Below, one piece after another: positions 1 to 64,000 of a DNA stretch of 64,000 nt. Both the position numbers and the translations under genes were made by a program. A model generated the notes under the pieces. It was not told the DNA's origin and ran no database searches. It worked only from the letters and a program-made list of their open reading frames with translations. Where the stretch lies: assembly GCA_964405715.1 (NCBI GenBank), contig CAYOOW010000002.1:23597-87596 (forward strand). Direction: 5' to 3'. The stretch comes from an uncultured Bacteroides sp. (GTDB lineage: Bacteria > Bacillota > Clostridia > Lachnospirales > Lachnospiraceae). Every line of letters starts with the position of its first letter. Position 1 is the stretch's first letter.

Positions 1-93
1 ATAACGGAGGAGCGCCTTGACGCATCCGTCAGGCGGATTTTAGGCTGGAAATACAGCCTTGGCATTATGGAACTGTCGCATGAAGATAATTAA
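1..93 (+). CDS. C-terminal fragment (30 codons, ...VRRILGWKYSLGIMELSHEDN*) of a gene entering from upstream; possibly GH3/NagZ-like
   Basis: Frame 1 is open from the window edge to TAA at 91-93. The RRIL-x-K-x-x-LG motif resembles glycoside hydrolase family 3 proteins, but the fragment is too short to be sure. Confidence 0.3.
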   Translation: MTEERLDASVRRILGWKYSLGIMELSHEDN

Positions 94-94
94 A

Positions 95-128
95 ATAATA
101 TGGCATGCATATATACATGCCATATTAT
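95..128. terminator. Perfect 13-bp hairpin (ATAATATGGCATG / CATGCCATTATTAT-type arm CATGCCATATTAT, 8-nt loop) between convergent genes; also a copy of a dispersed repeat
   Basis: Read directly. It sits between the + stop at 93 and the - stop at 153. The stem is AT-rich and there is no clean U-tract. Confidence 0.45.
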
Positions 129-152
129 CTTAATTCGACAGCCCTGTAACAG

Positions 153-977
153 CTACGGTGCAATTCCGAATCCGTAGGTGTTGTCCGTCTTATACTGGTA
201 GATGTAAAAATTTTCTCCGTCATCGTTCTTTGATGACAATGTGATACAATATATATTCCGGTCGCAGATGCCAGTGATATCAATGTAAGGATATGCTGGA
301 ATGGGATAGTCGTCAATCTTTTCTGATATGGCATCTATGGTTATATTTTTGTCGCCTAATATATTGTTGATATTCTCATTCATGTAAACCTTTTTGACAG
401 GGGAAAAGGGCTTGCTGCTATCGTTTACCTGTGCTGCAAGAATGGTTCCGTTTTCGGTTATGAGTATCGTATGCTCAAGCATATTATCAAATTTTATGAA
501 ATGGACTACCCACAGATAAGTGGTGTATGTGTTGAACACAGTATCTGTGTAGCAGTACAGCTCTGTACTCCATGAATACCAGTTGCTGTATGAGGAGGAC
601 AGGGAATATGGGTATACGTTTTGTTCGTAATAATATTCCATCTGCTGCTTTGTCAGAGCTATGATTTCAGCTTCACTCAGTGTGCCTTCTCCGGGACTTA
701 CCTGAACACAGTTGCTTTCCCATACGCCGGATATCAGTTTGATACGGTCAAGAGAGGAGAGCTGTTGGGAGGCATTTTTAGCCATGGCTGTGCCTGAGGC
801 AAGGTAATAGCTTTCAGGCGCGGTCTCAACCACGGAGAGCTGTTTGTCGGTTGCTTTTCTCAATATCAGCTTAGGCAGTAGTATACCGCATGCCACAGCA
901 AGGCACGCGAGGGAAATCCCAAGGAGAAGAGAAAGTGAAAAGTTGTTTTTTGGCTGTTTACTGCTTTTATTTTTCAT
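153..977 (-). CDS. Single-pass membrane protein of unknown function, co-transcribed with the histidine kinase
   Basis: ORF 153..1091 trimmed to the ATG at 977 (MKNKSSKQPK... followed by hydrophobic helix LSLLLGISLACLAVACGILL). The start overlaps the HK stop by 11 nt. The extracytoplasmic part is Tyr/Trp/Ser-rich with no recognisable motif. Confidence 0.7.
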   Translation of the reverse strand: MKNKSSKQPKNNFSLSLLLGISLACLAVACGILLPKLILRKATDKQLSVVETAPESYYLASGTAMAKNASQQLSSLDRIKLISGVWESNCVQVSPGEGTLSEAEIIALTKQQMEYYYEQNVYPYSLSSSYSNWYSWSTELYCYTDTVFNTYTTYLWVVHFIKFDNMLEHTILITENGTILAAQVNDSSKPFSPVKKVYMNENINNILGDKNITIDAISEKIDDYPIPAYPYIDITGICDRNIYCITLSSKNDDGENFYIYQYKTDNTYGFGIAP

Positions 978-2445
978 CCTGTTTGTTCCCCTCTCTGTCA
1001 ATTTCCTGATTATTATTTTCTGCGGTTTCATCCTGTGTGCATATCGGAAAACGGATACGCATGGTGGTTCCTTTTCCCGGTTCGCTTTCAATCAAAAAAT
1101 CTGCATTGTGGCATTGGAACACCAGATTGGCAAGTGAAAGACCGAGTCCTGCGCCTCCCTCCCGACGGGAACGGGATTTGTCCACCATATAAAATTCATC
1201 GCATATGCGGGAGAGATGTTCGCTGCTGATTCCGATTCCAAAATCCTGTACCGTAAATTCGTATATGTCATCCGTGCGGATGCCTGTGAATCTGATAACC
1301 GAGTTGTACTCCGAGGCTTTCCGTGCATTGTCAATCAGATTGATAAAAGAGGATTTTAAAAGCGCGGTATCGCCCGTGAGCAGTATATTTTCAATCTGCA
1401 TGTCGAGCGAAATGTTTTTTTCTTTCAACGACGGCGTGACGCTGACTGATACAGCCTCTGCAAATTTTCCGGTCATAAACGGTTCGACGGTGATATCGTG
1501 CTGCTTGGTGTAGATAAAGTCAAATAATTTTTGCGACATGGATTCGAGACGCTTTCCTTCGCTGAATATGTAGGAAGCAGCCATAATCTGGTTTTCTCGT
1601 GTCATTTCCTTGGAACGGATTGTATCCGCATAGCCTATGATGGAGGTCATAGGTGTTTTCAGCTCATGTGTAAAGTCTGCAACAAATTGCTCCTTGCGCA
1701 CAATCATGTCCTTTAACTCGTCGACATGGTCGGAGACGGATTGCGCCATCTGATTATAGGTACGTGCAAGGGAGCCGATTTCATCCCGGGATTTTATGTC
1801 AGCGCGGGCGTCATAATTGCCCTCTCCAAAGGATTTGGAAATCTTATTCAGGGTTTCCAGCGGTCCGGTCAGCCACACGCTGATTACAAACATGCAGACG
1901 GAGCATACGAGCACGACCAGAACAAGCAGAAAACGGAAATATATGATTTGCTGTTCCATGAGGTCGTATGCACCTGTGATATCACGTCTGTTTATTATAT
2001 TGAGATTTGCATCGAAAACGGTACTGCATGAGGAGACAAAGATATATTTCTTCCCTGTGTCCTCGGTTAAGACATAATTTTTTTTGCCAATCTCGGTATT
2101 TTCCCATAATGCATCGGGATACAGGATGGAATCGTCGCTGTTGGTATATATCAGGCTGCCGTCATATACGATAAATATCGCCGATTGATTTGCCGACATG
2201 CTTGATGTGACCTCCGTACCGGTAACGGTCAGCTGGTCAATAAACTCCGATGTACGGCCGTTTATCGCATCTAACAGCTGGAATTCCACTGTGGACTGTA
2301 TCATGTTGTTTTCTTCTATCGCATTTTTTATCTGGGAATCAAGTGCCAGCTTGAAATTCTTGTCAATCATTAAAAATCCGACTGTTCCGATTCCGATGGA
2401 TAGAAGTATAATGTTGATAACGAGTACTTTGTATCTGAATTTCAT
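967..2445 (-). CDS. Sensor histidine kinase (2 TM, ~150-aa extracytoplasmic domain, HAMP, HisKA, HATPase_c)
   Basis: H-box FTHELKTPMTSIIGYADTI, N-box NLIDNARKA, G-boxes DFGIGI and GGAGLGLSLA, and a HAMP-like segment LTGPLETLNKISKSFGEGNYD. Confidence 0.95.
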   Translation of the reverse strand: MKFRYKVLVINIILLSIGIGTVGFLMIDKNFKLALDSQIKNAIEENNMIQSTVEFQLLDAINGRTSEFIDQLTVTGTEVTSSMSANQSAIFIVYDGSLIYTNSDDSILYPDALWENTEIGKKNYVLTEDTGKKYIFVSSCSTVFDANLNIINRRDITGAYDLMEQQIIYFRFLLVLVVLVCSVCMFVISVWLTGPLETLNKISKSFGEGNYDARADIKSRDEIGSLARTYNQMAQSVSDHVDELKDMIVRKEQFVADFTHELKTPMTSIIGYADTIRSKEMTRENQIMAASYIFSEGKRLESMSQKLFDFIYTKQHDITVEPFMTGKFAEAVSVSVTPSLKEKNISLDMQIENILLTGDTALLKSSFINLIDNARKASEYNSVIRFTGIRTDDIYEFTVQDFGIGISSEHLSRICDEFYMVDKSRSRREGGAGLGLSLANLVFQCHNADFLIESEPGKGTTMRIRFPICTQDETAENNNQEIDREGNKQDEK

Positions 2446-2460
2446 GAATGAAATGGCTCC

Positions 2461-3117
2461 TTATTTCCCCTCAAGCCGGTAACCGACCTTGTAGACAGTT
2501 TTGAGCTTGTGCTCGAGTCCGGCTTTTTTTCTTAGCCGCTGAATGTGCAAATCCAGCGTTCTGGTATCTCCAAAGTAGTCGCTTTCCCATATGGATTCAT
2601 AAATGCGCTCACGGAAAAGCGTGATGTTAATGTTGCGCACAAACATGACCAGCAGGTCAAATTCCTTTGGCGTCAGATCGAGAACAGTATCATTCTTTTT
2701 TGCGATTTTGTTGTCAGGATCAATGGTGATGTCCTCGTAATGCAGCATGGATGAGCTCTTGTTGTATCGTCGTAGAACAACATTGACGCGGGCGAGCAGC
2801 TCCACAATCTCAAACGGCTTTACAATGTAATCCTCGGCACCCAGTGTAAGCCCCTTTACTCTGTCGTTTAAAGCCGATTTTGCAGTCAGGAAAATGACAG
2901 GAATGTCGAGAGGTTTGATGTATTCCAACAGCTCGTAGCCGTCAATCTCAGGCAGCATGATGTCGAGCAACACCAGGTCAAAGGTGTGCGATTCAAGAAT
3001 ATTCGCGGCAGTCAGACCGTCATATGCGCAGGTACAGTCATATCCTGCATCGGACAGGTTTATTTTAATCAGGTCGGAGATTGGACGTTCATCCTCGACA
3101 ATCAGTATTTTTATCAT
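2461..3117 (-). CDS. OmpR/PhoB-family response regulator
   Basis: Receiver motifs (ILIVEDE, DLVLLDIMLPEIDG, LTAK) plus a winged-helix C-terminus (LTPKEFDLLVMF..., VYKVGYRL). It lies 15 nt upstream of the HK. Confidence 0.95.
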   Translation of the reverse strand: MIKILIVEDERPISDLIKINLSDAGYDCTCAYDGLTAANILESHTFDLVLLDIMLPEIDGYELLEYIKPLDIPVIFLTAKSALNDRVKGLTLGAEDYIVKPFEIVELLARVNVVLRRYNKSSSMLHYEDITIDPDNKIAKKNDTVLDLTPKEFDLLVMFVRNINITLFRERIYESIWESDYFGDTRTLDLHIQRLRKKAGLEHKLKTVYKVGYRLEGK

Positions 3118-3206
3118 GGTTATCCTCCCAATTTGAAAGCAGATTTACATGTTCCTTTTGTGTTCATGTACATCTGTTTGTAGTATATAATAGTTTGTCA
3201 AAAAAG

Positions 3207-3261
3207 TGTATCGAAAATGTATCAAATGTATCAAAATATGCTTGAAAGATACAAAATTGAT
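3207..3261 (+). promoter_or_regulatory. Candidate response-regulator operator: three direct TGTATC hexamers (3207, 3218, 3227) plus the inverted AGATACAAAATTGAT 15-mer (3247-3261)
   Basis: Read directly in the divergent intergenic region between the RR gene and lipoprotein gene 1. The identical 15-mer recurs upstream of lipoprotein gene 2. Confidence 0.4.
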
Positions 3262-3345
3262 GCAATTTATTTTATAATAAATATAAAAGATGTTTTTTAT
3301 ATAACACGAAAATGAAATCTATTATTATGCGAGAGGGGTAAAGAT

Positions 3346-4854
3346 ATGAGAAAAAATAAAAAAGGAAAGTGTTACAGAACCATTTTCAGCATAACACTTA
3401 TACTGTCATTTGTCATTGTCGGCTGCGGGAAGACAGACAGCAGTCAGATCGAGGCTGATATACAGGAAGTGGATGATGGCATCGGTACGTCTACGGACGC
3501 TGCCGTTGCCGATATCTCCGGTGAAATCCCGGAGCAGCTTACATATGAGATAGCAAATGCTGATGGCAGCATCTCCATTGACGTTGACGCGGAGGTGATT
3601 GTGCCGGAGGTGGAATCGTACAGTGTGTATGAGGAAAAACCGATTGCATTTGATGATGATTTTCTGAAAACACTGGCGGGAAATCTCTTCGACGGCGGTA
3701 TATATGAGCAGATAAAGCCGGCATGGATGTGCACGCAGGAGGAGTTTGCGACAGAACAGGAATATGTAAAGGCACTTACCCAACGATATGCGGGGCAGGT
3801 GGAGCTGCCGGGATATATACCGGGATGGTTACATAATCTGTATTATCATTATAATGAGATGAGCTACGATGGAAGCATGGTGGCAGAGCTTACAGAGGGA
3901 CAGCTGATTTACAGTTACATGGCATCATATGATATAGACGGAGAAACAATAACAGAGTGTTATGATAATTGTACATTGCGGGGAACTGTGGATGGTGAGG
4001 AGTGGATTCTTTACTATGAGAATTTTATTCCTAGCCCTTATCTTGATTCCGGTGTTCATGGGTCCGTTTACTCAGGGGGAACAATTTGCAGGCTGGTGAT
4101 TGCGCCTGTAAATCAAAAATATTATGGAGACTACAACATGGTACAGATGAGCAGCCCGGAAAATTATCTGGATACAACCACATATGGAGAGAATGTCAGT
4201 GATGAAACACTGTGCAGACAGATGGCATATGATTTTGTGGAAAAGCTTGGTTTGTCAGATGATATGGAGATAGTCTATGCAAATAATTATATTGTGACGG
4301 ATGAAGAGGAAGGCAGCATGCTTGACGGATACAGGATGTATCTGCTTCCTGTTATAAATGGAGTGCAGAATTATTTCAGCGACACGGGTTGTGTTGGCAC
4401 GGAAAAGGAGACGGATACAGAGGATGACGAGGAGTCGGGTTATCTGGTTGCTCTTCAGGAGTATATTGCGGTCGATGTGTCCTCTGAGGGCGTATGTGGT
4501 GTTCTTATCGGAAATCAGTATGAAATGGGAGAATGTATGACGAAGCAGGCGAATATGCTGACATTTGAACAGATTGACATGATAGCACAGGAGTATATGC
4601 AGGAGTACGTAAACGTGACTTTTAATACGGAATATTTGGTTGAAAACATAGAGCTTTCCATTGACAGAGTAGAGCTTTCCTATGCAACAATACAGTATGA
4701 GGAGGGATATTCAATCGTTCCGGTGTGGATGTATTACCTGGAATATGATAAAAAACGTATGTTTCATGAGGCGTTCTTTGGCATAAATGCATTGGATGGC
4801 AGTATTGTCACAATTATGCATATCGGAAACTATGATTATATGTTTTATCGTTAA
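3346..4854 (+). CDS. Lipoprotein of unknown function (paralog A, 502 aa)
   Basis: RBS GAGAGGGG 7 nt upstream. Signal peptide plus lipobox (LSFVIVGC-GK). It shares blocks with the next gene (IPEQLTYEI/IPEHLTYTL, CTLRG, LDGYRMYL/LDGYRFIF, GINALDGSIV/GVNALDGSIV). Confidence 0.85.
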   Translation: MRKNKKGKCYRTIFSITLILSFVIVGCGKTDSSQIEADIQEVDDGIGTSTDAAVADISGEIPEQLTYEIANADGSISIDVDAEVIVPEVESYSVYEEKPIAFDDDFLKTLAGNLFDGGIYEQIKPAWMCTQEEFATEQEYVKALTQRYAGQVELPGYIPGWLHNLYYHYNEMSYDGSMVAELTEGQLIYSYMASYDIDGETITECYDNCTLRGTVDGEEWILYYENFIPSPYLDSGVHGSVYSGGTICRLVIAPVNQKYYGDYNMVQMSSPENYLDTTTYGENVSDETLCRQMAYDFVEKLGLSDDMEIVYANNYIVTDEEEGSMLDGYRMYLLPVINGVQNYFSDTGCVGTEKETDTEDDEESGYLVALQEYIAVDVSSEGVCGVLIGNQYEMGECMTKQANMLTFEQIDMIAQEYMQEYVNVTFNTEYLVENIELSIDRVELSYATIQYEEGYSIVPVWMYYLEYDKKRMFHEAFFGINALDGSIVTIMHIGNYDYMFYR

Positions 4855-4871
4855 GGAGAATGGTATCCGGC

Positions 4872-4903
4872 AGATACAAAATTGATTTTACAATTCATGT
4901 ATC
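4872..4903 (+). promoter_or_regulatory. Second copy of AGATACAAAATTGAT (4872-4886) followed by TACAAT (4889-4894) and TGTATC (4898-4903)
   Basis: 15/15 identity with 3247-3261. It lies in the 91-nt gap before lipoprotein gene 2. Confidence 0.4.
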
Positions 4904-4945
4904 AGGTTGGAATGCGAGAGAATAATATGAAAAGGAGAGATATAA

Positions 4946-6394
4946 ATGAAGCGAAACGTTTGTTGGAATACAGGTTATAAGGTGAGAATAAACAGGCAGA
5001 ACAGGAAAAAACGAGCGGGCAGCAGGAGGGCTTTTGCAATTTTGCTGGCATGTCTGTTTTTGTTTTCCGGCTGCGGAAAAAGGGAAAAACTGGAGGAGGA
5101 CATGAGCAGGGTTGACACAGATATAAGCTCGGATTCGGATGCAGGGAAGGAGACTGTAGATATTCCCGAGCATCTGACCTATACTCTGGGCACATCGGGC
5201 TATAAATTTAATGTGGATGCAGATGTTACAGCTGCCGGTTATCAGAATGTGAAGGTCTATGAACAAAATCCCGGTACCGTGGATGATGAGTATCTTAAAA
5301 ATCTGGCTGAGCATATATTTGACGATGGGGAATATGAGGTGATAAAACCATATAATCTTTGTTCGATGGAGGAGCTACAGGAGGAAAACCAGTTTTTGCA
5401 GGAGCTGTATGAGGAGGCAGGCAAGGACGAGTATCCCTCATGGAAGATAGATGCATATATTGACAACTATAATGAAGAAAATGTGTCGGAGCTGCCGGAG
5501 GGGACATTAATATACCATTATTATGAAGAAACTTTCGAAGAGGGAACAATAGGTTTTGAAAGCTGCACACTGCGTGGGCTGGTGGACGGCAATATGGCGG
5601 AGCTGCGTTATCAGTCAACGGAGGGAGAATCCGGTACGCTTTATGTTCGCAGATATGTGTGTGATCATGTATATAAGAACTGTAATACAGAATATGAGCT
5701 TGCCTCTACCTTGTATGGAGAAAATTCATGCAATCTGGAGGAGGCTTCCCGCACAGCACAGGATATCATAGATAATATGGGATATACGGATATGAAGCAG
5801 CTTGCTGTGCAGCACAGGGTGATAAACGATGGATCTGAGGCAGAGCCGGAGACTAGCATATATTTGGACGGATACAGGTTTATTTTTGTGCGGGAGACGG
5901 ACGGAATCGAAAATATATTAGGCGAAATGCCATATGCTGTAATCATCAATGACAGCGTTGGGGAGGATATAGACGGTCTTCCGGGAGCCTGTCAGGAATT
6001 TATTTCTGTTGAAATTGATTCAACAGGAGTGGTTGGCATCACTTTTGGAATGCGATATGAAAGGGGCGAGCAGCTGTCAGACCAGCCGAGCATGCTGTCC
6101 TTTGAGCAGGTGGACGCAATCGCGCAGGACTATATGAATGATAAGTTGGAATTTTATAATCAGCATTCCGATGATTATACTTTCCAGATTGTTGCGGTAC
6201 GTCTGGGATATGTTACTCTGTTGTACGATACGCAGTACACATTGGTGCCGGTCTGGGTGTATGTGAAGGAGAATGACTTTGCAGACCAGACGCTTGACAG
6301 CATATCATTCGGCGTTAATGCACTGGATGGCAGCATCGTGTTGTTTGAATATGATAATGTATATGGAAATCCCAGTGAAAATTATTTTTATTAA
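4946..6394 (+). CDS. Lipoprotein of unknown function (paralog B, 482 aa)
   Basis: RBS AAAGGAGAG. Lipobox LFLFSGC-GK. Collinear similarity to 3346..4854. Confidence 0.85.
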   Translation: MKRNVCWNTGYKVRINRQNRKKRAGSRRAFAILLACLFLFSGCGKREKLEEDMSRVDTDISSDSDAGKETVDIPEHLTYTLGTSGYKFNVDADVTAAGYQNVKVYEQNPGTVDDEYLKNLAEHIFDDGEYEVIKPYNLCSMEELQEENQFLQELYEEAGKDEYPSWKIDAYIDNYNEENVSELPEGTLIYHYYEETFEEGTIGFESCTLRGLVDGNMAELRYQSTEGESGTLYVRRYVCDHVYKNCNTEYELASTLYGENSCNLEEASRTAQDIIDNMGYTDMKQLAVQHRVINDGSEAEPETSIYLDGYRFIFVRETDGIENILGEMPYAVIINDSVGEDIDGLPGACQEFISVEIDSTGVVGITFGMRYERGEQLSDQPSMLSFEQVDAIAQDYMNDKLEFYNQHSDDYTFQIVAVRLGYVTLLYDTQYTLVPVWVYVKENDFADQTLDSISFGVNALDGSIVLFEYDNVYGNPSENYFY

Positions 6395-6451
6395 TAAATT
6401 TGAATGCGTTTAGATATAAGCCGACGGATAGAGAGACATGGAGGAAAAACT

Positions 6452-7456
6452 ATGGGAAGAAAGAAATTGATACCGCTTTTGGCGACAGCAGCACTTCTTT
6501 TCACCGGTTGCGGAAATGGGGAGAAAATACATGAGGCAAAGGTGAACGTCCCGGAGTACGAAAAAATAATATATGATTCAGTTGAAGCCTGCCGTGGGGA
6601 TATCACACCGGTTCTTACGCTTAAACTGTCAGCGGTAAGCTATGAGAAGAAATCCTATTATCCTCTCTATGATGATATGGAGGTGGAAAGTGTAAATGTG
6701 GCTGTCGGTGATAAGGTAAAGAAGGGTGATGTTCTGATTACCTTTAAGTCGGGTGATATCGCTTCACAGATAAAGGAATATCAGAATCAGGTAGAACAGA
6801 ATAATCTTCTGATTGACCATTATACACGGCTGTCCCAGCTGGATGCATCGGTGGATTACAGCGCTGATCTGGCACGGCTTGGGGAGGACACGAAGGTTGC
6901 CAATCTGTATATACAGGAGCTTCAGGCAAAATTATCCTTCTACAGCATATGTGCGGAGGATGACGGAAGCGTATATATACTATCAGATTTACTTGATTAC
7001 GGGACGGTCGGTACATCAAATAATCTTATCACGCTGATATATGGAAACGGACAGTTCGAGGCGGAGACGACGGATGATTTTGATTTTCAGGTGGGTGAGA
7101 CATATATCGCCACATACGGAGTTGCCGAATATGAGTTGGAATTAATCTCTGTTGAGGAGAAGGGGGAGGATGTAAACGGAGAGACAGTCAGGACACTTCG
7201 ATTTCAGGCCGCGGCTGAAAATACGGATTTCAGCAACAGGGACAAGCTTACAATGACATTGGAAAAGCCGACGCTCACGGATGTCGTTTATGTACCCAAG
7301 GAATGTGTCTTTGATGTTGATGATGAGTACTATGTGTATTTGCTGGATGATGATGGTTTCAGAGATGCCGTCAGGGTGACGATAGGGAGCACCGTGGACG
7401 GATATACCGTGATTGAGTCAGGTTTAAACGAAGGAGACAGGGTGGTGATTCAGTGA
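6452..7456 (+). CDS. Membrane-fusion-protein (HlyD/MacA-like) lipoprotein, single module
   Basis: ORF 6404.. trimmed to the ATG at 6452 (RBS GGAGGAAAA). Lipobox LLFTGC-GN. Half-lipoyl motifs (VAVGDKVKKGDVLITF ... DDGSVYILSD) flank a helical segment. C-terminus FRDAVRVTIGSTVDGYTVIESGLNEGDRVV. Confidence 0.8.
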   Translation: MGRKKLIPLLATAALLFTGCGNGEKIHEAKVNVPEYEKIIYDSVEACRGDITPVLTLKLSAVSYEKKSYYPLYDDMEVESVNVAVGDKVKKGDVLITFKSGDIASQIKEYQNQVEQNNLLIDHYTRLSQLDASVDYSADLARLGEDTKVANLYIQELQAKLSFYSICAEDDGSVYILSDLLDYGTVGTSNNLITLIYGNGQFEAETTDDFDFQVGETYIATYGVAEYELELISVEEKGEDVNGETVRTLRFQAAAENTDFSNRDKLTMTLEKPTLTDVVYVPKECVFDVDDEYYVYLLDDDGFRDAVRVTIGSTVDGYTVIESGLNEGDRVVIQ

Positions 7457-9780
7457 TGAGAATGATAAAATATAAGAGAGGGCTGGCTTGTCTGGTTATG
7501 CTTGCCTTTGGGCTTGCGGGATGTGGGAAGAAGACGGTGGAGGTTCCGGAGCTGCTTGCGCCTTCTGCCGGCAATGAGTCATACAGACCGGTAGAGTATG
7601 GCGATGTGGGCGCAATCGATGTTGCGTATGGTACAGTTGTTCCTACTGAGTACTGTCATTTCTGGCTGACGCAGGTCACAATCAGAGAAATTCCGGTGGA
7701 TATCGGGGATTATGTGCAGGCGGGAGATGTTCTGGCGTATGCCGATATTGATGTCGCCCGTGAGACCATTGAGCAGCTTAATGCACAGCTTACACTTGAA
7801 AATTCAATATTTTCGGTTGATGAGGAGATATATCAGTTTAAGCATCAGGAGCTGGAATTGAAAAAGGCGGGTATGCAGGCGATTGCAGACGGAGCAGCCG
7901 AGGCACAGGCTGCTACGGACATTGCCGTGCTGGAGGAAAATCACAGATATGACACGCTGTTGCATCAGTACAGAGTAAAAGAGCTGAACGAAAGTATTGC
8001 AGAGCAGCAGGAGATTGTGACCGACGGAACCCTGGTTGCGCGAATATCAGGCTATGTGACATATGCCAAGGATATATCCTCAGGCGGTGCGGTAACCAAT
8101 GCAGAAAATGTTGTGATTGTGTCTGACTATGAGGATTGTTATGTCGAGATGACAGGCATTACTGTTTCGGAGGATTTCCAGAGAAAATGGATGCCGTATG
8201 ACAGATATTATACAGAGATAGCGGGAAAAAAATATGATTTGAAGGAATATGAATATGCGCCGAATGAGCTTGTTGTGATAGAGGATAAGGCGCTGTACCC
8301 GGATATGCGTATGCAGTTTGAGGATAAGAGCGCACTGCCCGAAGCGGGGACTAATATTCCTGTATTTATGACGGGAGATATCGTAGAGGATGTACTTGTA
8401 GTCGGAAATGATTCTCTGTATCAGGATTCACAGGGAGATTTCGTCTATGTGAAAAAGGATGACAGCAAGGAGCTGCGTTATGTCGAGCTTGGAAAATCAG
8501 GAGACAATTATACGGAGGTGATATCGGGGCTATCAGAGGGGGATATGGTGTATTACTCATCGGGCGCCATTTTGCCGGAGCAATATACGGAATTTGAAAT
8601 GCAGCCTTCCGATTATGAACCGAAGCGGACTTCCAACACATACAGTATTGAGAATACAAAGAACAAGATATACTATTCGGAGTATGAGGGACGGATTACA
8701 AGCCTCAATGTCGGTGAGGGGGATGCGGTAAGCGCGGGCGACCTCGTTTGTACGATTCAGACAAACGAGGGAAGTGCGAGATTGACGGAGCTTTCCAATG
8801 CAATCAATGATTTAAAACAGAGCTACCAGAATTCTGAGAAAGGATATACGGAACAGATACAGGCGATTGAGAATCAGATGGCGGCGCTTCTGGCACCACA
8901 GCCAACACCAGAACCGCAGCCAACACCAGAACCGCAGCCGGAGGAGACGGCTACCGGTACGGATGCGGTACCGGAGGAGCCCGGCACATCGGAGGAGCCC
9001 GGCACATCGGAGGAGCCCGGCACGTCGGAGGAGCCGCCGCAGGATCCGAATCTGTATCAGGAGCTTGCCTTGCAGATAGAGCAGATTAAGGCGGAGGAGA
9101 AGAAAAATACCTTGAACTATAATTATCAGCTTGGATGTCAGGAGGCTGAATATCAAAAGGCAAGCAAAAATAATAACGGAAGCGGCACGATAAATATATA
9201 TGCCGAGACAGCGGGTACGGTGACAGGCATCAACATCAATGAGGGGAAAAATGTGAAGGCGGGGGACCGCATGTTCAATATAGGCGTCGATGCTTCCAAC
9301 AAGGTGCAGTTCCGGAGCTCTGATGCTATTCATCTGAATCAGACATTGGTATTTTGTGTGGAGGATTCGGATAAGACCTACACCGGGAAGGTTTCCGGAA
9401 TAACAGGCGACAGTGCGAGGATATATGTCACTACCGTGGATGATAAGGTTTACTTGACCAACAACCTCTCGGACAGCAATATAAAAAGATATTATATCAG
9501 GATGGATGATGAAGCATTCTATGCTTCAGAGGATAAGTGTACGATAGAATATTCAATCAATTCTATAAAAAATACGTTCGTTCTGCCTGACGGGGTTGTC
9601 CATTCGGAGAAAGATGAAAAGGGGGAGAAGACATATTATTATGTGTGGAGGATTGTGGATGGCAATCTGGTAAAGCAATATGTCACAATAGCAATAGATG
9701 AATACAACGGTATGAAAAATGAGTGTGCAATCAATGGTCTTAAAGCCGGAGATATTCTTGCTCAGGATGAAAGTAAGTAG
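7456..9780 (+). CDS. Tandem (double) MFP/HlyD-like lipoprotein with a Pro/Glu-rich repeat insert
   Basis: The start ATG overlaps the previous stop (GTGATG); GTG at 7453 is also possible. Lipobox LAFGLAGC-GK. There are two successive sets of lipoyl-half / coiled-coil / lipoyl-half / beta-rich / ...GL-x-xGD-x-V motifs. Confidence 0.8.
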   Translation: MRMIKYKRGLACLVMLAFGLAGCGKKTVEVPELLAPSAGNESYRPVEYGDVGAIDVAYGTVVPTEYCHFWLTQVTIREIPVDIGDYVQAGDVLAYADIDVARETIEQLNAQLTLENSIFSVDEEIYQFKHQELELKKAGMQAIADGAAEAQAATDIAVLEENHRYDTLLHQYRVKELNESIAEQQEIVTDGTLVARISGYVTYAKDISSGGAVTNAENVVIVSDYEDCYVEMTGITVSEDFQRKWMPYDRYYTEIAGKKYDLKEYEYAPNELVVIEDKALYPDMRMQFEDKSALPEAGTNIPVFMTGDIVEDVLVVGNDSLYQDSQGDFVYVKKDDSKELRYVELGKSGDNYTEVISGLSEGDMVYYSSGAILPEQYTEFEMQPSDYEPKRTSNTYSIENTKNKIYYSEYEGRITSLNVGEGDAVSAGDLVCTIQTNEGSARLTELSNAINDLKQSYQNSEKGYTEQIQAIENQMAALLAPQPTPEPQPTPEPQPEETATGTDAVPEEPGTSEEPGTSEEPGTSEEPPQDPNLYQELALQIEQIKAEEKKNTLNYNYQLGCQEAEYQKASKNNNGSGTINIYAETAGTVTGININEGKNVKAGDRMFNIGVDASNKVQFRSSDAIHLNQTLVFCVEDSDKTYTGKVSGITGDSARIYVTTVDDKVYLTNNLSDSNIKRYYIRMDDEAFYASEDKCTIEYSINSIKNTFVLPDGVVHSEKDEKGEKTYYYVWRIVDGNLVKQYVTIAIDEYNGMKNECAINGLKAGDILAQDESK
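8896..9036 (+). repeat. In-frame tandem repeats: 18-nt unit CC(A/G)CAGCCAACACCAGAA x2+ (PQPTPE) and 18-nt unit GAGGAGCCCGGCAC(A/G)TCG x3+ (EEPGTS)
   Basis: Read directly. Near-perfect DNA-level repeats lie inside CDS 7456..9780. Confidence 0.9.
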
Positions 9781-9789
9781 GTGAAAAGG

Positions 9790-12591
9790 ATGCTTAAATT
9801 TATTAGAGAAAAAATAAAAAACAAATTATGGCTTACTGTTTGTCTGATGCTCGGACTTGTATTCCTTATTGCAGCTTTCTGCTGTCAGCCGATGTTTAAG
9901 GAGGGCTCTTTAAATAAGCTGTTAAACCGGACGTTTAATCAGTACATTGAGGACAACAACCGCTATCCGGCAATGATTGGGCGGAGCGGCTCCTATCAGA
10001 CAAAGAGTACGCCGTCTGTGTCGTTAATTTGTGACAAGATAAATGAATATCAGGCAATCTGGAGTAAATATCTCACGGATATTGATGTGTTAAACTGCCA
10101 GACAAGACTGAAGCTTACGGAGGAAACCAGTCAGGGCAGCTACGGCAGCAAGGGCAATTATCTGTCTGTAAGCCATATGCCGGATATGCTTTCTCATATT
10201 CAGATATTAAAGGGAACAGACTATGAGAGCTACAGTGGCTCGGATTATTATCCATGTATTATTTCTGAGAGCGTGATGGATCAGTGCGGGCTGATTGTGG
10301 GAGAAACAATAGATTTTGTACAGTGGAAGGATGACAGCGGAAATACGCTCAAGCTGGTAGTTGCCGGTATATTCAGGGAGCAGGACAGCACAGATTTATT
10401 CTGGTATACGGCTCCGAATGATTTCGAGAAGGAAATCTTTGTAAACGAAGCCGATTTTGATGAGATACTTGAAAAATTTGACGTGGGCACAGTGTATTAT
10501 GATCATGTTACGCTGCTCGATTACGGGGATATTCGGAACAGTAATGTGGATGATATTCTGTACTGTCTGGGGCAGTTTCAGGAGTTGGACAATAATTTTG
10601 TCGATACAATGCAGGACATGCTGAAAGATTTTGCGTCTGAGAGAAAATCGGTAAATGTAATGCTGTGGGTACTTGAATTGCCGATTCTGGGTATGGTGCT
10701 TGCATTTATCTACATGGTATCAGGACAGATTATCGAGACGGAGCGGAATGAGATAGCGATGCTGAAAAGCCGTGGTTTCAGCCGTGTCCAGGTGATTATA
10801 CTATATGCGGTTCAGTCAGGTGTTTTGGCAGTGGGAGGCATCCTTTTCGGCGTACCGCTTGGATATGGTTTATGTAAGCTTTCTGCCGAGACAACGGATT
10901 TCCTGACCTTTTCGGGTACGGATTCCAGCCTGTACAGGTTTGTGCCGATTATGCTGGTATATGGAGTGGTTGCGGCGCTGATTGGAATTGTTTTTATATT
11001 GATTCCGGTCGTTCGCTACTCCAATGTTTCCATTGTGGAGCACAAATCCGGTTATGTGGGAAACAAAAAGATGTTTTGGGAGAAATATTTTTTGGATATT
11101 CTGCTGCTGGGACTGTCTCTTTATCTATTGTACAATTTTAATCAGTCCATAGATAATCTTCGGGTGAAAGCGCTGGAGGGAAGCAAAATGGATCCTATGA
11201 TTTTTATGGATACGATTTTATTCATACTTGCTTTCGGACTGCTGACCTTGAGATTGATGCATTATCTGGTGAAGCTGGTTTATGCAATCGGTAAGAAAAA
11301 ATGGAAACCGGCGGCATATGTGTCGTTTTTGCAGATAACCAGAACCTTCAGCAGACAGGGATTTATTTCGGTGTTTATGATTTTAACCGTGTCCATGGGA
11401 CTCTTTAATGCCAATGCGGCAAGAACCATCAATCGGAATAACGAGGATCGTATTGTATATGAATGTGGAGCTGACGTAGTGCTACAGGAAAAATGGCAGG
11501 CAAAGCCATACCGCGATAGCAACTATAAGGTACGGTATACCTATATCGAGCCTGATTATGTGAAGTATACGCAACTTGTCTCCGAGGGATTATGTGACAG
11601 CGTGGCGCGAGTGATTCACTATGAACGGACGGAGGCAAGCGCCGGCGGTAAGAGCGTGACGGATTGCACGGTTATGGGAATTAATACCAAGGATTTCGGA
11701 GAGACGGCTTATCTGAAGGAGGAGCTGTATGGTGATGTTCACTGGTTTAATTGGCTGAATGCCATGGGACAGCGGGAGAACGGAGCGGTCATTTCACGCA
11801 ATCTCGCGGAGGCACTCGGGATAGAAGAGGGGAATGTGGTAAGCTTTAACGGGCTGACCAGTGGTGAGGTTGATACGGAACAGATCATGCGGTGCTATGT
11901 CTGTGCCATTGTGGATGCATGGCCGGGCTATGACCAGTATTATTATGAGGATGGGGAACAGAAAGAACGCTATCTGATTGTGGCAAATTATGCGGCGATG
12001 ACTAAAAATCTGGAAACAATTCCGTATGAGATATGGTGCAGGCTGAGTGAGGGCGTCACGGCTGACACCTTGTATGAAAAGCTGAAGGAGAGGGATATTA
12101 CGATAGAAAGCTATCAGAGTGTTCAGGATAACATCTACGATATGAAAAATTCACCTGATATCCAGATTACCAACGGTATGTTCACATTGGGATTTATCAT
12201 AGCGCTGGTTCTCTGTGGTGTGGGATTTCTGATATACTGGATATCCTCCATAAGACAGCGGGAGCTTTTGTTCGGTGTGTATCGTGCCATGGGTATGTCT
12301 GTCGCAAATGTCAATCATATGCTGGTAAACGAGCATATTTTCAGTACACTGCTGTCGGTGATAGCGGGCGGACTTGTCGGTATGGCGGCTACGTTCCTGT
12401 ACACCAAGCTGTTTGGAGTCGTGTATCTGCCGGAGAAACATAATCTGGATATTTACATTTATTTTGAGACCGGTGATATTGTGAAGCTGTTTGCGGTGAT
12501 TGCGGCAATGATAGTGATATGTATGCTGATTCTTCGCAGACTGATACGGTCCTTGAACATTACGCAGGCATTGAAGCTGGGGGAGGAATAA
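9790..12591 (+). CDS. Fused double-FtsX (MacB-type / type VII) ABC transporter permease, ~930 aa
   Basis: RBS AGGTGA 6 nt before the ATG at 9790 (GTG 9781 is an alternative). N-terminal TM, large extracytoplasmic domain, a 4-TM FtsX-like block (...AMLKSRGFSRVQVI...), further TMs, a second large extracytoplasmic domain, and a C-terminal FtsX block (...GVYRAMGMSVANV...). Confidence 0.9.
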   Translation: MLKFIREKIKNKLWLTVCLMLGLVFLIAAFCCQPMFKEGSLNKLLNRTFNQYIEDNNRYPAMIGRSGSYQTKSTPSVSLICDKINEYQAIWSKYLTDIDVLNCQTRLKLTEETSQGSYGSKGNYLSVSHMPDMLSHIQILKGTDYESYSGSDYYPCIISESVMDQCGLIVGETIDFVQWKDDSGNTLKLVVAGIFREQDSTDLFWYTAPNDFEKEIFVNEADFDEILEKFDVGTVYYDHVTLLDYGDIRNSNVDDILYCLGQFQELDNNFVDTMQDMLKDFASERKSVNVMLWVLELPILGMVLAFIYMVSGQIIETERNEIAMLKSRGFSRVQVIILYAVQSGVLAVGGILFGVPLGYGLCKLSAETTDFLTFSGTDSSLYRFVPIMLVYGVVAALIGIVFILIPVVRYSNVSIVEHKSGYVGNKKMFWEKYFLDILLLGLSLYLLYNFNQSIDNLRVKALEGSKMDPMIFMDTILFILAFGLLTLRLMHYLVKLVYAIGKKKWKPAAYVSFLQITRTFSRQGFISVFMILTVSMGLFNANAARTINRNNEDRIVYECGADVVLQEKWQAKPYRDSNYKVRYTYIEPDYVKYTQLVSEGLCDSVARVIHYERTEASAGGKSVTDCTVMGINTKDFGETAYLKEELYGDVHWFNWLNAMGQRENGAVISRNLAEALGIEEGNVVSFNGLTSGEVDTEQIMRCYVCAIVDAWPGYDQYYYEDGEQKERYLIVANYAAMTKNLETIPYEIWCRLSEGVTADTLYEKLKERDITIESYQSVQDNIYDMKNSPDIQITNGMFTLGFIIALVLCGVGFLIYWISSIRQRELLFGVYRAMGMSVANVNHMLVNEHIFSTLLSVIAGGLVGMAATFLYTKLFGVVYLPEKHNLDIYIYFETGDIVKLFAVIAAMIVICMLILRRLIRSLNITQALKLGEE

Positions 12592-12592
12592 C

Positions 12593-13279
12593 ATGGAAGA
12601 TATCATGATTGCAGAAAATATAGTAAAATGTTTTAAAACCGGTGGAGAGGATTTTTATGCTTTGAAGGGTATCAATATGGAGGTAAGCCGGGGCAGGCTT
12701 ACTATCCTGAAAGGGCGCTCCGGTTCGGGCAAGACGACGCTTCTGAATGCGTTGAGTACTCTGGATGAACCTACCTCAGGTGAGGTTTATTTTGACGGGC
12801 GTGCATACAGCGAACTGACAGATAAGGATAAGGAGAAAATCAGAAGACAGGAAATTGGTTTTATCTTCCAGTCGTTTGCGCTGATTCCGATTATGAATGC
12901 ATATGAAAATGTTGATTTTGCGCTCCGGATGACGGGAAATATAGAGGACAGTGATGCGCATATCAGGGAGGTGCTTGCTCTGGTCGGTATGAAAGATCGA
13001 ATGCTGCACATGCCGATGCAGATGTCCGGTGGAGAACAGCAGAGGGTTGCCATTGCCAGGGCTGTCGTACACAGACCGAAGGTAATATTTGCAGATGAGC
13101 CGACAGGTGCCCTGGATACGGAGACAGGTATACGTGTCATGGCGCTGTTCCGGAAGCTGGTGGAGAAGGAGGGGATTACGATTGTGATGACGACGCATGA
13201 TCCGAACCTGATGGAGCTGGGCGATATCATATATGAGATGAAGGATGGTGAGTTGGTTGACAGACGTGAAAATAACTGA
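12593..13279 (+). CDS. ABC transporter ATP-binding protein (NBD 1)
   Basis: Walker A GRSGSGKTT, Q-loop FQSFALIP, signature MSGGEQQRVAIARA, Walker B IFADEPTGALD, H-loop TTHD. RBS GGGGGAGG. Confidence 0.95.
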   Translation: MEDIMIAENIVKCFKTGGEDFYALKGINMEVSRGRLTILKGRSGSGKTTLLNALSTLDEPTSGEVYFDGRAYSELTDKDKEKIRRQEIGFIFQSFALIPIMNAYENVDFALRMTGNIEDSDAHIREVLALVGMKDRMLHMPMQMSGGEQQRVAIARAVVHRPKVIFADEPTGALDTETGIRVMALFRKLVEKEGITIVMTTHDPNLMELGDIIYEMKDGELVDRRENN

Positions 13280-13283
13280 TGAT

Positions 13284-14264
13284 ATGTTGGAACAGGAGAT
13301 ACCGGATGAACAGCCGGAGCCTGAGACGGATATGGAGGGAGAGGAAGAGGATGCAGACCTGATTGAATGTGACGGTCTTGTCAAGATATATAAGACGAAG
13401 GAAATTGAGGTTATGGCGCTTCAGGGGCTTGACCTCACCATCAAACGCGGAGAACTGATGTCCGTCATCGGAAAGAGCGGAAGCGGAAAAAGTACGCTTA
13501 TGAATATTGTGGGAGGATTGGAAAAACCGTCCGCCGGAAGGATTGTCGTAGCCGGAAAAAATCTGTCAGAGCTCTCGGAGAAGGAAATGGTGGAATACCG
13601 CAAGAACATAATCGGCTTTGTGTGGCAGCAGAGCGGGCGAAATTTATTTCCGTATTTGAATTCCGTGGAAAATATAGAGGCAACCATGAATTTCAGCGGA
13701 ATGAAAGCGAAGGAGAAGCGTAACCGCGCGCTGGAGCTGCTTGAGATGGTCGGAATGAGTCATAAGAAGGATTCTTATCCAAACCAGATGTCCGGTGGAG
13801 AACAGCAGAGGGTTGCAATCGCCGTTGCGCTGGCAAACAATCCGCAGATACTGCTTGCCGATGAGCCTACGGGTGCGGTGGATACAAAAACCTCCAGCAT
13901 GATACAGGATTTGTTCCGCAAGCTGAATCTTGAGCTCGGTATCACAATCATTATAGTAACGCATGATATAAATCTTGCAAATAAGGTCGACCGTGTGGTC
14001 ATGATTTCGGATGGTAAAATCAGTACGGAAAAGATTATGAAGGAAAAATATCGTGCACAGATAGACCAGCTTTCCTCTTCCGATCTGCATGTCGATTCTC
14101 ATGAGGAATATTCAGTTATGGATAAGGCGCATCGTGTACAATTAAGTGCAGATATACTTGATGCTGCCGGAATTGATTCCAATAAGGTGCGCATATCCGT
14201 GGAGGATGGAAGGGTTGTCATAGTCGGTGGAAACAGCACAAATTCTTCCGAAAATAAAGGATAA
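13284..14264 (+). CDS. ABC transporter ATP-binding protein (NBD 2) with an acidic N-terminal tail and ~85-aa C-terminal extension
   Basis: Walker A GKSGSGKST, signature MSGGEQQRVAIAVA, Walker B LLADEPTGAVD, H-loop VTHD. The start is uncertain (ATG 13245, 13284 or 13332). Confidence 0.9.
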   Translation: MLEQEIPDEQPEPETDMEGEEEDADLIECDGLVKIYKTKEIEVMALQGLDLTIKRGELMSVIGKSGSGKSTLMNIVGGLEKPSAGRIVVAGKNLSELSEKEMVEYRKNIIGFVWQQSGRNLFPYLNSVENIEATMNFSGMKAKEKRNRALELLEMVGMSHKKDSYPNQMSGGEQQRVAIAVALANNPQILLADEPTGAVDTKTSSMIQDLFRKLNLELGITIIIVTHDINLANKVDRVVMISDGKISTEKIMKEKYRAQIDQLSSSDLHVDSHEEYSVMDKAHRVQLSADILDAAGIDSNKVRISVEDGRVVIVGGNSTNSSENKG

Positions 14265-14294
14265 ATTACAGTATTGCCGCAACAGATTAAATAT

Positions 14295-14480
14295 ATGGGG
14301 CTGTCTTATTCAGATGATATGATATGGTTATATGTATGATGCGGGAAAACCGTTTGCGAACGCCGGTACTTAGCGAGGTACTTTCGAGCTTAGTACCGCT
14401 GCGTGAGCGACCGAGCGAAAGCGGGTTTTCCTGCATCATACATATAACCATATCATGTCATCTGAATGGGGCAGCCCCAT
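14295..14480. repeat. 186-nt near-perfect palindrome (about 65-nt arms, inner secondary hairpin), non-coding; REP/MITE-like element
   Basis: The left arm ATGGGGCTGTCTTATTCAGATGATATGATATGGTTATATGTATGATGCGGGAAAACC... is the reverse complement of the right arm ...GGTTTTCCTGCATCATACATATAACCATATCATGTCATCTGAATGGGGCAGCCCCAT, with few mismatches. A T6 run lies at 14491-14496. Confidence 0.9.
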
Positions 14481-14517
14481 AATTATACCCTTTTTTGTGA
14501 AATAACAATGAACTCTA

Positions 14518-14545
14518 TTGACTTGTTTTGGCTTCATGTTAAAAT
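14518..14545 (+). promoter_or_regulatory. Sigma-A-type promoter candidate for the marR operon: -35 TTGACT, 16-nt spacer, extended -10 TGtTAAAAT
   Basis: Read directly; about 50 nt upstream of the MarR start. Confidence 0.45.
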
Positions 14546-14599
14546 AAATATTCATCGTGAGTAGTTTTATTTTAAACAAAAGAAAGCAGGGTGAACAGA

Positions 14600-15046
14600 A
14601 TGTCTGATATGGATGCTGTCATACAGAATAACATGCATCGATATAAACGGCTGAATGAGCGGAAAATTGAAAAGGTTATGCGTGAATATAATTTAAGAAA
14701 GATTGACCTGGAAATCATGATTTATCTGAAAGACTGTGGAGGAAAGAATACAGCGAAGGATATAGCCGCTACGGAGATGTTTACAAAGGGACATATATCC
14801 CAGTCTGTAAGTCGTATGCGGGATTTCGGATATATTGAGGTGAAGCAGGATGAAAAGGATCTTCGCCTGCAGCATTTGAAGCTTACGGAGGGCGCTAAAA
14901 GGATACTTGAAGATGTTATGTCTGTTAAACAGGAAGTGGAGGAATGTGTGTTTTCCGGTATAACGGAGGATGAGATATGTTTGCTGCAAAGGGTTTTACA
15001 GAAAATTAACAGCAATATATCTGCTGCCCTGGAAAAAAATTATTGA
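14600..15046 (+). CDS. MarR-family transcriptional regulator
   Basis: Winged-helix pattern (KNTAKDIAATEMFTKGHISQSVSRMRDFGYIEVKQDEKDLRLQHLKLT). ATG 14600, with GTG 14591 as an alternative. Confidence 0.85.
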   Translation: MSDMDAVIQNNMHRYKRLNERKIEKVMREYNLRKIDLEIMIYLKDCGGKNTAKDIAATEMFTKGHISQSVSRMRDFGYIEVKQDEKDLRLQHLKLTEGAKRILEDVMSVKQEVEECVFSGITEDEICLLQRVLQKINSNISAALEKNY

Positions 15047-15105
15047 TACAGGAAAAATATTTGATTGGATGGCTATAATATGTCAGCAGGATACGGAGGT
15101 ATGGT

Positions 15106-15501
15106 ATGAGACAGAAAATGATGGCTTTTATGCGCGGAAGATACGGGCTTGACCGGTTTTCAAACTTTTTGGTGATTGCTGCCTGTGTAATAATATTTAT
15201 AAATATCTTTTTTAAAAGTAATCTTGTCAGTTTATTTGCATTGGCGGTGTTTGTTTATGCCTACAGCAGGATTTTTTCAAGAAATATATCCAAAAGAAGT
15301 GCAGAAAATTCATGGTATCTGAATAAGACCTATGGTATCAGACGCTTTTTCCTGAGAGAGAAGGACAGGGCGAAAATCAGACGCACGCATCACATTTACA
15401 GATGTCCGAAATGCGGTCAGAAAATGAAGGTTCCGAAGGGCAGGGGCAGGATTGAAGTAACCTGTCCGAAATGCAGATATGAATTTGTAAAAAGGAGTTA
15501 A
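15106..15501 (+). CDS. Small 2-TM membrane protein with a C-terminal zinc ribbon
   Basis: Hydrophobic helices (FLVIAACVIIFINIFF, LVSLFALAVFVYAY), then CPKCGQ...18 aa...CPKCRY. RBS GGAGG. Confidence 0.75.
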   Translation: MRQKMMAFMRGRYGLDRFSNFLVIAACVIIFINIFFKSNLVSLFALAVFVYAYSRIFSRNISKRSAENSWYLNKTYGIRRFFLREKDRAKIRRTHHIYRCPKCGQKMKVPKGRGRIEVTCPKCRYEFVKRS

Positions 15502-15506
15502 GAGAG

Positions 15507-16556
15507 ATGTTTGGCTATGTTGCGGTCAACCAACCGGAATTAAAGGTGAAGGACTATAACAGATACAGGGAGTATTATTGCGGTGTATGTCATGCCCTGC
15601 GGGGGGCTTATGGTATATCGGGACAGATTTCTCTGACCTACGATGCAGCGTTTGCTGCAATATTACTTTCTGCGCTGTATGAGCCAAGGACAGAACGAAA
15701 CGCCTGCCGGTGTATTGTACATCCTGTGGGGAAGAAAAACTATCTGTGCAACAGCGCCATAGAATATGCGGCAGATATGAATCTGGTGCTTGGGTATTAC
15801 AAGTGTCTGGATGACTGGAAGGATGACAAAAATCTTATAAAGCTGTCCTACAGCGGTATGATACGCAGCAGGGTGAAGCTCATTAAACAGAAACGCGGAA
15901 GGAAGGTTGCGCAAATCCGCGATAAGATAAAGGAATTAGCAGCATGGGAAGCAGAGCTGCAGGGACGGACGGGCGATGCAAAAGACAGGGCGTGTGATAA
16001 TCAGGAGGGCGAAACCGGTGTGGAGAATATAGATGTTCCGGCCGGAATATTCGGTGATATTATGCGTGTTATTTTTTCGGTTAAGCCGCAGGAACTGTGC
16101 TGCAGCGATGCTGACGGAAACGGAAAGGATGATGCGGATGGGTGCCCGTCGTATTGCGGGGACTGGTCGCAGGAGCTTGGAGATTTCGGCTACCAGCTTG
16201 GAAAATTTATTTATATCATGGACGCATATGATGATGTCGGGGAGGATATCAAAAGAGGACGTTTCAATCCGTTTGCGGAAAAATACCGGAGTATGGAGAA
16301 AGAGACATTTCAGGCATGGGTTGGGCAGCTGCTGATGATGATAGCCTCAGATATGGCAAAGGTGTATGAAAAAATGCCTATCGTGGAGGAGGTTGGCATA
16401 CTCAGAAATATTATATATTCAGGTATATGGTGCCGTTTCTATCAGGATAGGGAAAATGCGGGAAAACATCATATGCAGACGGAGAAAAGGAATAAGACTG
16501 GCAAAGTGACAGGAAATATGTCCGGAAAGGATAGACAGTATGAGAGATCCATATGA
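15507..16556 (+). CDS. Uncharacterised protein, resembles the Clostridial DUF5685 family (from memory)
   Basis: N-terminus [32 protein letters not shown]. It is 5 nt after the previous gene and overlaps the next by 17 nt. Confidence 0.8.
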
Positions 16557-17214
16557 GGTTTTGGGCGTGAAAAGGGGCGCCAGCGAGGAAGAGGTAAAAA
16601 AAGCATATAGGACGCTCAGCAGAAAGTACCATCCGGATGCCAATATCAATAATCCGAATAAGGACAAGGCGGAGGAGAAGTTCAAGGAGGTTCAGGCTGC
16701 TTACAAGAGCATCATGGACGGCAATACGGGCGGTTCCGGCAGTGGATACGGAAGCGGAAACGGACATAGCGGATATGGCGGCTTCGGTGGTTTTGGCGGC
16801 TTCGGTGCCGGTCAGGACGCATGGAGACGCGCCAGAAATGAGGGCGGAGGAACCAGTCAGGATGAATCAAGGCTCGCCGCGGCGCAGAATTTTATTATGA
16901 ACCGTATGTTTGCGGAGGCATTGCGTACGCTGAGTGATATTGAGGACAGAAACGGCAGATGGTATTACCTGAGCGCGGTTGCAAATCTCGGTGCCGGAAA
17001 TCAGGCAACGGCGATGGAGCATATAGACCGGGCAATTGCCATGGAACCGGGAAATGCCGAGTATAGGCAGATGAAGGAGCGCATGCAGGGTGGAAACGAC
17101 TGGTATGTACAGCGCGGAACCGGGTACGGCATGCCAAGCTATAACAGCGGGAATTTCTGTTGCGATTATCTTCTTTGCAGTATGTGCACACCATGGGGCG
17201 GATTGTGCTGTTAA
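16540..17214 (+). CDS. J-domain protein with Gly-rich linker, TPR-like segment and Cys-rich C-terminus
   Basis: J-domain [33 protein letters not shown]; G/S/Y-rich linker; TPR-like [51 protein letters not shown]; tail [21 protein letters not shown]. Confidence 0.9.
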
Positions 17215-18209
17215 AATAACGAGAGAAATTTGCTTAGGACGGCAGGCTTGCTTTTTGTGCCGGGATATACGAAGCCGACCGTTCTTTTTGGTATTTCCTG
17301 ATTTAACTGCAGCTCGACGACCTGACCGGATGAAATATAGTCCGTGGCAAATTCCCGCACGACACTGGCAATGCCCATTCCGATTGCGGCAAAATCAAGC
17401 AGCAAATCAAGATTATTTATTTCAAGAATTTGATTTGGGTGTATGTTCTCCTTTTCCAGATAAGTATCAATATGCGTTCTGGTGATATTGTTTTTTTCAA
17501 GCATCATAAGATTTGACTTTTCCAAGATATCCTTTATGGATAAATTATCTTCACGCTTACTTTTATTTCCGGCATCCTCGTCGGGTAAAAATGATGTCAG
17601 ATTGCCCGCAAACAGCCATGGGTTTTCCGGCTGGGCGGTCTGTTCCTCATGCTCGCGCAGATGCAGGTTATCAAGATAAGCCTCTGTTGCGACGAAGGTG
17701 TCATGAATTTCGGTGAGCTCCTGATAGACGAAGCCTTTCGGAATGGTTGTCTCACATATCAGTCCGATATCAATTTTTCCGTCCTGTAAAAGCTTCATTG
17801 TGTTCACGGTGGAGTGGCAGTCAATGATTACCTTGATATGAGGATTTGCAACAATAAAGCTTTGCAGATAATCGAGCAGGATATGTTTGCACAGGGAGGT
17901 ACTGACGCCGATGCGGAGCTGTCCGATTCCCAGCTCATTCATCCTTTTAATCTCATCCTCGCCCTGCGTGATGCTTTCAAATGCATCTTTGATGTGCTCG
18001 TATAATATGCCGCCCTCGTCGGTCAGCTTTACGCCCTTTGAAGTCCGCTCGAACAGCTTTACATGAAGCCCTTCCTCAAGTCTTGATATGGATTTGCTGA
18101 TGGCAGGCTGGCTGATAAACAGGATGTCAGCAGCCTTGCTGATATTGCCTGTGCGTGCAACCGTGTAAAATACTTTATAGTTATTCAGATTATCGTACAT
18201 ATTTGTCAC
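17211..18209 (-). CDS. LysR-family transcriptional regulator
   Basis: N-terminal HTH ([35 protein letters not shown]) plus a substrate-binding domain. It is divergent from leuC. Confidence 0.93.
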
Positions 18210-18282
18210 CTCTGTTGGATTTATACTGCAATTTCACATGCATCAGTTGATTTTTTATTTCCGTTTACTTAACATGATTCTC

Positions 18283-18322
18283 AGCGTTATAATATCATAA
18301 GAGCGTTATAACTTCAAGTTAT
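18283..18322. promoter_or_regulatory. Candidate LysR-type operator: direct repeat AGCGTTATAA x2 (18283, 18302) and dyad ATAAC-N5-GTTAT (18308-18322)
   Basis: Read directly in the LysR/leuC divergent region. The T-N11-A-like dyad is typical of LysR boxes. Confidence 0.35.
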
Positions 18323-18344
18323 GGAGAATATTAAAAATATATAT

Positions 18345-18378
18345 TTTTATTATGGTTTACCTTATGATACAATGTATC
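18345..18378 (+). promoter_or_regulatory. Possible leuC promoter (weak -35 TTTTAT, extended -10 TGaTACAAT 18365-18373) overlapped by the perfect palindrome GATACA-A-TGTATC (18366-18378)
   Basis: Read directly. The -35 is poor. Confidence 0.3.
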
Positions 18379-18413
18379 AAATATTATTTTAGACAAAGAT
18401 GGAGGTAACGGAT

Positions 18414-19679
18414 ATGGGAATGACAATGACACAGAAGATTCTTGCGAAGCATGCAGGACTTCCGTCTGTTTCGGCAGGACAGTTGATTGAGGCAGAACTT
18501 GATCTTGTTCTCGGAAACGATGTGACAACTCCGGTAGCAATTCACGAGATGGAAAAATTTAATAAAAAGGAAGTTTTTGATAAGGAGAAGATAGCCCTTG
18601 TCATGGATCATTTCACTCCGAATAAGGATATTAAGAGTGCGGAGCACTGTAAATGCGTAAGACAATTTTCCGGTGAGAATGAGATTAAGAATTTTTTTGA
18701 TGTGGGAGAGATGGGAATTGAGCATGCGCTGCTTCCCGAAAAAGGTCTGATTGTTGCCGGTGAAACCTGTATCGGTGCGGATTCTCATACCTGTACATAT
18801 GGTGCCCTCGGTGCATTTTCTACCGGTGTGGGAAGCACGGATATGGCAGCCGGAATGGTGACAGGTAAGGCATGGTTCAAGGTTCCGTCAGCAATTAAGT
18901 TCAATATTGTGGGTGAGAAAGCACCATGGGTAAGCGGCAAGGATGTGATTTTGCATATCATTGGTATGATTGGTGTGGACGGCGCACTGTACAAGTCCAT
19001 GGAGTTTGCGGGTGACGGTATTAAGAATCTCACCATGGATGACAGATTTACAATTGCGAATATGGCGATAGAGGCAGGGGCGAAAAACGGCATATTCCCT
19101 GTGGATGAGCTTACAGAGGAGTATATGAAGGAGCATTCGGTCAAGCCTTATACAAAGTATGAGGCAGACGAGGATGCAGAGTATGATGAGGAGTACACGA
19201 TTGACCTTTCAACATTGAAACCGACGGTTGCATTTCCGCATCTTCCTGAGAATACAAAGACAATCGATGAGGTTGGAGATATTAAGATAGATCAGGTAGT
19301 AATCGGTTCGTGTACCAATGGACGTATATCGGATATGCGTATTGCGGCTGAAATCATGAAGGGAAGACATGCGGCAAAGGGAATTCGTGTTATCGTGATT
19401 CCCGGCACACAGGATGTTTACTTAAAGATGCTTGATGAGGGACTTACAAAGATATTTATAGAAGCGGGTGCAATTGTGTCAACACCGACATGCGGACCTT
19501 GCCTCGGAGGACATATGGGTGTCATGGCAGCCGGTGAGAGAACAGTTTCTACAACAAATCGTAATTTTGTGGGACGTATGGGACATGTTGATTCTGAGGT
19601 TTATCTGGCAAGTCCTGCAGTTGCAGCGGCATCAGCAATTACGGGCAAAATCAGCTGCCCTTGTGAGCTTGGGTTATAG
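18414..19679 (+). CDS. leuC: 3-isopropylmalate dehydratase large subunit
   Basis: Aconitase-family motifs ([23 protein letters not shown]). RBS GGAGG before the ATG at 18414. Confidence 0.95.
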
Positions 19680-19690
19680 GAGGTGCGGAA

Positions 19691-20182
19691 ATGAAAGCAT
19701 ACGGAACAGTACATAAATATGGAGACAATGTGGATACGGATGTCATAATACCTGCAAGATACCTCAACTCATCGGATCCGGCAGAGCTGGCGAAGAGTTG
19801 TATGGAGGATATCGATAAGGACTTTGTGAACAGAGTGAAGCCGGGGGATATCATGGTGGCAAACAAGAATTTTGGCTGTGGTTCATCCAGAGAGCATGCA
19901 CCGATAGCAATCAAGGCGTCAGGTATCAGCTGCGTTATCGCAGAGACGTTTGCGAGAATCTTCTACAGAAATGCAATCAATATAGGACTCCCAATCATTG
20001 AGTGCCCGGAGGCGGCAAAGGGGATTGAGGCAGGTGATATGGTTGAGGTGGACTTTGACAGCGGTATGATTTATAACAAGACCAAAGGCACGGAGTTTAA
20101 AGGTCAGTCTTTCCCTCCTTTTATGCAGGAGATTATCAGGAGTGAAGGCTTGATTAATTATATCAACAGCAAACATGCATAG
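19691..20182 (+). CDS. leuD: 3-isopropylmalate dehydratase small subunit
   Basis: 163-aa type-2 LeuD pattern ([27 protein letters not shown]). Confidence 0.95.
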
Positions 20183-20227
20183 CATTAATTTTTATATGTT
20201 GTAAGGTACAACAGAATGGAGGAAGTC

Positions 20228-21310
20228 ATGGATTGTAATATAGCGGTCATCAAGGGCGACGGAATCGGTCCTGAGGTTGTAGCCCAGGCTATGAAGGTCC
20301 TCGATGCAGTCGGGAAAAAATATGGACACACATTTTGCTATGAACAGCTTTTGATGGGAGGCTGCTCAATTGATGTACATGGTGTTCCGCTTACGGATGA
20401 GGCAGTTGCGAGAGCAAAAGCAAGTGATGCGGTATTGCTGGGCTCCATTGGCGGAAATACAAGTACATCACCGTGGTATAAGCTGCCGCCGGAAAAAAGA
20501 CCGGAGGCCGGATTGTTAAAGATTCGTAAGGAACTGGGACTTTTTGCAAATCTGAGACCGGCACTTTTATATGAGCAGTTAAAGGGGGCCTGTCCGCTCA
20601 AGGAGGAGATTGCAGACCGCGGCTTTGATATGATGATTATGCGTGAGCTTACCGGCGGACTTTATTTCGGCGCCAGAAGGACCGAGGAGGTGGACGGCGT
20701 TATGACAGCGGTGGACACCCTTACATATAACGAAAATGAAATCAGAAGAATTGCTGTCAAGGGCTTTGATATTGCCATGAAGCGGCGAAAAAAGGTGACC
20801 AGTGTAGATAAGGCAAATGTGCTTGACTCGTCGAGGTTGTGGAGAAAGATTGTGGAGGAGGTCGCAAAGGATTATCCGGAGGTGACCTGTGAGCATATGC
20901 TGGTTGATAACTGCGCAATGCAGCTTGTCAAGGATCCGGCACAGTTTGATGTGGTTCTGACAGAGAATATGTTCGGCGATATTCTGTCCGACGAGGCTTC
21001 CATGATAACCGGTTCCATCGGAATGCTTGCATCCGCATCCTTAAATGAAACAAAGTTCGGCATGTATGAGCCAAGCGGCGGATCTGCACCGGATATTGCA
21101 GGGCAGAACAAGGCAAACCCGATAGCAACAATTTTGTCGGCTGCGATGATGCTGCGTTATACCTTTGACCTTGATAAGGAGGCGGACGCGATAGAGGCGG
21201 CTGTCAAGCAGGTGCTTGTGGAGAATTACAGAACCTGCGATATCGTATCGGAGGGAACACAGCTTGTGAGCTGCTCCGAGATGGGAGCGCTTATCGCGGC
21301 GAGAGTTTAG
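20228..21310 (+). CDS. leuB: 3-isopropylmalate dehydrogenase
   Basis: [61 protein letters not shown] before the ATG at 20228 (20216 is an alternative). Confidence 0.95.
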
Positions 21311-21324
21311 TGCGGGTGATTGAT

Positions 21325-21540
21325 ATGGCATTTATAGGCTTATTGGGCGTGATGATTGTGCTGTGGATTGCCGTGCTTGGCATATGTGCAACGGCAATTA
21401 TCATTGGAACAATCTTAAAAAAGAAAACAAATCATCAGGTATTGGGAACAACCCTGAGAATTATTGGTTTTGTTTTATTGATACCGGTACTTGTATTATC
21501 AGTTATACTATTGCTTATTTTAACAGGAATAATAAATTAA
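21325..21540 (+). CDS. Small two-helix membrane protein (71 aa), unknown function
   Basis: Two strongly hydrophobic segments separated by KKKTNHQ. RBS GGGTGA. It is wedged between leuB and ilvD. Confidence 0.55.
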   Translation: MAFIGLLGVMIVLWIAVLGICATAIIIGTILKKKTNHQVLGTTLRIIGFVLLIPVLVLSVILLLILTGIIN

Positions 21541-21563
21541 CTTCATAAAAAGGAGACGATAAC

Positions 21564-23225
21564 ATGAAGAGTGATAACGTAAAAGTCGGCATGCAGCAGG
21601 CACCGCACCGAAGCCTGTTCAATGCCCTTGGAATGACAGATGAAGAAATGAAGAAGCCTATGGTAGGTATTGTTTGTTCTTACAATGAGATTGTACCCGG
21701 TCATATGAATCTGGATAAGATTGCGCAGGCTGTTAAGCTTGGCGTAGCGGAGGCCGGCGGTGTTCCTGTTATGTTCCCGGCAATCGCCGTATGTGACGGT
21801 ATTGCAATGGGGCATATCGGGATGAAGTATTCGCTTGTTACAAGAGATCTGATTGCAGACTCCACCGAGTGTATGGCAGTTGCACATCAGTTTGACGCGC
21901 TTGTCATGATTCCGAACTGTGATAAGAATGTACCGGGTTTACTTATGGCAGCAGCCAGAGTCAATGTGCCGACTGTATTTGTATCGGGCGGTCCGATGCT
22001 TGCGGGACATGTGAAGGGACATAAGACCAGCCTTTCATCTATGTTTGAGGCTGTGGGTTCTTATTCGGCAGGAACGATGAGTGAGGATGATGTATATGAG
22101 TTTGAGTGCAAGGCATGTCCTACATGCGGTTCCTGCTCGGGTATGTATACCGCAAACTCTATGAATTGTTTGACAGAGGCTCTTGGTATGGGACTTCCCG
22201 GAAACGGTACGATTCCGGCTGTATATTCCGAGCGGTTAAAGCTGGCAAAGCATGCGGGAATGGCCGTTATGGAAATGTACAGAAAGAATATTCGCCCGAG
22301 AGACATTATTACAAAGGAATCCATATTAAATGCACTGACTGTGGATATGGCACTCGGATGTTCAACAAATTCCATGCTGCATATTCCGGCTATCGCCCAT
22401 GAGATCGGATTTGATTTCGACATATCACTGGCAAATGAAATCAGTGCAAAGACTCCGAATCTGTGTCACCTCGCACCGGCGGGTCCGACTTATATGGAAG
22501 ATTTAAATGAGGCGGGCGGCGTATATGCGGTAATGAATCAGTTAAAGTCAGCAGGACTTTTAAATGAGGCTTGTATGACTGTCACGGGAAAAACAATCGG
22601 CGAGGCTGTTGACGGTGTGGCAAATAAGAATCCTGAGGTAATCAGACCGCTTGATAATCCATACAGCAGGACAGGGGGACTGGCAGTGCTGAAAGGAAAT
22701 ATTGCGCCGGATGGTTCCGTTGTAAAACGTTCTGCCGTTGTTCCGGAAATGATGCAGCATGAAGGTCCTGCACGTGTGTTTGACTGTGAGGAGGATGCTA
22801 TTGCAGCTATAAAGGGAGGAAAGATTGTTGCCGGAGACGTTGTTGTTATCCGTTATGAGGGACCAAAGGGAGGCCCGGGCATGAGAGAGATGCTGAATCC
22901 TACCTCTGCCATTGCCGGTATGGGACTTGGCTCCTCAGTCGCATTAATTACGGACGGACGTTTTTCCGGTGCAAGCCGCGGCGCATCTATCGGGCATGTA
23001 TCTCCTGAGGCTGCTGTGGGCGGACCGATTGCGTTTATTGAAGAGGGAGACATAATCAGCATTGATATTGATGCATGCAGGCTGGAGCTCAAGGTTTCCG
23101 ATGAGGAGCTTGCCGGAAGAAAGGCGGCATGGATGCCTCGTGAGCCGAAGGTAACCACAGGATACCTTGCAAGATATGCAAAAATGGTGACATCCGGCAA
23201 TCGCGGTGCAATCCTTGAGCTGTAG
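21564..23225 (+). CDS. ilvD: Dihydroxy-acid dehydratase
   Basis: Motifs [24 protein letters not shown]. Confidence 0.96.
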
Positions 23226-23368
23226 GGCGGCAGATGCCGCACATGTCGGATATATGGCGGAAAGTGTTGAATAATGTGCCATAATATGTTATTCTAAAGC
23301 TTATGAAATCAGAAAAAGATAAAATAACCGCAAAGTCAGGTAGAAGATTTTTATAAAGGAGAAAGAAT

Positions 23369-25054
23369 ATGAAACAATTAACAGGTTCAGAGATTATTAT
23401 CGAGTGCCTGAAAGAGCAGGGTGTAGATACAGTATTCGGATATCCGGGAGGAACAATACTGAATGTATACGATGCACTCTATAAGCATCAGGACGAGATA
23501 CATCATATATTGACCTCACATGAGCAGGGAGCAGCACATGCGGCTGACGGTTATGCCCGTGCCACGGGAAAGGTTGGCGTATGTATGGCAACCTCAGGTC
23601 CGGGAGCGACAAACCTTGTGACGGGCATTGCCACTGCATATATGGATTCCATACCGCTTGTTGCAATTACGGCCAACGTGGGCGTGTCACTGCTTGGTAA
23701 GGACAGCTTTCAGGAGATAGATATTGCAGGTGTTGTAATGCCGATCACAAAGCACAGCTTTATTGTTAAAAATGTACATGAGCTTGCAGATACAATCCGC
23801 AGAGCATTCAAGATAGCGCAGAGCGGAAGGCCCGGTCCTGTTCTTGTGGATGTAACAAAGGATGTAACAGCGAATGTGGCTGATTTTGAGCCGAAAGCGC
23901 CGGAACCGATTGAAAGAGTAACTTCTACAATTAAGGCGGATGACTTGGATCAGGCAATCCGCATGATTGAGAAGTCGGAGAGACCGTTTGTCATAGCGGG
24001 CGGCGGTGTGATAACTGCCGATGCATCAAAGGAGTTAAAGAAGTTTGTTGAGAAGATTGATGCCCCTGTCTGTGATACATTGATGGGAAAGGGCGCATTT
24101 GACGGTACATCCTCCAGATATACCGGAATGATAGGCATGCATGGAACAAAGGTATCCAATTTCGGTGTTAATAAGGCGGATCTGCTGATTGTAATCGGCG
24201 CCAGATTCTCAGACCGTGTGATAGGAAATGCATCAAAGTTTGCCAACAATGCGAAAATCATTCATATCGACGTGGACGCGGCTGAAATTAATAAGAATAT
24301 CATCGTAGACTGCAGTGTGATTGGAGATGCAAAGGAAGTCCTTAAAATGATTGCAACCAGAATCAAGGCAACCGGGCATCCTGCATGGATGGCTGAGATA
24401 GAGGAGCTCAGGAAAGAATATCCTGACCATGGTGATCTCGAGAATCTGACAGGTCCTGCAATCATAAACAAGATATATGAGCTTACCGACGGAAAGGCGA
24501 CAATTACAACAGATGTCGGACAGCATCAGATGTGGGCGGCACAGTATTACAGATATACATCTCCGAGACAGTTCCTTTCCTCAGGCGGACTCGGAACCAT
24601 GGGATTTGGCGTTGGAGCATGTATCGGTGCAAAGGTCGGTAAGCCTGAGAAGGTGACGGTAAACATTGCAGGAGACGGATGCTTCAGAATGAATATGAAT
24701 GAGATAGCAACTGCTGCCAGATATAATATTCCGATTATACAGGTTGTCATCAATAATCATGTGCTTGGCATGGTAAGACAGTGGCAGACGTTGTTCTATG
24801 ATCAGAGATATTCTAATACAATATTAAACGATAAGGTTGATTTTGTGAAAGTTGCAGATGCGCTTGGTGCAACCGGAATGAGAGCCACAACGCTTGCCGA
24901 ATTTGAGGAGGCGTTTAAAAAGGCGGTTGAACTCAATGCACCGGTAGTGATAGATTGCATCATAGGCGAGGATGACAAGGTATGGCCTATGGTTGCAGCG
25001 GGAGCAGCTCTTGAAACCTGTTTTGACCAGCAGGATTTAGATAATAAAAAGTAG
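23369..25054 (+). CDS. ilvB: Acetolactate synthase (AHAS) large/catalytic subunit
   Basis: ThDP-enzyme motifs (GYPGG, GPGATN, GGLGTMGFG, GDGCFRMN...NN). No small-subunit gene follows. Confidence 0.92.
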   Translation: MKQLTGSEIIIECLKEQGVDTVFGYPGGTILNVYDALYKHQDEIHHILTSHEQGAAHAADGYARATGKVGVCMATSGPGATNLVTGIATAYMDSIPLVAITANVGVSLLGKDSFQEIDIAGVVMPITKHSFIVKNVHELADTIRRAFKIAQSGRPGPVLVDVTKDVTANVADFEPKAPEPIERVTSTIKADDLDQAIRMIEKSERPFVIAGGGVITADASKELKKFVEKIDAPVCDTLMGKGAFDGTSSRYTGMIGMHGTKVSNFGVNKADLLIVIGARFSDRVIGNASKFANNAKIIHIDVDAAEINKNIIVDCSVIGDAKEVLKMIATRIKATGHPAWMAEIEELRKEYPDHGDLENLTGPAIINKIYELTDGKATITTDVGQHQMWAAQYYRYTSPRQFLSSGGLGTMGFGVGACIGAKVGKPEKVTVNIAGDGCFRMNMNEIATAARYNIPIIQVVINNHVLGMVRQWQTLFYDQRYSNTILNDKVDFVKVADALGATGMRATTLAEFEEAFKKAVELNAPVVIDCIIGEDDKVWPMVAAGAALETCFDQQDLDNKK

Positions 25055-25067
25055 GAGGAGTCAGATA

Positions 25068-26150
25068 ATGGCAAGAGTATTTAATTTTTCGGCGGGGCCT
25101 TCGGTTTTACCTGAGGTTGTATTGAAGCAGGCTGCGGAGGAGATGTTGGATTACAGGGACTCCGGCATGAGTGTAATGGAGATGAGCCATCGTTCCAAGG
25201 TCTATGATAACATTATTAAAGAAGCAGAACGTGATTTGAGAGATTTGATGGATATTCCCGATAATTATAAGGTACTGTTTCTGCAGGGCGGAGCTTCACA
25301 GCAGTTTGCTGCGATTCCGATGAACCTGATGAAGAACGGTGTGGCTGATTATATTATCACAGGCCAGTGGGCAAAGAAGGCATACGAGGAAGCGAAGAAG
25401 TATGGTACGGTAAATGCGATTGCATCTTCGGCTGATAAGACATTTTCTTACATACCGGATTGCTCGGACCTTCCTGTTTCCGAGGATGCGGACTATGTGT
25501 ATATCTGTCATAACAATACAATCTATGGAACAACCTATAAAGAGCTGCCGAATACAAAAGGAAAGCTTCTTGTTGCGGATATGTCATCTGACATTCTCTC
25601 ACAGCCGGTAAATGTATCGGATTATGGCCTTATTTACTTTGGTGTGCAGAAGAACGTAGGTCCTGCCGGCGTTGTAGTTGTAATTATCCGCGAGGATTTA
25701 ATCAGAGATGACGTTATGCCGTTTACACCTACCATGCTTAAATACAAGACGCAGGCTGATAATGATTCCCTTTACAACACACCGCCATGCTATGGTATTT
25801 ATATCTGCGGGCTGGTATTTAAATGGGTAAAGGAGATGGGCGGCCTTTCCGCGATGAAGATACATAACGAGAAGAAAGCCGCTATCCTCTATGATTTTCT
25901 GGATTCTTCAAAGCTGTTCCACGGAACCGTTGTGAAGAAGGACCGTTCCCTTATGAATGTTCCGTTTGTGACAGGCAATGAGGAGCTGGATGCCAAATTT
26001 GTAAAGGAGGCGACGGCAGCAGGCTTCGTCAACCTGAAGGGCCACAGGACCGTCGGCGGTATGCGCGCGTCCATCTATAATGCAATGCCGATTGAGGGTG
26101 TGGAGAAGCTTGTTCAGTTTATGAAGGGATTTGAGGCAGCTAATTCATAA
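25068..26150 (+). CDS. serC: Phosphoserine aminotransferase
   Basis: FNFSAGPSVLP, GVQKNVGPAGV (PLP lysine context), GGMRASIYNAMP. Confidence 0.95.
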   Translation: MARVFNFSAGPSVLPEVVLKQAAEEMLDYRDSGMSVMEMSHRSKVYDNIIKEAERDLRDLMDIPDNYKVLFLQGGASQQFAAIPMNLMKNGVADYIITGQWAKKAYEEAKKYGTVNAIASSADKTFSYIPDCSDLPVSEDADYVYICHNNTIYGTTYKELPNTKGKLLVADMSSDILSQPVNVSDYGLIYFGVQKNVGPAGVVVVIIREDLIRDDVMPFTPTMLKYKTQADNDSLYNTPPCYGIYICGLVFKWVKEMGGLSAMKIHNEKKAAILYDFLDSSKLFHGTVVKKDRSLMNVPFVTGNEELDAKFVKEATAAGFVNLKGHRTVGGMRASIYNAMPIEGVEKLVQFMKGFEAANS

Positions 26151-26239
26151 AGCCTGTCACAACCGAATTTGAATAAAACATATATATTAAATATGGGTTT
26201 TGTAATCATCTATGAAGTATATGATAGGGAGATATGGAA

Positions 26240-27403
26240 ATGATAAAGATAAATTGTTTAAATCCGATCGCGGCATGCGGTATGGATTTATTGGATGACA
26301 AATATGAGAAGACGGATGATTTTGCAGCAGCTGATGCTGTGCTTGTAAGAAGTGCAGCCATGCATGACCTGGAGCTGTCAGATAATCTGCTTGCCGTGGC
26401 ACGTGCGGGTGCGGGTGTAAACAACATTCCGCTTGATAAATGTGCAGAGAAGGGTGTCGTTGTATTCAATACACCCGGAGCGAATGCAAATGGTGTTAAG
26501 GAGCTTGTGATTGCAGGTCTGCTCCTTGCATCCAGAGATTTGATGGGCGGATATAACTGGGTGAAGGAGAATGCTTCTGACGAGAATATTGGCAAAGCAG
26601 TGGAAAAACAGAAGTCCAAATATGCGGGGTGCGAAATTCAGGGAAAGAAGCTCGGTGTCATCGGCCTCGGCGCTATCGGCGCCAAGGTTGCAAACGTAGG
26701 CTTTCGTCTCGGTATGGAAGTATACGGATACGATCCGTATGTTTCCGTTGATGCGGCATGGAGACTTTCAAGTCATGTAAAGCATATTACCAACGTAGAG
26801 GATATTTACAGGGAGTGTGATTATATTACAATTCATGTTCCTGCTCTGGATTCTACAAAGGGAATGATAAATAAAGACACGTTTGCACTGATGAAGGATG
26901 GCGTTAAGATATTGAACTTCGCCCGGGATATTCTGGTAAATGATGATGATATGCTTGAGGCACTTGCTTCCGGGAGGGTTGCAAAATATGTGACTGACTT
27001 CCCGAATGCAAAGATTGCAGGGGCAGATAATGTCATTACATTACCGCATCTCGGCGCATCAACGGCAGAGTCAGAGGACAACTGTGCAGTTATGGCAGTT
27101 CAGCAGATTAAGGATTACATCGAAAATGGCAATATCAAAAATTCCGTGAACTACCCGGCATGCGATGCAGGCGTATGTGCTTCAGCAGCCAGAATCACGG
27201 TATGCCACAAGAACATCCCGAATATGATAACACAGTTTACCGGTGCGTTCGCTGCAAAGGGGATCAATGTATCCGATATGGTAAGTAAGTCCAGAGGCGA
27301 TTGGGCATATACGATTCTGGACGTGTCAGAGCAGGCAGACGCTTCTATTCTTGATGCAATAAAAGCTATAGATGGAGTTGTAAAGGTGAGAGCCGTAAAA
27401 TAG
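26240..27403 (+). CDS. serA: D-3-phosphoglycerate dehydrogenase with C-terminal ACT-like domain
   Basis: NAD fold GVIGLGAIG, HVPAL, LPHLGAST. ATG 26240 has better RBS spacing than 26234. Confidence 0.92.
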   Translation: MIKINCLNPIAACGMDLLDDKYEKTDDFAAADAVLVRSAAMHDLELSDNLLAVARAGAGVNNIPLDKCAEKGVVVFNTPGANANGVKELVIAGLLLASRDLMGGYNWVKENASDENIGKAVEKQKSKYAGCEIQGKKLGVIGLGAIGAKVANVGFRLGMEVYGYDPYVSVDAAWRLSSHVKHITNVEDIYRECDYITIHVPALDSTKGMINKDTFALMKDGVKILNFARDILVNDDDMLEALASGRVAKYVTDFPNAKIAGADNVITLPHLGASTAESEDNCAVMAVQQIKDYIENGNIKNSVNYPACDAGVCASAARITVCHKNIPNMITQFTGAFAAKGINVSDMVSKSRGDWAYTILDVSEQADASILDAIKAIDGVVKVRAVK

Positions 27404-27439
27404 ATCAGCATAGTTTGCACAGAATGGAGGGAAGATAAA

Positions 27440-28525
27440 ATGAGTGATAAGTTGAAGGTAGGTATCCTCGGCGGAACCGGAATGGTAGGACAGCGATTTA
27501 TCGCCCTGCTTGAGAAGCATCCATGGTTTGAAGTGACAACAATTGCCGCAAGCCCAAGAAGTGCAGGAAAGACCTACGAGGAGGCTGTCGGTGACAGATG
27601 GAAGATGGATACGCCAATGCCTGAGGCAGTTAAAGGGCTGGTTGTTTATAATGTGAATGAGGTTGATAAGGTAGCCTCCACGGTTGATTTTGTATTCAGC
27701 GCAGTTGACATGTCTAAGGATGAAATCAAGGCGATTGAGGAGGCTTATGCCAAGACTGAGACGCCGGTTGTATCTAACAACAGTGCACATAGATGGACGC
27801 CGGATGTACCGATGGTTGTACCGGAGATAAATGCCGGGCATATGAAGGTGATAGATTTTCAGAAGAAGAGACTCGGGACAACGAGAGGTTTCGTTGCAGT
27901 GAAGCCGAATTGCTCCATTCAGTCCTATGCACCGGTTCTTACTGCATGGATGGAGTATGAGCCGTATGAGGTTGTGGCAACCACATATCAGGCAATTTCC
28001 GGTGCCGGAAAGACATTTAAGGACTGGCCGGAGATGGTAGGAAATATTATCCCATATATCGGAGGAGAAGAGGAAAAATCGGAAAAAGAGCCGCTTCGTA
28101 TCTGGGGAGAGGTTAAGGATGGCGTGATTGTACCGGCGGAGAGTCCGAAAATTACATGTCAGTGCATCAGAGTTCCTGTATTGAACGGTCATACTGCTGC
28201 CGTATTTGTCAGGTTCAGAAAGAAACCGACAAAGGAGCAGCTGATACAGAAGCTGGCTGCATTTAAGGGCGTGCCGCAGGAGCTTGCACTTCCAAGTGCG
28301 CCAAAGCAGTTTATCCGGTATATGGAGGAGGATAACAGACCACAGGTAACACTTGATGTGGATTATGAGAACGGAATGGGTGTCAGTGTCGGACGGCTTC
28401 GCGAGGACTCCGTATATGACTGGAAGTTCGTAGGTCTGTCACACAACACCGTAAGAGGCGCCGCAGGTGGTGCGGTACTTTGTGCAGAGCTTTTGAAAGC
28501 GCAGGGGTACATCAGTAAAAAATAA
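27440..28525 (+). CDS. asd: Aspartate-semialdehyde dehydrogenase
   Basis: VGILGGTGMVGQRF, active-site context KPNCSIQ, GHTAAV. Confidence 0.93.
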   Translation: MSDKLKVGILGGTGMVGQRFIALLEKHPWFEVTTIAASPRSAGKTYEEAVGDRWKMDTPMPEAVKGLVVYNVNEVDKVASTVDFVFSAVDMSKDEIKAIEEAYAKTETPVVSNNSAHRWTPDVPMVVPEINAGHMKVIDFQKKRLGTTRGFVAVKPNCSIQSYAPVLTAWMEYEPYEVVATTYQAISGAGKTFKDWPEMVGNIIPYIGGEEEKSEKEPLRIWGEVKDGVIVPAESPKITCQCIRVPVLNGHTAAVFVRFRKKPTKEQLIQKLAAFKGVPQELALPSAPKQFIRYMEEDNRPQVTLDVDYENGMGVSVGRLREDSVYDWKFVGLSHNTVRGAAGGAVLCAELLKAQGYISKK

Positions 28526-28637
28526 TAAATTTTTAAACAACATTTGACACACGGATAAAAGTTCGTGTGTTCAAGTGCTTGTTTGGATACATTTTTTATG
28601 ATAAGATAGCAATACAATGACAGGAGGCTACATTATT

Positions 28638-29204
28638 ATGAAGAGATTAGTTTTGGTTACTTCACCACCGGCTTGCGGAAAGACATTTATTTCAAAGAAA
28701 CTGGCGAAGGCATTGCACAATTGCGTGTATCTTGACAAGGATACGCTGATTGTTCTTTCAAAGCAGATTTTTAAGGTAGCAGGGGAGGAGTATAACAGGT
28801 CATCTGATTTTTTCCAGAGGGAAATCAGAGATTATGAGTATTATGCTGTTCTGGATTTTGCTTTTGAGGCACTCGAATACAACGATACAGTGCTTATCAA
28901 TGCACCGTTTACGGACGAGATCAGGGACAATGAATATCTGGACAAGCTGCGTGCAAAGCTTGCTGAAAAGGATGCAGAGCTTTTTGTGGTGTGGGTGCAC
29001 ACAGATGTTGAGGTATGCCATCAGAGAATGATTAAGCGGGCTTCGGACAGGGACGCATGGAAATTGGCACACTGGGATGAATATATCGCAACGCAGAATT
29101 TTAAGCAGCCGGACAATATACCGGAGCTGTTTGTTTTTAATAATTCCTCCGAGGAGGAATATAAGAAATCAATCGATGCGGCAGTGAAGGCTATCAGAGG
29201 ATAA
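28638..29204 (+). CDS. P-loop NTPase / small-molecule-kinase-like protein, unknown substrate
   Basis: Walker A SPPACGKTF near the N-terminus; about 190 aa, the size of AAA_33/zeta-toxin-like kinases. Start 28638, with 28617 as an alternative. Confidence 0.75.
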   Translation: MKRLVLVTSPPACGKTFISKKLAKALHNCVYLDKDTLIVLSKQIFKVAGEEYNRSSDFFQREIRDYEYYAVLDFAFEALEYNDTVLINAPFTDEIRDNEYLDKLRAKLAEKDAELFVVWVHTDVEVCHQRMIKRASDRDAWKLAHWDEYIATQNFKQPDNIPELFVFNNSSEEEYKKSIDAAVKAIRG

Positions 29205-29227
29205 AAAGCATATTTAGGAGAAAATAA

Positions 29228-30460
29228 ATGGCTGTAATAAAACCATTTTCGGCATACAGACCGAGAAAAGACATTGTGAGCCGTGTGGCTGCATTGCCGT
29301 ATGATGTATACAACAGGGCAGAGGCAAAGAAGGTGGTTGCGGATAATCCGCTTTCTTTTCTGCGGATTGACAGGGCTGAAGCTTCATTTGATGACAGTGT
29401 AGATATGTATGCTCCGTGCGTCTATGAGAAAGCAAAGGAATTGCTGGATAATATGATTGCAAACGGGGAATATATTAAAGATAGTCAGGATATTTATTAT
29501 ATCTATGCGCTTACCATGGACGGCAGAAAGCAGACCGGAATTGTCGCATGTGCATCCATTGATGATTATGAGAAGGGTGTCATTAAAAAGCACGAGAACA
29601 CAAGAGAGGATAAAGAGCTTGACAGAATTGCCCATGTTGATACCTGTAATGCACAGACAGGGCCGATTTTTCTGGCATATCGGGCACAGGCGGATATTGA
29701 TGGAGTTGTGGAAAGAATCTGTACACAGCAGCCGGAATATTCATTTACATCTGAGGATGGAATCAGTCATACTGTGTGGCTGATTGACAAGCCTTCGGAT
29801 ATAGCAGCAGTGAAGAACGGCTTTGAAAAGCTGTCGCAGATTTATATTGCGGATGGTCATCACCGGGCGGCATCAGCAGTGAAGGTCGGGCTCAAACGAA
29901 GAAGTGAAAATCCGTCGCATCAGGGAACGGAGGAATATAATTATTTTCTGTCTGTTTTATTTCCGCATAATCAGTTGAAGATACTTCCATATAACAGAGT
30001 AATCAGAGATTTGAACGGATACAGTGCAGATGAATTTTTGAGTAAGCTTGAGACATGCTTTGATGTAGTGAAGGCGGACGAAGCCTTTGCTCCGTCCGAG
30101 AAGGGTACATATGGAATGTATTTGGAGGGACAGTGGTACAAATTATCTGTAAAAGCGGAATATCTGTCGGAGGATCCTGTTGCAGGGTTAGATGTTTCTG
30201 TTTTGCAGGACAATGTATTAGGACCGATTCTGGGTATTGAAGATCCGAGAACAGACAAAAGAATTGATTTTGTTGGCGGCATCAGGGGCTTATCAGAGCT
30301 GGAGAGACGGGTTTCTCTGGATATGAAGCTTGCATTTTCCATGTATCCGACATCGATAGAGGAGTTATTTTCTGTAGCTGACGCAAATATGTTAATGCCG
30401 CCGAAGTCTACATGGTTTGAGCCAAAGTTGAGAAGCGGAATCTTTATTCATAAATTGTAG
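29228..30460 (+). CDS. DUF1015-family protein
   Basis: N-terminus MAVIKPFSAYRPRKDIVSRVAALPYDVYNRAEA and ADGHHR are typical of DUF1015 (from memory). Confidence 0.85.
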   Translation: MAVIKPFSAYRPRKDIVSRVAALPYDVYNRAEAKKVVADNPLSFLRIDRAEASFDDSVDMYAPCVYEKAKELLDNMIANGEYIKDSQDIYYIYALTMDGRKQTGIVACASIDDYEKGVIKKHENTREDKELDRIAHVDTCNAQTGPIFLAYRAQADIDGVVERICTQQPEYSFTSEDGISHTVWLIDKPSDIAAVKNGFEKLSQIYIADGHHRAASAVKVGLKRRSENPSHQGTEEYNYFLSVLFPHNQLKILPYNRVIRDLNGYSADEFLSKLETCFDVVKADEAFAPSEKGTYGMYLEGQWYKLSVKAEYLSEDPVAGLDVSVLQDNVLGPILGIEDPRTDKRIDFVGGIRGLSELERRVSLDMKLAFSMYPTSIEELFSVADANMLMPPKSTWFEPKLRSGIFIHKL

Positions 30461-30476
30461 AGAGGGGATCTTCGGT

Positions 30477-32684
30477 ATGTCCAAAAGAAAAGAAGTGTTT
30501 GCAATCAATTGGATGGAAGTGGATGCGCTGGTACAGGGCAGACATACAAATCCGCATCATATACTCGGCATACATGAATGTATAGATGATGTATATATCA
30601 ATGCGTATCTGCCGGGTGCAAAGGTTGTAACTGCAATAAATACAGCTACCAGAAAAAGGTATACGCTGGTTTCAGAGCGGGTGGAAGGATTTTTTTCGGT
30701 TGTCATTAAAAACCAGAAAAAGTTTGATTATAAACTGAATGTAAAGTATGATAATGGGGAAGAGCTCAATTATATTGATCCGTATATATTTGAACCGGTT
30801 ATTGATCCGATAGATATCAGTCTTTTCAATGAGGGAAAGCATTACGGGATTTATGAGAAGCTGGGGGCGCATCCGATGACTGTAGATGGTGTGGACGGCG
30901 TGCTGTTTGCCGTTTGGGCGCCGAATGCAGAGCGTGTCTCGGTCGTAGGTGATTTTAATAACTGGGATGGCAGGCGGCACCCTATGCGTAAGCTTGACTA
31001 TTCCGGGATTTTTGAGTTGTTTATTCCGGGCAAATATGTGGGTGAAATCTACAAATATGAGATTTGTGCGAAGTCCGGACGCGTATTTATGAAGAGTGAT
31101 CCATATGCGTTTTGCAGTGAGGTTCGACCGGCGAATGCGTCCAGAATTGTCGATTTGTCATATAAGTGGAAGGACAGCCAGTGGCTTGCCGCCCGTGATA
31201 GTGATATGATTGACAGCAGTCCGATGGCAATCTATGAAATGCATCTGGGCTCATGGAAGCGCCCCGACGACGGAAGGGAATTCTATAATTACAGGGATAT
31301 TGCTTCACGTCTGGCAGAATATCTGCAGATGATGCACTATAATTATGTTGAGCTTATGCCTGTCATGGAGCATCCTTATGATCCGTCATGGGGGTATCAG
31401 GTGACGGGATATTATGCGCCGACTTCAAGATATGGCCTTCCGGAGGATTTTATGTATTTTGTGGACTATCTGCACGGCAAAGGAATCGGTGTTATTATCG
31501 ACTGGGTTCCTGCGCATTTCCCGAAGGACGAGCATGGATTGGGACGATTTGACGGAACCGGTCTGTATGAGAACGAGGATCCGAGACGCGGTGAACATCC
31601 GCATTGGGGCACCTATATATTCAATTATGGCAGAAATGAGGTCAGAAACTTTCTGATTGCCAACGCGCTGTACTGGGCGGATAAATATCATATAGACGGT
31701 ATCAGGATGGATGCAGTGGCATCCATGTTATATCTGGATTACGGAAGAAACGGCGGCGAGTGGCTGCCAAATAAATATGGCGGAAACGAGAATCTCGAAG
31801 CAATAGATTTTATTAAGGAATTAAATAAGCAGATGCATGAGAGGCACAAGGGTGTGCTTATGATAGCGGAGGAATCCACTGCGTGGCCTATGATGACGCA
31901 TCCTGTTGAGGAGGGCGGTCTGGGCTTTGACTATAAGTGGAACATGGGCTGGATGAATGATTTCCTGAATTACATCAAGCTTGATCCGCTCTATAGAAAA
32001 TATCATCATAATGATTTGACCTTCAGCATGGTATATGCATACAGTGAAAAGTTTGTCCTTGTGTTATCCCATGATGAGGTAGTGCATGAAAAAGGCTCTA
32101 TGATTACCAAAATGCCGGGAGGATATGAGGATAAGTTTTCCAATTTGCGTGTTGCATACGGTTATATGATGACGCATCCGGGTAAGAAGCTGTTGTTTAT
32201 GGGACAGGAGATTGCTCAGTTTTCGGAGTTTGATGAGGCCGGTGAGGTTGACTGGTCATTGTTTGAATTTGACGCACACGTATTTATACAGGGATATGTG
32301 AAGGAATTAAATAAATTATACACAACGGAGCCCGCTCTGTATGAGCTGGATTCTGTGCCTGAGGGCTTCGAGTGGGTGAACTGCAACAGTGCGAATACCA
32401 GCCTGCTTTCCTATATTCGCAGGGGAAAGAAACCGGAGGACGCACTGGTAATTATGTGTAACTTTACACCGATTGAGCATAAGGCATACAAGCTGGGTGT
32501 ACCGTCCGGTGGAAAATGGCAGGAGATATTCTCCAGCGATAATGTGAAGTTCGGCGGAGAGGGAAGAAATAACAAGGTTGCAAAGCAGGCGAAAAAAGAG
32601 GTCTGTGACGGACAGGAGCACTATATATCCGTTAACGTTCCGCCGTTATCCATATCGGTATTCAAGAAAAAGCTTGGCAAGTAA
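30477..32684 (+). CDS. glgB: 1,4-alpha-glucan branching enzyme
   Basis: GH13 motifs DWVPAHF, GIRMDAVASMLY, EESTAWP, SHDEVVH. Confidence 0.96.
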   Translation: MSKRKEVFAINWMEVDALVQGRHTNPHHILGIHECIDDVYINAYLPGAKVVTAINTATRKRYTLVSERVEGFFSVVIKNQKKFDYKLNVKYDNGEELNYIDPYIFEPVIDPIDISLFNEGKHYGIYEKLGAHPMTVDGVDGVLFAVWAPNAERVSVVGDFNNWDGRRHPMRKLDYSGIFELFIPGKYVGEIYKYEICAKSGRVFMKSDPYAFCSEVRPANASRIVDLSYKWKDSQWLAARDSDMIDSSPMAIYEMHLGSWKRPDDGREFYNYRDIASRLAEYLQMMHYNYVELMPVMEHPYDPSWGYQVTGYYAPTSRYGLPEDFMYFVDYLHGKGIGVIIDWVPAHFPKDEHGLGRFDGTGLYENEDPRRGEHPHWGTYIFNYGRNEVRNFLIANALYWADKYHIDGIRMDAVASMLYLDYGRNGGEWLPNKYGGNENLEAIDFIKELNKQMHERHKGVLMIAEESTAWPMMTHPVEEGGLGFDYKWNMGWMNDFLNYIKLDPLYRKYHHNDLTFSMVYAYSEKFVLVLSHDEVVHEKGSMITKMPGGYEDKFSNLRVAYGYMMTHPGKKLLFMGQEIAQFSEFDEAGEVDWSLFEFDAHVFIQGYVKELNKLYTTEPALYELDSVPEGFEWVNCNSANTSLLSYIRRGKKPEDALVIMCNFTPIEHKAYKLGVPSGGKWQEIFSSDNVKFGGEGRNNKVAKQAKKEVCDGQEHYISVNVPPLSISVFKKKLGK

Positions 32685-32705
32685 TAATATGAAATAAAAC
32701 ACGAT

Positions 32706-32740
32706 TCCGTCTGTGCAGTATTATCGGCAGACGGATTTGT
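32706..32740 (+). terminator. Intrinsic terminator candidate after glgB (TCCGTCTG ... CAGACGGA, then TTTGTT)
   Basis: 8-bp GC-containing stem, 14-nt loop and a short T-rich tail, read directly. Confidence 0.5.
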
Positions 32741-32806
32741 TATGCATAAGAAATATTCGGAAACAATAATGTTATGGTTATGTGTGGAATCATGGAAGGA
32801 GATAGT

Positions 32807-33673
32807 ATGCTGTTGACTGGTGGTATTGAGATGGAGGACCTGCAGGATATAGACAAATCAAAACTGGAACAGTATCTGGATGAGCTGGGAGACTGGCTGG
32901 TTGATAAAATGTTTGATCTGTTCATTGCAGCTGTATTTATGATTGTCGGCTTTAAGCTGTGTAAGCTCATTGTTAAGCTTATACGCAAATCATTTGAAAA
33001 GTCCGGCATGGAACACAGTGTGTCAGGTTTCCTTCTGTCTTTGATAAAAGGAATCCTCTATTCTGTCGTCTTTATCATGGCAGCGTCTATCATAGGCTTT
33101 CAGGTCACCTCGCTTGTGACAATTCTCGGAACTGCCAGCTTGGCGATTGGTCTTGCTTTGCAGGGAAGTCTGGCAAACTTTGCGGGCGGAGTCCTAATTT
33201 TGCTTATGAAGCCGTTTAAGGTCGGGGATTATATTATTGAAAACGACAAGGGCTGTGAGGGAACGGTTGAATCTATCGATATATTTTATACAAAGCTTAT
33301 AACCTATGACAATAAGCTGATTGTAATTCCGAACGGCAATATAACCTCAAATTCTTTGGTAAATGTTACGGCTGCGGGAACCAGAAAGCTGGATATATCG
33401 GTCGGGGTGTCTTATGCTTCGGATCTGAAGCTGGTCAAGGAGGTTTTGACTCATGTTGTTGAGGAATCCGGGTATTATGAGGCTGATCAGGAGTTTGATG
33501 TGTTTGTTGATTCCTTTTCGGACAGCAGTATCAAAATGGGTGTTCGTTTCCGGGTGGAATCCGGTAATTACTGGAAAGCAAAATGGGAGGTCACGGAAAA
33601 TATTAAATCAGCCTTTGATGAGGCAGGGATAGAAATACCATTTAATCAGATGGAGGTCACGGTCAGGAAATAA
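32807..33673 (+). CDS. Small-conductance mechanosensitive channel (MscS family)
   Basis: GLALQGSLANFAGGVLILLMKPFKVGDYI. RBS GGAAGGAGA before the ATG at 32807 (32774 is an alternative). Confidence 0.9.
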   Translation: MLLTGGIEMEDLQDIDKSKLEQYLDELGDWLVDKMFDLFIAAVFMIVGFKLCKLIVKLIRKSFEKSGMEHSVSGFLLSLIKGILYSVVFIMAASIIGFQVTSLVTILGTASLAIGLALQGSLANFAGGVLILLMKPFKVGDYIIENDKGCEGTVESIDIFYTKLITYDNKLIVIPNGNITSNSLVNVTAAGTRKLDISVGVSYASDLKLVKEVLTHVVEESGYYEADQEFDVFVDSFSDSSIKMGVRFRVESGNYWKAKWEVTENIKSAFDEAGIEIPFNQMEVTVRK

Positions 33674-33784
33674 TCACATATAGAAAAAAATGGAATAGTG
33701 TGGTATTATAAAGCGAATGAACAGTACCCGTATCATGCGGTGAGCATATGCGGCGTATAATAGAAAGATAAAAGAGGCGAAGTA

Positions 33785-34690
33785 ATGTATTATAATAATG
33801 TTTTGGATTTGATTGGCGGAACACCGCTTATGTGTCTGAAGGAGACAACGGGCTATAATATATTTGCAAAGGCTGAATTTTTGAATCCGGGCGGAAGCAT
33901 TAAGGACAGAATTGCAAAAAATATGCTGGAGGTCGCGGAAGCAGAGGGAAAACTGAGACCGGGAATGACAATCATTGAGCCGACCAGCGGTAATACAGGT
34001 ATCGGTTTGGCCCTGTGTGGTGTCCGTAAAGGATATCCGGTTATCATTGTTATGCCGGAGAATATGAGTGAGGAAAGAAAGAAAATTATCAAAGCGCTTG
34101 GAGCAGAGCTGATTCTGACAGAGCCAAAGCTCAGTATAGGCGGTTCCGTTGATAAGGCGACGGAAATCTGTAATTCAGATCCCGAGAAGTATTTTATGCC
34201 GCAGCAGTTTGTGAATCCTGCGAATCCGGATATTCATTATCGTACGACGGCAGTGGAGCTTACTGAGCAGCTGGAGCAGAACATAGATATCTATATATCG
34301 GGAATCGGAAGCGGCGGTACGCTGCAGGGTGTAGCCAAATATTTGCTGGAGCGTAATCCTGATACCAGAATCGTAGCGGTTGAGCCGAAGAATGTGTCTG
34401 CACTGCTGGGAGATGAACCGGGCCTGCACCAGATACAGGGTATTGGCGACGGATTTATTCCTGAAATTCTGGATACCGGTATCATTACTGATATCGTTGA
34501 GGTTACAGATGAGGATGCCATTGAGACAGCGAGGATGTTGGCGAAGATACAGGGCCTGCTGGTGGGAACTTCATCCGGCGCAAATGTTTGGACTGCCATC
34601 CGGATGGCGAAGAAATATGGCGGGGATAAGGTGATAGCAACAATTCTACCGGACAGAGTTGAGCGATATTTCAGCACATCGCTGATATAA
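33785..34690 (+). CDS. cysK: Cysteine synthase A (O-acetylserine sulfhydrylase)
   Basis: NPGGSIKDR, TSGNTGIGLA, GIGSGGT. Confidence 0.93.
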   Translation: MYYNNVLDLIGGTPLMCLKETTGYNIFAKAEFLNPGGSIKDRIAKNMLEVAEAEGKLRPGMTIIEPTSGNTGIGLALCGVRKGYPVIIVMPENMSEERKKIIKALGAELILTEPKLSIGGSVDKATEICNSDPEKYFMPQQFVNPANPDIHYRTTAVELTEQLEQNIDIYISGIGSGGTLQGVAKYLLERNPDTRIVAVEPKNVSALLGDEPGLHQIQGIGDGFIPEILDTGIITDIVEVTDEDAIETARMLAKIQGLLVGTSSGANVWTAIRMAKKYGGDKVIATILPDRVERYFSTSLI

Positions 34691-34770
34691 TAATATATAG
34701 TATAAGCTGGTATCCGTTTGTCAGATATCTGCAGGGAGACATATTGTGTCTGTTAATAAGGAGGAAAAAA

Positions 34771-35940
34771 ATGACAAAAATTGATATTTTATCCGGCTTT
34801 CTTGGAGCCGGCAAGACGACATTGATTAAAAAGCTGATAGATCAGGCGTTCAGTGGAGAGAAGCTTGTCCTGATTGAGAATGAATTTGGAGAGATTGGCA
34901 TAGACGGAGGCTTTCTGAGGGACGCCGGTGTGGAAATCACAGAGATGAATCAAGGGTGTATCTGCTGTTCGCTGGTTGGCGATTTCGGCACTGCACTGAA
35001 GAAGGTCATCACGGACTATACACCTGACAGGGTGATTATCGAGCCGTCCGGTGTGGGCAAGCTCTCCGATGTGATGAAAGCGGTTGAGGATGTCCGCAGG
35101 GATGTTGATGTCTGTATTAACAGTGCAACGACAGTGGTGGATGTAACAAAATGTAAGATGTATATGAAGAATTTTGGTGAGTTCTTCAACAATCAGGTTG
35201 AAAGTGCGGGAACTATCGTGCTGAGCCGCACACAGAATACCTCAGAGCAGAAGATTCTCGATACGGTCAAGCTTTTGAGAGAGCACAATCAGAATGCAGC
35301 CATTATCACGACTCCATGGGACGATATAGATGGAAAGGTAATTCTGGATGCCATGGAGCATGCCAATACTCTGGATGAGTTGATTAAGGAGGCTGTGGAG
35401 ATTGCACGCCGACACGAGGAGGAGCATGCACATCACCATCACGACCATGACGAGGAGGGACATGAGCACCATCACCATCATGACCATGATGAGGAGGAAC
35501 ATAAGCACCACCACCATCATGACCATGACGAGGAGGGACATGAGCACCACCACCATCACGACCATGACGAGGAGGGACATGGGCACCATCATCATGAACA
35601 TGATGAGAATTGTACATGTGGCTGCCATGAGCACGGACATCATCACGATCACCATGCAGATGATGTATTTACAAGCTGGGGAAGAGAGACAGCTGCAAGG
35701 TATTCAGAGGAGGACATGAAAGCAATCCTCGGGGAGCTCAGTAAAGAGTCGAACCGGTTCGGTATCATTCTGCGCGCAAAGGGTATGGTTCCGAGTACAG
35801 GAGATTCGTGGATTTATTTTGATTTGGTTCCGGGTGAGTACGAGGTTCGTAAGGGTGCGCCGGATTATACAGGCAAGCTGTGCGTTATCGGCAGCGATTT
35901 GAAGGAAGCTTCGTTGGAAACCCTGTTTAAGCTTAACTGA
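34771..35940 (+). CDS. CobW/G3E-family metallochaperone GTPase with a His-rich insert
   Basis: P-loop GFLGAGKTT, CxCC motif GCICCS, about 80 aa of His/Asp/Glu repeats, and a CobW_C-like end. RBS AGGAGG before the ATG at 34771. Confidence 0.9.
   Translation: MTKIDILSGFLGAGKTTLIKKLIDQAFSGEKLVLIENEFGEIGIDGGFLRDAGVEITEMNQGCICCSLVGDFGTALKKVITDYTPDRVIIEPSGVGKLSDVMKAVEDVRRDVDVCINSATTVVDVTKCKMYMKNFGEFFNNQVESAGTIVLSRTQNTSEQKILDTVKLLREHNQNAAIITTPWDDIDGKVILDAMEHANTLDELIKEAVEIARRHEEEHAHHHHDHDEEGHEHHHHHDHDEEEHKHHHHHDHDEEGHEHHHHHDHDEEGHGHHHHEHDENCTCGCHEHGHHHDHHADDVFTSWGRETAARYSEEDMKAILGELSKESNRFGIILRAKGMVPSTGDSWIYFDLVPGEYEVRKGAPDYTGKLCVIGSDLKEASLETLFKLN
35431..35583 (+). repeat. Four in-frame tandem units (36-39 nt) encoding HHHHHDHDEEGHE
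   Basis: Read directly inside CDS 34771..35940. They generate the spurious antisense ORFs at 35242..35655 and 35384..35617. Confidence 0.85.
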
Positions 35941-35963
35941 AGTGGAAAGTTGGGATGTGAATT

Positions 35964-36926
35964 ATGAGACAAAATAATGCGGTGGAAGAGATTCCGGTAT
36001 ATATGTTTATGGGATTTCTGGAGAGTGGAAAAACAACATTTGCAAATGAAACGCTGATAGAGAGAGGCTTTACAGAGGGGGAGCCAACTCTGCTCCTTGT
36101 ATGTGAGGAGGGTATCGAGGAGTATGATGACGCATATTTGAAAAGCAAAAATATTTTTGTCGAGTATCTTGAGGAGGAAAACCTGAACACGGAGTATCTG
36201 CTTGACCTTCAGGACAGGTATCAGCCTACCAGAGTTATGATTGAATATAACGGAACGTGGAAGATGGAAAAGCTGTTTGGAATCAGAGTACCGAAGGGCT
36301 GGACTGTCGTGCAGGTTATTACCTTTGTTGACGCGGCTACATTTGATGTATATATCAATAATATGAAAGCAATGATGATGGAGCAGCTTTCCACAGCGGA
36401 TATGATTATATTCAACCGTTGTGACGGAAATACGAAGAAAGCGGAATACAGACGAAGTATAAAGGCATTTAACAGAAGGGCGCAGGTCATATTTGAGAAT
36501 AAGGATGGTCTGGCTGAGGTGGATGACGACGAGGTGTTTCTGCCATATGACATAAATAAGCCGGTGATTGAGCTTGAGGATGACGACTTCGGCATGTTCT
36601 ACATTGACGCCTGTGATAATCCTGACAAGTATGTGGGAAAGAAAATTGTATTTAAGGCTATGGTTCATAAGCCTAAGGAATATAAAATCAATGAGTTTGT
36701 GCCGGGCAGATTTGCCATGACCTGTTGTGCGGAGGATATTGCATTTATCGGGTTTAAATGCTACTTTGATGCCGCGAAGCACCTGAGAGACAGACAATGG
36801 GTGACTGTGACGGGAACAATTGATAAGGAATACTATCCTGAATTTGAGGGAGACGGACCGGTTATAAGGGCATTAAAGGTAGAGCCGGCAAAGCCTGCCG
36901 AGGAAGAACTGGTATATTTTAATTAG
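35964..36926 (+). CDS. CobW-like P-loop protein fused to a DUF1980-like C-terminal domain (CC-x-x-D motif)
   Basis: P-loop GFLESGKTT. It lacks the CxCC of canonical CobW. The C-terminus FVPGRFAMTCCAEDIAFIGFKC resembles the TIGR03943/DUF1980 (YcgQ-like) signature, from memory. Confidence 0.8.
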   Translation: MRQNNAVEEIPVYMFMGFLESGKTTFANETLIERGFTEGEPTLLLVCEEGIEEYDDAYLKSKNIFVEYLEEENLNTEYLLDLQDRYQPTRVMIEYNGTWKMEKLFGIRVPKGWTVVQVITFVDAATFDVYINNMKAMMMEQLSTADMIIFNRCDGNTKKAEYRRSIKAFNRRAQVIFENKDGLAEVDDDEVFLPYDINKPVIELEDDDFGMFYIDACDNPDKYVGKKIVFKAMVHKPKEYKINEFVPGRFAMTCCAEDIAFIGFKCYFDAAKHLRDRQWVTVTGTIDKEYYPEFEGDGPVIRALKVEPAKPAEEELVYFN

Positions 36927-37034
36927 AGGCAATGAAAAAAACAAATTCTTTCGAATGCTTCAGAAATCAGGGATATAATATATGGCAGGAGCACTCAGGC
37001 TCAGTATGCTTCAGACCGCTGACGGAGGAAAAGA

Positions 37035-37460
37035 ATGGGCAGAGCAAGCAGTTATGCAACGGAAAAAAGGGCAAAAATATTAGAATATCTGAAGGATCAT
37101 CAGGATGAAGCCGTCAGCGTCAAAGATATAGAGATGTATCTGCAGAGCAGGCAGGTTGCGATTAATGTGACGACGATTTACCGGTATCTGGGCAAACTGG
37201 AGCAGGAGGGGCAGGTGTTGAGGCACACGGCTGAGAATGGAAATACTGCCTCCTTTCAGTATATTAATCCGGAACATGCCTGCCATAGTCATCTGCATAT
37301 GAAATGCAGCGGCTGTGGAAAAATATTTCATATGGACTGCGCCTTTATGGATGAGTTTCAGAGACATATATATGAACATCACCATTTTACGCTGGAATGT
37401 AAAACCTCCATGCTGTACGGTTTATGTGAGAGCTGTCGCAGCGGCAGGGAAATGAAATAG
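37035..37460 (+). CDS. Fur-family metalloregulator (Zur-like by context)
   Basis: Winged helix (VTTIYRYLGKLEQEG), HxH and two CxxC pairs (CSGCG, CESC). Confidence 0.85.
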   Translation: MGRASSYATEKRAKILEYLKDHQDEAVSVKDIEMYLQSRQVAINVTTIYRYLGKLEQEGQVLRHTAENGNTASFQYINPEHACHSHLHMKCSGCGKIFHMDCAFMDEFQRHIYEHHHFTLECKTSMLYGLCESCRSGREMK

Positions 37461-37583
37461 TGTATTCACATTTTCTTGACAAAATCATCAAAATTTTAAC
37501 AAATTTTTTTTTTATGATATGAGAACAATAAGATAAATTGTAACATTATAGTTTTAAAAGTGATGTTGAAAGGAAGATGATAT

Positions 37584-39032
37584 ATGAGCGAATTGAATGA
37601 AAATGATTATAGCAATATGAGTACCAGAGAATATATGAGTTCTATGGCACAAAAGGCATATGAACAGAGTGCATATGCACAGACAGGGTATGCTTACGAG
37701 CAGCCGTGCAGCGGTGCACAGTCATATTACCGTAATGAATCCGGTATGGAGGATTACACCGGTACGCATAAGAAGAAAGCAAAAAATAAAAAGGGTAAAA
37801 GGGGTAAAACGGGTGCGGTATTGAAACGAGGCGTCGCCATTGTGGTAAGCGCAGCGTTGTTTGGCGGGGTTGCCGGAGGCGTATTTAATGCCGTATCCGG
37901 TGACAGAATAGAGGAGCTTAGAGAAGCGGGGACAACGGAAGCTGTGTCTGATGAATTGGAGGAGGCGGCAGAGACGGTTGTCGGAACGGGCGAAGCTGTG
38001 ATTCCTACCGTAAGCGTGGAGTCGGATGGAAATTCAAACGGACAGACCTATGATGTGTCCGATATTGCGAAAAGCGTCATGCCTTCCATCGTTGCAATCA
38101 ATATCAAAACAGTGGAGGAAGTACAGAATTTCTTCGGACAGGTACAGCAGTACGAGGCAGAGGGCTCCGGTTCGGGGATTATTATAGGAGAAAATGATAC
38201 AGAACTCCTGATTGTGACAAATAACCATGTTGTATCAAATGCAGAGAATGTTTCGGTCTGCTTTATCGATAATGAGGTATATGAGGCGAAGGTTAAGAGC
38301 ACGGACAGTGAAAATGATCTTGCGATTGTTGTTGTAGAGCTTAAGGATTTATCTGCTGATACATTAGCGCAGATTAAGGTTGCAAAGCTCGGCAGCTCCG
38401 ATGATTTGGAGGTTGGGGAGCAGGTGGTTGCAATCGGTAATGCGCTTGGCTATGGTCAGTCGGTGACAACCGGAATTGTGAGTGCAAAGGATCGCGAGAC
38501 CGAGATGAATGCTACGCCGTTGATTCAGACAGACGCAGCTATCAATCCCGGGAACAGTGGGGGCGCTCTTCTCAACATGCAGGGTGAAGTGATTGGTATA
38601 AATTCATCCAAATATTCATCTACCGATGTGGAGGGTATGTGCTATGCAATTCCGATTTCGGCCGTGGAGGATGTATTGAATGAGCTTATAAACAGGGAGA
38701 CAAGAGAAAAGGTTGACGAGGAACATAGGGGTTACCTCGGAATATCCTGCGGAACTGTTTCCGAGGAAGCCTCCGAGATGTACGGGATCCCGGTCGGTGT
38801 ATTGATATCCGAGGTATTTGAGGACTCCGGAGCTGAGGAAGCGGGACTTAAAAAGAACTATATCATCACAAAATTTGACGGTCAGACAGTAGAGTCAGCC
38901 GAGACTTTAACTGCTCTTTTGGAATATTATGCGGTTGGCGAAAAGGTTGAGGTAACATATATGGTATTATCTGATGACGAGTATGTGGAGAAAACTGCAA
39001 TCGTGACGCTCGGTAAAAAACTCACACAATAG
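37584..39032 (+). CDS. HtrA/DegP-family serine protease with N-terminal TM anchor and C-terminal PDZ domain
   Basis: Catalytic triad contexts TNNHV, DLAIV, GNSGGALLN; PDZ-like GVLISEV...AGLKKNYIITKFDG. Confidence 0.93.
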   Translation: MSELNENDYSNMSTREYMSSMAQKAYEQSAYAQTGYAYEQPCSGAQSYYRNESGMEDYTGTHKKKAKNKKGKRGKTGAVLKRGVAIVVSAALFGGVAGGVFNAVSGDRIEELREAGTTEAVSDELEEAAETVVGTGEAVIPTVSVESDGNSNGQTYDVSDIAKSVMPSIVAINIKTVEEVQNFFGQVQQYEAEGSGSGIIIGENDTELLIVTNNHVVSNAENVSVCFIDNEVYEAKVKSTDSENDLAIVVVELKDLSADTLAQIKVAKLGSSDDLEVGEQVVAIGNALGYGQSVTTGIVSAKDRETEMNATPLIQTDAAINPGNSGGALLNMQGEVIGINSSKYSSTDVEGMCYAIPISAVEDVLNELINRETREKVDEEHRGYLGISCGTVSEEASEMYGIPVGVLISEVFEDSGAEEAGLKKNYIITKFDGQTVESAETLTALLEYYAVGEKVEVTYMVLSDDEYVEKTAIVTLGKKLTQ

Positions 39033-39053
39033 AAAATAAAATGCATATCATAG

Positions 39054-39095
39054 AAAACCCGCTTGCGCTCGGCTGCCCACGCAAGCGGGTTTTTA
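39054..39095. terminator. Bidirectional intrinsic terminator (AAAACCCGCTTGCG / CGCAAGCGGGTTTT, 12-nt loop) between convergent genes
   Basis: 14-bp stem with an A-tract on one side and a T-tract on the other, read directly. Confidence 0.7.
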
Positions 39096-39130
39096 TGCAT
39101 CATACATATATACATGCCATATTGTCTTAT
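39084..39130. repeat. Copy of the dispersed intergenic repeat (AGCGGGTTTTTATGCATCATACATATATACATGCCATATTGTCTTAT)
   Basis: 25/27 identity with 14420-14446; a 19-mer is identical to 108-126. Confidence 0.75.
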
Positions 39131-39163
39131 CTGTTACAGTCCTGTCGTTTATTTAAAATTATA

Positions 39164-42100
39164 TTACTGTGTAGCGTCGCTTTCCATATTTTTGCGTGCC
39201 GTGGCAAGCATCAGCTTGATACGGTTTACCTGATTTACCTCTGATGCCCCCGGATCATAGTCTATGGCGACGATGTTTGCCTCAGGGTATGCCCTGCGCA
39301 GGGACTTGATAACACCCTTTCCCACGATATGATTTGGCAGACATGCAAAAGGCTGGCAGCATACGATATTGCCCGCGCCGCTCTTGATAAGCTCTACCAT
39401 TTCTCCGGTTAAAAACCAGCCCTCACCGGTCTGGTTACCGATGGATACAATCGGTTTCGCATATTCAGCCAAATGCGAGATGTGTACAGGCGGTTCAAAA
39501 CGCTTGCTTTTTTTCAGTGCCCGGGTTACCGGATATCTTAAAGCCTCGAGTGCAGCGATGCCGAGGTTGGAATTTCTGGCACTCTTTTTGGATTTTCCAA
39601 GGTATTCATATTTGTAATTATTATTATAGAAGCAATATTGGAAGAAGTCGAGCAGGTCAGGCATGACAGCTTCGGCTCCCTCGGATTCAAGCAGCTCTAC
39701 GAGGTGATTGTTGGCGGAGGGAAGGAATTTTACCAGAATCTCTCCGACAATACCGACTCTCGGTTTTTTTACATCCTCACGCAGTGGGATATTATCGAAA
39801 TCCTTTACAATGCTGTTGACGAGATGGGTGAATCCGCGCCCGCCGTTTTCCATACAGCGTATGCAGGCGTGCTCCCATTTTTTATGAAGCTTGTTTACAG
39901 AACCCGGAATCTTCTCGTATGGTCTGGTTCTGTATACGACACGCATGAACAGGTCTCCGAGCGCAAGCGCCTGCATTGCACATTTGATGGTTTTCAAATT
40001 AAACTGAAAGCCGGAATTTTTCTCAAAGCCCTGAACGCTCAGCGCGATAACAGGTATCTGCGGATAACCTGCCTTTGTCAGTGCGCGGCGTATAAATCCT
40101 ACATAGTTGGTTGCACGGCAGCCGCCGCCGGTCTGTGTCATAATAAGCGCCAGCTTATTTAAATCATACTTGCCTGAATTAATGGCGTACATCATCTGTC
40201 CGACCACAATCAGAGAAGGGTAGCAGGCATCATTGTTTACATATTTTAATCCGGTATCAATAACCTCTTTTGTGGCATCCGGCAGCATGACAAAGTTCAG
40301 TCCCATGTGGCGCATTGCAGGCTCTAAAATGCTGAAATGAATCGGCGACATCTGCGGAACCAGAACGGTATAATCCTTCATATCAGCAGTAAATTCTACA
40401 CGGTCAATGCTGCTCGGGGCAGGACATGGTGTAAAATTGTGCTTACGGCGTACATTTACTGCACTGATCAGGGAACGGATTCGGATACGGGCTGCACCCA
40501 GATTACTTACCTCGTCAATCTTGAGCACCGTATATATCTTACCTGAATTTGTCAGGATATCATTTACACAGTCGGTTGTCACGGCGTCCAGACCGCATCC
40601 GAAGGAGTTGAGCTGTATCAGCTCCAAATTCCTGCTGCTCTTGACATAGTTTGCAGCCCTGTACAGACGGGAATGATACATCCACTGGTCTGATACGATG
40701 AGAGGACGCTCAACATTTGCGAGATGTGATACGGAATCCTCGGTCAATACGGCAATATCAAATGAGTTAATAAGCTCCGGCAGGCCGTGATTGATTTCAG
40801 GATCCAGATGATATGGACGTCCCGCCAGCACGATGCCGAGTTTATCGTTTTCATTCAGATACTGAATGACCTCCTCACCCTTTTTCTCTATATCAGCTTT
40901 CACGGCGTCGGCCTCGCTATATGCAGCCTCAACCGCCATGGAAATTTCCACTGCAGTCACATCTGTATATTTGCTGAATTCACGCAGCAGACGGTCCTTT
41001 AGCGCATCCTTGTTGTCGAGTGCAAGGAAAGGACGGATATAGGTGATATCGGGTGCAGAGATTTCTTCCATGTTGTTTTTTATATTTTCCGCATAGGATG
41101 TTACAATCGGACAGTTGTAATGGTTGTTGGCATCCGGTGTTTCATTCCGCTCATAAGGAATACAAGGATAGAAAATGGTTTTGATTCCCTGTTTTAAAAG
41201 CCACATAACATGTCCGTGGGATATTTTTGCCGGATAGCATTCGGATTCACTTGGTATGGATTCGATACCCAGCGTATAAATATCTCTTGATGACTTTGGT
41301 GAGAGCAGAACACGGTATCCGAGCTTTGTCAGGAAGGTATGCCAGAACGGATAGTTCTCGTACATATTCAGAACTCTCGGTACACCGATTACACCTCGTT
41401 TTGCCTCAGCCTCAGGCAACGGTTCATAATCAAAAAGACGATTGAATTTGTATTCAAATAAATTCGGCACATTGTGCTGATTCTTCTTTAAGCCAAGTCC
41501 CTTTTCGCAGCGATTTCCCGAGATAAACTGTCTGCCGCCCGAAAATTTGTTGATTGTAAGGAGACAATTGTTGGTACAGCCTTTGCAGCGCGCCATGCGC
41601 GTCTCGTAGGTGAGGGTTTCAAGCGCCTTTCTGTCAAGCATGTGAGTTTCCTGTCCCTCCTGATAACGCTCCTTTGCAATCAGAGCGGCACCGAAAGCAC
41701 CCATAATACCGGCAATATCCGGACGGATTGCCTCACGGCCTGAGATAAGCTCAAAGCTTCGCAGCACGGCGTCATTATAGAAAGTACCGCCCTGCACGAC
41801 AATTGTTTTGCCGAGGGACTTCGGATCGGTCAGCTTGATTACTTTGAGCAAAGCATTTTTAATAACCGAATAGGCAAGTCCGGCGGAGATATCCGCAACG
41901 GATGCGCCTTCCTTCTGTGCCTGCTTTACCTTGGAATTCATGAACACGGTACATCTTGAACCGAGATCAATCGGACTTTCGGCAAACAGTGCAATTTTTG
42001 CAAAGTCCTTGATTTCATAGTTCAGGGATTTTGCAAATGTTTCTATAAAAGAGCCGCAGCCGGACGAGCATGCCTCATTCAGCATGACATTGTCCACAAC

Positions 42101-43390
42101 CTCGTTTTTAATTTTGATACATTTCATATCCTGACCGCCGATATCCAGGATACAGTCAACGTCAGGATCAAAAAATGCAGCTGCGGTATAATGCGCAATG
42201 GTCTCAACCTCACCGTGGTCAAGCATAAGCGCCGATTTGATAAGCGCCTCGCCGTAACCGGTGGAGCAGCCGGAAGCAATCGTAACATCCTCCGGCAGAT
42301 GTTCATATATATCCTTCATGGCACGCAGGGTTGTCTTGAGCGGACTGCCGTTGTTGCTGCTGTAGAAGTCATAGAGCAGAGAACCGTCCTCGCCTACAAG
42401 GGCAACCTTGGTTGTGGTTGAGCCTGCGTCAACACCGAGATAGCATCTTCCGCGGTAGGATGCCAGATCGCCGCGTTTTACTTTATATTTGGATTGTTTT
42501 TCTATAAATGCGTCATATTCCTCGTGTGATGCAAAAAGAGGAGGCAGACGGTCAACGTCAACTGCAATCTTTAAATCGTCCGTCAGTTTTCCGCTGATTG
42601 TCTCAAGGCTGTATGTAACATCCTCCTTTGCCTGAAGTGCGGCGCCGACTGCCGCAAAAAGATGGGAATGCTCCGGTGCGATAATATGCTCGTCCGTAAG
42701 ATTCAGTGTGCGGATAAATGCCTCGCGGAGCTGGTCCAAAAAGTGAAGCGGACCGCCCAGAAAAGCGACATTGCCCTTAATTGGCTTGCCGCAGGCAAGA
42801 CCGCTTATGGTCTGGTTTACTACAGCCTGAAAGATGGATGCAGCCAGATTCGGCTTTGTGGCACCTTCGTTAATCAGCGGCTGAATGTCCGTTTTGGCAA
42901 ATACGCCGCAGCGGGCGGCAATCGGATATATGGTATCATAATCCTTTGCATATTCGTTTAAGCCTGACGCGTCAGTTTGAAGCAGGGTTGCCATCTGGTC
43001 AATAAAAGAGCCTGTCCCTCCTGCACAAACGCCATTCATACGCTGTTCCACACCGTTTGTAAAATAAATGATTTTTGCGTCCTCACCGCCGAGCTCAATT
43101 GCAACATCAGTCCGGGGTGCATAGTCAGTCAGTGCTTCGGATACACAGATAACCTCCTGCTCAAACGGGATATGAATCACTTCGGCTAAAGCAAGTCCGC
43201 CTGAGCCTGTGATGGTAGGGGCAACGTCTATATTGCCGAGTTTTTCTTTCGCGTGCTCAACCAGCTCTTTCAAGGTTTCCTTGATATTTGCAAAATGACG
43301 CTTGTATTCGGAAAAAAGAATCCTGTGACTTTCGTCGATTACAGCGACCTTGACTGTGGTTGAGCCGATATCTATTCCTAATCGTTTCAT
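39164..43390 (-). CDS. Giant fusion: two BcrAD/BadFG-type activase ATPase domains plus a 2-hydroxyacyl-CoA-dehydratase (HgdB/D)-like C-terminal half
   Basis: Two actin-fold ATPase starts ([31 protein letters not shown]) with [10 protein letters not shown] / [10 protein letters not shown]. The C-terminal Cys-containing dehydratase-like region matches the YjiL/YjiM-type arrangement. The start is uncertain (43390, 43417 or 43438). Confidence 0.9.
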
Positions 43391-43551
43391 ATGTGTATAA
43401 TATATGGCCTGTGCCATACCTCCTTTATTAAAATGCATGATTCGACATAGTCATTATAATGGAAAGAGAAAGGTATTTCAACAGTTAATCGACTGAACTT
43501 TCTGCCACATTTTCCATAAATCAGCATATAATAATGAAAAAGGGGAAAAAT

Positions 43552-43896
43552 ATGGAACAGGAATGTAAGGGTACCGTGCATCGGGTTGTAGCCGGAGACA
43601 CATTATATAAGCTGTCCAAGATGTATGGTGTAAGACTGATTGATATTCTGAAGGAAAATCCATATGTGAATGTGTATAATCTGCAGGTTGGAGATGAGAT
43701 ATGTATTCCGACAGAGGTTTATGAGGAAGAGGAACGCAGATATTATACCGCAAAGGTAGGAGAAACCCTGGGAACTCTTATCCGGGAGCTCAACACAGAT
43801 ATCGAAAGCCTGATGCAGTATAACCGTGAGCTGTATGACATCAGGGTGCCGTTGGGAACAATTATCCGCATACCGCCGGAAAACGGCAGACGATAA
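43552..43896 (+). CDS. LysM-domain protein (one clear and one degenerate LysM)
   Basis: HRVVAGDTLYKLSKMYGVRLIDILKENPYVNVYNLQVGDEICIP; second motif YYTAKVGETLGTLIREL...IRIP. ATG 43552 has RBS AAGGGG (43534 is an alternative). Confidence 0.8.
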   Translation: MEQECKGTVHRVVAGDTLYKLSKMYGVRLIDILKENPYVNVYNLQVGDEICIPTEVYEEEERRYYTAKVGETLGTLIRELNTDIESLMQYNRELYDIRVPLGTIIRIPPENGRR

Positions 43897-44103
43897 AAGG
43901 GTGGTTCGTGTGATGTATTTTCACAGATAGATTTTGGTTGTGTTTTGTTGGGCAATACGATATAATTAGATAGATTTGGTTGCTGTGTACCGATGTGTTT
44001 TCAGCGGGATGACTGTTTTATGTAAGATGGTATTCGTCAGCTGACGGTGTGGTATTTTCACGTAAAAATGCATTGGTACATGGCAAAATTCAGACAAGTA
44101 AGG

Positions 44104-45024
44104 ATGATGAGCTTGAAATTTATTGCGAAAATGGAACGTAAATTTGGCAAATATGCGATTAAGAATCTGCCGTTTTTTCTGATTCTGTGTTTTGGCATCA
44201 GCTACCTGATTGCAGGGTTTGCACCGGAAATCACAATGAAGCTTTCTTTTGCACCGGCAGATATTATTGTGGGACATGAATATTGGCGCTTATTTACATG
44301 GGTTTTAACACCTCCGGGTGATTTCAATTTTCTATCGCTGCTTATGCTGTTCTTTTATTACAGCTTTGCGGTATCAATAGAACGCGGAATCGGAACATTT
44401 ATGTTTAACGTCTATATTTTCGGCGGCTGGTTTGTGAATACGATAGCCTGTCTGGCGGTCAGTTTATTTTATTATTTCCGGATTGGAGATGCAAGTATAT
44501 TTTATCTGTTTGCACTCGGAAATGATGGTATGTCAATGATGCAGCTTATGCAGTACAGCCTGTTCCTCGGCTTTGCGCTGATTTATTCGGAGTCGGTTGT
44601 CATGCTGTATTTTGTGCTTCCGCTTAAGGCAAGCTGGATTGCGTATATTGATATGATATTCCTCGCGTATATGTTTGTAAATACATCCAATGTGCTGACT
44701 AGAACCTCAATTATTGCATATCTCATAAACTTCTTTATATTATATCTGATTATGCGCAGCTATGGTAAAAAATACAGACCGACGGCAGCGCAGATGAAGA
44801 GGCGGAGAGCATATCAGCGTCAGGTAAATCAGGGCCGGCATGCAAGGCAGCAGGGTGCGAAGGGGGACGAGCGTATTCCTGCGGGTATAACCAGACATAA
44901 GTGTGCAATCTGCGGCAGAAGCGAGGAGGATGATCCGAATCTGGAATTCAGATTCTGCTCCAAGTGCAAAGGGAATTATGAGTACTGTAATGAGCATCTG
45001 TATTCGCATGAGCATGTAAAATAA
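44104..45024 (+). CDS. Multi-pass membrane protein, rhomboid-like N-terminal motif, with a C-terminal Cys/His zinc ribbon
   Basis: HEYWRLFTWVLTPPG followed by about 6 hydrophobic helices. I saw no GxSG catalytic motif. The tail reads CAICGRS...CSKCKGNYEYCNEHLYSHEH. The start is uncertain by about 60 nt. Confidence 0.7.
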   Translation: MMSLKFIAKMERKFGKYAIKNLPFFLILCFGISYLIAGFAPEITMKLSFAPADIIVGHEYWRLFTWVLTPPGDFNFLSLLMLFFYYSFAVSIERGIGTFMFNVYIFGGWFVNTIACLAVSLFYYFRIGDASIFYLFALGNDGMSMMQLMQYSLFLGFALIYSESVVMLYFVLPLKASWIAYIDMIFLAYMFVNTSNVLTRTSIIAYLINFFILYLIMRSYGKKYRPTAAQMKRRRAYQRQVNQGRHARQQGAKGDERIPAGITRHKCAICGRSEEDDPNLEFRFCSKCKGNYEYCNEHLYSHEHVK

Positions 45025-45047
45025 AAGAATGCCGGGTGATATATAAA

Positions 45048-45077
45048 AGAGAAATATATGACAGAGAAATATATGAC
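45048..45077 (+). repeat. Perfect tandem duplication of the 15-mer AGAGAAATATATGAC
   Basis: Read directly, immediately upstream of the RBS of CDS 45092. Confidence 0.85.
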
Positions 45078-45091
45078 AGGAGAATACACAC

Positions 45092-46501
45092 ATGAAAAGC
45101 AGATATAAAATATTAGTTACGGATTTAGAGTGCGGTAAGGATGTCGAGACGAAGCTTGCGGAATATGCGCAGCTGCTTGGAAATCAGTATAATTGCTATG
45201 CGGCCGTCAAGGTGGCCATGAATTATTATACCATGAAAGAGATGCTTGCGGAGCAGGGAGATCAGAATACGGATGTATGCAAATACTTTGACTTGCTGAC
45301 AAATCTGCTGAAAAAGCATATATTGGGCGATGCGGCTGTGGATGACAAGGCACTTGAGACGATTGGACAGCTGAGAAAAAATGTGGAATATAAGATGAAG
45401 AATCTGACTGCATTTACGGATGGCTATGAATTGTATGAATACATTTTAAATCGTATAGAAGCGGGAATTAAGGGAGACATTGCAAGGGTTGATGTGGAGC
45501 AGCTGTCGGCAAGGATGTTCGGCTATGTGTTTTCCGGGAACGATACGGTTGTCGTGAACAGCAAATTACAGCTTCTGATGGCGCAGCTGCCTGTTCGTAT
45601 GACAAAGAATAAATTTTACGATATTGTCACAAATACGCTGATGATATATAAGGGCGGTGACAGGGCTGCCGTAGACGAATTTGCGGACATGCTGCGGGCA
45701 TCGGTTCTCATTCACAGACCAAAAGGGTTTGAGACGGAATATCCGTTTTTGTACCATGTATATAATGATTTGTGCGAGGCTGATTATAATAGTATGAACG
45801 AAGAGCAGTTTGATTCGTTGTCAGCACGGCTGAATCGGGCGGCAGATATTATAAATCACGAGGTCTCGGCACTCATGCTGCTTGAGGAGATCATTAATGA
45901 TGTGTATACGCTGCTGCTCACGGAGGAAAAAGCGGGAAATGAAAACGGGGAGAAAGCAGGATATAAGGCTGCACTTCGCATTTTGGATGCGTGTGTGGAG
46001 TGTAAAAATAATAATATGGACGATATGCTTGCGGGCCTGGCTCCTGAATTTATGAATGTGGAGGGCGTACAGGAGGATGTCTATGAGAATGTTATTATAT
46101 TGGAAGCCGCTTTTGACGATATCAGACAGGCAAATGCGGATTTGATAGACACGCTGGGTTTAAAGGAAATGTTTGACAGGCTTAAGACTGTATCAAAGCT
46201 TCTGTCTACGAGCTTGTTTGTTGATTTGGATAAGGAGGAGGGCGCTTCGTCTGAGCCTGCCGATCATGCATATATTATGAAGCTGCGCGATGTACTGACG
46301 GCCGAACTGGCAGATTCCTTTGCAGGCAAGGATAGAAAGGTTGTGCGGAGCATGATGTGCAAAATACTTGCCGGTATGCCGATATTTATGAACAGTCAGC
46401 AGGAGATAAAGGATTATTTTGATTATGTATTAAATAATTGTAAGGATGACAGTGAATTGACAGCCTGCAGCAAGCTGATATCTGAATTGATGGAGGAATA
46501 A
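45092..46501 (+). CDS. Hypothetical protein, 469 aa, predicted helical, no recognised motif
   Basis: Long ORF with RBS AGGAGAA and coding-like composition. Confidence 0.8.
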   Translation: MKSRYKILVTDLECGKDVETKLAEYAQLLGNQYNCYAAVKVAMNYYTMKEMLAEQGDQNTDVCKYFDLLTNLLKKHILGDAAVDDKALETIGQLRKNVEYKMKNLTAFTDGYELYEYILNRIEAGIKGDIARVDVEQLSARMFGYVFSGNDTVVVNSKLQLLMAQLPVRMTKNKFYDIVTNTLMIYKGGDRAAVDEFADMLRASVLIHRPKGFETEYPFLYHVYNDLCEADYNSMNEEQFDSLSARLNRAADIINHEVSALMLLEEIINDVYTLLLTEEKAGNENGEKAGYKAALRILDACVECKNNNMDDMLAGLAPEFMNVEGVQEDVYENVIILEAAFDDIRQANADLIDTLGLKEMFDRLKTVSKLLSTSLFVDLDKEEGASSEPADHAYIMKLRDVLTAELADSFAGKDRKVVRSMMCKILAGMPIFMNSQQEIKDYFDYVLNNCKDDSELTACSKLISELMEE

Positions 46502-46527
46502 GCTGCAGGAAGGTTTGAGGTGGTTAT

Positions 46528-46851
46528 GTGAATATATCAGATGCATTGTATACATACGGGATAAGGGATAGGAAGCTTGACAAGATATTAAAGCGGATTT
46601 CAAAGGGCAAACGCGTTCATAATCTGTATGTGATTGTGCTGCCTTTGGGGCGGGACGGATTGCTGGAGATATATGTGTATAATCAGCTGCTGCAGCCGTT
46701 TTACAGGCCTGTTGTTGACCAAATACATGTGCTTGGTGTTGCATTGAGTAAGGAGGATGCAGAGGAGCTGGTATTGCAGATGGTACAGGATATGTATGAT
46801 GCAGGAGACGGAAACAGTCTCGATATGGATTTTTTTGCTTGTGATGCATAG
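46528..46851 (+). CDS. Hypothetical protein, 107 aa (GTG start)
   Basis: RBS GAGGTGG 4 nt before the GTG. Packed between neighbouring genes on the same strand. Confidence 0.6.
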   Translation: MNISDALYTYGIRDRKLDKILKRISKGKRVHNLYVIVLPLGRDGLLEIYVYNQLLQPFYRPVVDQIHVLGVALSKEDAEELVLQMVQDMYDAGDGNSLDMDFFACDA

Positions 46852-46871
46852 AGAAATGGGTGTGAAATGAG

Positions 46872-47891
46872 ATGCTCCATGTTTTGGTATTTGTATTAAA
46901 AATAATATTATGGTTGCTGCTTGGTTTGCTTGGCCTGCTTTTGCTTTGTGTTCTGCTTGTGCTTTTTGTGCCCATTACATACAAGGTGGATGCTGCCTAC
47001 GATGGAACGGCAAAAATAAATGCAAAGATACGTTTTTTGATTTTTTCGCTGCGGCTCAGCTTCGACCAGAAAGCAAAAAAGATGGAGCAGGACATGCGCA
47101 TTGCATTTTTCCGGCTTGGGAAAAAGGGCACGGAGAGGGTTGATGAGGCAGTTGAAACCATAGAAAACGTGATACCGGATGATGAGGATGAAGAAGAGTT
47201 TGAGGCGGAGCCATCAGACGACAGAACATCTGAAGATATAATATCGGATACTGTGGCGTTGCACACAAAGGGGCAGCCTCAATATGATGCGCTTGAGGAC
47301 AGTCCTGCGAATGAAGAATATGATTTGTGGAATAATGAAGATGAGGACTGTTTTCAGGAGGCGGTTGTGCCGGAAGAAAAAAAAACGTTTGGAAAAATCA
47401 AGGCATTTTTCGTAAAAGTGTCTGCATGGTTCAGAAGAATACGCGGTTTTGCGGCGCAGCTTACACCGGCGCAGCTTACGGAATCCTTTGAAAAGAAGCT
47501 GAATGAGCTGAATAAAAAGAAACTGCAGATTCAAAAGAGGCTGGAGCGTATAAAAAGGTTCTGGAATCTGAATTGTACGGTTAAAACCAGAGCGTATCTG
47601 AAGAAGTATATAGGCAGTGTATTGCGGCATATCAGACCGAGAAAGATAAAGGGACGGATACACTATGGCTTTGATGATCCGTGCAGGACAGGACAGGTGA
47701 CGGGATATTTAAGCCTGCTGCCTTTTGTATATCAGAAGGGGCTTAGTCTGGAACCGGATTTTTATAACAAGGTGATAGAGGGACACATCAATATGCGGGG
47801 GCATATTCAGCCGGGTTATCTTTTGAGGATTGTTCTTAAAATTAATATATGGAGAACCGTGATGGCTGCAAGAAAGCCGGCTGATTCATAA
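46872..47891 (+). CDS. YtfI-like (DUF2953) sporulation-associated membrane protein
   Basis: N-terminal Leu-rich TM followed by VPITYKVDAAYDG... and C-terminal ...GRIHYGFDDPCRTGQVTGYLS. Its position directly upstream of a YtfJ homolog matches B. subtilis ytfI-ytfJ. Confidence 0.8.
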   Translation: MLHVLVFVLKIILWLLLGLLGLLLLCVLLVLFVPITYKVDAAYDGTAKINAKIRFLIFSLRLSFDQKAKKMEQDMRIAFFRLGKKGTERVDEAVETIENVIPDDEDEEEFEAEPSDDRTSEDIISDTVALHTKGQPQYDALEDSPANEEYDLWNNEDEDCFQEAVVPEEKKTFGKIKAFFVKVSAWFRRIRGFAAQLTPAQLTESFEKKLNELNKKKLQIQKRLERIKRFWNLNCTVKTRAYLKKYIGSVLRHIRPRKIKGRIHYGFDDPCRTGQVTGYLSLLPFVYQKGLSLEPDFYNKVIEGHINMRGHIQPGYLLRIVLKINIWRTVMAARKPADS

Positions 47892-47903
47892 TAACAAAGG
47901 CGG

Positions 47904-47920
47904 CCGCCGGTTTCCGGCGG
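47904..47920 (+). other. GC-rich hairpin CCGCCGG-TTT-CCGGCGG between the ytfI-like and ytfJ-like genes
   Basis: 7-bp perfect stem with a 3-nt loop and no U-tract. Function unknown. Confidence 0.3.
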
Positions 47921-47940
47921 AATTAAAAGGAGGTTATAAA

Positions 47941-48354
47941 ATGGCAAATGAATTTAATGAAACCCTTGCTTCTCTGTTCAAGGGTATGGATGCGATGCTT
48001 ACGACAAAGACAGTGGTCGGGGAACCTACAATGCTGGGGGATACGATTATTCTGCCGCTTGTGGATGTAAATTTCGGAGTGGCAGCGGGAGCGTTTACAA
48101 AGTCAGGTAACAGTAACTCTGCCGGAGGCGGTATGGGGGGAAAGATGTCCCCGTCGGCTGTACTTGTGATACAGAACGGACATGCCCGTATGGTCAGTGT
48201 AAAGAGTGAGGATACAATCAGTAAAATTATTGATATGGTGCCGGATATTGTAGATAAAATCGGTAATATTGTCGGTAAAGGAGAGAAAGATAAAAATCAG
48301 GAAGAGGAGATAAATCAGGCAATCAGTGATATTGCGAAGGAAGAGGAGATTTAG
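47941..48354 (+). CDS. YtfJ/GerW-family sporulation protein
   Basis: TVVGEPTMLGDTIILPLVDVNFGVAAGA and GGGMGGKMSPSAVLVIQNG are typical of the family. Strong RBS AAAGGAGG. Confidence 0.9.
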   Translation: MANEFNETLASLFKGMDAMLTTKTVVGEPTMLGDTIILPLVDVNFGVAAGAFTKSGNSNSAGGGMGGKMSPSAVLVIQNGHARMVSVKSEDTISKIIDMVPDIVDKIGNIVGKGEKDKNQEEEINQAISDIAKEEEI

Positions 48355-48422
48355 AGTCTTTGTCACAGATGACCGGCATATAATGTTCTAAGACGGCTTT
48401 TATTGAAAACGGGTGATACGTT

Positions 48423-48566
48423 GTGAGGGCTTTGATTGGATATGCCATGCTGTTTATGGCTGTAGGTATGCTGTTGTCATATTTTGTAAGCGGATTTGGA
48501 GAGTTTTTGTGCGTAGTACTGTTGCTGGTCGGTGCATATTTTTTGTTATGCAGATGCCAGCGCTGA
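48423..48566 (+). CDS. Candidate small hydrophobic protein (47 aa; below the ORF-track cutoff)
   Basis: GTG preceded by GGGTGA at 6 nt. Translates to VRALIGYAMLFMAVGMLLSYFVSGFGEFLCVVLLLVGAYFLLCRCQR*. ATG 48447 is an alternative start. Confidence 0.35.
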   Translation: MRALIGYAMLFMAVGMLLSYFVSGFGEFLCVVLLLVGAYFLLCRCQR

Positions 48567-48589
48567 GGCAACAGGCGGGAAGAGGAAGA

Positions 48590-49579
48590 ATGGAAGAGAA
48601 AAAACCGAATGAGTTGATAGAATTGCTGCGGGGACATCGCGTGTTTTTGCAGACACACAATTTCCCTGATCCGGATGCCATATCGAGTGCTTTTGGATTG
48701 CAGCGATATCTGGAATATTATGGTATTTCGTCTATGATATGTTATGTGGGCAGTATAGACCGGTTTAATACCAGAAAGATGATGGATACTTTTGGAATTG
48801 AGATTTATTCTTATGATGAAATCGATGATATGCAGCCGGAAGATTATATTGTGCACGTGGACTGCCAGAAGCCGAATGCAAATACGACAGACCTGCCGGG
48901 TGATGAGGCAGCGTGTGTGGATCATCATCCGATTTTTGAGAAAACACGGGATTATCGGTATCAGGATATCCGAATCACCGGTGCATGTGCGAGTATTGTA
49001 GCCGGCTATTATGCGGCTACGGATACACCGATTGAAGAGAATGTCGCAACGGCGCTTGCATATGGTATCAAGATGGATACGGATGATTTGATTCGGGGCG
49101 TGACGCAGTTTGATATGGACATGATGTCATATCTGTTTCGCCATGCTGACTGGCGGAAGCTGTCCTCCATGTATAATTCCACGATTGAATTTCAGGATCT
49201 GATGGCATATGGTGCGGCGATTGAGAATATAGAAGTGTTTGATTCAGTGGGATTTACATATATACCGTTTGAATGTCCGAATTCACTTGTGGCAATTATA
49301 TCGGATTTTGTGATGTCACTTGATGTTGTCGATATATCTGTGGTATATTCGGTCAATGCGGCAGGCATTAAATTTTCAGTGCGAAGTGAGAAAACAAACG
49401 TAGATGCGGGTAAATTGATTCATGAGGCACTGGAGGGTGTGGGCTCCGGAGGAGGACATGCAACTATGGCGGGAGGCTTTATCTGCGAATCGGTCATGAA
49501 GCGGTTTGGAAATCAATATGATAGAAAAATTAAGGAGCTGTTTATGACGGCGCTAAAGAAAATGAATGAAGTTACATAG
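48590..49579 (+). CDS. DHH/DHHA1-family phosphoesterase (NrnA-like)
   Basis: Motifs HNFPDPDAISS, CVDHHP, GSGGGHATMAGG. ORF 48413.. trimmed to the ATG at 48590 (MEEKKPNE). Confidence 0.9.
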   Translation: MEEKKPNELIELLRGHRVFLQTHNFPDPDAISSAFGLQRYLEYYGISSMICYVGSIDRFNTRKMMDTFGIEIYSYDEIDDMQPEDYIVHVDCQKPNANTTDLPGDEAACVDHHPIFEKTRDYRYQDIRITGACASIVAGYYAATDTPIEENVATALAYGIKMDTDDLIRGVTQFDMDMMSYLFRHADWRKLSSMYNSTIEFQDLMAYGAAIENIEVFDSVGFTYIPFECPNSLVAIISDFVMSLDVVDISVVYSVNAAGIKFSVRSEKTNVDAGKLIHEALEGVGSGGGHATMAGGFICESVMKRFGNQYDRKIKELFMTALKKMNEVT

Positions 49580-49594
49580 TAAGAGGTGGTTACA

Positions 49595-50263
49595 ATGAGT
49601 ACGGCAGCCGATATGAGTGTTGAGGTATTGATGAATTCCGAAAATCCGGAATTGGTGTTGAAGAATATGCAGCCATTCATAGATTTGATGATGAATTATG
49701 AGTGCGCGTTAATGGAGATAGAGACGAAGCTAAAGGTGTTAAATACGGAGTTTGCCTTGCGGCACAACAGAAATCCCTTTGAGTCAATCAAATGCAGACT
49801 GAAGCAGCCGATTAGTATTGTGCGGAAGATGCGGAAAAAGAATCTTGATATCACCATAGAAAATATAGAGAATAATCTGACTGATATAGCAGGTATCAGA
49901 GTAATCTGTTCATTTCCTGAGGATATCTATAATTTGGCCGATTTGCTGTCCCAGCAGGATGATATCAATGTTGTGTGCGTCAAGGACTACATACGGAATC
50001 CGAAGAAAAACGGTTACAGGAGCCTGCATCTGATTGTTGAGGTTCCGATATTTTTATCCAATGAGAAAAAGTATATGAAGGTAGAGGTACAGTTTCGGAC
50101 GATTGCCATGGACTTCTGGGCAAGTCTGGACCACAAGCTGAAGTATAAAAAGGACAATTTGAAGCATCCGGAGATTATCGTGCAGGAATTAAAAAAATGT
50201 GCAGATACGATAACCTCGGTAGATTATAAGATGCAGGAAATCAGAAATATGCTGGAGGACTAG
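49595..50263 (+). CDS. Small alarmone synthetase (RelQ/RelP-type GTP pyrophosphokinase)
   Basis: RelA_SpoT synthetase motifs DIAGIRVICSF, GYRSLHLIV, EVQFRTIAMDFWASLDHKLKYK. There is no hydrolase domain. Confidence 0.9.
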   Translation: MSTAADMSVEVLMNSENPELVLKNMQPFIDLMMNYECALMEIETKLKVLNTEFALRHNRNPFESIKCRLKQPISIVRKMRKKNLDITIENIENNLTDIAGIRVICSFPEDIYNLADLLSQQDDINVVCVKDYIRNPKKNGYRSLHLIVEVPIFLSNEKKYMKVEVQFRTIAMDFWASLDHKLKYKKDNLKHPEIIVQELKKCADTITSVDYKMQEIRNMLED

Positions 50264-50267
50264 CCTG

Positions 50268-50837
50268 ATGGGAAAAAAATTATGGAAGCCGGGCAACATG
50301 TTGTATCCGGTGCCTGCCGTTATGGTGACGGTAGGAGACGGAAAAAAGAACGATAATATTATCACGATTGCATGGACGGGAACGATTAATTCCGATCCGC
50401 CCATGGTATCTATATCTGTCAGAAAATCCAGATATTCTCATGACTTATTGATGGAGCATGGCGAATTTGTCATAAATCTGGTGACAAGGGAACTGACCTA
50501 TGCCATGGATTACTGCGGTGTAAGGTCCGGCAGAGATATAGACAAATTCGCAGCGATGAAGCTCACCAGAGGAGAGGGAAGAACGGTTTTGGTGCCGGTT
50601 ATAGCGGAGAGTCCGGTCAACATAGAGTGTAAGGTGACGCAGGTGCTTGAGCTTGGTTCTCATGATATGTTTCTGGCTAAGGTAACAGGTGTGCAGGCAG
50701 ACGAGAAGTACATGGATGAAAACGGCAAATTTGATTTGCGCAAAGCCGATTTGACAGCATATTCCCATGGTCAGTATTATACTCTGGGAGAGAATATCGG
50801 CAAGTTTGGATACAGTGTGCAGAAGAAGCGTAAATAA
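50268..50837 (+). CDS. Flavin reductase-like (split-barrel FMN-binding) protein
   Basis: PVPAVMVTVGDG...NIITIAWTGTINSDPPMVSISVR..SRYSHDLL pattern. Confidence 0.88.
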   Translation: MGKKLWKPGNMLYPVPAVMVTVGDGKKNDNIITIAWTGTINSDPPMVSISVRKSRYSHDLLMEHGEFVINLVTRELTYAMDYCGVRSGRDIDKFAAMKLTRGEGRTVLVPVIAESPVNIECKVTQVLELGSHDMFLAKVTGVQADEKYMDENGKFDLRKADLTAYSHGQYYTLGENIGKFGYSVQKKRK

Positions 50838-50944
50838 AAGATAAACGAATTTATGCACACATGCTGTTGATAAGCGGATGATTCTTTTTGACAGTGCATC
50901 ACAATTGTGGCTTGACATGCTTTTATAATACTATAAAATAATAG

Positions 50945-50997
50945 GTGAACGAAACGGTTATCTGCATGAATATAACCGCTTTGTTCACTTATTTATT
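50945..50997 (+). terminator. Terminator-like hairpin (17-bp stem GTGAACGAAACGGTTAT / ATAACCGCTTTGTTCAC, one G-U and one mismatch) plus a T-rich tail
   Basis: Read directly. It is either the terminator of the flavin reductase gene (107 nt downstream) or a leader structure of comM; a TTGACA-16-TAAAAT promoter candidate lies at 50912-50939. Confidence 0.4.
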
Positions 50998-51037
50998 GTG
51001 CTCATTCTGCATCCGGAGAGGGATAAGGAGTAAGCAT

Positions 51038-52570
51038 ATGTTCAGTAAAGTAACGAGCTGCGCCGTTCTCGGTGTGAATGGCGTGCAAATTAATGTGGAA
51101 GCTGATGTAAATGACGGACTTCCCATGTTTACCATGGTCGGTTATCTTTCTTCTTCCGTGAAGGAGGCCGGCGAGCGCGTCAGAGCCGCGCTCAGAAATT
51201 CAGGATATCACGTTCCTCCAAAACGAATCACAATCAATCTTTCCCCGGCTGATCTGAAAAAGGATGGCTCCGGTTTTGACCTTCCCGTGGCAATTGCAGT
51301 GCTGCTTGCAACGGGTATTACGCCGGAGCTTGACATGGAAGCGTTTGCGGTTATAGGTGAGCTCAGTCTGAATGGTACGGTTAAGCCGGTGCCGGGAATA
51401 TTGCCGATGGTGAGTCATTGTCAGGCGTGCGGTATGTCGGGGTGTATTGTACCGAGGAAAAATGTCAGGGAAGCATCGCTTGTGAGAGGAATGAAGGTAT
51501 ATGGTGTTTCCACATTACAGGAGGCTGTTGCGTTCATTCAGGGAACTTTGCAGATTGACGCAGAGACGTTCACGGATGATTCATGGATACAGACCGAACA
51601 GACCGCTCAGATGAATTTTGCAGATATCCGCGGTCAGGAAATTTTAAAACGGGGAATGGAGATTGCGGCATCCGGATTTCATAATGTTCTGATGACCGGA
51701 GCTGCGGGGGCGGGGAAGTCCATGCTCGCCAAATGTCTCCCCGGAATTATGCCGGCGCTCTCCTTTGACGAGTGTCTCGAAATAACAAAAATATACAGTG
51801 TGAGCGGATTGCTGACGGGTACACAGTCCCTTATTGCAAAGAGACCTTTTCGTGCGCCGCATCATACGATATCGGAGCATGCTTTGGTTGGCGGAGGACT
51901 TGTTCCGAAGCCGGGTGAGGTAAGTCTGGCGCACAATGGCGTGCTTTTTCTGGATGAGCTCCCGGAATTCAGCAGAAGTGTATTGGAGGTTTTGCGACAG
52001 CCGATAGAGGACAGGCAGGTGACAATATCCAGAGTGCATGCCTCTTATGTATATCCGTCCGATTTTATGCTGGTGGCAGCAATGAATCCCTGCCCCTGCG
52101 GGCATTATCCTGATTTGAGACGCTGTACCTGTACACCATCTCAGATTAAGCGGTATCAGAGCAAAATCAGCGCTCCGCTGCTGGACCGAATCGATATAAA
52201 TATGGAGGTGAAACCCGTACAGTACGATGATTTGTTCTGCGAATATCATGCGGAGGATTCTGAAAGGATTCGTGAGCGGGTGGAGAGAGCCAGACAGATA
52301 CAGCAGCGCAGATATGCGGATGAAAAAATACATTTTAACTCTCAGTTAGAGGGGAGATTATTGAACAAATATATACATCTGGGTTATGAGGAGCAGGCTT
52401 TGATGGAGCGCGTCTTTGAACAGAGCAGTCTGAGTGCCAGAGGCGCAAAACGCGTCCTCAAGCTCGCACGGACAATTGCCGACATGGAGGGAAGTACGGA
52501 AATTTGCTGCTCTCATATAAAGGAGGCTGTATTTTACAGAAACAGCGGGGTGAATACTTATGTGTACTGA
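51038..52570 (+). CDS. comM: YifB/ComM-family Mg-chelatase-like ATPase
   Basis: Lon-like N-terminal domain, Walker A GAAGAGKSM, Walker B LFLDELPEF. ORF trimmed to the ATG at 51038 (MFSKVTSCAVLG). Confidence 0.93.
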   Translation: MFSKVTSCAVLGVNGVQINVEADVNDGLPMFTMVGYLSSSVKEAGERVRAALRNSGYHVPPKRITINLSPADLKKDGSGFDLPVAIAVLLATGITPELDMEAFAVIGELSLNGTVKPVPGILPMVSHCQACGMSGCIVPRKNVREASLVRGMKVYGVSTLQEAVAFIQGTLQIDAETFTDDSWIQTEQTAQMNFADIRGQEILKRGMEIAASGFHNVLMTGAAGAGKSMLAKCLPGIMPALSFDECLEITKIYSVSGLLTGTQSLIAKRPFRAPHHTISEHALVGGGLVPKPGEVSLAHNGVLFLDELPEFSRSVLEVLRQPIEDRQVTISRVHASYVYPSDFMLVAAMNPCPCGHYPDLRRCTCTPSQIKRYQSKISAPLLDRIDINMEVKPVQYDDLFCEYHAEDSERIRERVERARQIQQRRYADEKIHFNSQLEGRLLNKYIHLGYEEQALMERVFEQSSLSARGAKRVLKLARTIADMEGSTEICCSHIKEAVFYRNSGVNTYVY

Positions 52571-53714
52571 CAGAGAACGAACATTATTTAATTTATGGTT
52601 TTGTAATATTGCAGGTGTGGGGGCGAAAACAAGGAAAAGGCTGCGGGAGAAATTCGGTGAACCGGAAGCTATATTCCAAATATCGGAAAAAGAGCTGTAT
52701 GAGGTGATACAGGATGCTGATACGGTAAACAGTATATTAAAATCAAGAGATATGCAAAAGCCGGAAGCGCAGCTGTGTGAGCTGGAGAGCCGCGGAATCA
52801 AGGTCATATATCCCGGACATCCCGCTTATCCCGTGCGTTTATATCATATTTATGATCCGCCGGATATTCTGTATGTAAGAGGAATAATACGGCAGGAAGG
52901 TCATATACATAATAGCAGTATAGGAATTGTCGGTTCGCGGAGACCTGATATATACGGCAGAGAGATGGCAGGAATGTTTGCAAGAAAGCTGGCCGCAAAA
53001 GACTGTACAATCGTCAGTGGTTTGGCGCACGGAATCGACAGCGCCGCTCATCGCGGAGCGCTGAAGGCCGGAGGTTACACTATGGCGGTGCTGGGGTGTG
53101 GAATTGATGTCACATATCCGCCGGAAAATGCGGAATTGTATCATCAGATTGAATGCTCGGGCGCAATAATATCCGAGCATGGACTCGGCGTATCACCACA
53201 TCCCGGCTTTTTTCCGATGAGAAACCGTATCATCAGCGGGCTGTCCGACGGTGTACTGGTAGTGGAGGCAAAGAGAAGAAGCGGTTCTCTCATTACCGCA
53301 GACAGTGCATTGGAGCAGGGACGGCAGGTTTACGCACTTCCGGGAAGAGCGTATGATCAAAACAGTGTTGGAACAAATAATTTAATTAAGCAGGGAGCGG
53401 TATGCGTGACAGAACCCGAAGATATTTTAAGGGATTTGAATATAGGGGAGGAGAGGAATATGCAGTTACATTCCGAAATTATTTCAACGAAAGAAGATGA
53501 TTATAAGGATTTTGCGGCAGATGTCGTCAAAAATTCACTTGCGCCTGCGGAAAAAATGGTGTATAGTTGTTTGAGTTTAGAGCCGATGTATATTGATGAC
53601 ATTATACAGCAGTCAGGGATTGGTATAACAAATGTAATCAGTATTCTATACGGTTTGGAGGAAAGAGGGATGATTAAACAGCCGGTCAGGGGATATTATA
53701 TCCTTGCTGTTTGA
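52560..53714 (+). CDS. dprA: DNA-processing protein DprA
   Basis: IGIVGSRR, SGLAHGIDSAAHRGAL, and a C-terminal winged-helix-like tail. It overlaps comM by 11 nt. Confidence 0.94.
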   Translation: MCTDRERTLFNLWFCNIAGVGAKTRKRLREKFGEPEAIFQISEKELYEVIQDADTVNSILKSRDMQKPEAQLCELESRGIKVIYPGHPAYPVRLYHIYDPPDILYVRGIIRQEGHIHNSSIGIVGSRRPDIYGREMAGMFARKLAAKDCTIVSGLAHGIDSAAHRGALKAGGYTMAVLGCGIDVTYPPENAELYHQIECSGAIISEHGLGVSPHPGFFPMRNRIISGLSDGVLVVEAKRRSGSLITADSALEQGRQVYALPGRAYDQNSVGTNNLIKQGAVCVTEPEDILRDLNIGEERNMQLHSEIISTKEDDYKDFAADVVKNSLAPAEKMVYSCLSLEPMYIDDIIQQSGIGITNVISILYGLEERGMIKQPVRGYYILAV

Positions 53715-53760
53715 TTGGGAATAAAAATCAGAAGTATGCTTTTTGAAGGAGCAGAGAGGT

Positions 53761-55806
53761 ATGGCAAAGAATCTGGTAATCGTTGAGTCTCCGGCAAAGG
53801 CCAGGACGATAAAAAAATTTTTGGGAACAGGCTATGAGGTCATTGCTTCAAACGGACATATTCGGGATTTGCCTAAGAGTCAGATGGGTATTGATTTTGA
53901 GCATGACTATGAGCCGAAATACATTACGATAAGGGGAAAAGGGGAGCTGCTTTCAGAGCTGAGAAAGGCTGTGAAAAAAGCGGACAAGGTATATCTTGCA
54001 ACTGATCCTGACCGCGAGGGAGAAGCAATTTCTTATCACTTAATGGTTGCATTAAAGCTGGAGAATAAGAATTATAAGAGAATAACTTTTAACGAAATCA
54101 CGAAAAATGCCGTAAAAGCATCCATAAAAAATGCAAGAGAGATTAATATGAATCTGGTGGATGCACAGCAGGCAAGGCGTGTGCTGGACCGAATGGTCGG
54201 ATATTCTATCAGCCCGCTGCTGTGGGAGAAGATAAAAAGAGGCTTGAGTGCAGGACGTGTGCAGTCGGCTGCCTTAAAGCTTATTTGTGACAGAGAAGAG
54301 GAAATCAGTGCATTTATTCCGAAGGAATACTGGAGTCTGGAGGCACTTTTATCGCAGAATAGCGGTCTGAAGCCGGTCAGATTTCACTATGTGAAGGAAA
54401 AGGTGGCAAAGGACGACCTGGATCGCCTGCAGAAGGCCGTGGGTGAGGGCGGAGATTTTGTGGTAACCGGCATCAAAATGACAGAGAAGGTGAAGAAGCA
54501 GCCGGTTCCGTTTACCACCAGTACGATGCAGCAGGAAGCCGGGAAAAAGCTTAATTTTGCGACAGGAAAGACGATGCGGATTGCGCAGCAGCTGTATGAG
54601 GGCATTGATATCAAGGGCCGCGGAAGTATCGGTCTTATCACATATTTGAGAACAGATTCCATCCGCATTTCCGATGAGGCGGATATGAGCGCAAAGGCTT
54701 ATATCGAAGCACAGTATGGCAGGGAATATGTGGGAGAGGTAATGCAGTCCTCAACCGGTAAGAAGATACAGGATGCGCACGAGGCAATCAGACCGACGGA
54801 TATCACTTTGACGCCTGCCATGCTGAAGGAACAGCTGACCAGAGAACAGTTCAGGCTGTATCAGCTTATATACAACCGCTTTCTCGCGAGCAGAATGAAG
54901 CCTGCCATCTATGAGATTAAAACGGTGTCGGCTGAATGTGGGGGCGTTGCCTTCCGCGCATCTTCTTCGCGTGTATCGTTTGAGGGATTTCAGGCGGTTT
55001 ACATCGGTGATGAGGAGAAAACGGAGAACAACAGGCTCGGCAGCATTCACGAAGGGGATAAGCTGACACTGTCGGAGCTTGTTCCGATACAGCATTTTAC
55101 ACAGCCGCCTGCACATTATACGGAGGCGCTGCTTGTCAAGACTATGGAGGAGCTTGGAATCGGAAGACCTTCTACCTACGCGCCGACAATCAGCAATATT
55201 TTAAATAGAAGATATATTGTCAAGGAGAATAAAAATCTGTATGTATCCGAGCTTGGGGAAGCGGTAAATCAGATGATGACACAGGCCTTTCCTGAGATTG
55301 TGGACACGAGCTTTACGGCAAATGTAGAATCTCTTCTGGACAAAATTGAGGCAGGAGAAATCAACTGGAAGGTTGTTATTCGCAATTTCTATCCGGATTT
55401 GGAGACCTCCGTGGAGGAGGCAAAGAAGGAGCTTGACACGGTTACGATAGAGGATGAGGTTTCTGACGTGCAATGTGACCAATGCGGAAGAATGATGGTG
55501 GTTAAATATGGCCCGCACGGAAAGTTCCTCGCCTGTCCGGGCTTCCCGGAATGCAGAAATACAAAGCCGCACTATGAAAAGCTTGATGTCCCCTGCCCGA
55601 AGTGCGGGAAGGACGTTGTGCTGCGGAAAACCCGAAAAGGCAGAAAATACTATGGATGTATTGATAATCCCGACTGCGATTTTATGTCATGGGCGAAGCC
55701 GGCCGCAGAGCATTGCCCGAAATGCGGCAGCTATATGGTTGAAAAGGGGAAAAAGCTTTTATGTGCCGCTGAGGGATGCGGATATTCCTGCGAAAAAAAT
55801 AAATAA
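53761..55806 (+). CDS. topA: DNA topoisomerase I
   Basis: Toprim LVIVESPAKA, DPDREGE, active-site region GLITYLRTDS, C-terminal CxxC zinc ribbons. Confidence 0.97.
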   Translation: MAKNLVIVESPAKARTIKKFLGTGYEVIASNGHIRDLPKSQMGIDFEHDYEPKYITIRGKGELLSELRKAVKKADKVYLATDPDREGEAISYHLMVALKLENKNYKRITFNEITKNAVKASIKNAREINMNLVDAQQARRVLDRMVGYSISPLLWEKIKRGLSAGRVQSAALKLICDREEEISAFIPKEYWSLEALLSQNSGLKPVRFHYVKEKVAKDDLDRLQKAVGEGGDFVVTGIKMTEKVKKQPVPFTTSTMQQEAGKKLNFATGKTMRIAQQLYEGIDIKGRGSIGLITYLRTDSIRISDEADMSAKAYIEAQYGREYVGEVMQSSTGKKIQDAHEAIRPTDITLTPAMLKEQLTREQFRLYQLIYNRFLASRMKPAIYEIKTVSAECGGVAFRASSSRVSFEGFQAVYIGDEEKTENNRLGSIHEGDKLTLSELVPIQHFTQPPAHYTEALLVKTMEELGIGRPSTYAPTISNILNRRYIVKENKNLYVSELGEAVNQMMTQAFPEIVDTSFTANVESLLDKIEAGEINWKVVIRNFYPDLETSVEEAKKELDTVTIEDEVSDVQCDQCGRMMVVKYGPHGKFLACPGFPECRNTKPHYEKLDVPCPKCGKDVVLRKTRKGRKYYGCIDNPDCDFMSWAKPAAEHCPKCGSYMVEKGKKLLCAAEGCGYSCEKNK

Positions 55807-55868
55807 TTTTAAAATATTTTGTGGCATTTCATATTTTTGTTGCTGAAACGCACAAAATATGGTACTAT

Positions 55869-55910
55869 AAATATCGTATGGAGAGTGACAGGACTGTCCG
55901 TACGATATTT
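55869..55910 (+). promoter_or_regulatory. 13-bp-stem hairpin (AAATATCGTATGG / CCGTACGATATTT) just upstream of the codY RBS
   Basis: Read directly. One G-U pair and a 16-nt loop. Either a topA terminator or a codY leader element. Confidence 0.3.
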
Positions 55911-55931
55911 TGGATATTACAGGTGTTCCGT

Positions 55932-56717
55932 ATGAGTGTCCGGCTGCTAGACAGGATCAGAAAAGTGAATAGGCTGCTGCATAACAACGCCGGTTACAGG
56001 ATTGCAACTGATGAGTTGTGCGGTCTGTTTGGGACACTGATGCATTCAAATGTATTGGTTACAGACAGACAGGGGAAGGTAATCGGCATGTACACAGACC
56101 AGAATATTCCCGTGATTGGACCTTTCGGAGAGCTCGACATGGATTCGGTGATAGAAGCTGCATTAAATGAGCGCTTTATGTCAGTGCTGTCCACAAAGGA
56201 AAATGTAAATCTGAGCATGATAGGCTTGGAATGTGACGAGGACGATTTGTATGAGGCCATTATTCTTCCTGTTGACATGGCAGGGGAACGCTTGGGAACA
56301 GTTTTTGTATACAGGATTAAGAATCCGTATGAAATTGACGATATCATTCTGGGAGAATATGTCACCACGATTGTGGCCATGGAACTGTTGCATGATCTAT
56401 ATGATGCCGGTTTATATAACACGAACAGGAAAAGGCTGGTTTACACGGCACTGCATTCTCTTTCCGAGTCTGAGATACACGCCGCAAGGTGTGTGCTTGA
56501 CGCGTATGAAAAGACAAAGGGGGTACTGGTGACAAGCCGGGTTGCTGAGGAATACGGGATAACCCGTTCTGTGATTGTTAATGCCATCAAGAAGCTGAAT
56601 AGCGCAGGCGTAATTCAATCGAGGTCTCTGGGTGTGAAGGGCACCGCCATTCGGATTGAAAATGAATACATCAAGGAGGCTCTTGCTCATTGGGACACCG
56701 GCGATAATTTAAGATAA
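55932..56717 (+). CDS. codY: GTP/BCAA-sensing global repressor CodY
   Basis: GAF-like N-terminus (LLDRIRKVNRLL...) and the conserved HTH ASRVAEEYGITRSVIVNAIKKLNSAGVIQSRSLGVKGT. RBS AGGTG. Confidence 0.95.
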   Translation: MSVRLLDRIRKVNRLLHNNAGYRIATDELCGLFGTLMHSNVLVTDRQGKVIGMYTDQNIPVIGPFGELDMDSVIEAALNERFMSVLSTKENVNLSMIGLECDEDDLYEAIILPVDMAGERLGTVFVYRIKNPYEIDDIILGEYVTTIVAMELLHDLYDAGLYNTNRKRLVYTALHSLSESEIHAARCVLDAYEKTKGVLVTSRVAEEYGITRSVIVNAIKKLNSAGVIQSRSLGVKGTAIRIENEYIKEALAHWDTGDNLR

Positions 56718-56763
56718 GTAATTCTGAAAAAGGATGTTCAGAGTATATAAGTGGTGTTGTGCA

Positions 56764-56796
56764 AAAGGATTTGTGAGAATGCTCATGAGTCCTTTT
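56764..56796 (+). terminator. 14-bp hairpin (3 G-U pairs, AATG loop) ending in TTTT between codY and flgB
   Basis: AAAGGATTTGTGAG-AATG-CTCATGAGTCCTTTT, read directly. It is 47 nt after the codY stop and 30 nt before the flgB ATG. Confidence 0.45.
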
Positions 56797-56825
56797 AAAG
56801 TGTAAAATGAAACGGAGGAAAACGA

Positions 56826-57224
56826 ATGATTAACACGGACATTTACAACTATATTAATATTCTGGACAAGGCTGCGGATGCATCTAATTTGAGGAATGAA
56901 TTAATCAGTAATAATATATCAAATGTTGATACGCCGAATTACAAGAGAAAGGATATTAATTTTGAATCGATACTTCAGGCTGAGCTCGGCGGGGAGAAGA
57001 GCCTGTATCAGGCGGTGAAGTCGGCAAATGAGGACCTGACGACACTTGATCCTCAGGTATATACAGACAATTCGTCCTTATCCTACCGCTTGGATGGAAA
57101 TAATGTGGATATTGCAACGGAGGAGGCTTATCTGGCAGAGAACCAGGTTAAATATCAGGCGCTGATTGACTTGATGAATCAGGAATTTTCAAGATATAAG
57201 TCTGTATTGAGCAGTTCATCGTAA
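56826..57224 (+). CDS. flgB: Flagellar basal-body rod protein FlgB
   Basis: NNISNVDTPNYKRKD motif, size and position. Confidence 0.93.
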   Translation: MINTDIYNYINILDKAADASNLRNELISNNISNVDTPNYKRKDINFESILQAELGGEKSLYQAVKSANEDLTTLDPQVYTDNSSLSYRLDGNNVDIATEEAYLAENQVKYQALIDLMNQEFSRYKSVLSSSS

Positions 57225-57285
57225 TGCTTTGCGATATAGTTTTGTTGTGAGAAAATGAATTTGAATTTAGTCAGGAGGTAACAGG

Positions 57286-57726
57286 ATGGGTGTTTTTTCA
57301 GCGATGAATGTGGCTGCCACCGGTATGACGGCGCAGCAGCTCCGGATGGATGTAATTTCAGAAAATATTGCAAATGCCAGCACGACGCGTACCGAGGATG
57401 GCGAGGCATACAGGCGCAAGATGGTTGTATTTTCAGAAAAGGATACTACATCCTTCGATCATATATTAAACGGATATCTGAGCCATTATCAGCCTAATGG
57501 TGTGAAGGTTACACAGATTGTGGAGGATCAATCGGATCTCAGACTTGTCTATGAACCGGATAACCCTGATGCCAACGAGGATGGATATGTGGAATACCCG
57601 AACGTGGATACGGTTACGGAGATGACAAATTTAATTGATTCAAGCCGCGCATACGAGGCGAACGTGACATCCTTCAATGCCGCAAAAAGCATGGCAATGA
57701 AGGGATTAGAGCTATTTACGAGTTAG
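57286..57726 (+). CDS. flgC: Flagellar basal-body rod protein FlgC
   Basis: SAMNVAATGMTAQQLRMDVISENIANASTT and C-terminal SSRAYEANV. Confidence 0.95.
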   Translation: MGVFSAMNVAATGMTAQQLRMDVISENIANASTTRTEDGEAYRRKMVVFSEKDTTSFDHILNGYLSHYQPNGVKVTQIVEDQSDLRLVYEPDNPDANEDGYVEYPNVDTVTEMTNLIDSSRAYEANVTSFNAAKSMAMKGLELFTS

Positions 57727-57738
57727 GAGTGATTTTAA

Positions 57739-58086
57739 ATGTCAGTTACACCGGTTTCTTTATACAGTGATGAGTTTACAACATTAAACAGCATTGACGG
57801 CATGAGCAGTATCGCCTCGGCAGAGAGAGCTGACAGGACATCCGAAACAGAGGGAACAGCTTCCTTTGATTCCATTTTAAATGCAGCGGTTGACATGTAT
57901 AAGGAGGCTGATTCCCTGCAGAAATCCGCGGAATCGGCCGAGATGAGCTTTGCCCTTGGGTACACGGACAGTATTCATGATTTAGCGGTGGCACAGCAGA
58001 AAGCGAATATATCGTTGCAATATACGGTTAAGGTGACGAATGCGGTTGTTTCTGCATATAAAGAGCTTATGAATATGCAGTTGTAG
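57739..58086 (+). CDS. fliE: Flagellar hook-basal body protein FliE
   Basis: Size (115 aa), position between flgC and fliF, and C-terminal VKVTNAVVSAYKELMNMQL. Confidence 0.88.
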   Translation: MSVTPVSLYSDEFTTLNSIDGMSSIASAERADRTSETEGTASFDSILNAAVDMYKEADSLQKSAESAEMSFALGYTDSIHDLAVAQQKANISLQYTVKVTNAVVSAYKELMNMQL

Positions 58087-58111
58087 CATCTGATTACCTG
58101 CGGAGGCATAT

Positions 58112-59713
58112 ATGAGGGATTGGTTTAAGCAACTTCCATCCAAGATAGTTGAATTCTGGAATCGATATACGGCAAAACAAAAGACCTTGTTTTTTTCAGT
58201 GGTGGCGGCGGTTGTGATTACGCTGGTTGCACTGTTTCTTTTGTTGAATAGAACTACATATACACGTCTCGGGACGTATGATGATACGGCTGCTGCGGCA
58301 CAGGTGACAGATCTCCTGGACGAAAACGGGATTACATACAGGGTATCTGACGATGCGCTTTCCATTGATGTGGACGAGAACCAGCTGTCTCAGGCAAGAT
58401 TGCTGCTCGGGGAAAATGGCATCAGCAGCAGCGTCAATAATACGGATTATGACTGGCTGTTTGATAACAGCTTTAATACAACCGATTCTGAGAAGAAGCT
58501 GAAGGCAAAGATTAATCTGCAGTCGGATATGGAACAGGATATCCGTACGATAGAGGGCGTCACGAAGGCATCGGTTACAATTAATCTGCCGGATAACACG
58601 AATACAATTTATTCTAATGACGAGAGTGCATCTGTCAGCATCATGCTGACAACAAACAGTAATTTCAGCCGTGACAGCGCAAAGACGATTGCAGAGTATG
58701 CAAAAGGCTGTGTCGGCAATGCGAACACGGATGGTATTACAATCATTGATAATCAGGGTACCTTGCTTTTTTCCGGGGCAAGCACCAGCAGTACTTCCTA
58801 TGATGTGTTGCAGATTGAGCAGCAGGTTGAGGAGTATTATAACAGTAAACTGTGGAATCTGATGGTCAATTCGGGTGTGTATGATGAGGTATCCGTAGCG
58901 TCCAATCTGGCTGTCAACGTATCTCCGGGGGAGATATACAACATAGAGTATTATTCAAACGATGATGATGACACCGGACCGGTGGCGTCACATTACTATT
59001 ATCTGGCCGAGAACACGGACGGCACGGGCGGCGTTGTAGGAACGGACGCGAACGGTGAGGAGATTACGGATTATGATTTGCTGGATGATTCATACGGAGA
59101 GTCAACGTTGAGCCTCCTCAAGGAGACATATGAAACAAGCTATACGGAGACGACGAAGGTTGAACAGGTCGGCGAGGTTGACATGACCAATTCCAGTATG
59201 GCGATGTATCTGACAAAATATCAGATATATAATGAGGAAGATATGGAGGAACAGGGACTTCTGAAGGATCAGACATTTGCTGAATTTCAGGCGTCAAATT
59301 CCGAGGTGACAGAGAATGTGAATCCGGAAGAAATCGTTACCATGCTTGCCACGGCAACCGGGATGCGTGAGGCAAATGTGTATGTTGTAGAGCGTATGGT
59401 TCCGATTTTTTATCCGAAGGAGGAGACAGCTGTCCCGGTACAGAGTATTATCTCAATTGTGCTCGCCGCGATTATCGGTGCATTGCTTTTGTTTGTGGTA
59501 TTCAAGGGCATGAAGCCGGAGGAGGTTGTGGAGGTTGAACCGGAGCTTTCTGTTGAGGCCCTGCTTGCAACAACGAAAGAAAATCAGACACTTGATGATA
59601 TAGAGTTTAGCGATAAGTCAGCATCTAAGCTGCAGATTGAGAAGTTTGTGGATGAGAATCCGGAGGCGGTTGCATCTCTGCTCAGAAATTGGCTGAATGA
59701 TGATTGGGAGTGA
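58112..59713 (+). CDS. fliF: Flagellar M-ring protein FliF
   Basis: N-terminal and C-terminal TM segments, YscJ/FliF-like periplasmic region, synteny. Confidence 0.93.
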   Translation: MRDWFKQLPSKIVEFWNRYTAKQKTLFFSVVAAVVITLVALFLLLNRTTYTRLGTYDDTAAAAQVTDLLDENGITYRVSDDALSIDVDENQLSQARLLLGENGISSSVNNTDYDWLFDNSFNTTDSEKKLKAKINLQSDMEQDIRTIEGVTKASVTINLPDNTNTIYSNDESASVSIMLTTNSNFSRDSAKTIAEYAKGCVGNANTDGITIIDNQGTLLFSGASTSSTSYDVLQIEQQVEEYYNSKLWNLMVNSGVYDEVSVASNLAVNVSPGEIYNIEYYSNDDDDTGPVASHYYYLAENTDGTGGVVGTDANGEEITDYDLLDDSYGESTLSLLKETYETSYTETTKVEQVGEVDMTNSSMAMYLTKYQIYNEEDMEEQGLLKDQTFAEFQASNSEVTENVNPEEIVTMLATATGMREANVYVVERMVPIFYPKEETAVPVQSIISIVLAAIIGALLLFVVFKGMKPEEVVEVEPELSVEALLATTKENQTLDDIEFSDKSASKLQIEKFVDENPEAVASLLRNWLNDDWE

Positions 59714-59718
59714 CGATT

Positions 59719-60738
59719 ATGTCAGGAATAAACAGCATTTCAGATATATCGGGTGTGCAGAAGGCTGCGATTCTTTTGATTGCACTCGGGCCGGAGCGAT
59801 CGGCACAGGTGTTCAAGCATCTGAAGGATGACGAGATTGAACAGCTGACGCTGGAAATTGCCAATACGAAAAGTGTTCCGTCGGATTTGAAAGACGAGGT
59901 ATTGGATGAGTTTTATGAGGTCTGTCTGGCTCAGCAGTACATTGCCGAGGGCGGTATCGCCTATGCAAAAGAACTGCTTGATAAGGCACTGGGTGAGGAC
60001 CGTGCAAGAGATGTAATCGGCAAGCTGACAGCGTCTCTTCAGGTACGTCCGTTTGAGTTTGTGCGTAAGGCTGATCCGGGTCAGCTGCTCAATTTTATTC
60101 AGGACGAGCATCCGCAGACGATAGCCCTTATTCTGGCATATCTGCCGTCAGCGCAGGCAGCTGCGGTAGTGGGCGCTCTGGCACCGGAGAAACAGGCTGA
60201 CGTTGCAAGAAGAATTGCAACGATGGACAGGACAAGTCCGGATATGATAAAAGAGGTTGAGAAGGTGTTGGAGAAGAAGCTGGCATCTCTGGTAAATCAG
60301 GATTACACAATTGTCGGCGGTGTGGATTCGATTGTAAGTATTTTGAATACGGTTGACAGAAGTACCGAGAAGCATATCATGGAAAATCTGGAGGTCGAGG
60401 ATCCGGAGCTGGCAGACGAGATAAGAAGGAAGATGTTTGTATTCGAGGATATTCTGCTGCTTGATAACCGCTCGATTCAGACCGTGCTCCGAGAGGTGGA
60501 TAACAATGAGCTTGCTATTGCCTTGAAGAATGCAAATGATGATGTTCAGAAGATTATATTTGACAACCTTTCTTCGCGTCTTGCAACGATGATAAAAGAG
60601 GATATGGAATTTATGGGACCTGTGCGTTTAAAGGATGTGGAGGACGCGCAGCAGAAGATTGTAAATATTATCAGAAAGCTGGAGGATGCAGGCGAAATCG
60701 TTATTTCCCGTGGCGGAGGTGACGAGATAGTTGTCTAA
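59719..60738 (+). CDS. fliG: Flagellar motor switch protein FliG
   Basis: GVQKAAILLIALG, MFVFEDI, and the C-terminal motor-interaction domain. RBS GGGAG before the ATG at 59719. Confidence 0.95.
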   Translation: MSGINSISDISGVQKAAILLIALGPERSAQVFKHLKDDEIEQLTLEIANTKSVPSDLKDEVLDEFYEVCLAQQYIAEGGIAYAKELLDKALGEDRARDVIGKLTASLQVRPFEFVRKADPGQLLNFIQDEHPQTIALILAYLPSAQAAAVVGALAPEKQADVARRIATMDRTSPDMIKEVEKVLEKKLASLVNQDYTIVGGVDSIVSILNTVDRSTEKHIMENLEVEDPELADEIRRKMFVFEDILLLDNRSIQTVLREVDNNELAIALKNANDDVQKIIFDNLSSRLATMIKEDMEFMGPVRLKDVEDAQQKIVNIIRKLEDAGEIVISRGGGDEIVV

Positions 60739-61513
60739 TTTATATAAATCGGGCGTTCAGAATATGTCAGTGAAACAGGGAGACACATTTTTCTTTGATG
60801 CCGGCAATCACAAAAAAAACAAGACGCCGGAGCCTGCCGGAAGGATTATCCGTTCTGTTGAGAAAGAGGAAGAGGAACGGACGGAGGGCGCTAACAGCAT
60901 CCTTTTGAGTGACGCGATGGATAAGGCAAAGGTATTGCGGGATGATGCGATGGTCCGTGCAGCGAATATTATATCCGATGCGGAGAAGGAGGCAGAGCAG
61001 ATTGCTGAACAGGCAAGACAGGAAGGCTATGAGCAGGGACTGAAAGAGGGCAATATGGAGGCAATGAAGCGTGCCGATAAATATCTGTCCGATATTCATA
61101 AGGAACAGGATATATTGCTTCAGAAAAATCAGGAGGAACTGCAAAAACAAATAGAAAAGGCTGAACATGACATGGTTGATGTGACCTGTGATTTGATAAC
61201 AAAGCTGACGGGAATCCTGGTTTCTGAATACAAACCGGTCATGCTTTATATGATTAATCAGGCGTTAAGTAATGCTGAGACCAGCAAAAGGTTTGTGATT
61301 CATGTTGCGGAGGAGACTTATCCTTATATTGCGGACAATCATGACAGACTGGTCGGTGCGGCAAATCCGGGTATTGAGATAGAAATATACGGTGACAGTA
61401 AAATGGATAGAAGCGCCTGTCAGATTGATACTGATAACGGAATAATAGATTTATCGATGGATGTTCAGGTTAAGAATCTGATTACGGCAATAAGGCTGCT
61501 GTCAGATTCGTAG
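60731..61513 (+). CDS. fliH: Flagellar assembly protein FliH
   Basis: Charged coiled-coil region (AEKEAEQIAEQARQEGYEQGLKEG) and synteny. The start is uncertain (TTG 60731 or ATG 60764). Confidence 0.85.
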   Translation: MSNLYKSGVQNMSVKQGDTFFFDAGNHKKNKTPEPAGRIIRSVEKEEEERTEGANSILLSDAMDKAKVLRDDAMVRAANIISDAEKEAEQIAEQARQEGYEQGLKEGNMEAMKRADKYLSDIHKEQDILLQKNQEELQKQIEKAEHDMVDVTCDLITKLTGILVSEYKPVMLYMINQALSNAETSKRFVIHVAEETYPYIADNHDRLVGAANPGIEIEIYGDSKMDRSACQIDTDNGIIDLSMDVQVKNLITAIRLLSDS

Positions 61514-61554
61514 ATGGCTGCCGAGCCGGATATATACTTCCGGATGCGACAGCC

Positions 61555-62889
61555 ATGCTTGATATTATGGTGATTGATATGGGTGCAGGATTTGATATAA
61601 CAGCATACAGAGCGTTGATTGACAGAGATTATACGGAACACTATGGGAAGGTGAGTAAGGTGGTCGGCCTGACGATTGAGTCGGTGGGACCACCGTGCAA
61701 TCTGAATGATTTGTGCAGAATTGTTTCAAAGGACGGTTCTGTTCAGGCAATGGCAGAGGTGGTGGGTTTCAAGGATAACAAGGTCCTGCTGATGCCGTTT
61801 GACTCGGTAGATGGAATCGGACTTGGAGCAGTGGTAAAAAATACAGGAGAGGTTTTGAAGGTTCCCGTGGGAGAACAGCTGCTTGGAAAGGTGCTTGACG
61901 GAATCGGAAGACCGATGGACGGAGCTTTGTTTGAGACGACGGATGCATATCCGATAGATGCGGTACCGCCTGATCCGTTGAAAAGGAAATTGATTGACGA
62001 GGTGTTACCCCTTGGGGTTAAGGCTGTAGATGGGCTCCTGACGCTCGGAAAGGGACAGAGAATCGGTATTTTTGCAGGCTCAGGCGTCGGAAAAAGTACA
62101 CTGCTCGGTATGTTTGCCAGAAATACCCGCGCGGACATAAATGTGATTGCATTGATAGGGGAGCGTGGCAGGGAGGTTAGGGAGTTTATTGAACGCGATT
62201 TGGGAGAGGAAGGAATGAAGCGTTCGGTTGTTGTCGTTGCAACATCTGATAAACCGGCATTGCTCCGCAATAAAGCTGCCAAGACAGCGACCGCGATAGC
62301 AGAGTATTTCCGTGATCAGGGGAAGGACGTGCTGCTTATGATGGATTCCATGACTCGTTTTTCAATGGCACAGAGAGAAATTGGTCTGGCATCGGGAGAA
62401 CCGCCGGTAACCAGAGGGTATCCGCCGTCTGTTTATTCTGAGATGCCTAAGCTGCTTGAGCGCGCGGGCAATACATACGATGGCTCTATTACGGGACTGT
62501 ATACTGTACTTGTGGATGGTGATGATTTTAATGAACCAATCACGGATACAGCACGAGGCATATTGGACGGACATGTGGTTCTGTCAAGGCGACTTGCACA
62601 GAAAAATCACTACCCGGCGATTGATGTGCTGGCAAGTATATCGAGGTGCATGAGCGCTGTGGCGGATAAAAATCATAAGAGCAAGGCCGGCATGTTAAAA
62701 AATGTGCTGGCAACCTATAATGATGCGGAGGACCTGATTAATATAGGGGCATATCGTCCCGGTTCAAACAAGGATATCGATTATGCAATAACAAAAATAG
62801 ACAAGGTGAATGAATTTTTGATGCAGGACGTTGATACAAAATATTTATTTGAGGATGAAATACAAATGCTGAACGATATATTTGAGTGA
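61555..62889 (+). CDS. fliI: Flagellum-specific ATPase FliI
   Basis: Walker A GSGVGKSTLLGM, Walker B LLMMDSMTRF, F1-ATPase-like fold. Confidence 0.96.
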   Translation: MLDIMVIDMGAGFDITAYRALIDRDYTEHYGKVSKVVGLTIESVGPPCNLNDLCRIVSKDGSVQAMAEVVGFKDNKVLLMPFDSVDGIGLGAVVKNTGEVLKVPVGEQLLGKVLDGIGRPMDGALFETTDAYPIDAVPPDPLKRKLIDEVLPLGVKAVDGLLTLGKGQRIGIFAGSGVGKSTLLGMFARNTRADINVIALIGERGREVREFIERDLGEEGMKRSVVVVATSDKPALLRNKAAKTATAIAEYFRDQGKDVLLMMDSMTRFSMAQREIGLASGEPPVTRGYPPSVYSEMPKLLERAGNTYDGSITGLYTVLVDGDDFNEPITDTARGILDGHVVLSRRLAQKNHYPAIDVLASISRCMSAVADKNHKSKAGMLKNVLATYNDAEDLINIGAYRPGSNKDIDYAITKIDKVNEFLMQDVDTKYLFEDEIQMLNDIFE

Positions 62890-62916
62890 TGCTTCAGTAT
62901 GAATTGAGGTGGTTAG

Positions 62917-63375
62917 ATGGCTAAGTTCATTTATAGAATGCAGAATATACTGGATATCAAGATGAAATTGGAGGAGACTGCTAAACAGGAGTATGCAGAG
63001 GCCAGACACCGTCTCGATGATGAGGAAAGGAAGCTTGATGCACTGCGTAACAGGAGGAGGATATATTATGAACAGTACAGGCAGGCTATACAGGGAGCGC
63101 TTGATTTCCTCGAGATAGAGAGCGGAGGAAATGCTCTGGATGTCATGGATGATATGATTGCCGGACAGGAGGAGGCGGTAAGAGGACGCAGCAAGGAACT
63201 GGAACAGGCGAGACAAAAGCTGAATCAGATTATGCAGGAGAGAAAGATGCATGAGAAGCTGAAGGAAAAGCAGTTTGATGTGTTTAAATTGGAGTTAAAC
63301 GCGCAGGAGGGTAAAGTGACGGATGAGGTAGCAGGATATCAGTTTAATCACGCGGGACGAGATATGGAGGAATAG
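62917..63375 (+). CDS. fliJ: Flagellar export chaperone FliJ
   Basis: About 150-aa coiled-coil protein directly after fliI. RBS GAGGTGG. Confidence 0.85.
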   Translation: MAKFIYRMQNILDIKMKLEETAKQEYAEARHRLDDEERKLDALRNRRRIYYEQYRQAIQGALDFLEIESGGNALDVMDDMIAGQEEAVRGRSKELEQARQKLNQIMQERKMHEKLKEKQFDVFKLELNAQEGKVTDEVAGYQFNHAGRDMEE

Positions 63376-63378
63376 GCT

Positions 63379-64000
63379 ATGGCAAAGGAAATAAAGCAAA
63401 ACGATGGCGGCGCATCAAAGGGCTTAGGGATATTGATTGTTGTTCTGATTGTTATAACATGGCTGTCTGTTATGGCACTGCTGATTAAATGTGATGTGGG
63501 TGGCTTCGGAAGTGAGGTGCTGCGTCCGGTATTTAAGGATGTGCCTGTTATTCGTGCAATTTTGCCGGATGCCTCGGATGAGGAGGTTGCCAAGGAAAGT
63601 GACTATCCCTATGATAATCTGGCCGACGCTCTGGCGCAGATAGAGGTGCTCGATGCTGCAAATGCCAGCAAGGATGCGGAAATCGCTTCCCTGAATGACA
63701 GGATCGCGGAACAGGATGCAGAGATAATAAGACTTTCTGCCAGTCTGGAGGAGCAGGAAGCATTTGAACAGAAAAAAAATGAATTTTATGATGAGATAGT
63801 CTATGGAGAATCGGCTCCGGATGCCGATACATATATAGAATGGTACAATGAACTCGATGCAGAGCATGCCGAGGAGATTTACAGGGAAATCATTTCAGCA
63901 AATCAGGCTGATCAGGAAATCCTTGACCTGGCGGCGGCGTATGAGAGCATGGATGCCAAGGACGCAGCTGAAATTCTTGAAAGCATGAGTACAGACATGG
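63379..64000 (+). CDS. MotE/YlxF (FlbB)-like flagellar protein with MgtE-N-like C-terminal motif, 5-prime partial (runs off the window)
   Basis: ATG 63379 after RBS GGAGG. N-terminal TM (LGILIVVLIVITWLSVMALLI), coiled coil, and ...MDAKDAAEILESMS. The frame is open to the window end; the ORF is not in the track because it has no stop. Confidence 0.8.
   Translation, partial: MAKEIKQNDGGASKGLGILIVVLIVITWLSVMALLIKCDVGGFGSEVLRPVFKDVPVIRAILPDASDEEVAKESDYPYDNLADALAQIEVLDAANASKDAEIASLNDRIAEQDAEIIRLSASLEEQEAFEQKKNEFYDEIVYGESAPDADTYIEWYNELDAEHAEEIYREIISANQADQEILDLAAAYESMDAKDAAEILESMSTDM

Follow-up and report, generated by a model that had tools for sequence, protein, structure and literature searches.

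The locus at the left end of this 64,000-nt window (contig CAYOOW010000002.1, positions 23,597-87,596 of the forward strand, assembly GCA_964405715.1, from an uncultured Bacteroides sp. placed by GTDB in the Lachnospiraceae) raises the question of what kind of transporter its genes encode, and which of them belong together. Basically, it encodes a conserved envelope pump of a gut bacterium, related to MacB and YbbP (type VII ABC), with non-identical versions of each part that such pumps usually repeat. A first-pass annotation had described ten genes, whose coordinates, sizes and domains all match ours, and every domain assignment at the locus is backed by Pfam and NCBIfam:

153-977, minus strand: memX, 274 aa, with one N-terminal TM helix and ~230 aa extracellular
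967-2445, minus strand: sensor histidine kinase (HK), with HAMP, HisKA and HATPase_c domains after two TM helices
2461-3117, minus strand: response regulator (RR) of the OmpR/PhoB family, with a Response_reg receiver and a winged-helix Trans_reg_C domain
3346-4854, plus strand: LpA, a 502-aa lipoprotein, lipobox IVGC, matching Pfam family DUF6034 at 103 bits
4946-6394, plus strand: LpB, a 482-aa DUF6034-type lipoprotein, lipobox FSGC, paralogous to LpA
6404-7456 (ORF), plus strand: MFP1, a YknX/MacA-like single-module adaptor lipoprotein, lipobox FTGC
7453-9780, plus strand: MFP2, a 775-aa tandem adaptor lipoprotein with a lipobox
9781-12591, plus strand: fused type VII permease, 936 aa, 10 TM helices, YbbP-like topology
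12593-13279, plus strand: ATP1, ABC ATPase of orthogroup 1 (motifs GRSGSGKT, GALD, TTHD)
13245-14264, plus strand: ATP2, ABC ATPase of orthogroup 2 (motifs GKSGSGKS, GFVWQ, GAVD, VTHD)

Junctions between the plus-strand genes (3346-14264) range from a 35-nt overlap, of the ATP2 start with the ATP1 end, up to a 91-nt gap.

The permease identifies the transporter type. Pfam FtsX matches it twice, its two halves are homologous at profile level, and its extracytoplasmic domains span residues 35-292 (258 aa) and 547-799 (253 aa). For the AF2 model (pLDDT 82) the best PDB match is E. coli YbbP (E 8.5e-20, ~975 aligned columns), followed by BceB, LolE/C, MacB, Spr0695, YtrF, HrtB and the YknZ ECD; as single units, LolE and LolC match the model strongly, with TM-scores of 0.60-0.65 normalised to the target. 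The two ATPases are 39% identical to each other, and each has Walker A, Q-loop, SGGEQQR signature, Walker B (DEPT), D-loop and H-loop; in ATP2 the N-terminal tail is acidic, and a conserved extension of ~80 aa (fold unassigned) follows at the C-terminus. They form separate orthologous groups, both represented in a distant Paenibacillus variant, where the respective identities are 49% and 50%, and all scorable catalytic motifs are intact in both ATPases (L001-L015, Paenibacillus included; L numbers denote loci in relatives). These results support the earlier proposal of a type VII (MacB/FtsX-superfamily) system with a fused pseudo-dimeric permease and two non-identical consensus NBDs.

The adaptors follow the same pattern. 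The likely start of MFP1 lies at 6452 (MGRKK...), giving 334 aa, and the first 4 nt of MFP2 are shared with the end of MFP1. MFP2 contains two modules:

7453-8610, plus strand: MFP2 module N, residues 1-386
8611-9780, plus strand: MFP2 module C, residues 387-775

A Pro/Glu-rich insert at residues 481-530 splits the lipoyl domain halves of module C. All three modules are mutually homologous over nearly their entire length with 98-99% probability, at profile level only, and the orthologues in relatives match YknX-type Pfam families, in agreement with the suggestion that MFP1 holds one MFP-like module and MFP2 two.

Whether this gene string forms a unit can be judged from related genomes, in which, as had been anticipated, it is conserved: the five-gene order is kept in 17 of 17 relatives, as far as the contigs reach, with permease identities of 44-82%. 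These five genes (MFP1, MFP2, fused FtsX permease, ATP1 and ATP2) are the core of the system. The DUF6034 lipoproteins and the RR-HK-memX operon are accessory to the core, yet tied to it. They remain linked in two different arrangements; however, they are not obligatory, because two loci (L013 and L021) have the core with neither nearby. The composition first described therefore stands for the core, but not for the two-component system (TCS) and lipoproteins as fixed parts. The core-only loci are also what would be expected if TCS, lipoproteins and ABC genes were independent units that are neighbours by coincidence, but the linkage survives rearrangement between the two layouts, and the promoters, described below, speak against this reading.

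The sensor operon has several distinctive features. The HK has TM helices at residues 7-25 and 172-190, enclosing an extracytoplasmic domain of 145 aa that matches no Pfam family. Translationally, memX is coupled to HK, whose last 11 nt it shares from its ATG onwards. No Pfam family matches memX, which belongs to an orphan family with 27 relatives; it lies directly 3' of HK in seven other loci (L002, L003, L005, L006, L008, L010 and L019), and we take it to be a sensor accessory.

Between the divergent operons are two copies of a direct repeat, TGTATC-N5-TGTATC:

3207-3232, plus strand: Box A, TGTATC-GAAAA-TGTATC-AAA-TGTATC
3248-3264, minus strand: Box B, GATACA-AAATT-GATGCA, read towards LpA

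Box A, the sole exact match in the 64-kb window, faces the minus-strand operon, with 90 bp between it and the start of RR, and is a putative autoregulation site. Box B is followed, after 8 nt, by a TATAAT hexamer (3273-3278), which places it at about -38 to -22 in the promoter that serves LpA through ATP2; the identical site is found in L011. With up to one mismatch allowed, the window has four matches versus 0.38 expected, a number reached in 1 of 100 shuffles. The 228-bp divergent region holds the only exact match and one of the 1-mismatch sites; the remaining two lie outside it. Across diverged genomes, the repeat lies over the -35 region of pump-operon and lipoprotein promoters, with a constant spacing of 8-9 nt to the -10 hexamer, and is also found upstream of the sensor operon. 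Boxes at the MFP1 and DUF6034 promoters and beside the RR gene are distributed over the window and 15 relatives (L001-L008, L010, L011, L016-L018, L020 and L021). The box is absent from the core promoter of L012 and L013, which have no TCS, and L019, with the full layout, has none at one mismatch or fewer. The neighbouring two-component sensor probably switches on both pump and lipoproteins through this common box. Because, in diverged genomes, the box precedes the pump and lipoprotein genes at a fixed distance from the -10 hexamer and also adjoins the RR gene, a chance neighbourhood of separate units is effectively refuted and, in our estimate, barely credible; the functional tie to TCS and lipoproteins proposed at the outset is borne out by both the linkage and the box.

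On either side of the locus are inverted repeats, which had been described as bracketing copies of one palindrome and hence as a sign of an accessory cassette:

88-135, no strand assigned: perfect-type palindrome with 24-nt arms, 92% complementary, between the convergent ends of memX and the upstream plus-strand gene
14281-14500, plus strand: long hairpin with 71-nt arms (14281-14494), then a T-run

The two appear to be different structures. A 27-nt arm segment of the second, searched at up to 3 mismatches through the 64-kb window, matches only its own two arms. The first looks like a bidirectional terminator, and the second (-132 kcal/mol, z = -17.7) is a probable operon terminator, with a hairpin at the equivalent position in the Wujia relative L011. 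With palindromes that appear unrelated to each other, and with neither a transposase nor an integrase ORF adjoining the locus, the idea of a mobile or accessory cassette is without support.

The two lipoproteins, initially regarded as unassignable orphans, both fall in a Pfam family with a name of its own, the functionally unannotated DUF6034. Their sequence identity is 33.5%; the fold predicted for LpA is multi-domain alpha/beta, and its sole structural match is 5COZ, an uncharacterised protein. DUF6034 lipoproteins are co-regulated, copy-number-variable partners of the core. Divergence is fastest in the extracytoplasmic parts (25-55% identity for the lipoproteins and 31-71% for MFP2, versus 62-85% for the ATPases). 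One could suppose that these lipoproteins are themselves what the machine acts on, being extracted, released or activated by mechanotransmission in a Lol-like or FtsEX-like manner, with no small molecule pumped. Such a role would suit the strong matches to LolE and LolC, the presence of DUF6034 genes beside the core even where no TCS is nearby (L012 and L018), and the fact that a partner protein typically defines type VII systems (PMC12646458). Nevertheless, we consider it quite unlikely: three adaptor modules point to a conduit of the MacAB/YknXYZ type, which is absent from Lol and FtsEX, core-only loci exist, and DUF6034 copies per locus vary from 0 to 4, with at least one copy unlinked to any core (L017).

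The reading that we prefer, to which we give about an even chance, is that of an inducible envelope-defence extrusion machine in a monoderm member of the Lachnospiraceae, built on a type VII ABC transporter. HK, aided by memX, would sense an extracytoplasmic signal, and the phosphorylated RR would bind the direct repeat and activate the sensor operon itself along with the pump and lipoprotein genes. ATP1 and ATP2 would form a heterodimer, with one ATPase per coupling helix of the fused permease, and ATP binding would move both extracytoplasmic domains through the kind of mechanotransmission known from MacB, LolCDE and YbbP. The movement would expel an amphipathic agent from the outer membrane leaflet or the wall-membrane space. 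Candidates are antimicrobial peptides or bacteriocins, detergents of the bile type and lipid-linked compounds; the identity of the agent is a guess, because no bacteriocin or other biosynthetic genes are conserved near the core. The agent would exit through a funnel of MFP1 and MFP2, for which the three modules may represent half a hexamer, so that probably two MFP1-MFP2 pairs would supply six. The fast-evolving, copy-variable DUF6034 lipoproteins may be surface binding or hand-over partners, similar to LanI immunity lipoproteins or the function-defining partners of other type VII systems.

Two neighbouring genes are compatible with envelope-polymer or lipid handling as well as with detoxification. 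A Wzx/Polysacc_synt-type flippase gene, conserved at 60-65% identity, lies between the box and the Lp/MFP1 genes in three loci (L001, L002 and L009), and in Paenibacillus a solute-binding lipoprotein fills the lipoprotein slot. Both would accord with an exporter that builds the envelope, analogous to DevBCA in heterocyst glycolipid export, which would move a self-made lipid-linked or glycolipid/polysaccharide component or remodel the wall, while the TCS tunes envelope composition to conditions. YbbP, the nearest fold relative, extracts hydrophobic compounds from the membrane (PMC12646458), which also speaks for this proposal. Against it, the flippase is present in just those three loci and absent from the window, and the conserved surroundings of the core include neither glycosyltransferase nor lipid-synthesis genes; we regard it as unlikely.

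The composition had been called impossible to map onto a described system. This does not apply to the parts, for which there are precedents in YbbP-type fused permeases, a two-MFP fusion, hetero-adaptor pumps and type VII pumps coupled to a TCS; the literature already records both the topology of the fused permease and adaptors that naturally combine two in one. It does apply to the full combination (fused permease, two ATPases, three adaptor modules, TCS and lipoproteins), which is not described in the literature searched.

The closest in fold is E. coli YbbAP-TesA, a type VII ABC system (PDB 9GE6/9GE7; PMC12646458). Like the permease here, YbbP is made as one fused chain, in which 10 TM helices are combined with a pair of extracytoplasmic domains and a pair of linker helices; separate ATPase subunits sit on its two coupling helices, and a partner protein defines its function. 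However, YbbP is only ~12% identical in sequence, uses two copies of one ATPase (YbbA) rather than two distinct gene products, has no adaptor rather than three modules, and is partnered by the hydrolase TesA rather than by DUF6034 lipoproteins.

YknWXYZ of B. subtilis and Spr0693-0694-0695 of S. pneumoniae are likewise type VII systems of monoderms with a HlyD/MacA-type adaptor, and are linked to peptide and antibiotic resistance (PMC5768738, PMC4338810). They have one TM-anchored, homo-hexameric adaptor, one ATPase and a homodimeric 4-TM permease, whereas the present locus has three lipoprotein adaptor versions, differing ATPases and a fused permease, and lacks a YknW-like gene. For the adaptors, DSY0927 of Desulfitobacterium hafniense, which belongs to an ABC-type system, naturally joins two different MFPs in one protein, a fusion that the authors read as a sign that adaptors act in pairs (PMC4338810, PMC4446572). 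It resembles MFP2 as a two-in-one adaptor of an ABC transporter in Clostridia, a likeness by description, DSY0927 being a genome observation only; its halves differ in type, one having no coiled coil, and no third adaptor, fused permease or double ATPase is reported alongside. In TriABC-OpmH of P. aeruginosa, two different adaptors are both required (PMC4338810). Here too paralogous adaptors break the symmetry of the adaptor ring, but the pump is of the RND type, in a diderm, with an outer-membrane channel and two adaptor types versus three.

HssRS-HrtAB is a TCS-coupled type VII pump which, like the Bce-type modules, serves detoxification in Firmicutes, and HssS, like the HK here, has an extracytoplasmic sensor domain. 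In this system, as in Bce-type modules, an adjoining OmpR-family TCS induces a type VII ABC transporter via direct repeats in the promoter, but neither is known to have co-regulated lipoproteins or a memX-like gene; HrtB is a 4-TM homodimer without adaptors, while BceB has a single extracytoplasmic domain and BceS no sensor domain (PMC5985334, together with general background). The initial rejection of a Bce-type assignment was correct. Finally, a megaplasmid locus of Paenibacillus cellulosilyticus (NZ_CP054609, with generic annotation only) differs in having one adaptor module versus three, another gene order, no TCS, and an SBP_bac_1 solute-binding protein, not DUF6034, as its lipoprotein. 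It shares with our locus a fused permease (971 aa, 23.5% identical over the full length), accompanied by an adaptor, a lipoprotein, and one ATPase each of the ATP1 and ATP2 types.

All of the genes named in the first-pass annotation are present in the window, as judged from the ORF listing and profile searches, and its reading of their architecture proved largely right. They are arranged as follows.

153-977, minus strand: memX, a 274-aa single-pass membrane protein, whose start overlaps the stop of HK
967-2445, minus strand: HK, the histidine kinase, with two TM helices, a 145-aa outside segment, and HAMP, HisKA and HATPase_c domains
2461-3117, minus strand: RR, an OmpR/PhoB-type response regulator (profile search)
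3346-14264, plus strand: a string of LpA and LpB (paralogous lipoproteins), MFP1 and MFP2 (adaptor lipoproteins of one and two modules), the permease, and ATP1 and ATP2 (ABC ATPases), from the ORF listing and profiles

The last five genes of the string constitute the core. Their junctions from MFP1 to ATP2 are, in order, a 4-nt overlap, 0 nt, 1 nt and a 35-nt overlap, and this tight packing suggests that their translation may be coupled. The genes farther downstream (14591-17214), which encode a winged-helix regulator of the MarR type, a small membrane protein with a zinc ribbon, a DUF5685 protein and one with a DnaJ domain, are syntenic with those of the Wujia relative but not with those of other pump carriers, and so are probably unrelated to the pump.

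The permease (936 aa) matches Pfam FtsX in two stretches (E 2.3e-19), and its hydropathy profile indicates 10 TM helices and two extracytoplasmic domains, ECD1 and ECD2, at residues 35-292 and 547-799 (258 and 253 aa). An AlphaFold2 model built from 44 relatives (pLDDT 82, pTM 0.72) has E. coli YbbP as its best PDB match, over the whole length (E 8.5e-20), followed by BceB, LolE/LolC, MacB, pneumococcal Spr0695, YtrF, HrtB and the YknZ extracellular domain. Isolated periplasmic-domain structures of LolE, LolC, MacB and YknZ also match, although here the query is the whole-permease model and the two ECDs are not distinguished. PDB sequence searches with the permease returned marginal or no hits. 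ECD2 matches MacB_PCD weakly (E 0.0033, below the Pfam cut-off), and precomputed MacB_PCD hits are found in many relatives. The two halves are too diverged to align by BLAST, but profile comparison relates them (83% probability, E 8.6e-6, 335 columns). Based on hydropathy, the model match and this half-to-half homology, the permease is, as modelled, a YbbP-type fused pseudo-dimer, a topology that has been described before (PMC5985334, PMC12646458).

ATP1 and ATP2 are 39% identical, and each has a full catalytic motif set. The two types form separate groups with their own motif variants, which are GRSGSGKT, GALD and TTHD for ATP1, and GKSGSGKS, GFVWQ, GAVD and VTHD for ATP2, the latter also having a conserved C-terminal extension of ~80 aa. 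Both orthogroups are kept in every locus scored (L001-L015), and a motif scan of the same loci found all scorable catalytic motifs intact in both. The best NCBIfam matches are LolD, FtsE, MacB, YbbA and DevA. A PDB sequence search with ATP2 recovers MJ0796, LolD, Spr0694, YtrE, YbbA and MacB, all at E 1e-46 to 1e-59, with the unrelated ATPases Rv1281c and DppD scoring somewhat higher. By eye the ATP2 extension appeared AbrB/SpoVT-like, but a search gave weak, non-significant matches to BON, HSP20 and SymE, and a PDB search with this tail gave marginal or no hits. In a limited search of the literature we found no description of a type VII system with two different ATPases, and nothing specific on heterodimeric NBDs in such systems.

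The adaptors were compared as profiles, using alignments from 14 loci. MFP1 and the N-terminal and C-terminal halves of MFP2 (775 aa) are mutually homologous over almost their full lengths (probabilities of 99.4%, 98.1% and 98.8%), and BLAST barely produces any alignment among them; MFP2 thus comprises two complete modules, and the locus has three very different ones. RND_mfp matches the adaptors with E-values of 2e-20 and 3e-24, which lie below the NCBIfam cut-off; HlyD_D23, HlyD_3 and Biotin_lipoyl_2 match MFP2 above their Pfam cut-offs, and the YknX-specific Pfam families YknX_C and RND-MFP_C are matched by adaptor orthologues. PDB sequence searches with MFP2 gave marginal or no hits. All adaptors of the locus have a lipid anchor, attached via a lipobox, and no TM-helix anchor. 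Tandem adaptors of 700-860 aa make up a sizeable family (at least 177 distinct clusters at 50% identity; E <= 1e-30). Fusion of MFPs is not new as such, since DSY0927, from an ABC system of a Clostridia member, was pointed out in earlier reviews as a natural fusion of two MFPs (PMC4338810, PMC4446572). Residues 481-530 of MFP2 (window 8893-9042) form a Pro/Glu-rich low-complexity insert (PQPTPEPQPTPEPQPEE...EEPGTSEEPGTSEEPGTSEEP), located between the two lipoyl halves of the second module, where the tip of the helical hairpin is expected; the C-terminal module ranges from 332 to 391 aa among MFP2 orthologues.

LpA is a member of DUF6034 (PF19499; 103.1 bits against a cut-off of 27). LpB alone has no Pfam hit to this family, but aligns with LpA over 495 columns at 33.5% identity. 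Relatives in L008, L012, L018, L019 and L020 match DUF6034, and a word-based search found 22 relatives. A model of the DUF6034 protein (pLDDT 76) has a multi-domain alpha/beta structure, for which the only significant Foldseek match is 5COZ, an uncharacterised protein of Eubacterium rectale. PDB sequence searches with LpA, by single sequence or profile, gave marginal or no hits, and nothing useful was found in the literature on DUF6034, EUBREC_2869 or 5COZ. Gly, Tyr, Trp and Pro account for most of the invariant residues, among which no catalytic set is obvious; this would be more in keeping with a role in binding than with an enzymatic function. That the ABC device acts on the lipoproteins themselves seems to us quite improbable. 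The membrane protein memX belongs to an orphan family with 27 relatives and no Pfam match; it was considered as a DUF6034 relative, but comparison shows no relation.

Eleven related loci were found in a scan of a genome collection, all from Lachnospiraceae-type genomes including Coprococcus hominis and Wujia sp. (permease 82% identical to that of the window), and more distant relatives were added by further look-ups. The order MFP1-MFP2-permease-ATP1-ATP2 is kept in all loci, as far as the contigs reach. The two-component system (RR and HK), memX and the DUF6034 genes are linked to the core in two layouts, either divergent and upstream (the window and L019) or co-directional and downstream of ATP2 (C. 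hominis, in which memX is separated from the lipoprotein pair by two unrelated genes). The number of DUF6034 copies varies from 0 to 4 per locus; the core is followed by a DUF6034 relative even where no two-component system is nearby (L012, L018), and in some genomes stands alone (L013, L021). The first-pass annotation overstated how obligatory these partners are. The genes flanking the loci are housekeeping genes that differ between genomes, and no mobility genes were seen adjoining the loci compared.

The plasmid search gave a single match, a distant locus on a Paenibacillus cellulosilyticus megaplasmid (L015; NZ_CP054609, 237491-258388), which encodes an ATP1-type ATPase, a single adaptor, a 971-aa fused permease, an ATP2-type ATPase and an SBP_bac_1 lipoprotein. 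The ATPases are 49% (ATP1-type) and 50% (ATP2-type) identical to their counterparts, and the permease shows 23.5% identity along its entire length. The combination of a fused permease and two distinct ATPases consequently also exists outside Lachnospiraceae, whereas the adaptor tripling and DUF6034 partners are so far found only in Lachnospiraceae-type loci. The Paenibacillus locus is flanked by IS1182 and IS110 transposases. Solute-binding proteins are not usually found next to type VII ABC systems.

Individual loci have further neighbours. L001 (2161-3774), L002 (5120-6646) and L009 (4898-6421) carry a gene for a Wzx/Polysacc_synt-type flippase directly upstream of lipoprotein or MFP1 genes; the three copies are 60-65% identical, and that of L002 falls between two copies of the promoter box described below. 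This association suggests a system that exports an envelope component, a reading we nevertheless consider unlikely; the flippase gene is absent from the window. In L021 (14480-17864) the core is directly followed by an agr-like quorum-sensing set (LytTR regulator, kinase, AgrB and a 49-aa peptide gene), with a box upstream of the core and no OmpR-type two-component system nearby. In L002 (14479-15453) and L020 (14599-15576) ATP2 is followed by a further lipoprotein of ~325 aa; the two resemble each other at the N-terminus and match no Pfam family. L007 has a metallo-beta-lactamase-fold gene in this place.

The box is a direct repeat, TGTATC-N5-TGTATC, which was found, along with its placement, by comparison across loci. 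Two sites are in the 228-bp divergent region of the window.

3207-3223: box TGTATC-GAAAA-TGTATC, with a third TGTATC just after it
3248-3264, opposite strand to the preceding box: TGCATC-N5-TGTATC

The first is the sole exact box of the window and the second has one mismatch; the remaining two 1-mismatch sites lie elsewhere in the window, giving four sites at up to one mismatch against 0.38 expected (1 of 100 shuffles reaches four). This repeat, with its 11-bp period, recurs in the relatives, mostly mismatch-free. It stands directly upstream of MFP1 in L002, L003-L006, L008, L010 and L021, and of DUF6034 genes in L003, L005-L008, L010, L011, L016, L018 and L020; in L017 it precedes an unlinked DUF6034 gene, and in L001 and L002 it adjoins the RR gene. 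In the direction of the regulated gene, the box reads GATACA-N5-GATACA, followed by a spacer of 8-9 nt and a -10-like hexamer, and it spans roughly -38 to -22, i.e., over the -35 region. OmpR/PhoB-family regulators bind head-to-tail direct repeats that stand in for the -35 element in this same arrangement. L012 and L013, where no two-component system is nearby, lack the box at their core promoters; L019 is an exception, having the full layout and no box at up to one mismatch. With the receiver and winged-helix domains of the regulator and the HisKA domain of the kinase, this pattern leads us to infer that RR, acting through the putative box, activates the pump and the lipoprotein genes as well as the operon to which it belongs. 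The idea that the genes are adjacent by coincidence is effectively ruled out, because the units share the box.

Two palindromes flank the locus.

88-135: palindrome with 24-nt arms, between convergent genes
14281-14494: hairpin with 71-nt arms after ATP2 (-132 kcal/mol, z = -17.7), followed by a T-run (element to 14500)

These had been taken for bracketing copies of one palindromic repeat, marking an accessory cassette, but they are two different palindromes, both of which look like terminators. The long hairpin could be more than that. A hairpin of equal size occupies this place in the Wujia relative (L011, 11769-11986); it is strongly diverged in sequence, with arms that are still complementary, and lies next to a downstream promoter that is nearly identical. 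The long hairpin has no match in the plasmid collection, and Rfam gave no match at all in the window.

The best-supported reading, to which we give about an even chance, is that of an inducible envelope-defence extrusion machine. HK, together with memX, would detect an outside signal, and RR would then switch on the lipoproteins and a pump resembling MacAB/YknXYZ, in which an ATP1-ATP2 heterodimer drives the YbbP-type fused permease and the exit funnel is assembled from MFP1 and MFP2. Two MFP1-MFP2 pairs would provide the usual six adaptor modules, the three types filling three non-equivalent positions per permease half. A more specific version, which we put forward tentatively and think rather unlikely, is an obligately symmetry-broken pump that combines the fused permease, the ATPase heterodimer and this six-module ring with DUF6034 proteins docking as interchangeable specificity modules. 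If true, it would be the first natural MacAB-like machine with the 6:2 symmetry mismatch hard-wired in separate genes, in a bacterium without an outer membrane. The purpose of adaptors in such bacteria, and that of symmetry breaking, are named open questions of the efflux field (PMC4338810). Because the positions of the machine are encoded separately and can be mutated one by one, the two ATP sites, the two permease halves and the three adaptor positions could be probed singly; with these subunits, a cultured carrier (C. hominis) and the predicted regulon box, through which the inducer could be sought directly, the system is experimentally tractable. The predicted box also gives DUF6034 its first functional context. 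Gut Lachnospiraceae commonly carry the pump family, with thousands of metagenome sequences in some permease clusters, and the abundance of its permease and tandem-adaptor clusters points to a possible contribution to commensal resistance, in that it may help abundant commensals withstand bacteriocins, host peptides or bile.

With respect to known systems, the locus shares with type VII ABC transporters (the MacB/FtsX superfamily) the FtsX four-helix unit, a large ECD between the first two helices of each unit, and ATPases of the MJ0796/LolD/MacB type. Its permease has the YbbP-type organization, a single polypeptide with 10 TM helices that comprise two 4-TM units and two linker helices, plus two ECDs. 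However, YbbP uses two copies of one ATPase (YbbA) rather than two distinct orthogroups, and its partner is TesA, of which the locus has no counterpart. As in MacAB and YknXYZ, adaptors with lipoyl, beta-barrel and membrane-proximal domains are encoded with the transporter; theirs form a single-species homo-hexamer on a permease homodimer, in contrast to the fused permease of the locus and its three divergent modules, encoded by two genes. The lipoprotein YbjP, seen in MacAB-TolC structures, is a partner of TolC and irrelevant to a monoderm. Bce modules have one ECD (TM7-TM8), a kinase without a sensor domain and no adaptor, while the locus has two ECDs, a kinase with a sensor segment of 145 aa, and adaptors with three modules in all; both Bce-type and LanFEG-type membership are ruled out on topology and domain grounds. 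The initial description of the system as unprecedented was overstated for single features, and holds to the extent that we did not find the combination itself described. The combination is widespread in gut Clostridia.

Follow-up and report, generated by a model that had tools for sequence, protein, structure and literature searches.

A conserved DUF5685 and cysteine-string J-protein gene pair as a possible dedicated Hsp70 co-chaperone module in gut Firmicutes

J-domain proteins bring DnaK/Hsp70 to particular clients or places. Which client does a J-protein serve when its gene overlaps that of a DUF5685 protein? We addressed this question in a 64,000-nucleotide stretch of DNA from an uncultured Lachnospiraceae genome (the window). 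A first-pass annotation had described four same-strand genes there, with gaps of 59, 5, and −17 nt, and read them as a specialised membrane-proximal chaperone system. The open reading frame list and the sequence bear out the four plus-strand reading frames and all three gaps. The promoter-like site and the genes are as follows.

14518..14545, + strand: candidate sigma-70-like promoter, TTGACT-16 nt-TAAAAT with an upstream TG (consensus match, 10/12)
14591..15046, + strand: gene 1, MarR-like winged-helix regulator (HTH_27 above its cut-off, MarR_2 below)
15106..15501, + strand: gene 2, 131-aa membrane protein with a two-helix hairpin and a C4 zinc ribbon, predicted to be cytoplasmic (sequence, homologues)
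15507..16556, + strand: gene 3, DUF5685 protein of 349 aa with a predicted class I isoprenoid-synthase-like alpha fold (PF18937, AF2, Foldseek)
16540..17214, + strand: gene 4, predicted class C J-domain protein of 224 aa, whose first 17 nt are shared with the end of gene 3

The TTGACT-16-TAAAAT site was the best promoter-like match between positions 14200 and 17600 in a promoter scan. Such sites as a class were not enriched over shuffled sequences (6 found versus 8.1 expected), so this one is a plausible consensus match and no proof of a promoter. The site claimed by the first-pass annotation is thus present as described, but its function as a promoter goes no further than the consensus match.

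For gene 1, a GTG start at 14591 gives 151 aa and an ATG at 14600 gives 148 aa. The ATG is the likelier start because GGGTG lies 6 nt upstream of it and because 148 aa is the length called in close relatives. The product scored 29.5 bits against a cut-off of 22.2 for HTH_27, 17.7 against 27 for MarR_2, and 46 against 125 for BilQ, its best NCBIfam match. An orthologue at ~60% identity carries a recorded MarR_2 match. The name MarR therefore holds as far as a winged-helix regulator, with MarR_2 itself below threshold. We found gene 1 upstream of the other three genes only in the window's clade (loci L003, L004, and L163 to L166). We concluded that the MarR-like gene is a lineage-specific addition and no part of the conserved module.

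Among loci with enough flank, same-strand adjacency of DUF5685 and the J-protein was seen in 77/78 genome loci and 63/65 metagenome loci (140/143 overall), counts that overstate the number of independent observations because the loci are not phylogenetically independent. The J-protein gene lies directly 3′ of the DUF5685 gene, and in 106/142 loci stop and start overlap (−4, −8, or −17 nt). The zinc-ribbon gene was present in 67/79 genome and 41/72 metagenome loci (108/151); its usual place is before DUF5685, and in two loci it follows the J-protein gene. No other conserved neighbor was found around the pair. The conserved core beyond this genome is DUF5685 followed by the J-protein, to which a zinc-ribbon membrane protein is a frequent, optional addition.

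The loci span 33 to 66% GC and include Blautia and Coprococcus (Lachnospiraceae), other Clostridia, and Erysipelotrichaceae, from gut and rumen samples. Pairing is kept in Longicatena (GC 33%), in a low-GC Clostridia contig, and in a contig of 65% GC. The module family comprises ~6,000 clusters at 50% identity, and a genome scan in which each species was represented by a single genome gave at least 600 stretches. DUF5685 also occurs with no adjoining J-protein in Adlercreutzia and one other high-GC contig, where all its motifs are kept; its core function would therefore not need an adjacent J-protein.

The link to Hsp70, earlier only inferred, has independent genomic support. We found a DnaK-family gene adjoining the module in 19 loci and in four orders, Z-D-J-H, D-J-H, H-Z-D-J, and H-D-J-Z, where Z is the zinc-ribbon gene, D is DUF5685, J is the J-protein, and H is the DnaK-family gene. 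In L074 and L083, the loci inspected for this, neither grpE nor hrcA stood beside the DnaK-family gene. In one locus (L138) the order is CIRCE-hrcA-grpE-dnaK-DUF5685-J, which puts the module after dnaK in the usual place of dnaJ in Firmicutes, and in another (L169) two CIRCE boxes lie ahead of clpB-DUF5685-J.

These operons could also be read as a sign of loose association. The J-protein would then be of the DjlB/DjlC type, tethered to the membrane for general proteostasis and acting on many clients, and DUF5685 would be an unrelated enzyme that shares its transcript. Consistently with this, the module belongs to heat-shock operons that carry CIRCE, hrcA-grpE-dnaK, or clpB, the TPR domain of the J-protein (below) is a generic protein-binding module, and DUF5685 can occur alone. 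We consider this reading very unlikely, however. The pair stays adjacent in 140/143 loci from different classes, of different GC content, and with four gene orders, stop and start mostly overlap, and no other gene stays with either partner. Genes kept together to this extent usually encode proteins with a joint role.

What kind of protein, then, is DUF5685? Gene 3 had been called DUF5685-like, and its membership is firm: it matched PF18937 at 295.3 bits against a cut-off of 26.7 (E = 5.7e-88) over model positions 1 to 270 of 272, as did all 30 aligned homologues. The first-pass annotation knew of no functional description for this family, and our literature check likewise found no assigned function and one passing mention only. 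The following features of gene 3 bear on its function.

15579..15722, + strand: Cys3-His site (C25, C28, C69, H72), conserved in alignments A1 and A3
15810..15824, + strand: first Asp-rich motif, D102-D-W-K-D106, at the C-terminal end of helix 83-107
16092..16154, + strand: variable Cys/Asp-rich insert, ~residues 196-216 (gapped or variable columns in A1; low pLDDT)
16221..16271, + strand: second Asp-rich motif, D239-x3-D243-x3-D247, then G-x-F-N254-P255, at the C-terminal end of helix 221-249

The Cys3-His site is invariant in A1; in the distant set A3, the three cysteines are invariant and the histidine is found in at least 90% of sequences. C69 and H72 sit in a beta hairpin (residues 63-81) of the AF2 model. 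Both alignments keep D102 and D106 in every sequence, and D239, D243, D247, and N254 are likewise invariant. The Asp-motif residues, N254, and the Cys3-His site are all kept in distant members, including those with no J-protein partner. The Cys/Asp-rich middle noted earlier is present in gene 3, but it is a variable, disordered insert (pLDDT below 50 at residues 200-212) and not a feature of the family.

The AF2 model of gene 3 had a pTM of 0.80. We found that its best 50 PDB matches in Foldseek were all class I isoprenoid synthases, that is, prenyl diphosphate or terpene synthases, among them the prenyltransferases MoeN5 and Ord1. Probabilities reached 1.00, and the best match, E. coli OPPS, had TM scores of 0.50/0.56; with E values of ~1e-2, these scores are moderate. 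At the sequence level, we found no homology to any isoprenoid-synthase family with Pfam, PDB profile, or hhalign searches. Among 30 DUF5685 members, the polyprenyl_synt, SQS_PSY, and terpene synthase Pfam models gave no match at E values up to 10, and nothing else recurred at that threshold. A PDB search with the DUF5685 profile or the motif segment gave no match. Alignment to E. coli IspB by hhalign was not significant (probability 0.3%); its sole local match sets D239..D243 on SARM D211..D215. This nonsignificant segment is the basis for equating the two motifs with FARM and SARM (or DDxxD and NSE/DTE).

Taken together, the model and its moderate structural scores predict that DUF5685 has the class I isoprenoid-synthase all-alpha fold, with the two Asp-rich motifs apparently in positions that correspond to the Mg2+/diphosphate-binding motifs in prenyl diphosphate and terpene synthases. 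Given such a fold and such motifs, the most likely reading is that DUF5685 handles prenyl diphosphate, either as an enzyme or as a ligand-binding protein. DUF5685 differs from known class I isoprenoid synthases in its extra Cys3-His site, its beta hairpin, and the DxxxDxxxD form of its second motif.

Gene 4, the partner of DUF5685, has four parts.

16540..16731, + strand: J-domain with H31-P32-D33 (PF00226, invariant columns, Foldseek)
16732..16851, + strand: Gly/Phe/Tyr-rich disordered linker (pLDDT below 50 at residues 63-104; length-variable G/F/Y-rich columns)
16858..17118, + strand: TPR-like helical domain, residues 107-193 (AF2 pLDDT 84-92; Foldseek)
17155..17211, + strand: cysteine-string hydrophobic tail, 6 Cys in 19 residues (sequence, homologues)

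As first annotated, gene 4 has a J-domain with HPD: PF00226 scored 74.5 bits against a cut-off of 27.8, H31-P32-D33 is invariant in 30 homologues, and Foldseek matched known J-domain structures (target TM up to 0.82). We found no match in gene 4 to the Pfam DnaJ zinc-finger (CxxCxGxG) or DnaJ C-terminal domains, and NCBIfam DnaJ equivalogs matched only residues 1 to ~100, far below threshold (70 versus 377). By its sequence, gene 4 would be classed as a class C J-protein, with a J-domain and HPD and with none of the class A/B domains. The TPR-like domain matched MamA, FKBP-TPR, and RPAP3 in Foldseek (probability 1.0); all Pfam TPR matches were below their cut-offs. HscB was considered as an identity for gene 4 and rejected (TIGR00714, 20.1 against a cut-off of 46.75).

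In every lineage, partnered J-proteins carry 4 to 11 cysteines in the last ~35 residues, and among 123 distinct homologues the median cysteine share was 23% in the last 30 residues and 0% elsewhere. The maximal 19-residue Kyte-Doolittle window of the tail had a median of 1.46 and reached 1.6 in 29/123 tails, a hydrophobicity at the margin of what spans a membrane. AF2 models the tail as disordered, and a conserved G-x-(W)Y...YG-x-P motif precedes it. No fixed CaaX- or CC-type ending was found, and many tails end in GG-x-PYY or similar. Simple anchoring leaves the extreme cysteine content of these tails unexplained. We found no bacterial cysteine-string J-protein described in the literature. 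Both this tail and the predicted isoprenoid-synthase fold of DUF5685 were absent from the earlier reading and are new here.

The two could be connected directly, as enzyme and substrate. DUF5685 would then be a protein S-prenyltransferase of trans-IDS-like fold that lipidates the cysteine string, which we consider quite unlikely. By the same improbable route, the Cys3-His site may be a thiol-activating zinc site and the product a prenylated, membrane-tethered Hsp70 recruiter. In the comQ-comX layout, the enzyme gene is directly followed by its substrate gene; the pair here would have the same order, with overlap in 106/142 loci, and in both cases the product of the second gene has a conserved C-terminal peptide. 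The cysteines of every partnered J-protein (4 to 11 in the last ~35 residues, none elsewhere) lie in a tail that is predicted to be disordered, like a substrate peptide, and the G-x-(W)Y...YG-x-P motif ahead of it could be a recognition element. The predicted fold matches enzymes that use prenyl diphosphate, including the prenyltransferases MoeN5 and Ord1. Lipidated J-proteins are found in eukaryotes (Ydj1, DNAJA1, and CSP): Ydj1 and DNAJA1 are farnesylated, Ydj1 on a C-terminal cysteine. CSP carries palmitate on its cysteine string (PMC4447612).

Peptide prenyltransferases of trans-IDS-like fold do exist (ComQ, PalQ, and ChrPC; PMC13290415), and the class I isoprenoid synthases, ComQ, PalQ, ChrPC-P, and Ord1 among them, would resemble DUF5685 in its predicted all-alpha fold and apparently in two Asp motifs that end long helices. 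However, the characterized enzymes of this kind all modify tryptophan, not cysteine (PMC13290415), and DUF5685 has no sequence match to any Pfam or PDB member of the superfamily. The tails carry no fixed CaaX- or CC-type end motif, DUF5685 with all its motifs also occurs in genomes with no adjacent J-protein, and the zinc-ribbon protein and the Hsp70 adjacency are left unexplained. We know of no native protein cysteine prenylation in bacteria. If true, this would be the first such system and a bacterial counterpart of the lipid-anchored eukaryotic J-proteins CSP and Ydj1, with Hsp70 tied to the membrane in dominant gut Firmicutes.

Gene 2 adds a membrane protein to many of these loci. Its two elements are as follows.

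15160..15276, + strand: hydrophobic hairpin, ~residues 19-37 and 39-57 (read from the sequence)
15397..15483, + strand: zinc ribbon, CPKC, 16 residues, CPKC (sequence, homologues)

The description of gene 2 as a two-transmembrane protein ending in CPKC...CPKC proved accurate, with two hydrophobic segments and with C100-P-K-C103 and C120-P-K-C123. The maximal 19-residue Kyte-Doolittle window had a median of 2.22 across the family. Among 101 distinct homologues, the N-terminal FMxGRxGxD motif is conserved (GRxGxD in 93), both CxxC pairs are kept with exactly 8 residues past the last cysteine in 100, and an F-x-K/R-x-S/T C terminus is found in 78. The two CxxC pairs thus have ribbon-like spacing throughout the family, as expected of a zinc ribbon. 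Every Pfam zinc-ribbon match was below its cut-off, so no named subfamily can be assigned.

With three cysteine-rich elements in one module, a metal or Fe-S relay has to be weighed. The Cys3-His site, the cysteine string, and the C4 ribbon would ligate a metal or cluster and hand it along, an explanation that we regard as unlikely. It would further have the J-protein and Hsp70 drive transfer as HscB/HscA do for IscU, with the Asp motifs binding metal and not diphosphate, and this too seems unlikely. IscU and mitoNEET-type clusters use the same ligand types as Cys3-His, and the ligand set is conserved (invariant in A1, His in at least 90% of A3). CxxC...CxxH is equally typical of structural zinc, however. 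There is precedent for a J-protein/Hsp70 pair dedicated to Fe-S transfer (PMC9596805, PMC8215388), but the J-protein here is not HscB-like (TIGR00714, 20 versus 46.75), and the fold and Asp-motif positions of DUF5685 fit diphosphate-binding enzymes. All identified hosts are obligate anaerobes from gut-type samples, a distribution that may stem from database sampling. Metal stress had also been raised in the first-pass annotation. We found no Fe-S scaffold or metallochaperone among the best 50 structural matches listed and no conserved isc, suf, or metal-transport genes nearby.

We return to a dedicated, membrane-proximal Hsp70 co-chaperone module that serves DUF5685, which we put at about an even chance. 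The specialised membrane-proximal chaperone system that had been proposed for this locus is supported, and neither the co-occurrence of the genes nor the literature on DUF5685 spoke against it. The client of the J-protein and Hsp70 is most likely DUF5685 itself. We infer that the proteins of the module touch one another and work at the membrane, in the following way. DUF5685 would be a soluble protein of ~280 aa with a class I isoprenoid-synthase fold, two Asp motifs, and a family-specific Cys3-His metal site. Through its HPD, the J-domain would activate ATP hydrolysis by DnaK or, in some lineages, by the DnaK paralogue from the adjoining gene. Docking of the partner would fall to the TPR-like domain and membrane attachment of the J-protein to its hydrophobic cysteine-string tail, and the two-helix zinc-ribbon protein, where present, may be a membrane receptor or holdase. 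Hsp70 would thereby be brought to DUF5685 at the membrane for its folding, assembly, loading, or recycling. HscB/HscA on IscU and plant OR on phytoene synthase would be comparable cases.

In HscB/HscA-IscU and DjlB/DjlC-HscC, bacterial class C J-proteins are each committed to a single partner or a single Hsp70. Like these systems, the module has a J-protein that lacks the client-binding domains of DnaJ; its gene adjoins that of its partner, and some genomes have an Hsp70 paralogue next to it as well. [quoted passage not shown] It has no similarity to HscB or DjlB/DjlC outside the J-domain, however; its tail is a cysteine string and not a plain transmembrane helix, and it has a TPR domain. The predicted partner also differs from that of HscB, in that it has an isoprenoid-synthase fold and is no Fe-S scaffold. 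AtcJ of Shewanella is an operon-encoded J-protein dedicated to cold adaptation (PMC6715715); only its J-domain matches gene 4 (NF050028, 52 bits versus 150), and partner, domains, and taxa differ.

CSP has a J-domain and attaches to membranes through a hydrophobic stretch that contains a run of cysteines (PMC4447612). Its likeness to gene 4, a J-domain plus a dense cysteine run, is architectural only. In CSP, the string lies in the middle of the protein and receives palmitate from DHHC enzymes, whereas the string here is C-terminal and follows the TPR domain. CSP and Ydj1 are eukaryotic and have no homology to gene 4 beyond the J-domain. In plant ORANGE (OR, DnaJE1), a DnaJ-type zinc finger follows two predicted transmembrane helices, and its interaction partner, phytoene synthase, is an enzyme of isoprenoid-synthase fold (PMC12063368). 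By analogy only, this is the layout of genes 2 and 3, including a conserved N terminus. OR is plastid localized, has a CxxCxGxG zinc finger where gene 2 has a plain CPxC...CPxC ribbon, has no J-domain partner gene, and has no demonstrated homology to gene 2. Membership of gene 2 in the ORANGE/DnaJE1 family was rejected, as it has no CxxCxGxG repeats and no Pfam DnaJ zinc-finger match.

We found no description of the function of a DUF5685-J module in the literature. Dedicated J-proteins set where and on what Hsp70 acts, and few bacterial ones are understood outside E. coli. The predicted isoprenoid-synthase fold would make DUF5685 a biochemical question: does it bind prenyl diphosphate, or does it turn it over?

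The ORF list and the sequence agreed with the first-pass annotation in placing four plus-strand genes in the window, separated by gaps of 59, 5, and -17 nt.

Genes of the putative operon in the window (ORF list and sequence)
14591-15046, + strand, gene 1, MarR-like regulator
15106-15501, + strand, gene 2, zinc-ribbon membrane protein
15507-16556, + strand, gene 3, DUF5685 (PF18937) protein
16540-17214, + strand, gene 4, J-protein

Pfam assigned gene 3 to DUF5685 at 295 bits, and Pfam and NCBIfam gave gene 4 a J-domain with HPD (74.5 bits) and weak TPR matches, so both identities proposed from sequence were confirmed. The zinc-ribbon matches of gene 2 were all below threshold in Pfam. Gene 1 encodes a winged-helix regulator, MarR-like but scoring under the MarR cutoffs of Pfam and NCBIfam; its start is probably ATG 14600, which gives 148 aa, as in the calls for close relatives.

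The promoter scan ranked TTGACT-16-TAAAAT with an upstream TG, at 14518-14545, as the top promoter-like site of the region. Because consensus sites showed no enrichment there (6 observed versus 8.1 expected), we regard it as a candidate promoter only. We found no public sequencing run that covers this stretch. A perfect TATAAT at 15075-15080, inside the 59-nt gap between the MarR-like and zinc-ribbon genes and 25 nt before ATG 15106, has no acceptable -35 at 16 to 18 nt; this could be an internal promoter that survives from an ancestral three-gene unit. A 214-nt palindromic element (14281-14494), whose 71-nt arms are 85% complementary and 72 nt apart, lies in the interval that separates the promoter-like site from the upstream ABC ATPase ORF, which ends at 14264. 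Its arm sequence has no second copy within the window and no Rfam match, and Rfam matched no family across 13800-18500. The same strand farther upstream (7453-14264) encodes two ABC ATPases and two FtsX-type permeases, both permease ORFs being very large (775 and 936 aa); this cluster is syntenic with the module only in the window's clade (L163 and L165). Downstream, a convergent minus-strand LysR-type ORF (17211-18209) reaches 4 nt into the stop region of the J-protein gene, with no intrinsic terminator detected between the two, and a leuC-like gene of the aconitase family (18399-19679) comes next; these flanks also occur in two relatives at ~60% identity (L165 and L166). We ruled out a genomic island, as the base composition of the module equals that of its flanks. 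We also rejected a defense system or phage-borne module: PADLOC gave no match for genes 2 to 4, a scan of viral contigs found no relatives, and PHROGs returned J-domain matches and one weak zinc-ribbon match and nothing else.

The DUF5685 family comprised 4,432 clusters at 90% identity (E up to 1e-5), and a profile search recovered 5,958 representatives at 50% identity (E up to 1e-3). We compared 80 genome loci, for the most part from Lachnospiraceae, and 80 metagenome loci retrieved with a deliberately distant alignment (GC, 34 to 66%), counting adjacency over the loci with sufficient flank. We found that a J-protein gene lies directly downstream of DUF5685 on the same strand in 77 of 78 genome loci and 63 of 65 metagenome loci. 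The DUF5685 stop and the J-protein start overlap in 106 of 142 loci, most commonly by 4, 8, or 17 nt. Longicatena (Erysipelotrichaceae; GC, 33%), a low-GC Clostridia contig, and a contig of 65% GC carry the pair as well. The loci are phylogenetically non-independent, so these counts convey breadth and not statistics. We consider it very unlikely that DUF5685 and the J-protein are merely cotranscribed.

The two upstream genes of the operon fared differently. A zinc-ribbon membrane protein, which had been proposed as a partner, is present in 67/79 genome loci and 41/72 metagenome loci, and its gene ends 0 to 20 nt before DUF5685 in 82 of 109 loci, although in two loci it sits 3' of the J-protein gene; it is therefore a frequent partner but an optional one. 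No consistent substitute small membrane partner was found in loci without it. The MarR-like gene does not belong to the module: it accompanies the triad of zinc-ribbon, DUF5685, and J-protein genes in only 2 of the 80 genome-scan loci and in the window's close relatives (L163 to L166), that is, only in the window's clade, where the ABC transporter and LysR/leuCD flanks persist too. Beyond lineage synteny, no other gene family recurred near the module in the loci compared. In one high-GC Clostridia lineage without the zinc-ribbon gene (L092, L095, L107, L124, L126, L136, L139, and L155), a gene for a multipass membrane protein, YihY/BrkB-like by eye, lies directly upstream of DUF5685.

DUF5685 occurs without a J-protein neighbor, with every motif kept, in Adlercreutzia equolifaciens (L161/L162, 6352-9767) and on one other high-GC contig. 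Near the lone Adlercreutzia gene are genes for a UbiE/MenG-type methyltransferase, a molybdopterin oxidoreductase with NrfD, a ferredoxin, and a TorD-like protein. We rejected a menaquinone link for DUF5685; its sole support was this one UbiE neighbor, with an opposite-strand gene in between.

The first-pass annotation had inferred that Hsp70 works with the module. Consistently with this, we found a DnaK-family gene (H) directly adjoining the module in 19 loci, in four orders relative to the zinc-ribbon (Z), DUF5685 (D), and J-protein (J) genes: Z-D-J-H, D-J-H, H-Z-D-J, and H-D-J-Z. In a Coprococcus-like locus (L074), the DnaK-family gene comes after a two-component system, and neither grpE nor hrcA was found beside it. 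Three of four module-side DnaK-family proteins fell under the strict prok_dnaK cutoff yet above that of PRK00290, and some of these neighbors therefore look like extra copies by sequence. One locus (L138, 257-5571) reads, in order, perfect CIRCE, hrcA, grpE, dnaK, DUF5685, and cysteine-string J-protein. In Firmicute heat shock operons, dnaJ normally follows dnaK, at the spot that the pair takes here. In the Longicatena sp. locus (L169), two CIRCE operators with one mismatch each (1259-1331) lie 5' of clpB (1346-3889), and DUF5685 begins 111 nt farther on, followed by the J-protein gene. In the window itself, we found no CIRCE or CtsR operator upstream of the operon and no Hsp70, ClpB, or CIRCE near the module. 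Judged from gene neighborhood, the DnaK and CIRCE loci provide independent genomic support for a module that acts with Hsp70.

The J-protein consists of the J-domain, a disordered G/F/Y-rich linker, a TPR-like domain (residues 107 to 193; pLDDT, ~90), and a disordered tail. In all homologues the tail carries a hydrophobic cysteine string, with 4 to 8 Cys in the last 35 residues (11 in Longicatena); the median Cys content is 23% over the final 30 residues and 0% over the rest of the protein. With a median of 1.46 for its maximum Kyte-Doolittle window, the tail is borderline as a membrane span. The zinc-ribbon family is sharply defined by an N-terminal FMxGRxGxD, a pair of transmembrane helices, a basic stretch (YFRxFSRN...EN), and a ribbon of the form CPxC...CPxC, and in 100 of 101 homologues the last Cys is followed by exactly 8 residues, usually ending F-x-K-x-S.

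An AF2 model of DUF5685 built from 30 homologues (pTM, 0.80) is all-helical save for a hairpin at residues 63 to 81. Among its best 50 PDB structure matches, every one is a class I isoprenoid synthase (probability up to 1.00; E, ~1e-2; TM, 0.50/0.56); MoeN5, Ord1, terpene synthases, and the octaprenyl, farnesyl, and geranylgeranyl diphosphate synthases are among them. Invariant residues, which hold in the distant alignment also, are C25, C28, C69, and H72; D102, (D103), and D106; D239, D243, and D247; and N254 and P255. That the module is a metal or Fe-S relay seems unlikely to us. In the model, each Asp motif lies at the C-terminal end of a helix (83-107 and 221-249, respectively), a placement broadly comparable to that established for the metal-binding motifs of the isoprenoid synthase fold. 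The segment [14 protein letters not shown] may resemble the phytoene/squalene synthase motif RDVGEDxxxGRxYLP, which we keep as a lead.

None of the methods supported homology to isoprenoid synthases at the sequence level. Pfam at E up to 10 gave no recurrent family over 30 members, NCBIfam gave no match, and in the PDB only chance matches turned up, CBL-B and RRP6 in the profile search and a single one when the second-motif segment was the query. Alignment by hhalign to Escherichia coli IspB and IspA was nonsignificant; the sole local segment to IspB set D239..D243 over SARM (probability, 0.3%). Neither the window nor the loci yielded a polyprenyl synthase gene from which to build a comparison profile. 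The first-pass annotation had singled out the Cys/Asp-rich middle of gene 3; this stretch proved to be a variable, disordered insert of low model confidence, and we rejected it as a functional site. In two homologues (P0060 and P0098), a DUF5685 segment is tandemly duplicated within the protein (columns 130-215 and 286-296 of the alignment), probably through assembly or gene-call artifacts.

The DUF5685 fold, the cysteine string, and the overlap of an enzyme gene with its substrate gene would all be accounted for if DUF5685 prenylated the tail cysteines of the J-protein. However, tryptophan is the only residue that known enzymes of this type modify (PMC13290415), no fixed motif terminates the tails, and DUF5685 can occur without a J-protein neighbor; we think tail prenylation quite unlikely. 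Tryptophan prenylation of the conserved WY preceding the tail was rejected, as the W is missing in distant members.

The analysis shows the linkage, the architecture, the predicted fold, and the conservation of residues; we read these most economically as a dedicated Hsp70 co-chaperone module with DUF5685 as its partner or client, to which we give an even chance. The interpretation in the first-pass annotation is supported, with corrections on the MarR-like regulator, the zinc-ribbon protein, and the Cys/Asp-rich insert. Parallels are HscB/HscA with IscU, the tail-anchored DjlB and DjlC with HscC (PMC8215388), the J-protein of the AtcJ operon (PMC6715715), and plant OR, in which a zinc finger accompanies two predicted transmembrane helices and which interacts with phytoene synthase (PMC12063368). 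A full-text literature search found DUF5685 named once, in passing, and PF18937 never, and this architecture is absent from the bacterial J-protein reviews and surveys that we searched. The module is of a known type, the dedicated class C J-protein module; a bacterial cysteine-string J-protein appears to be unreported, as does a partner with a predicted isoprenoid synthase fold and a Cys3-His site.

We infer the contacts, location, client, and chemistry of the co-chaperone module as follows. The J-domain would fire DnaK or a local paralogue, and the TPR domain would dock the partner. The cysteine-string tail, helped by the two-helix zinc-ribbon protein where present, would hold the assembly at the membrane, the place where a prenyl-diphosphate-handling DUF5685 may meet its lipid substrate.
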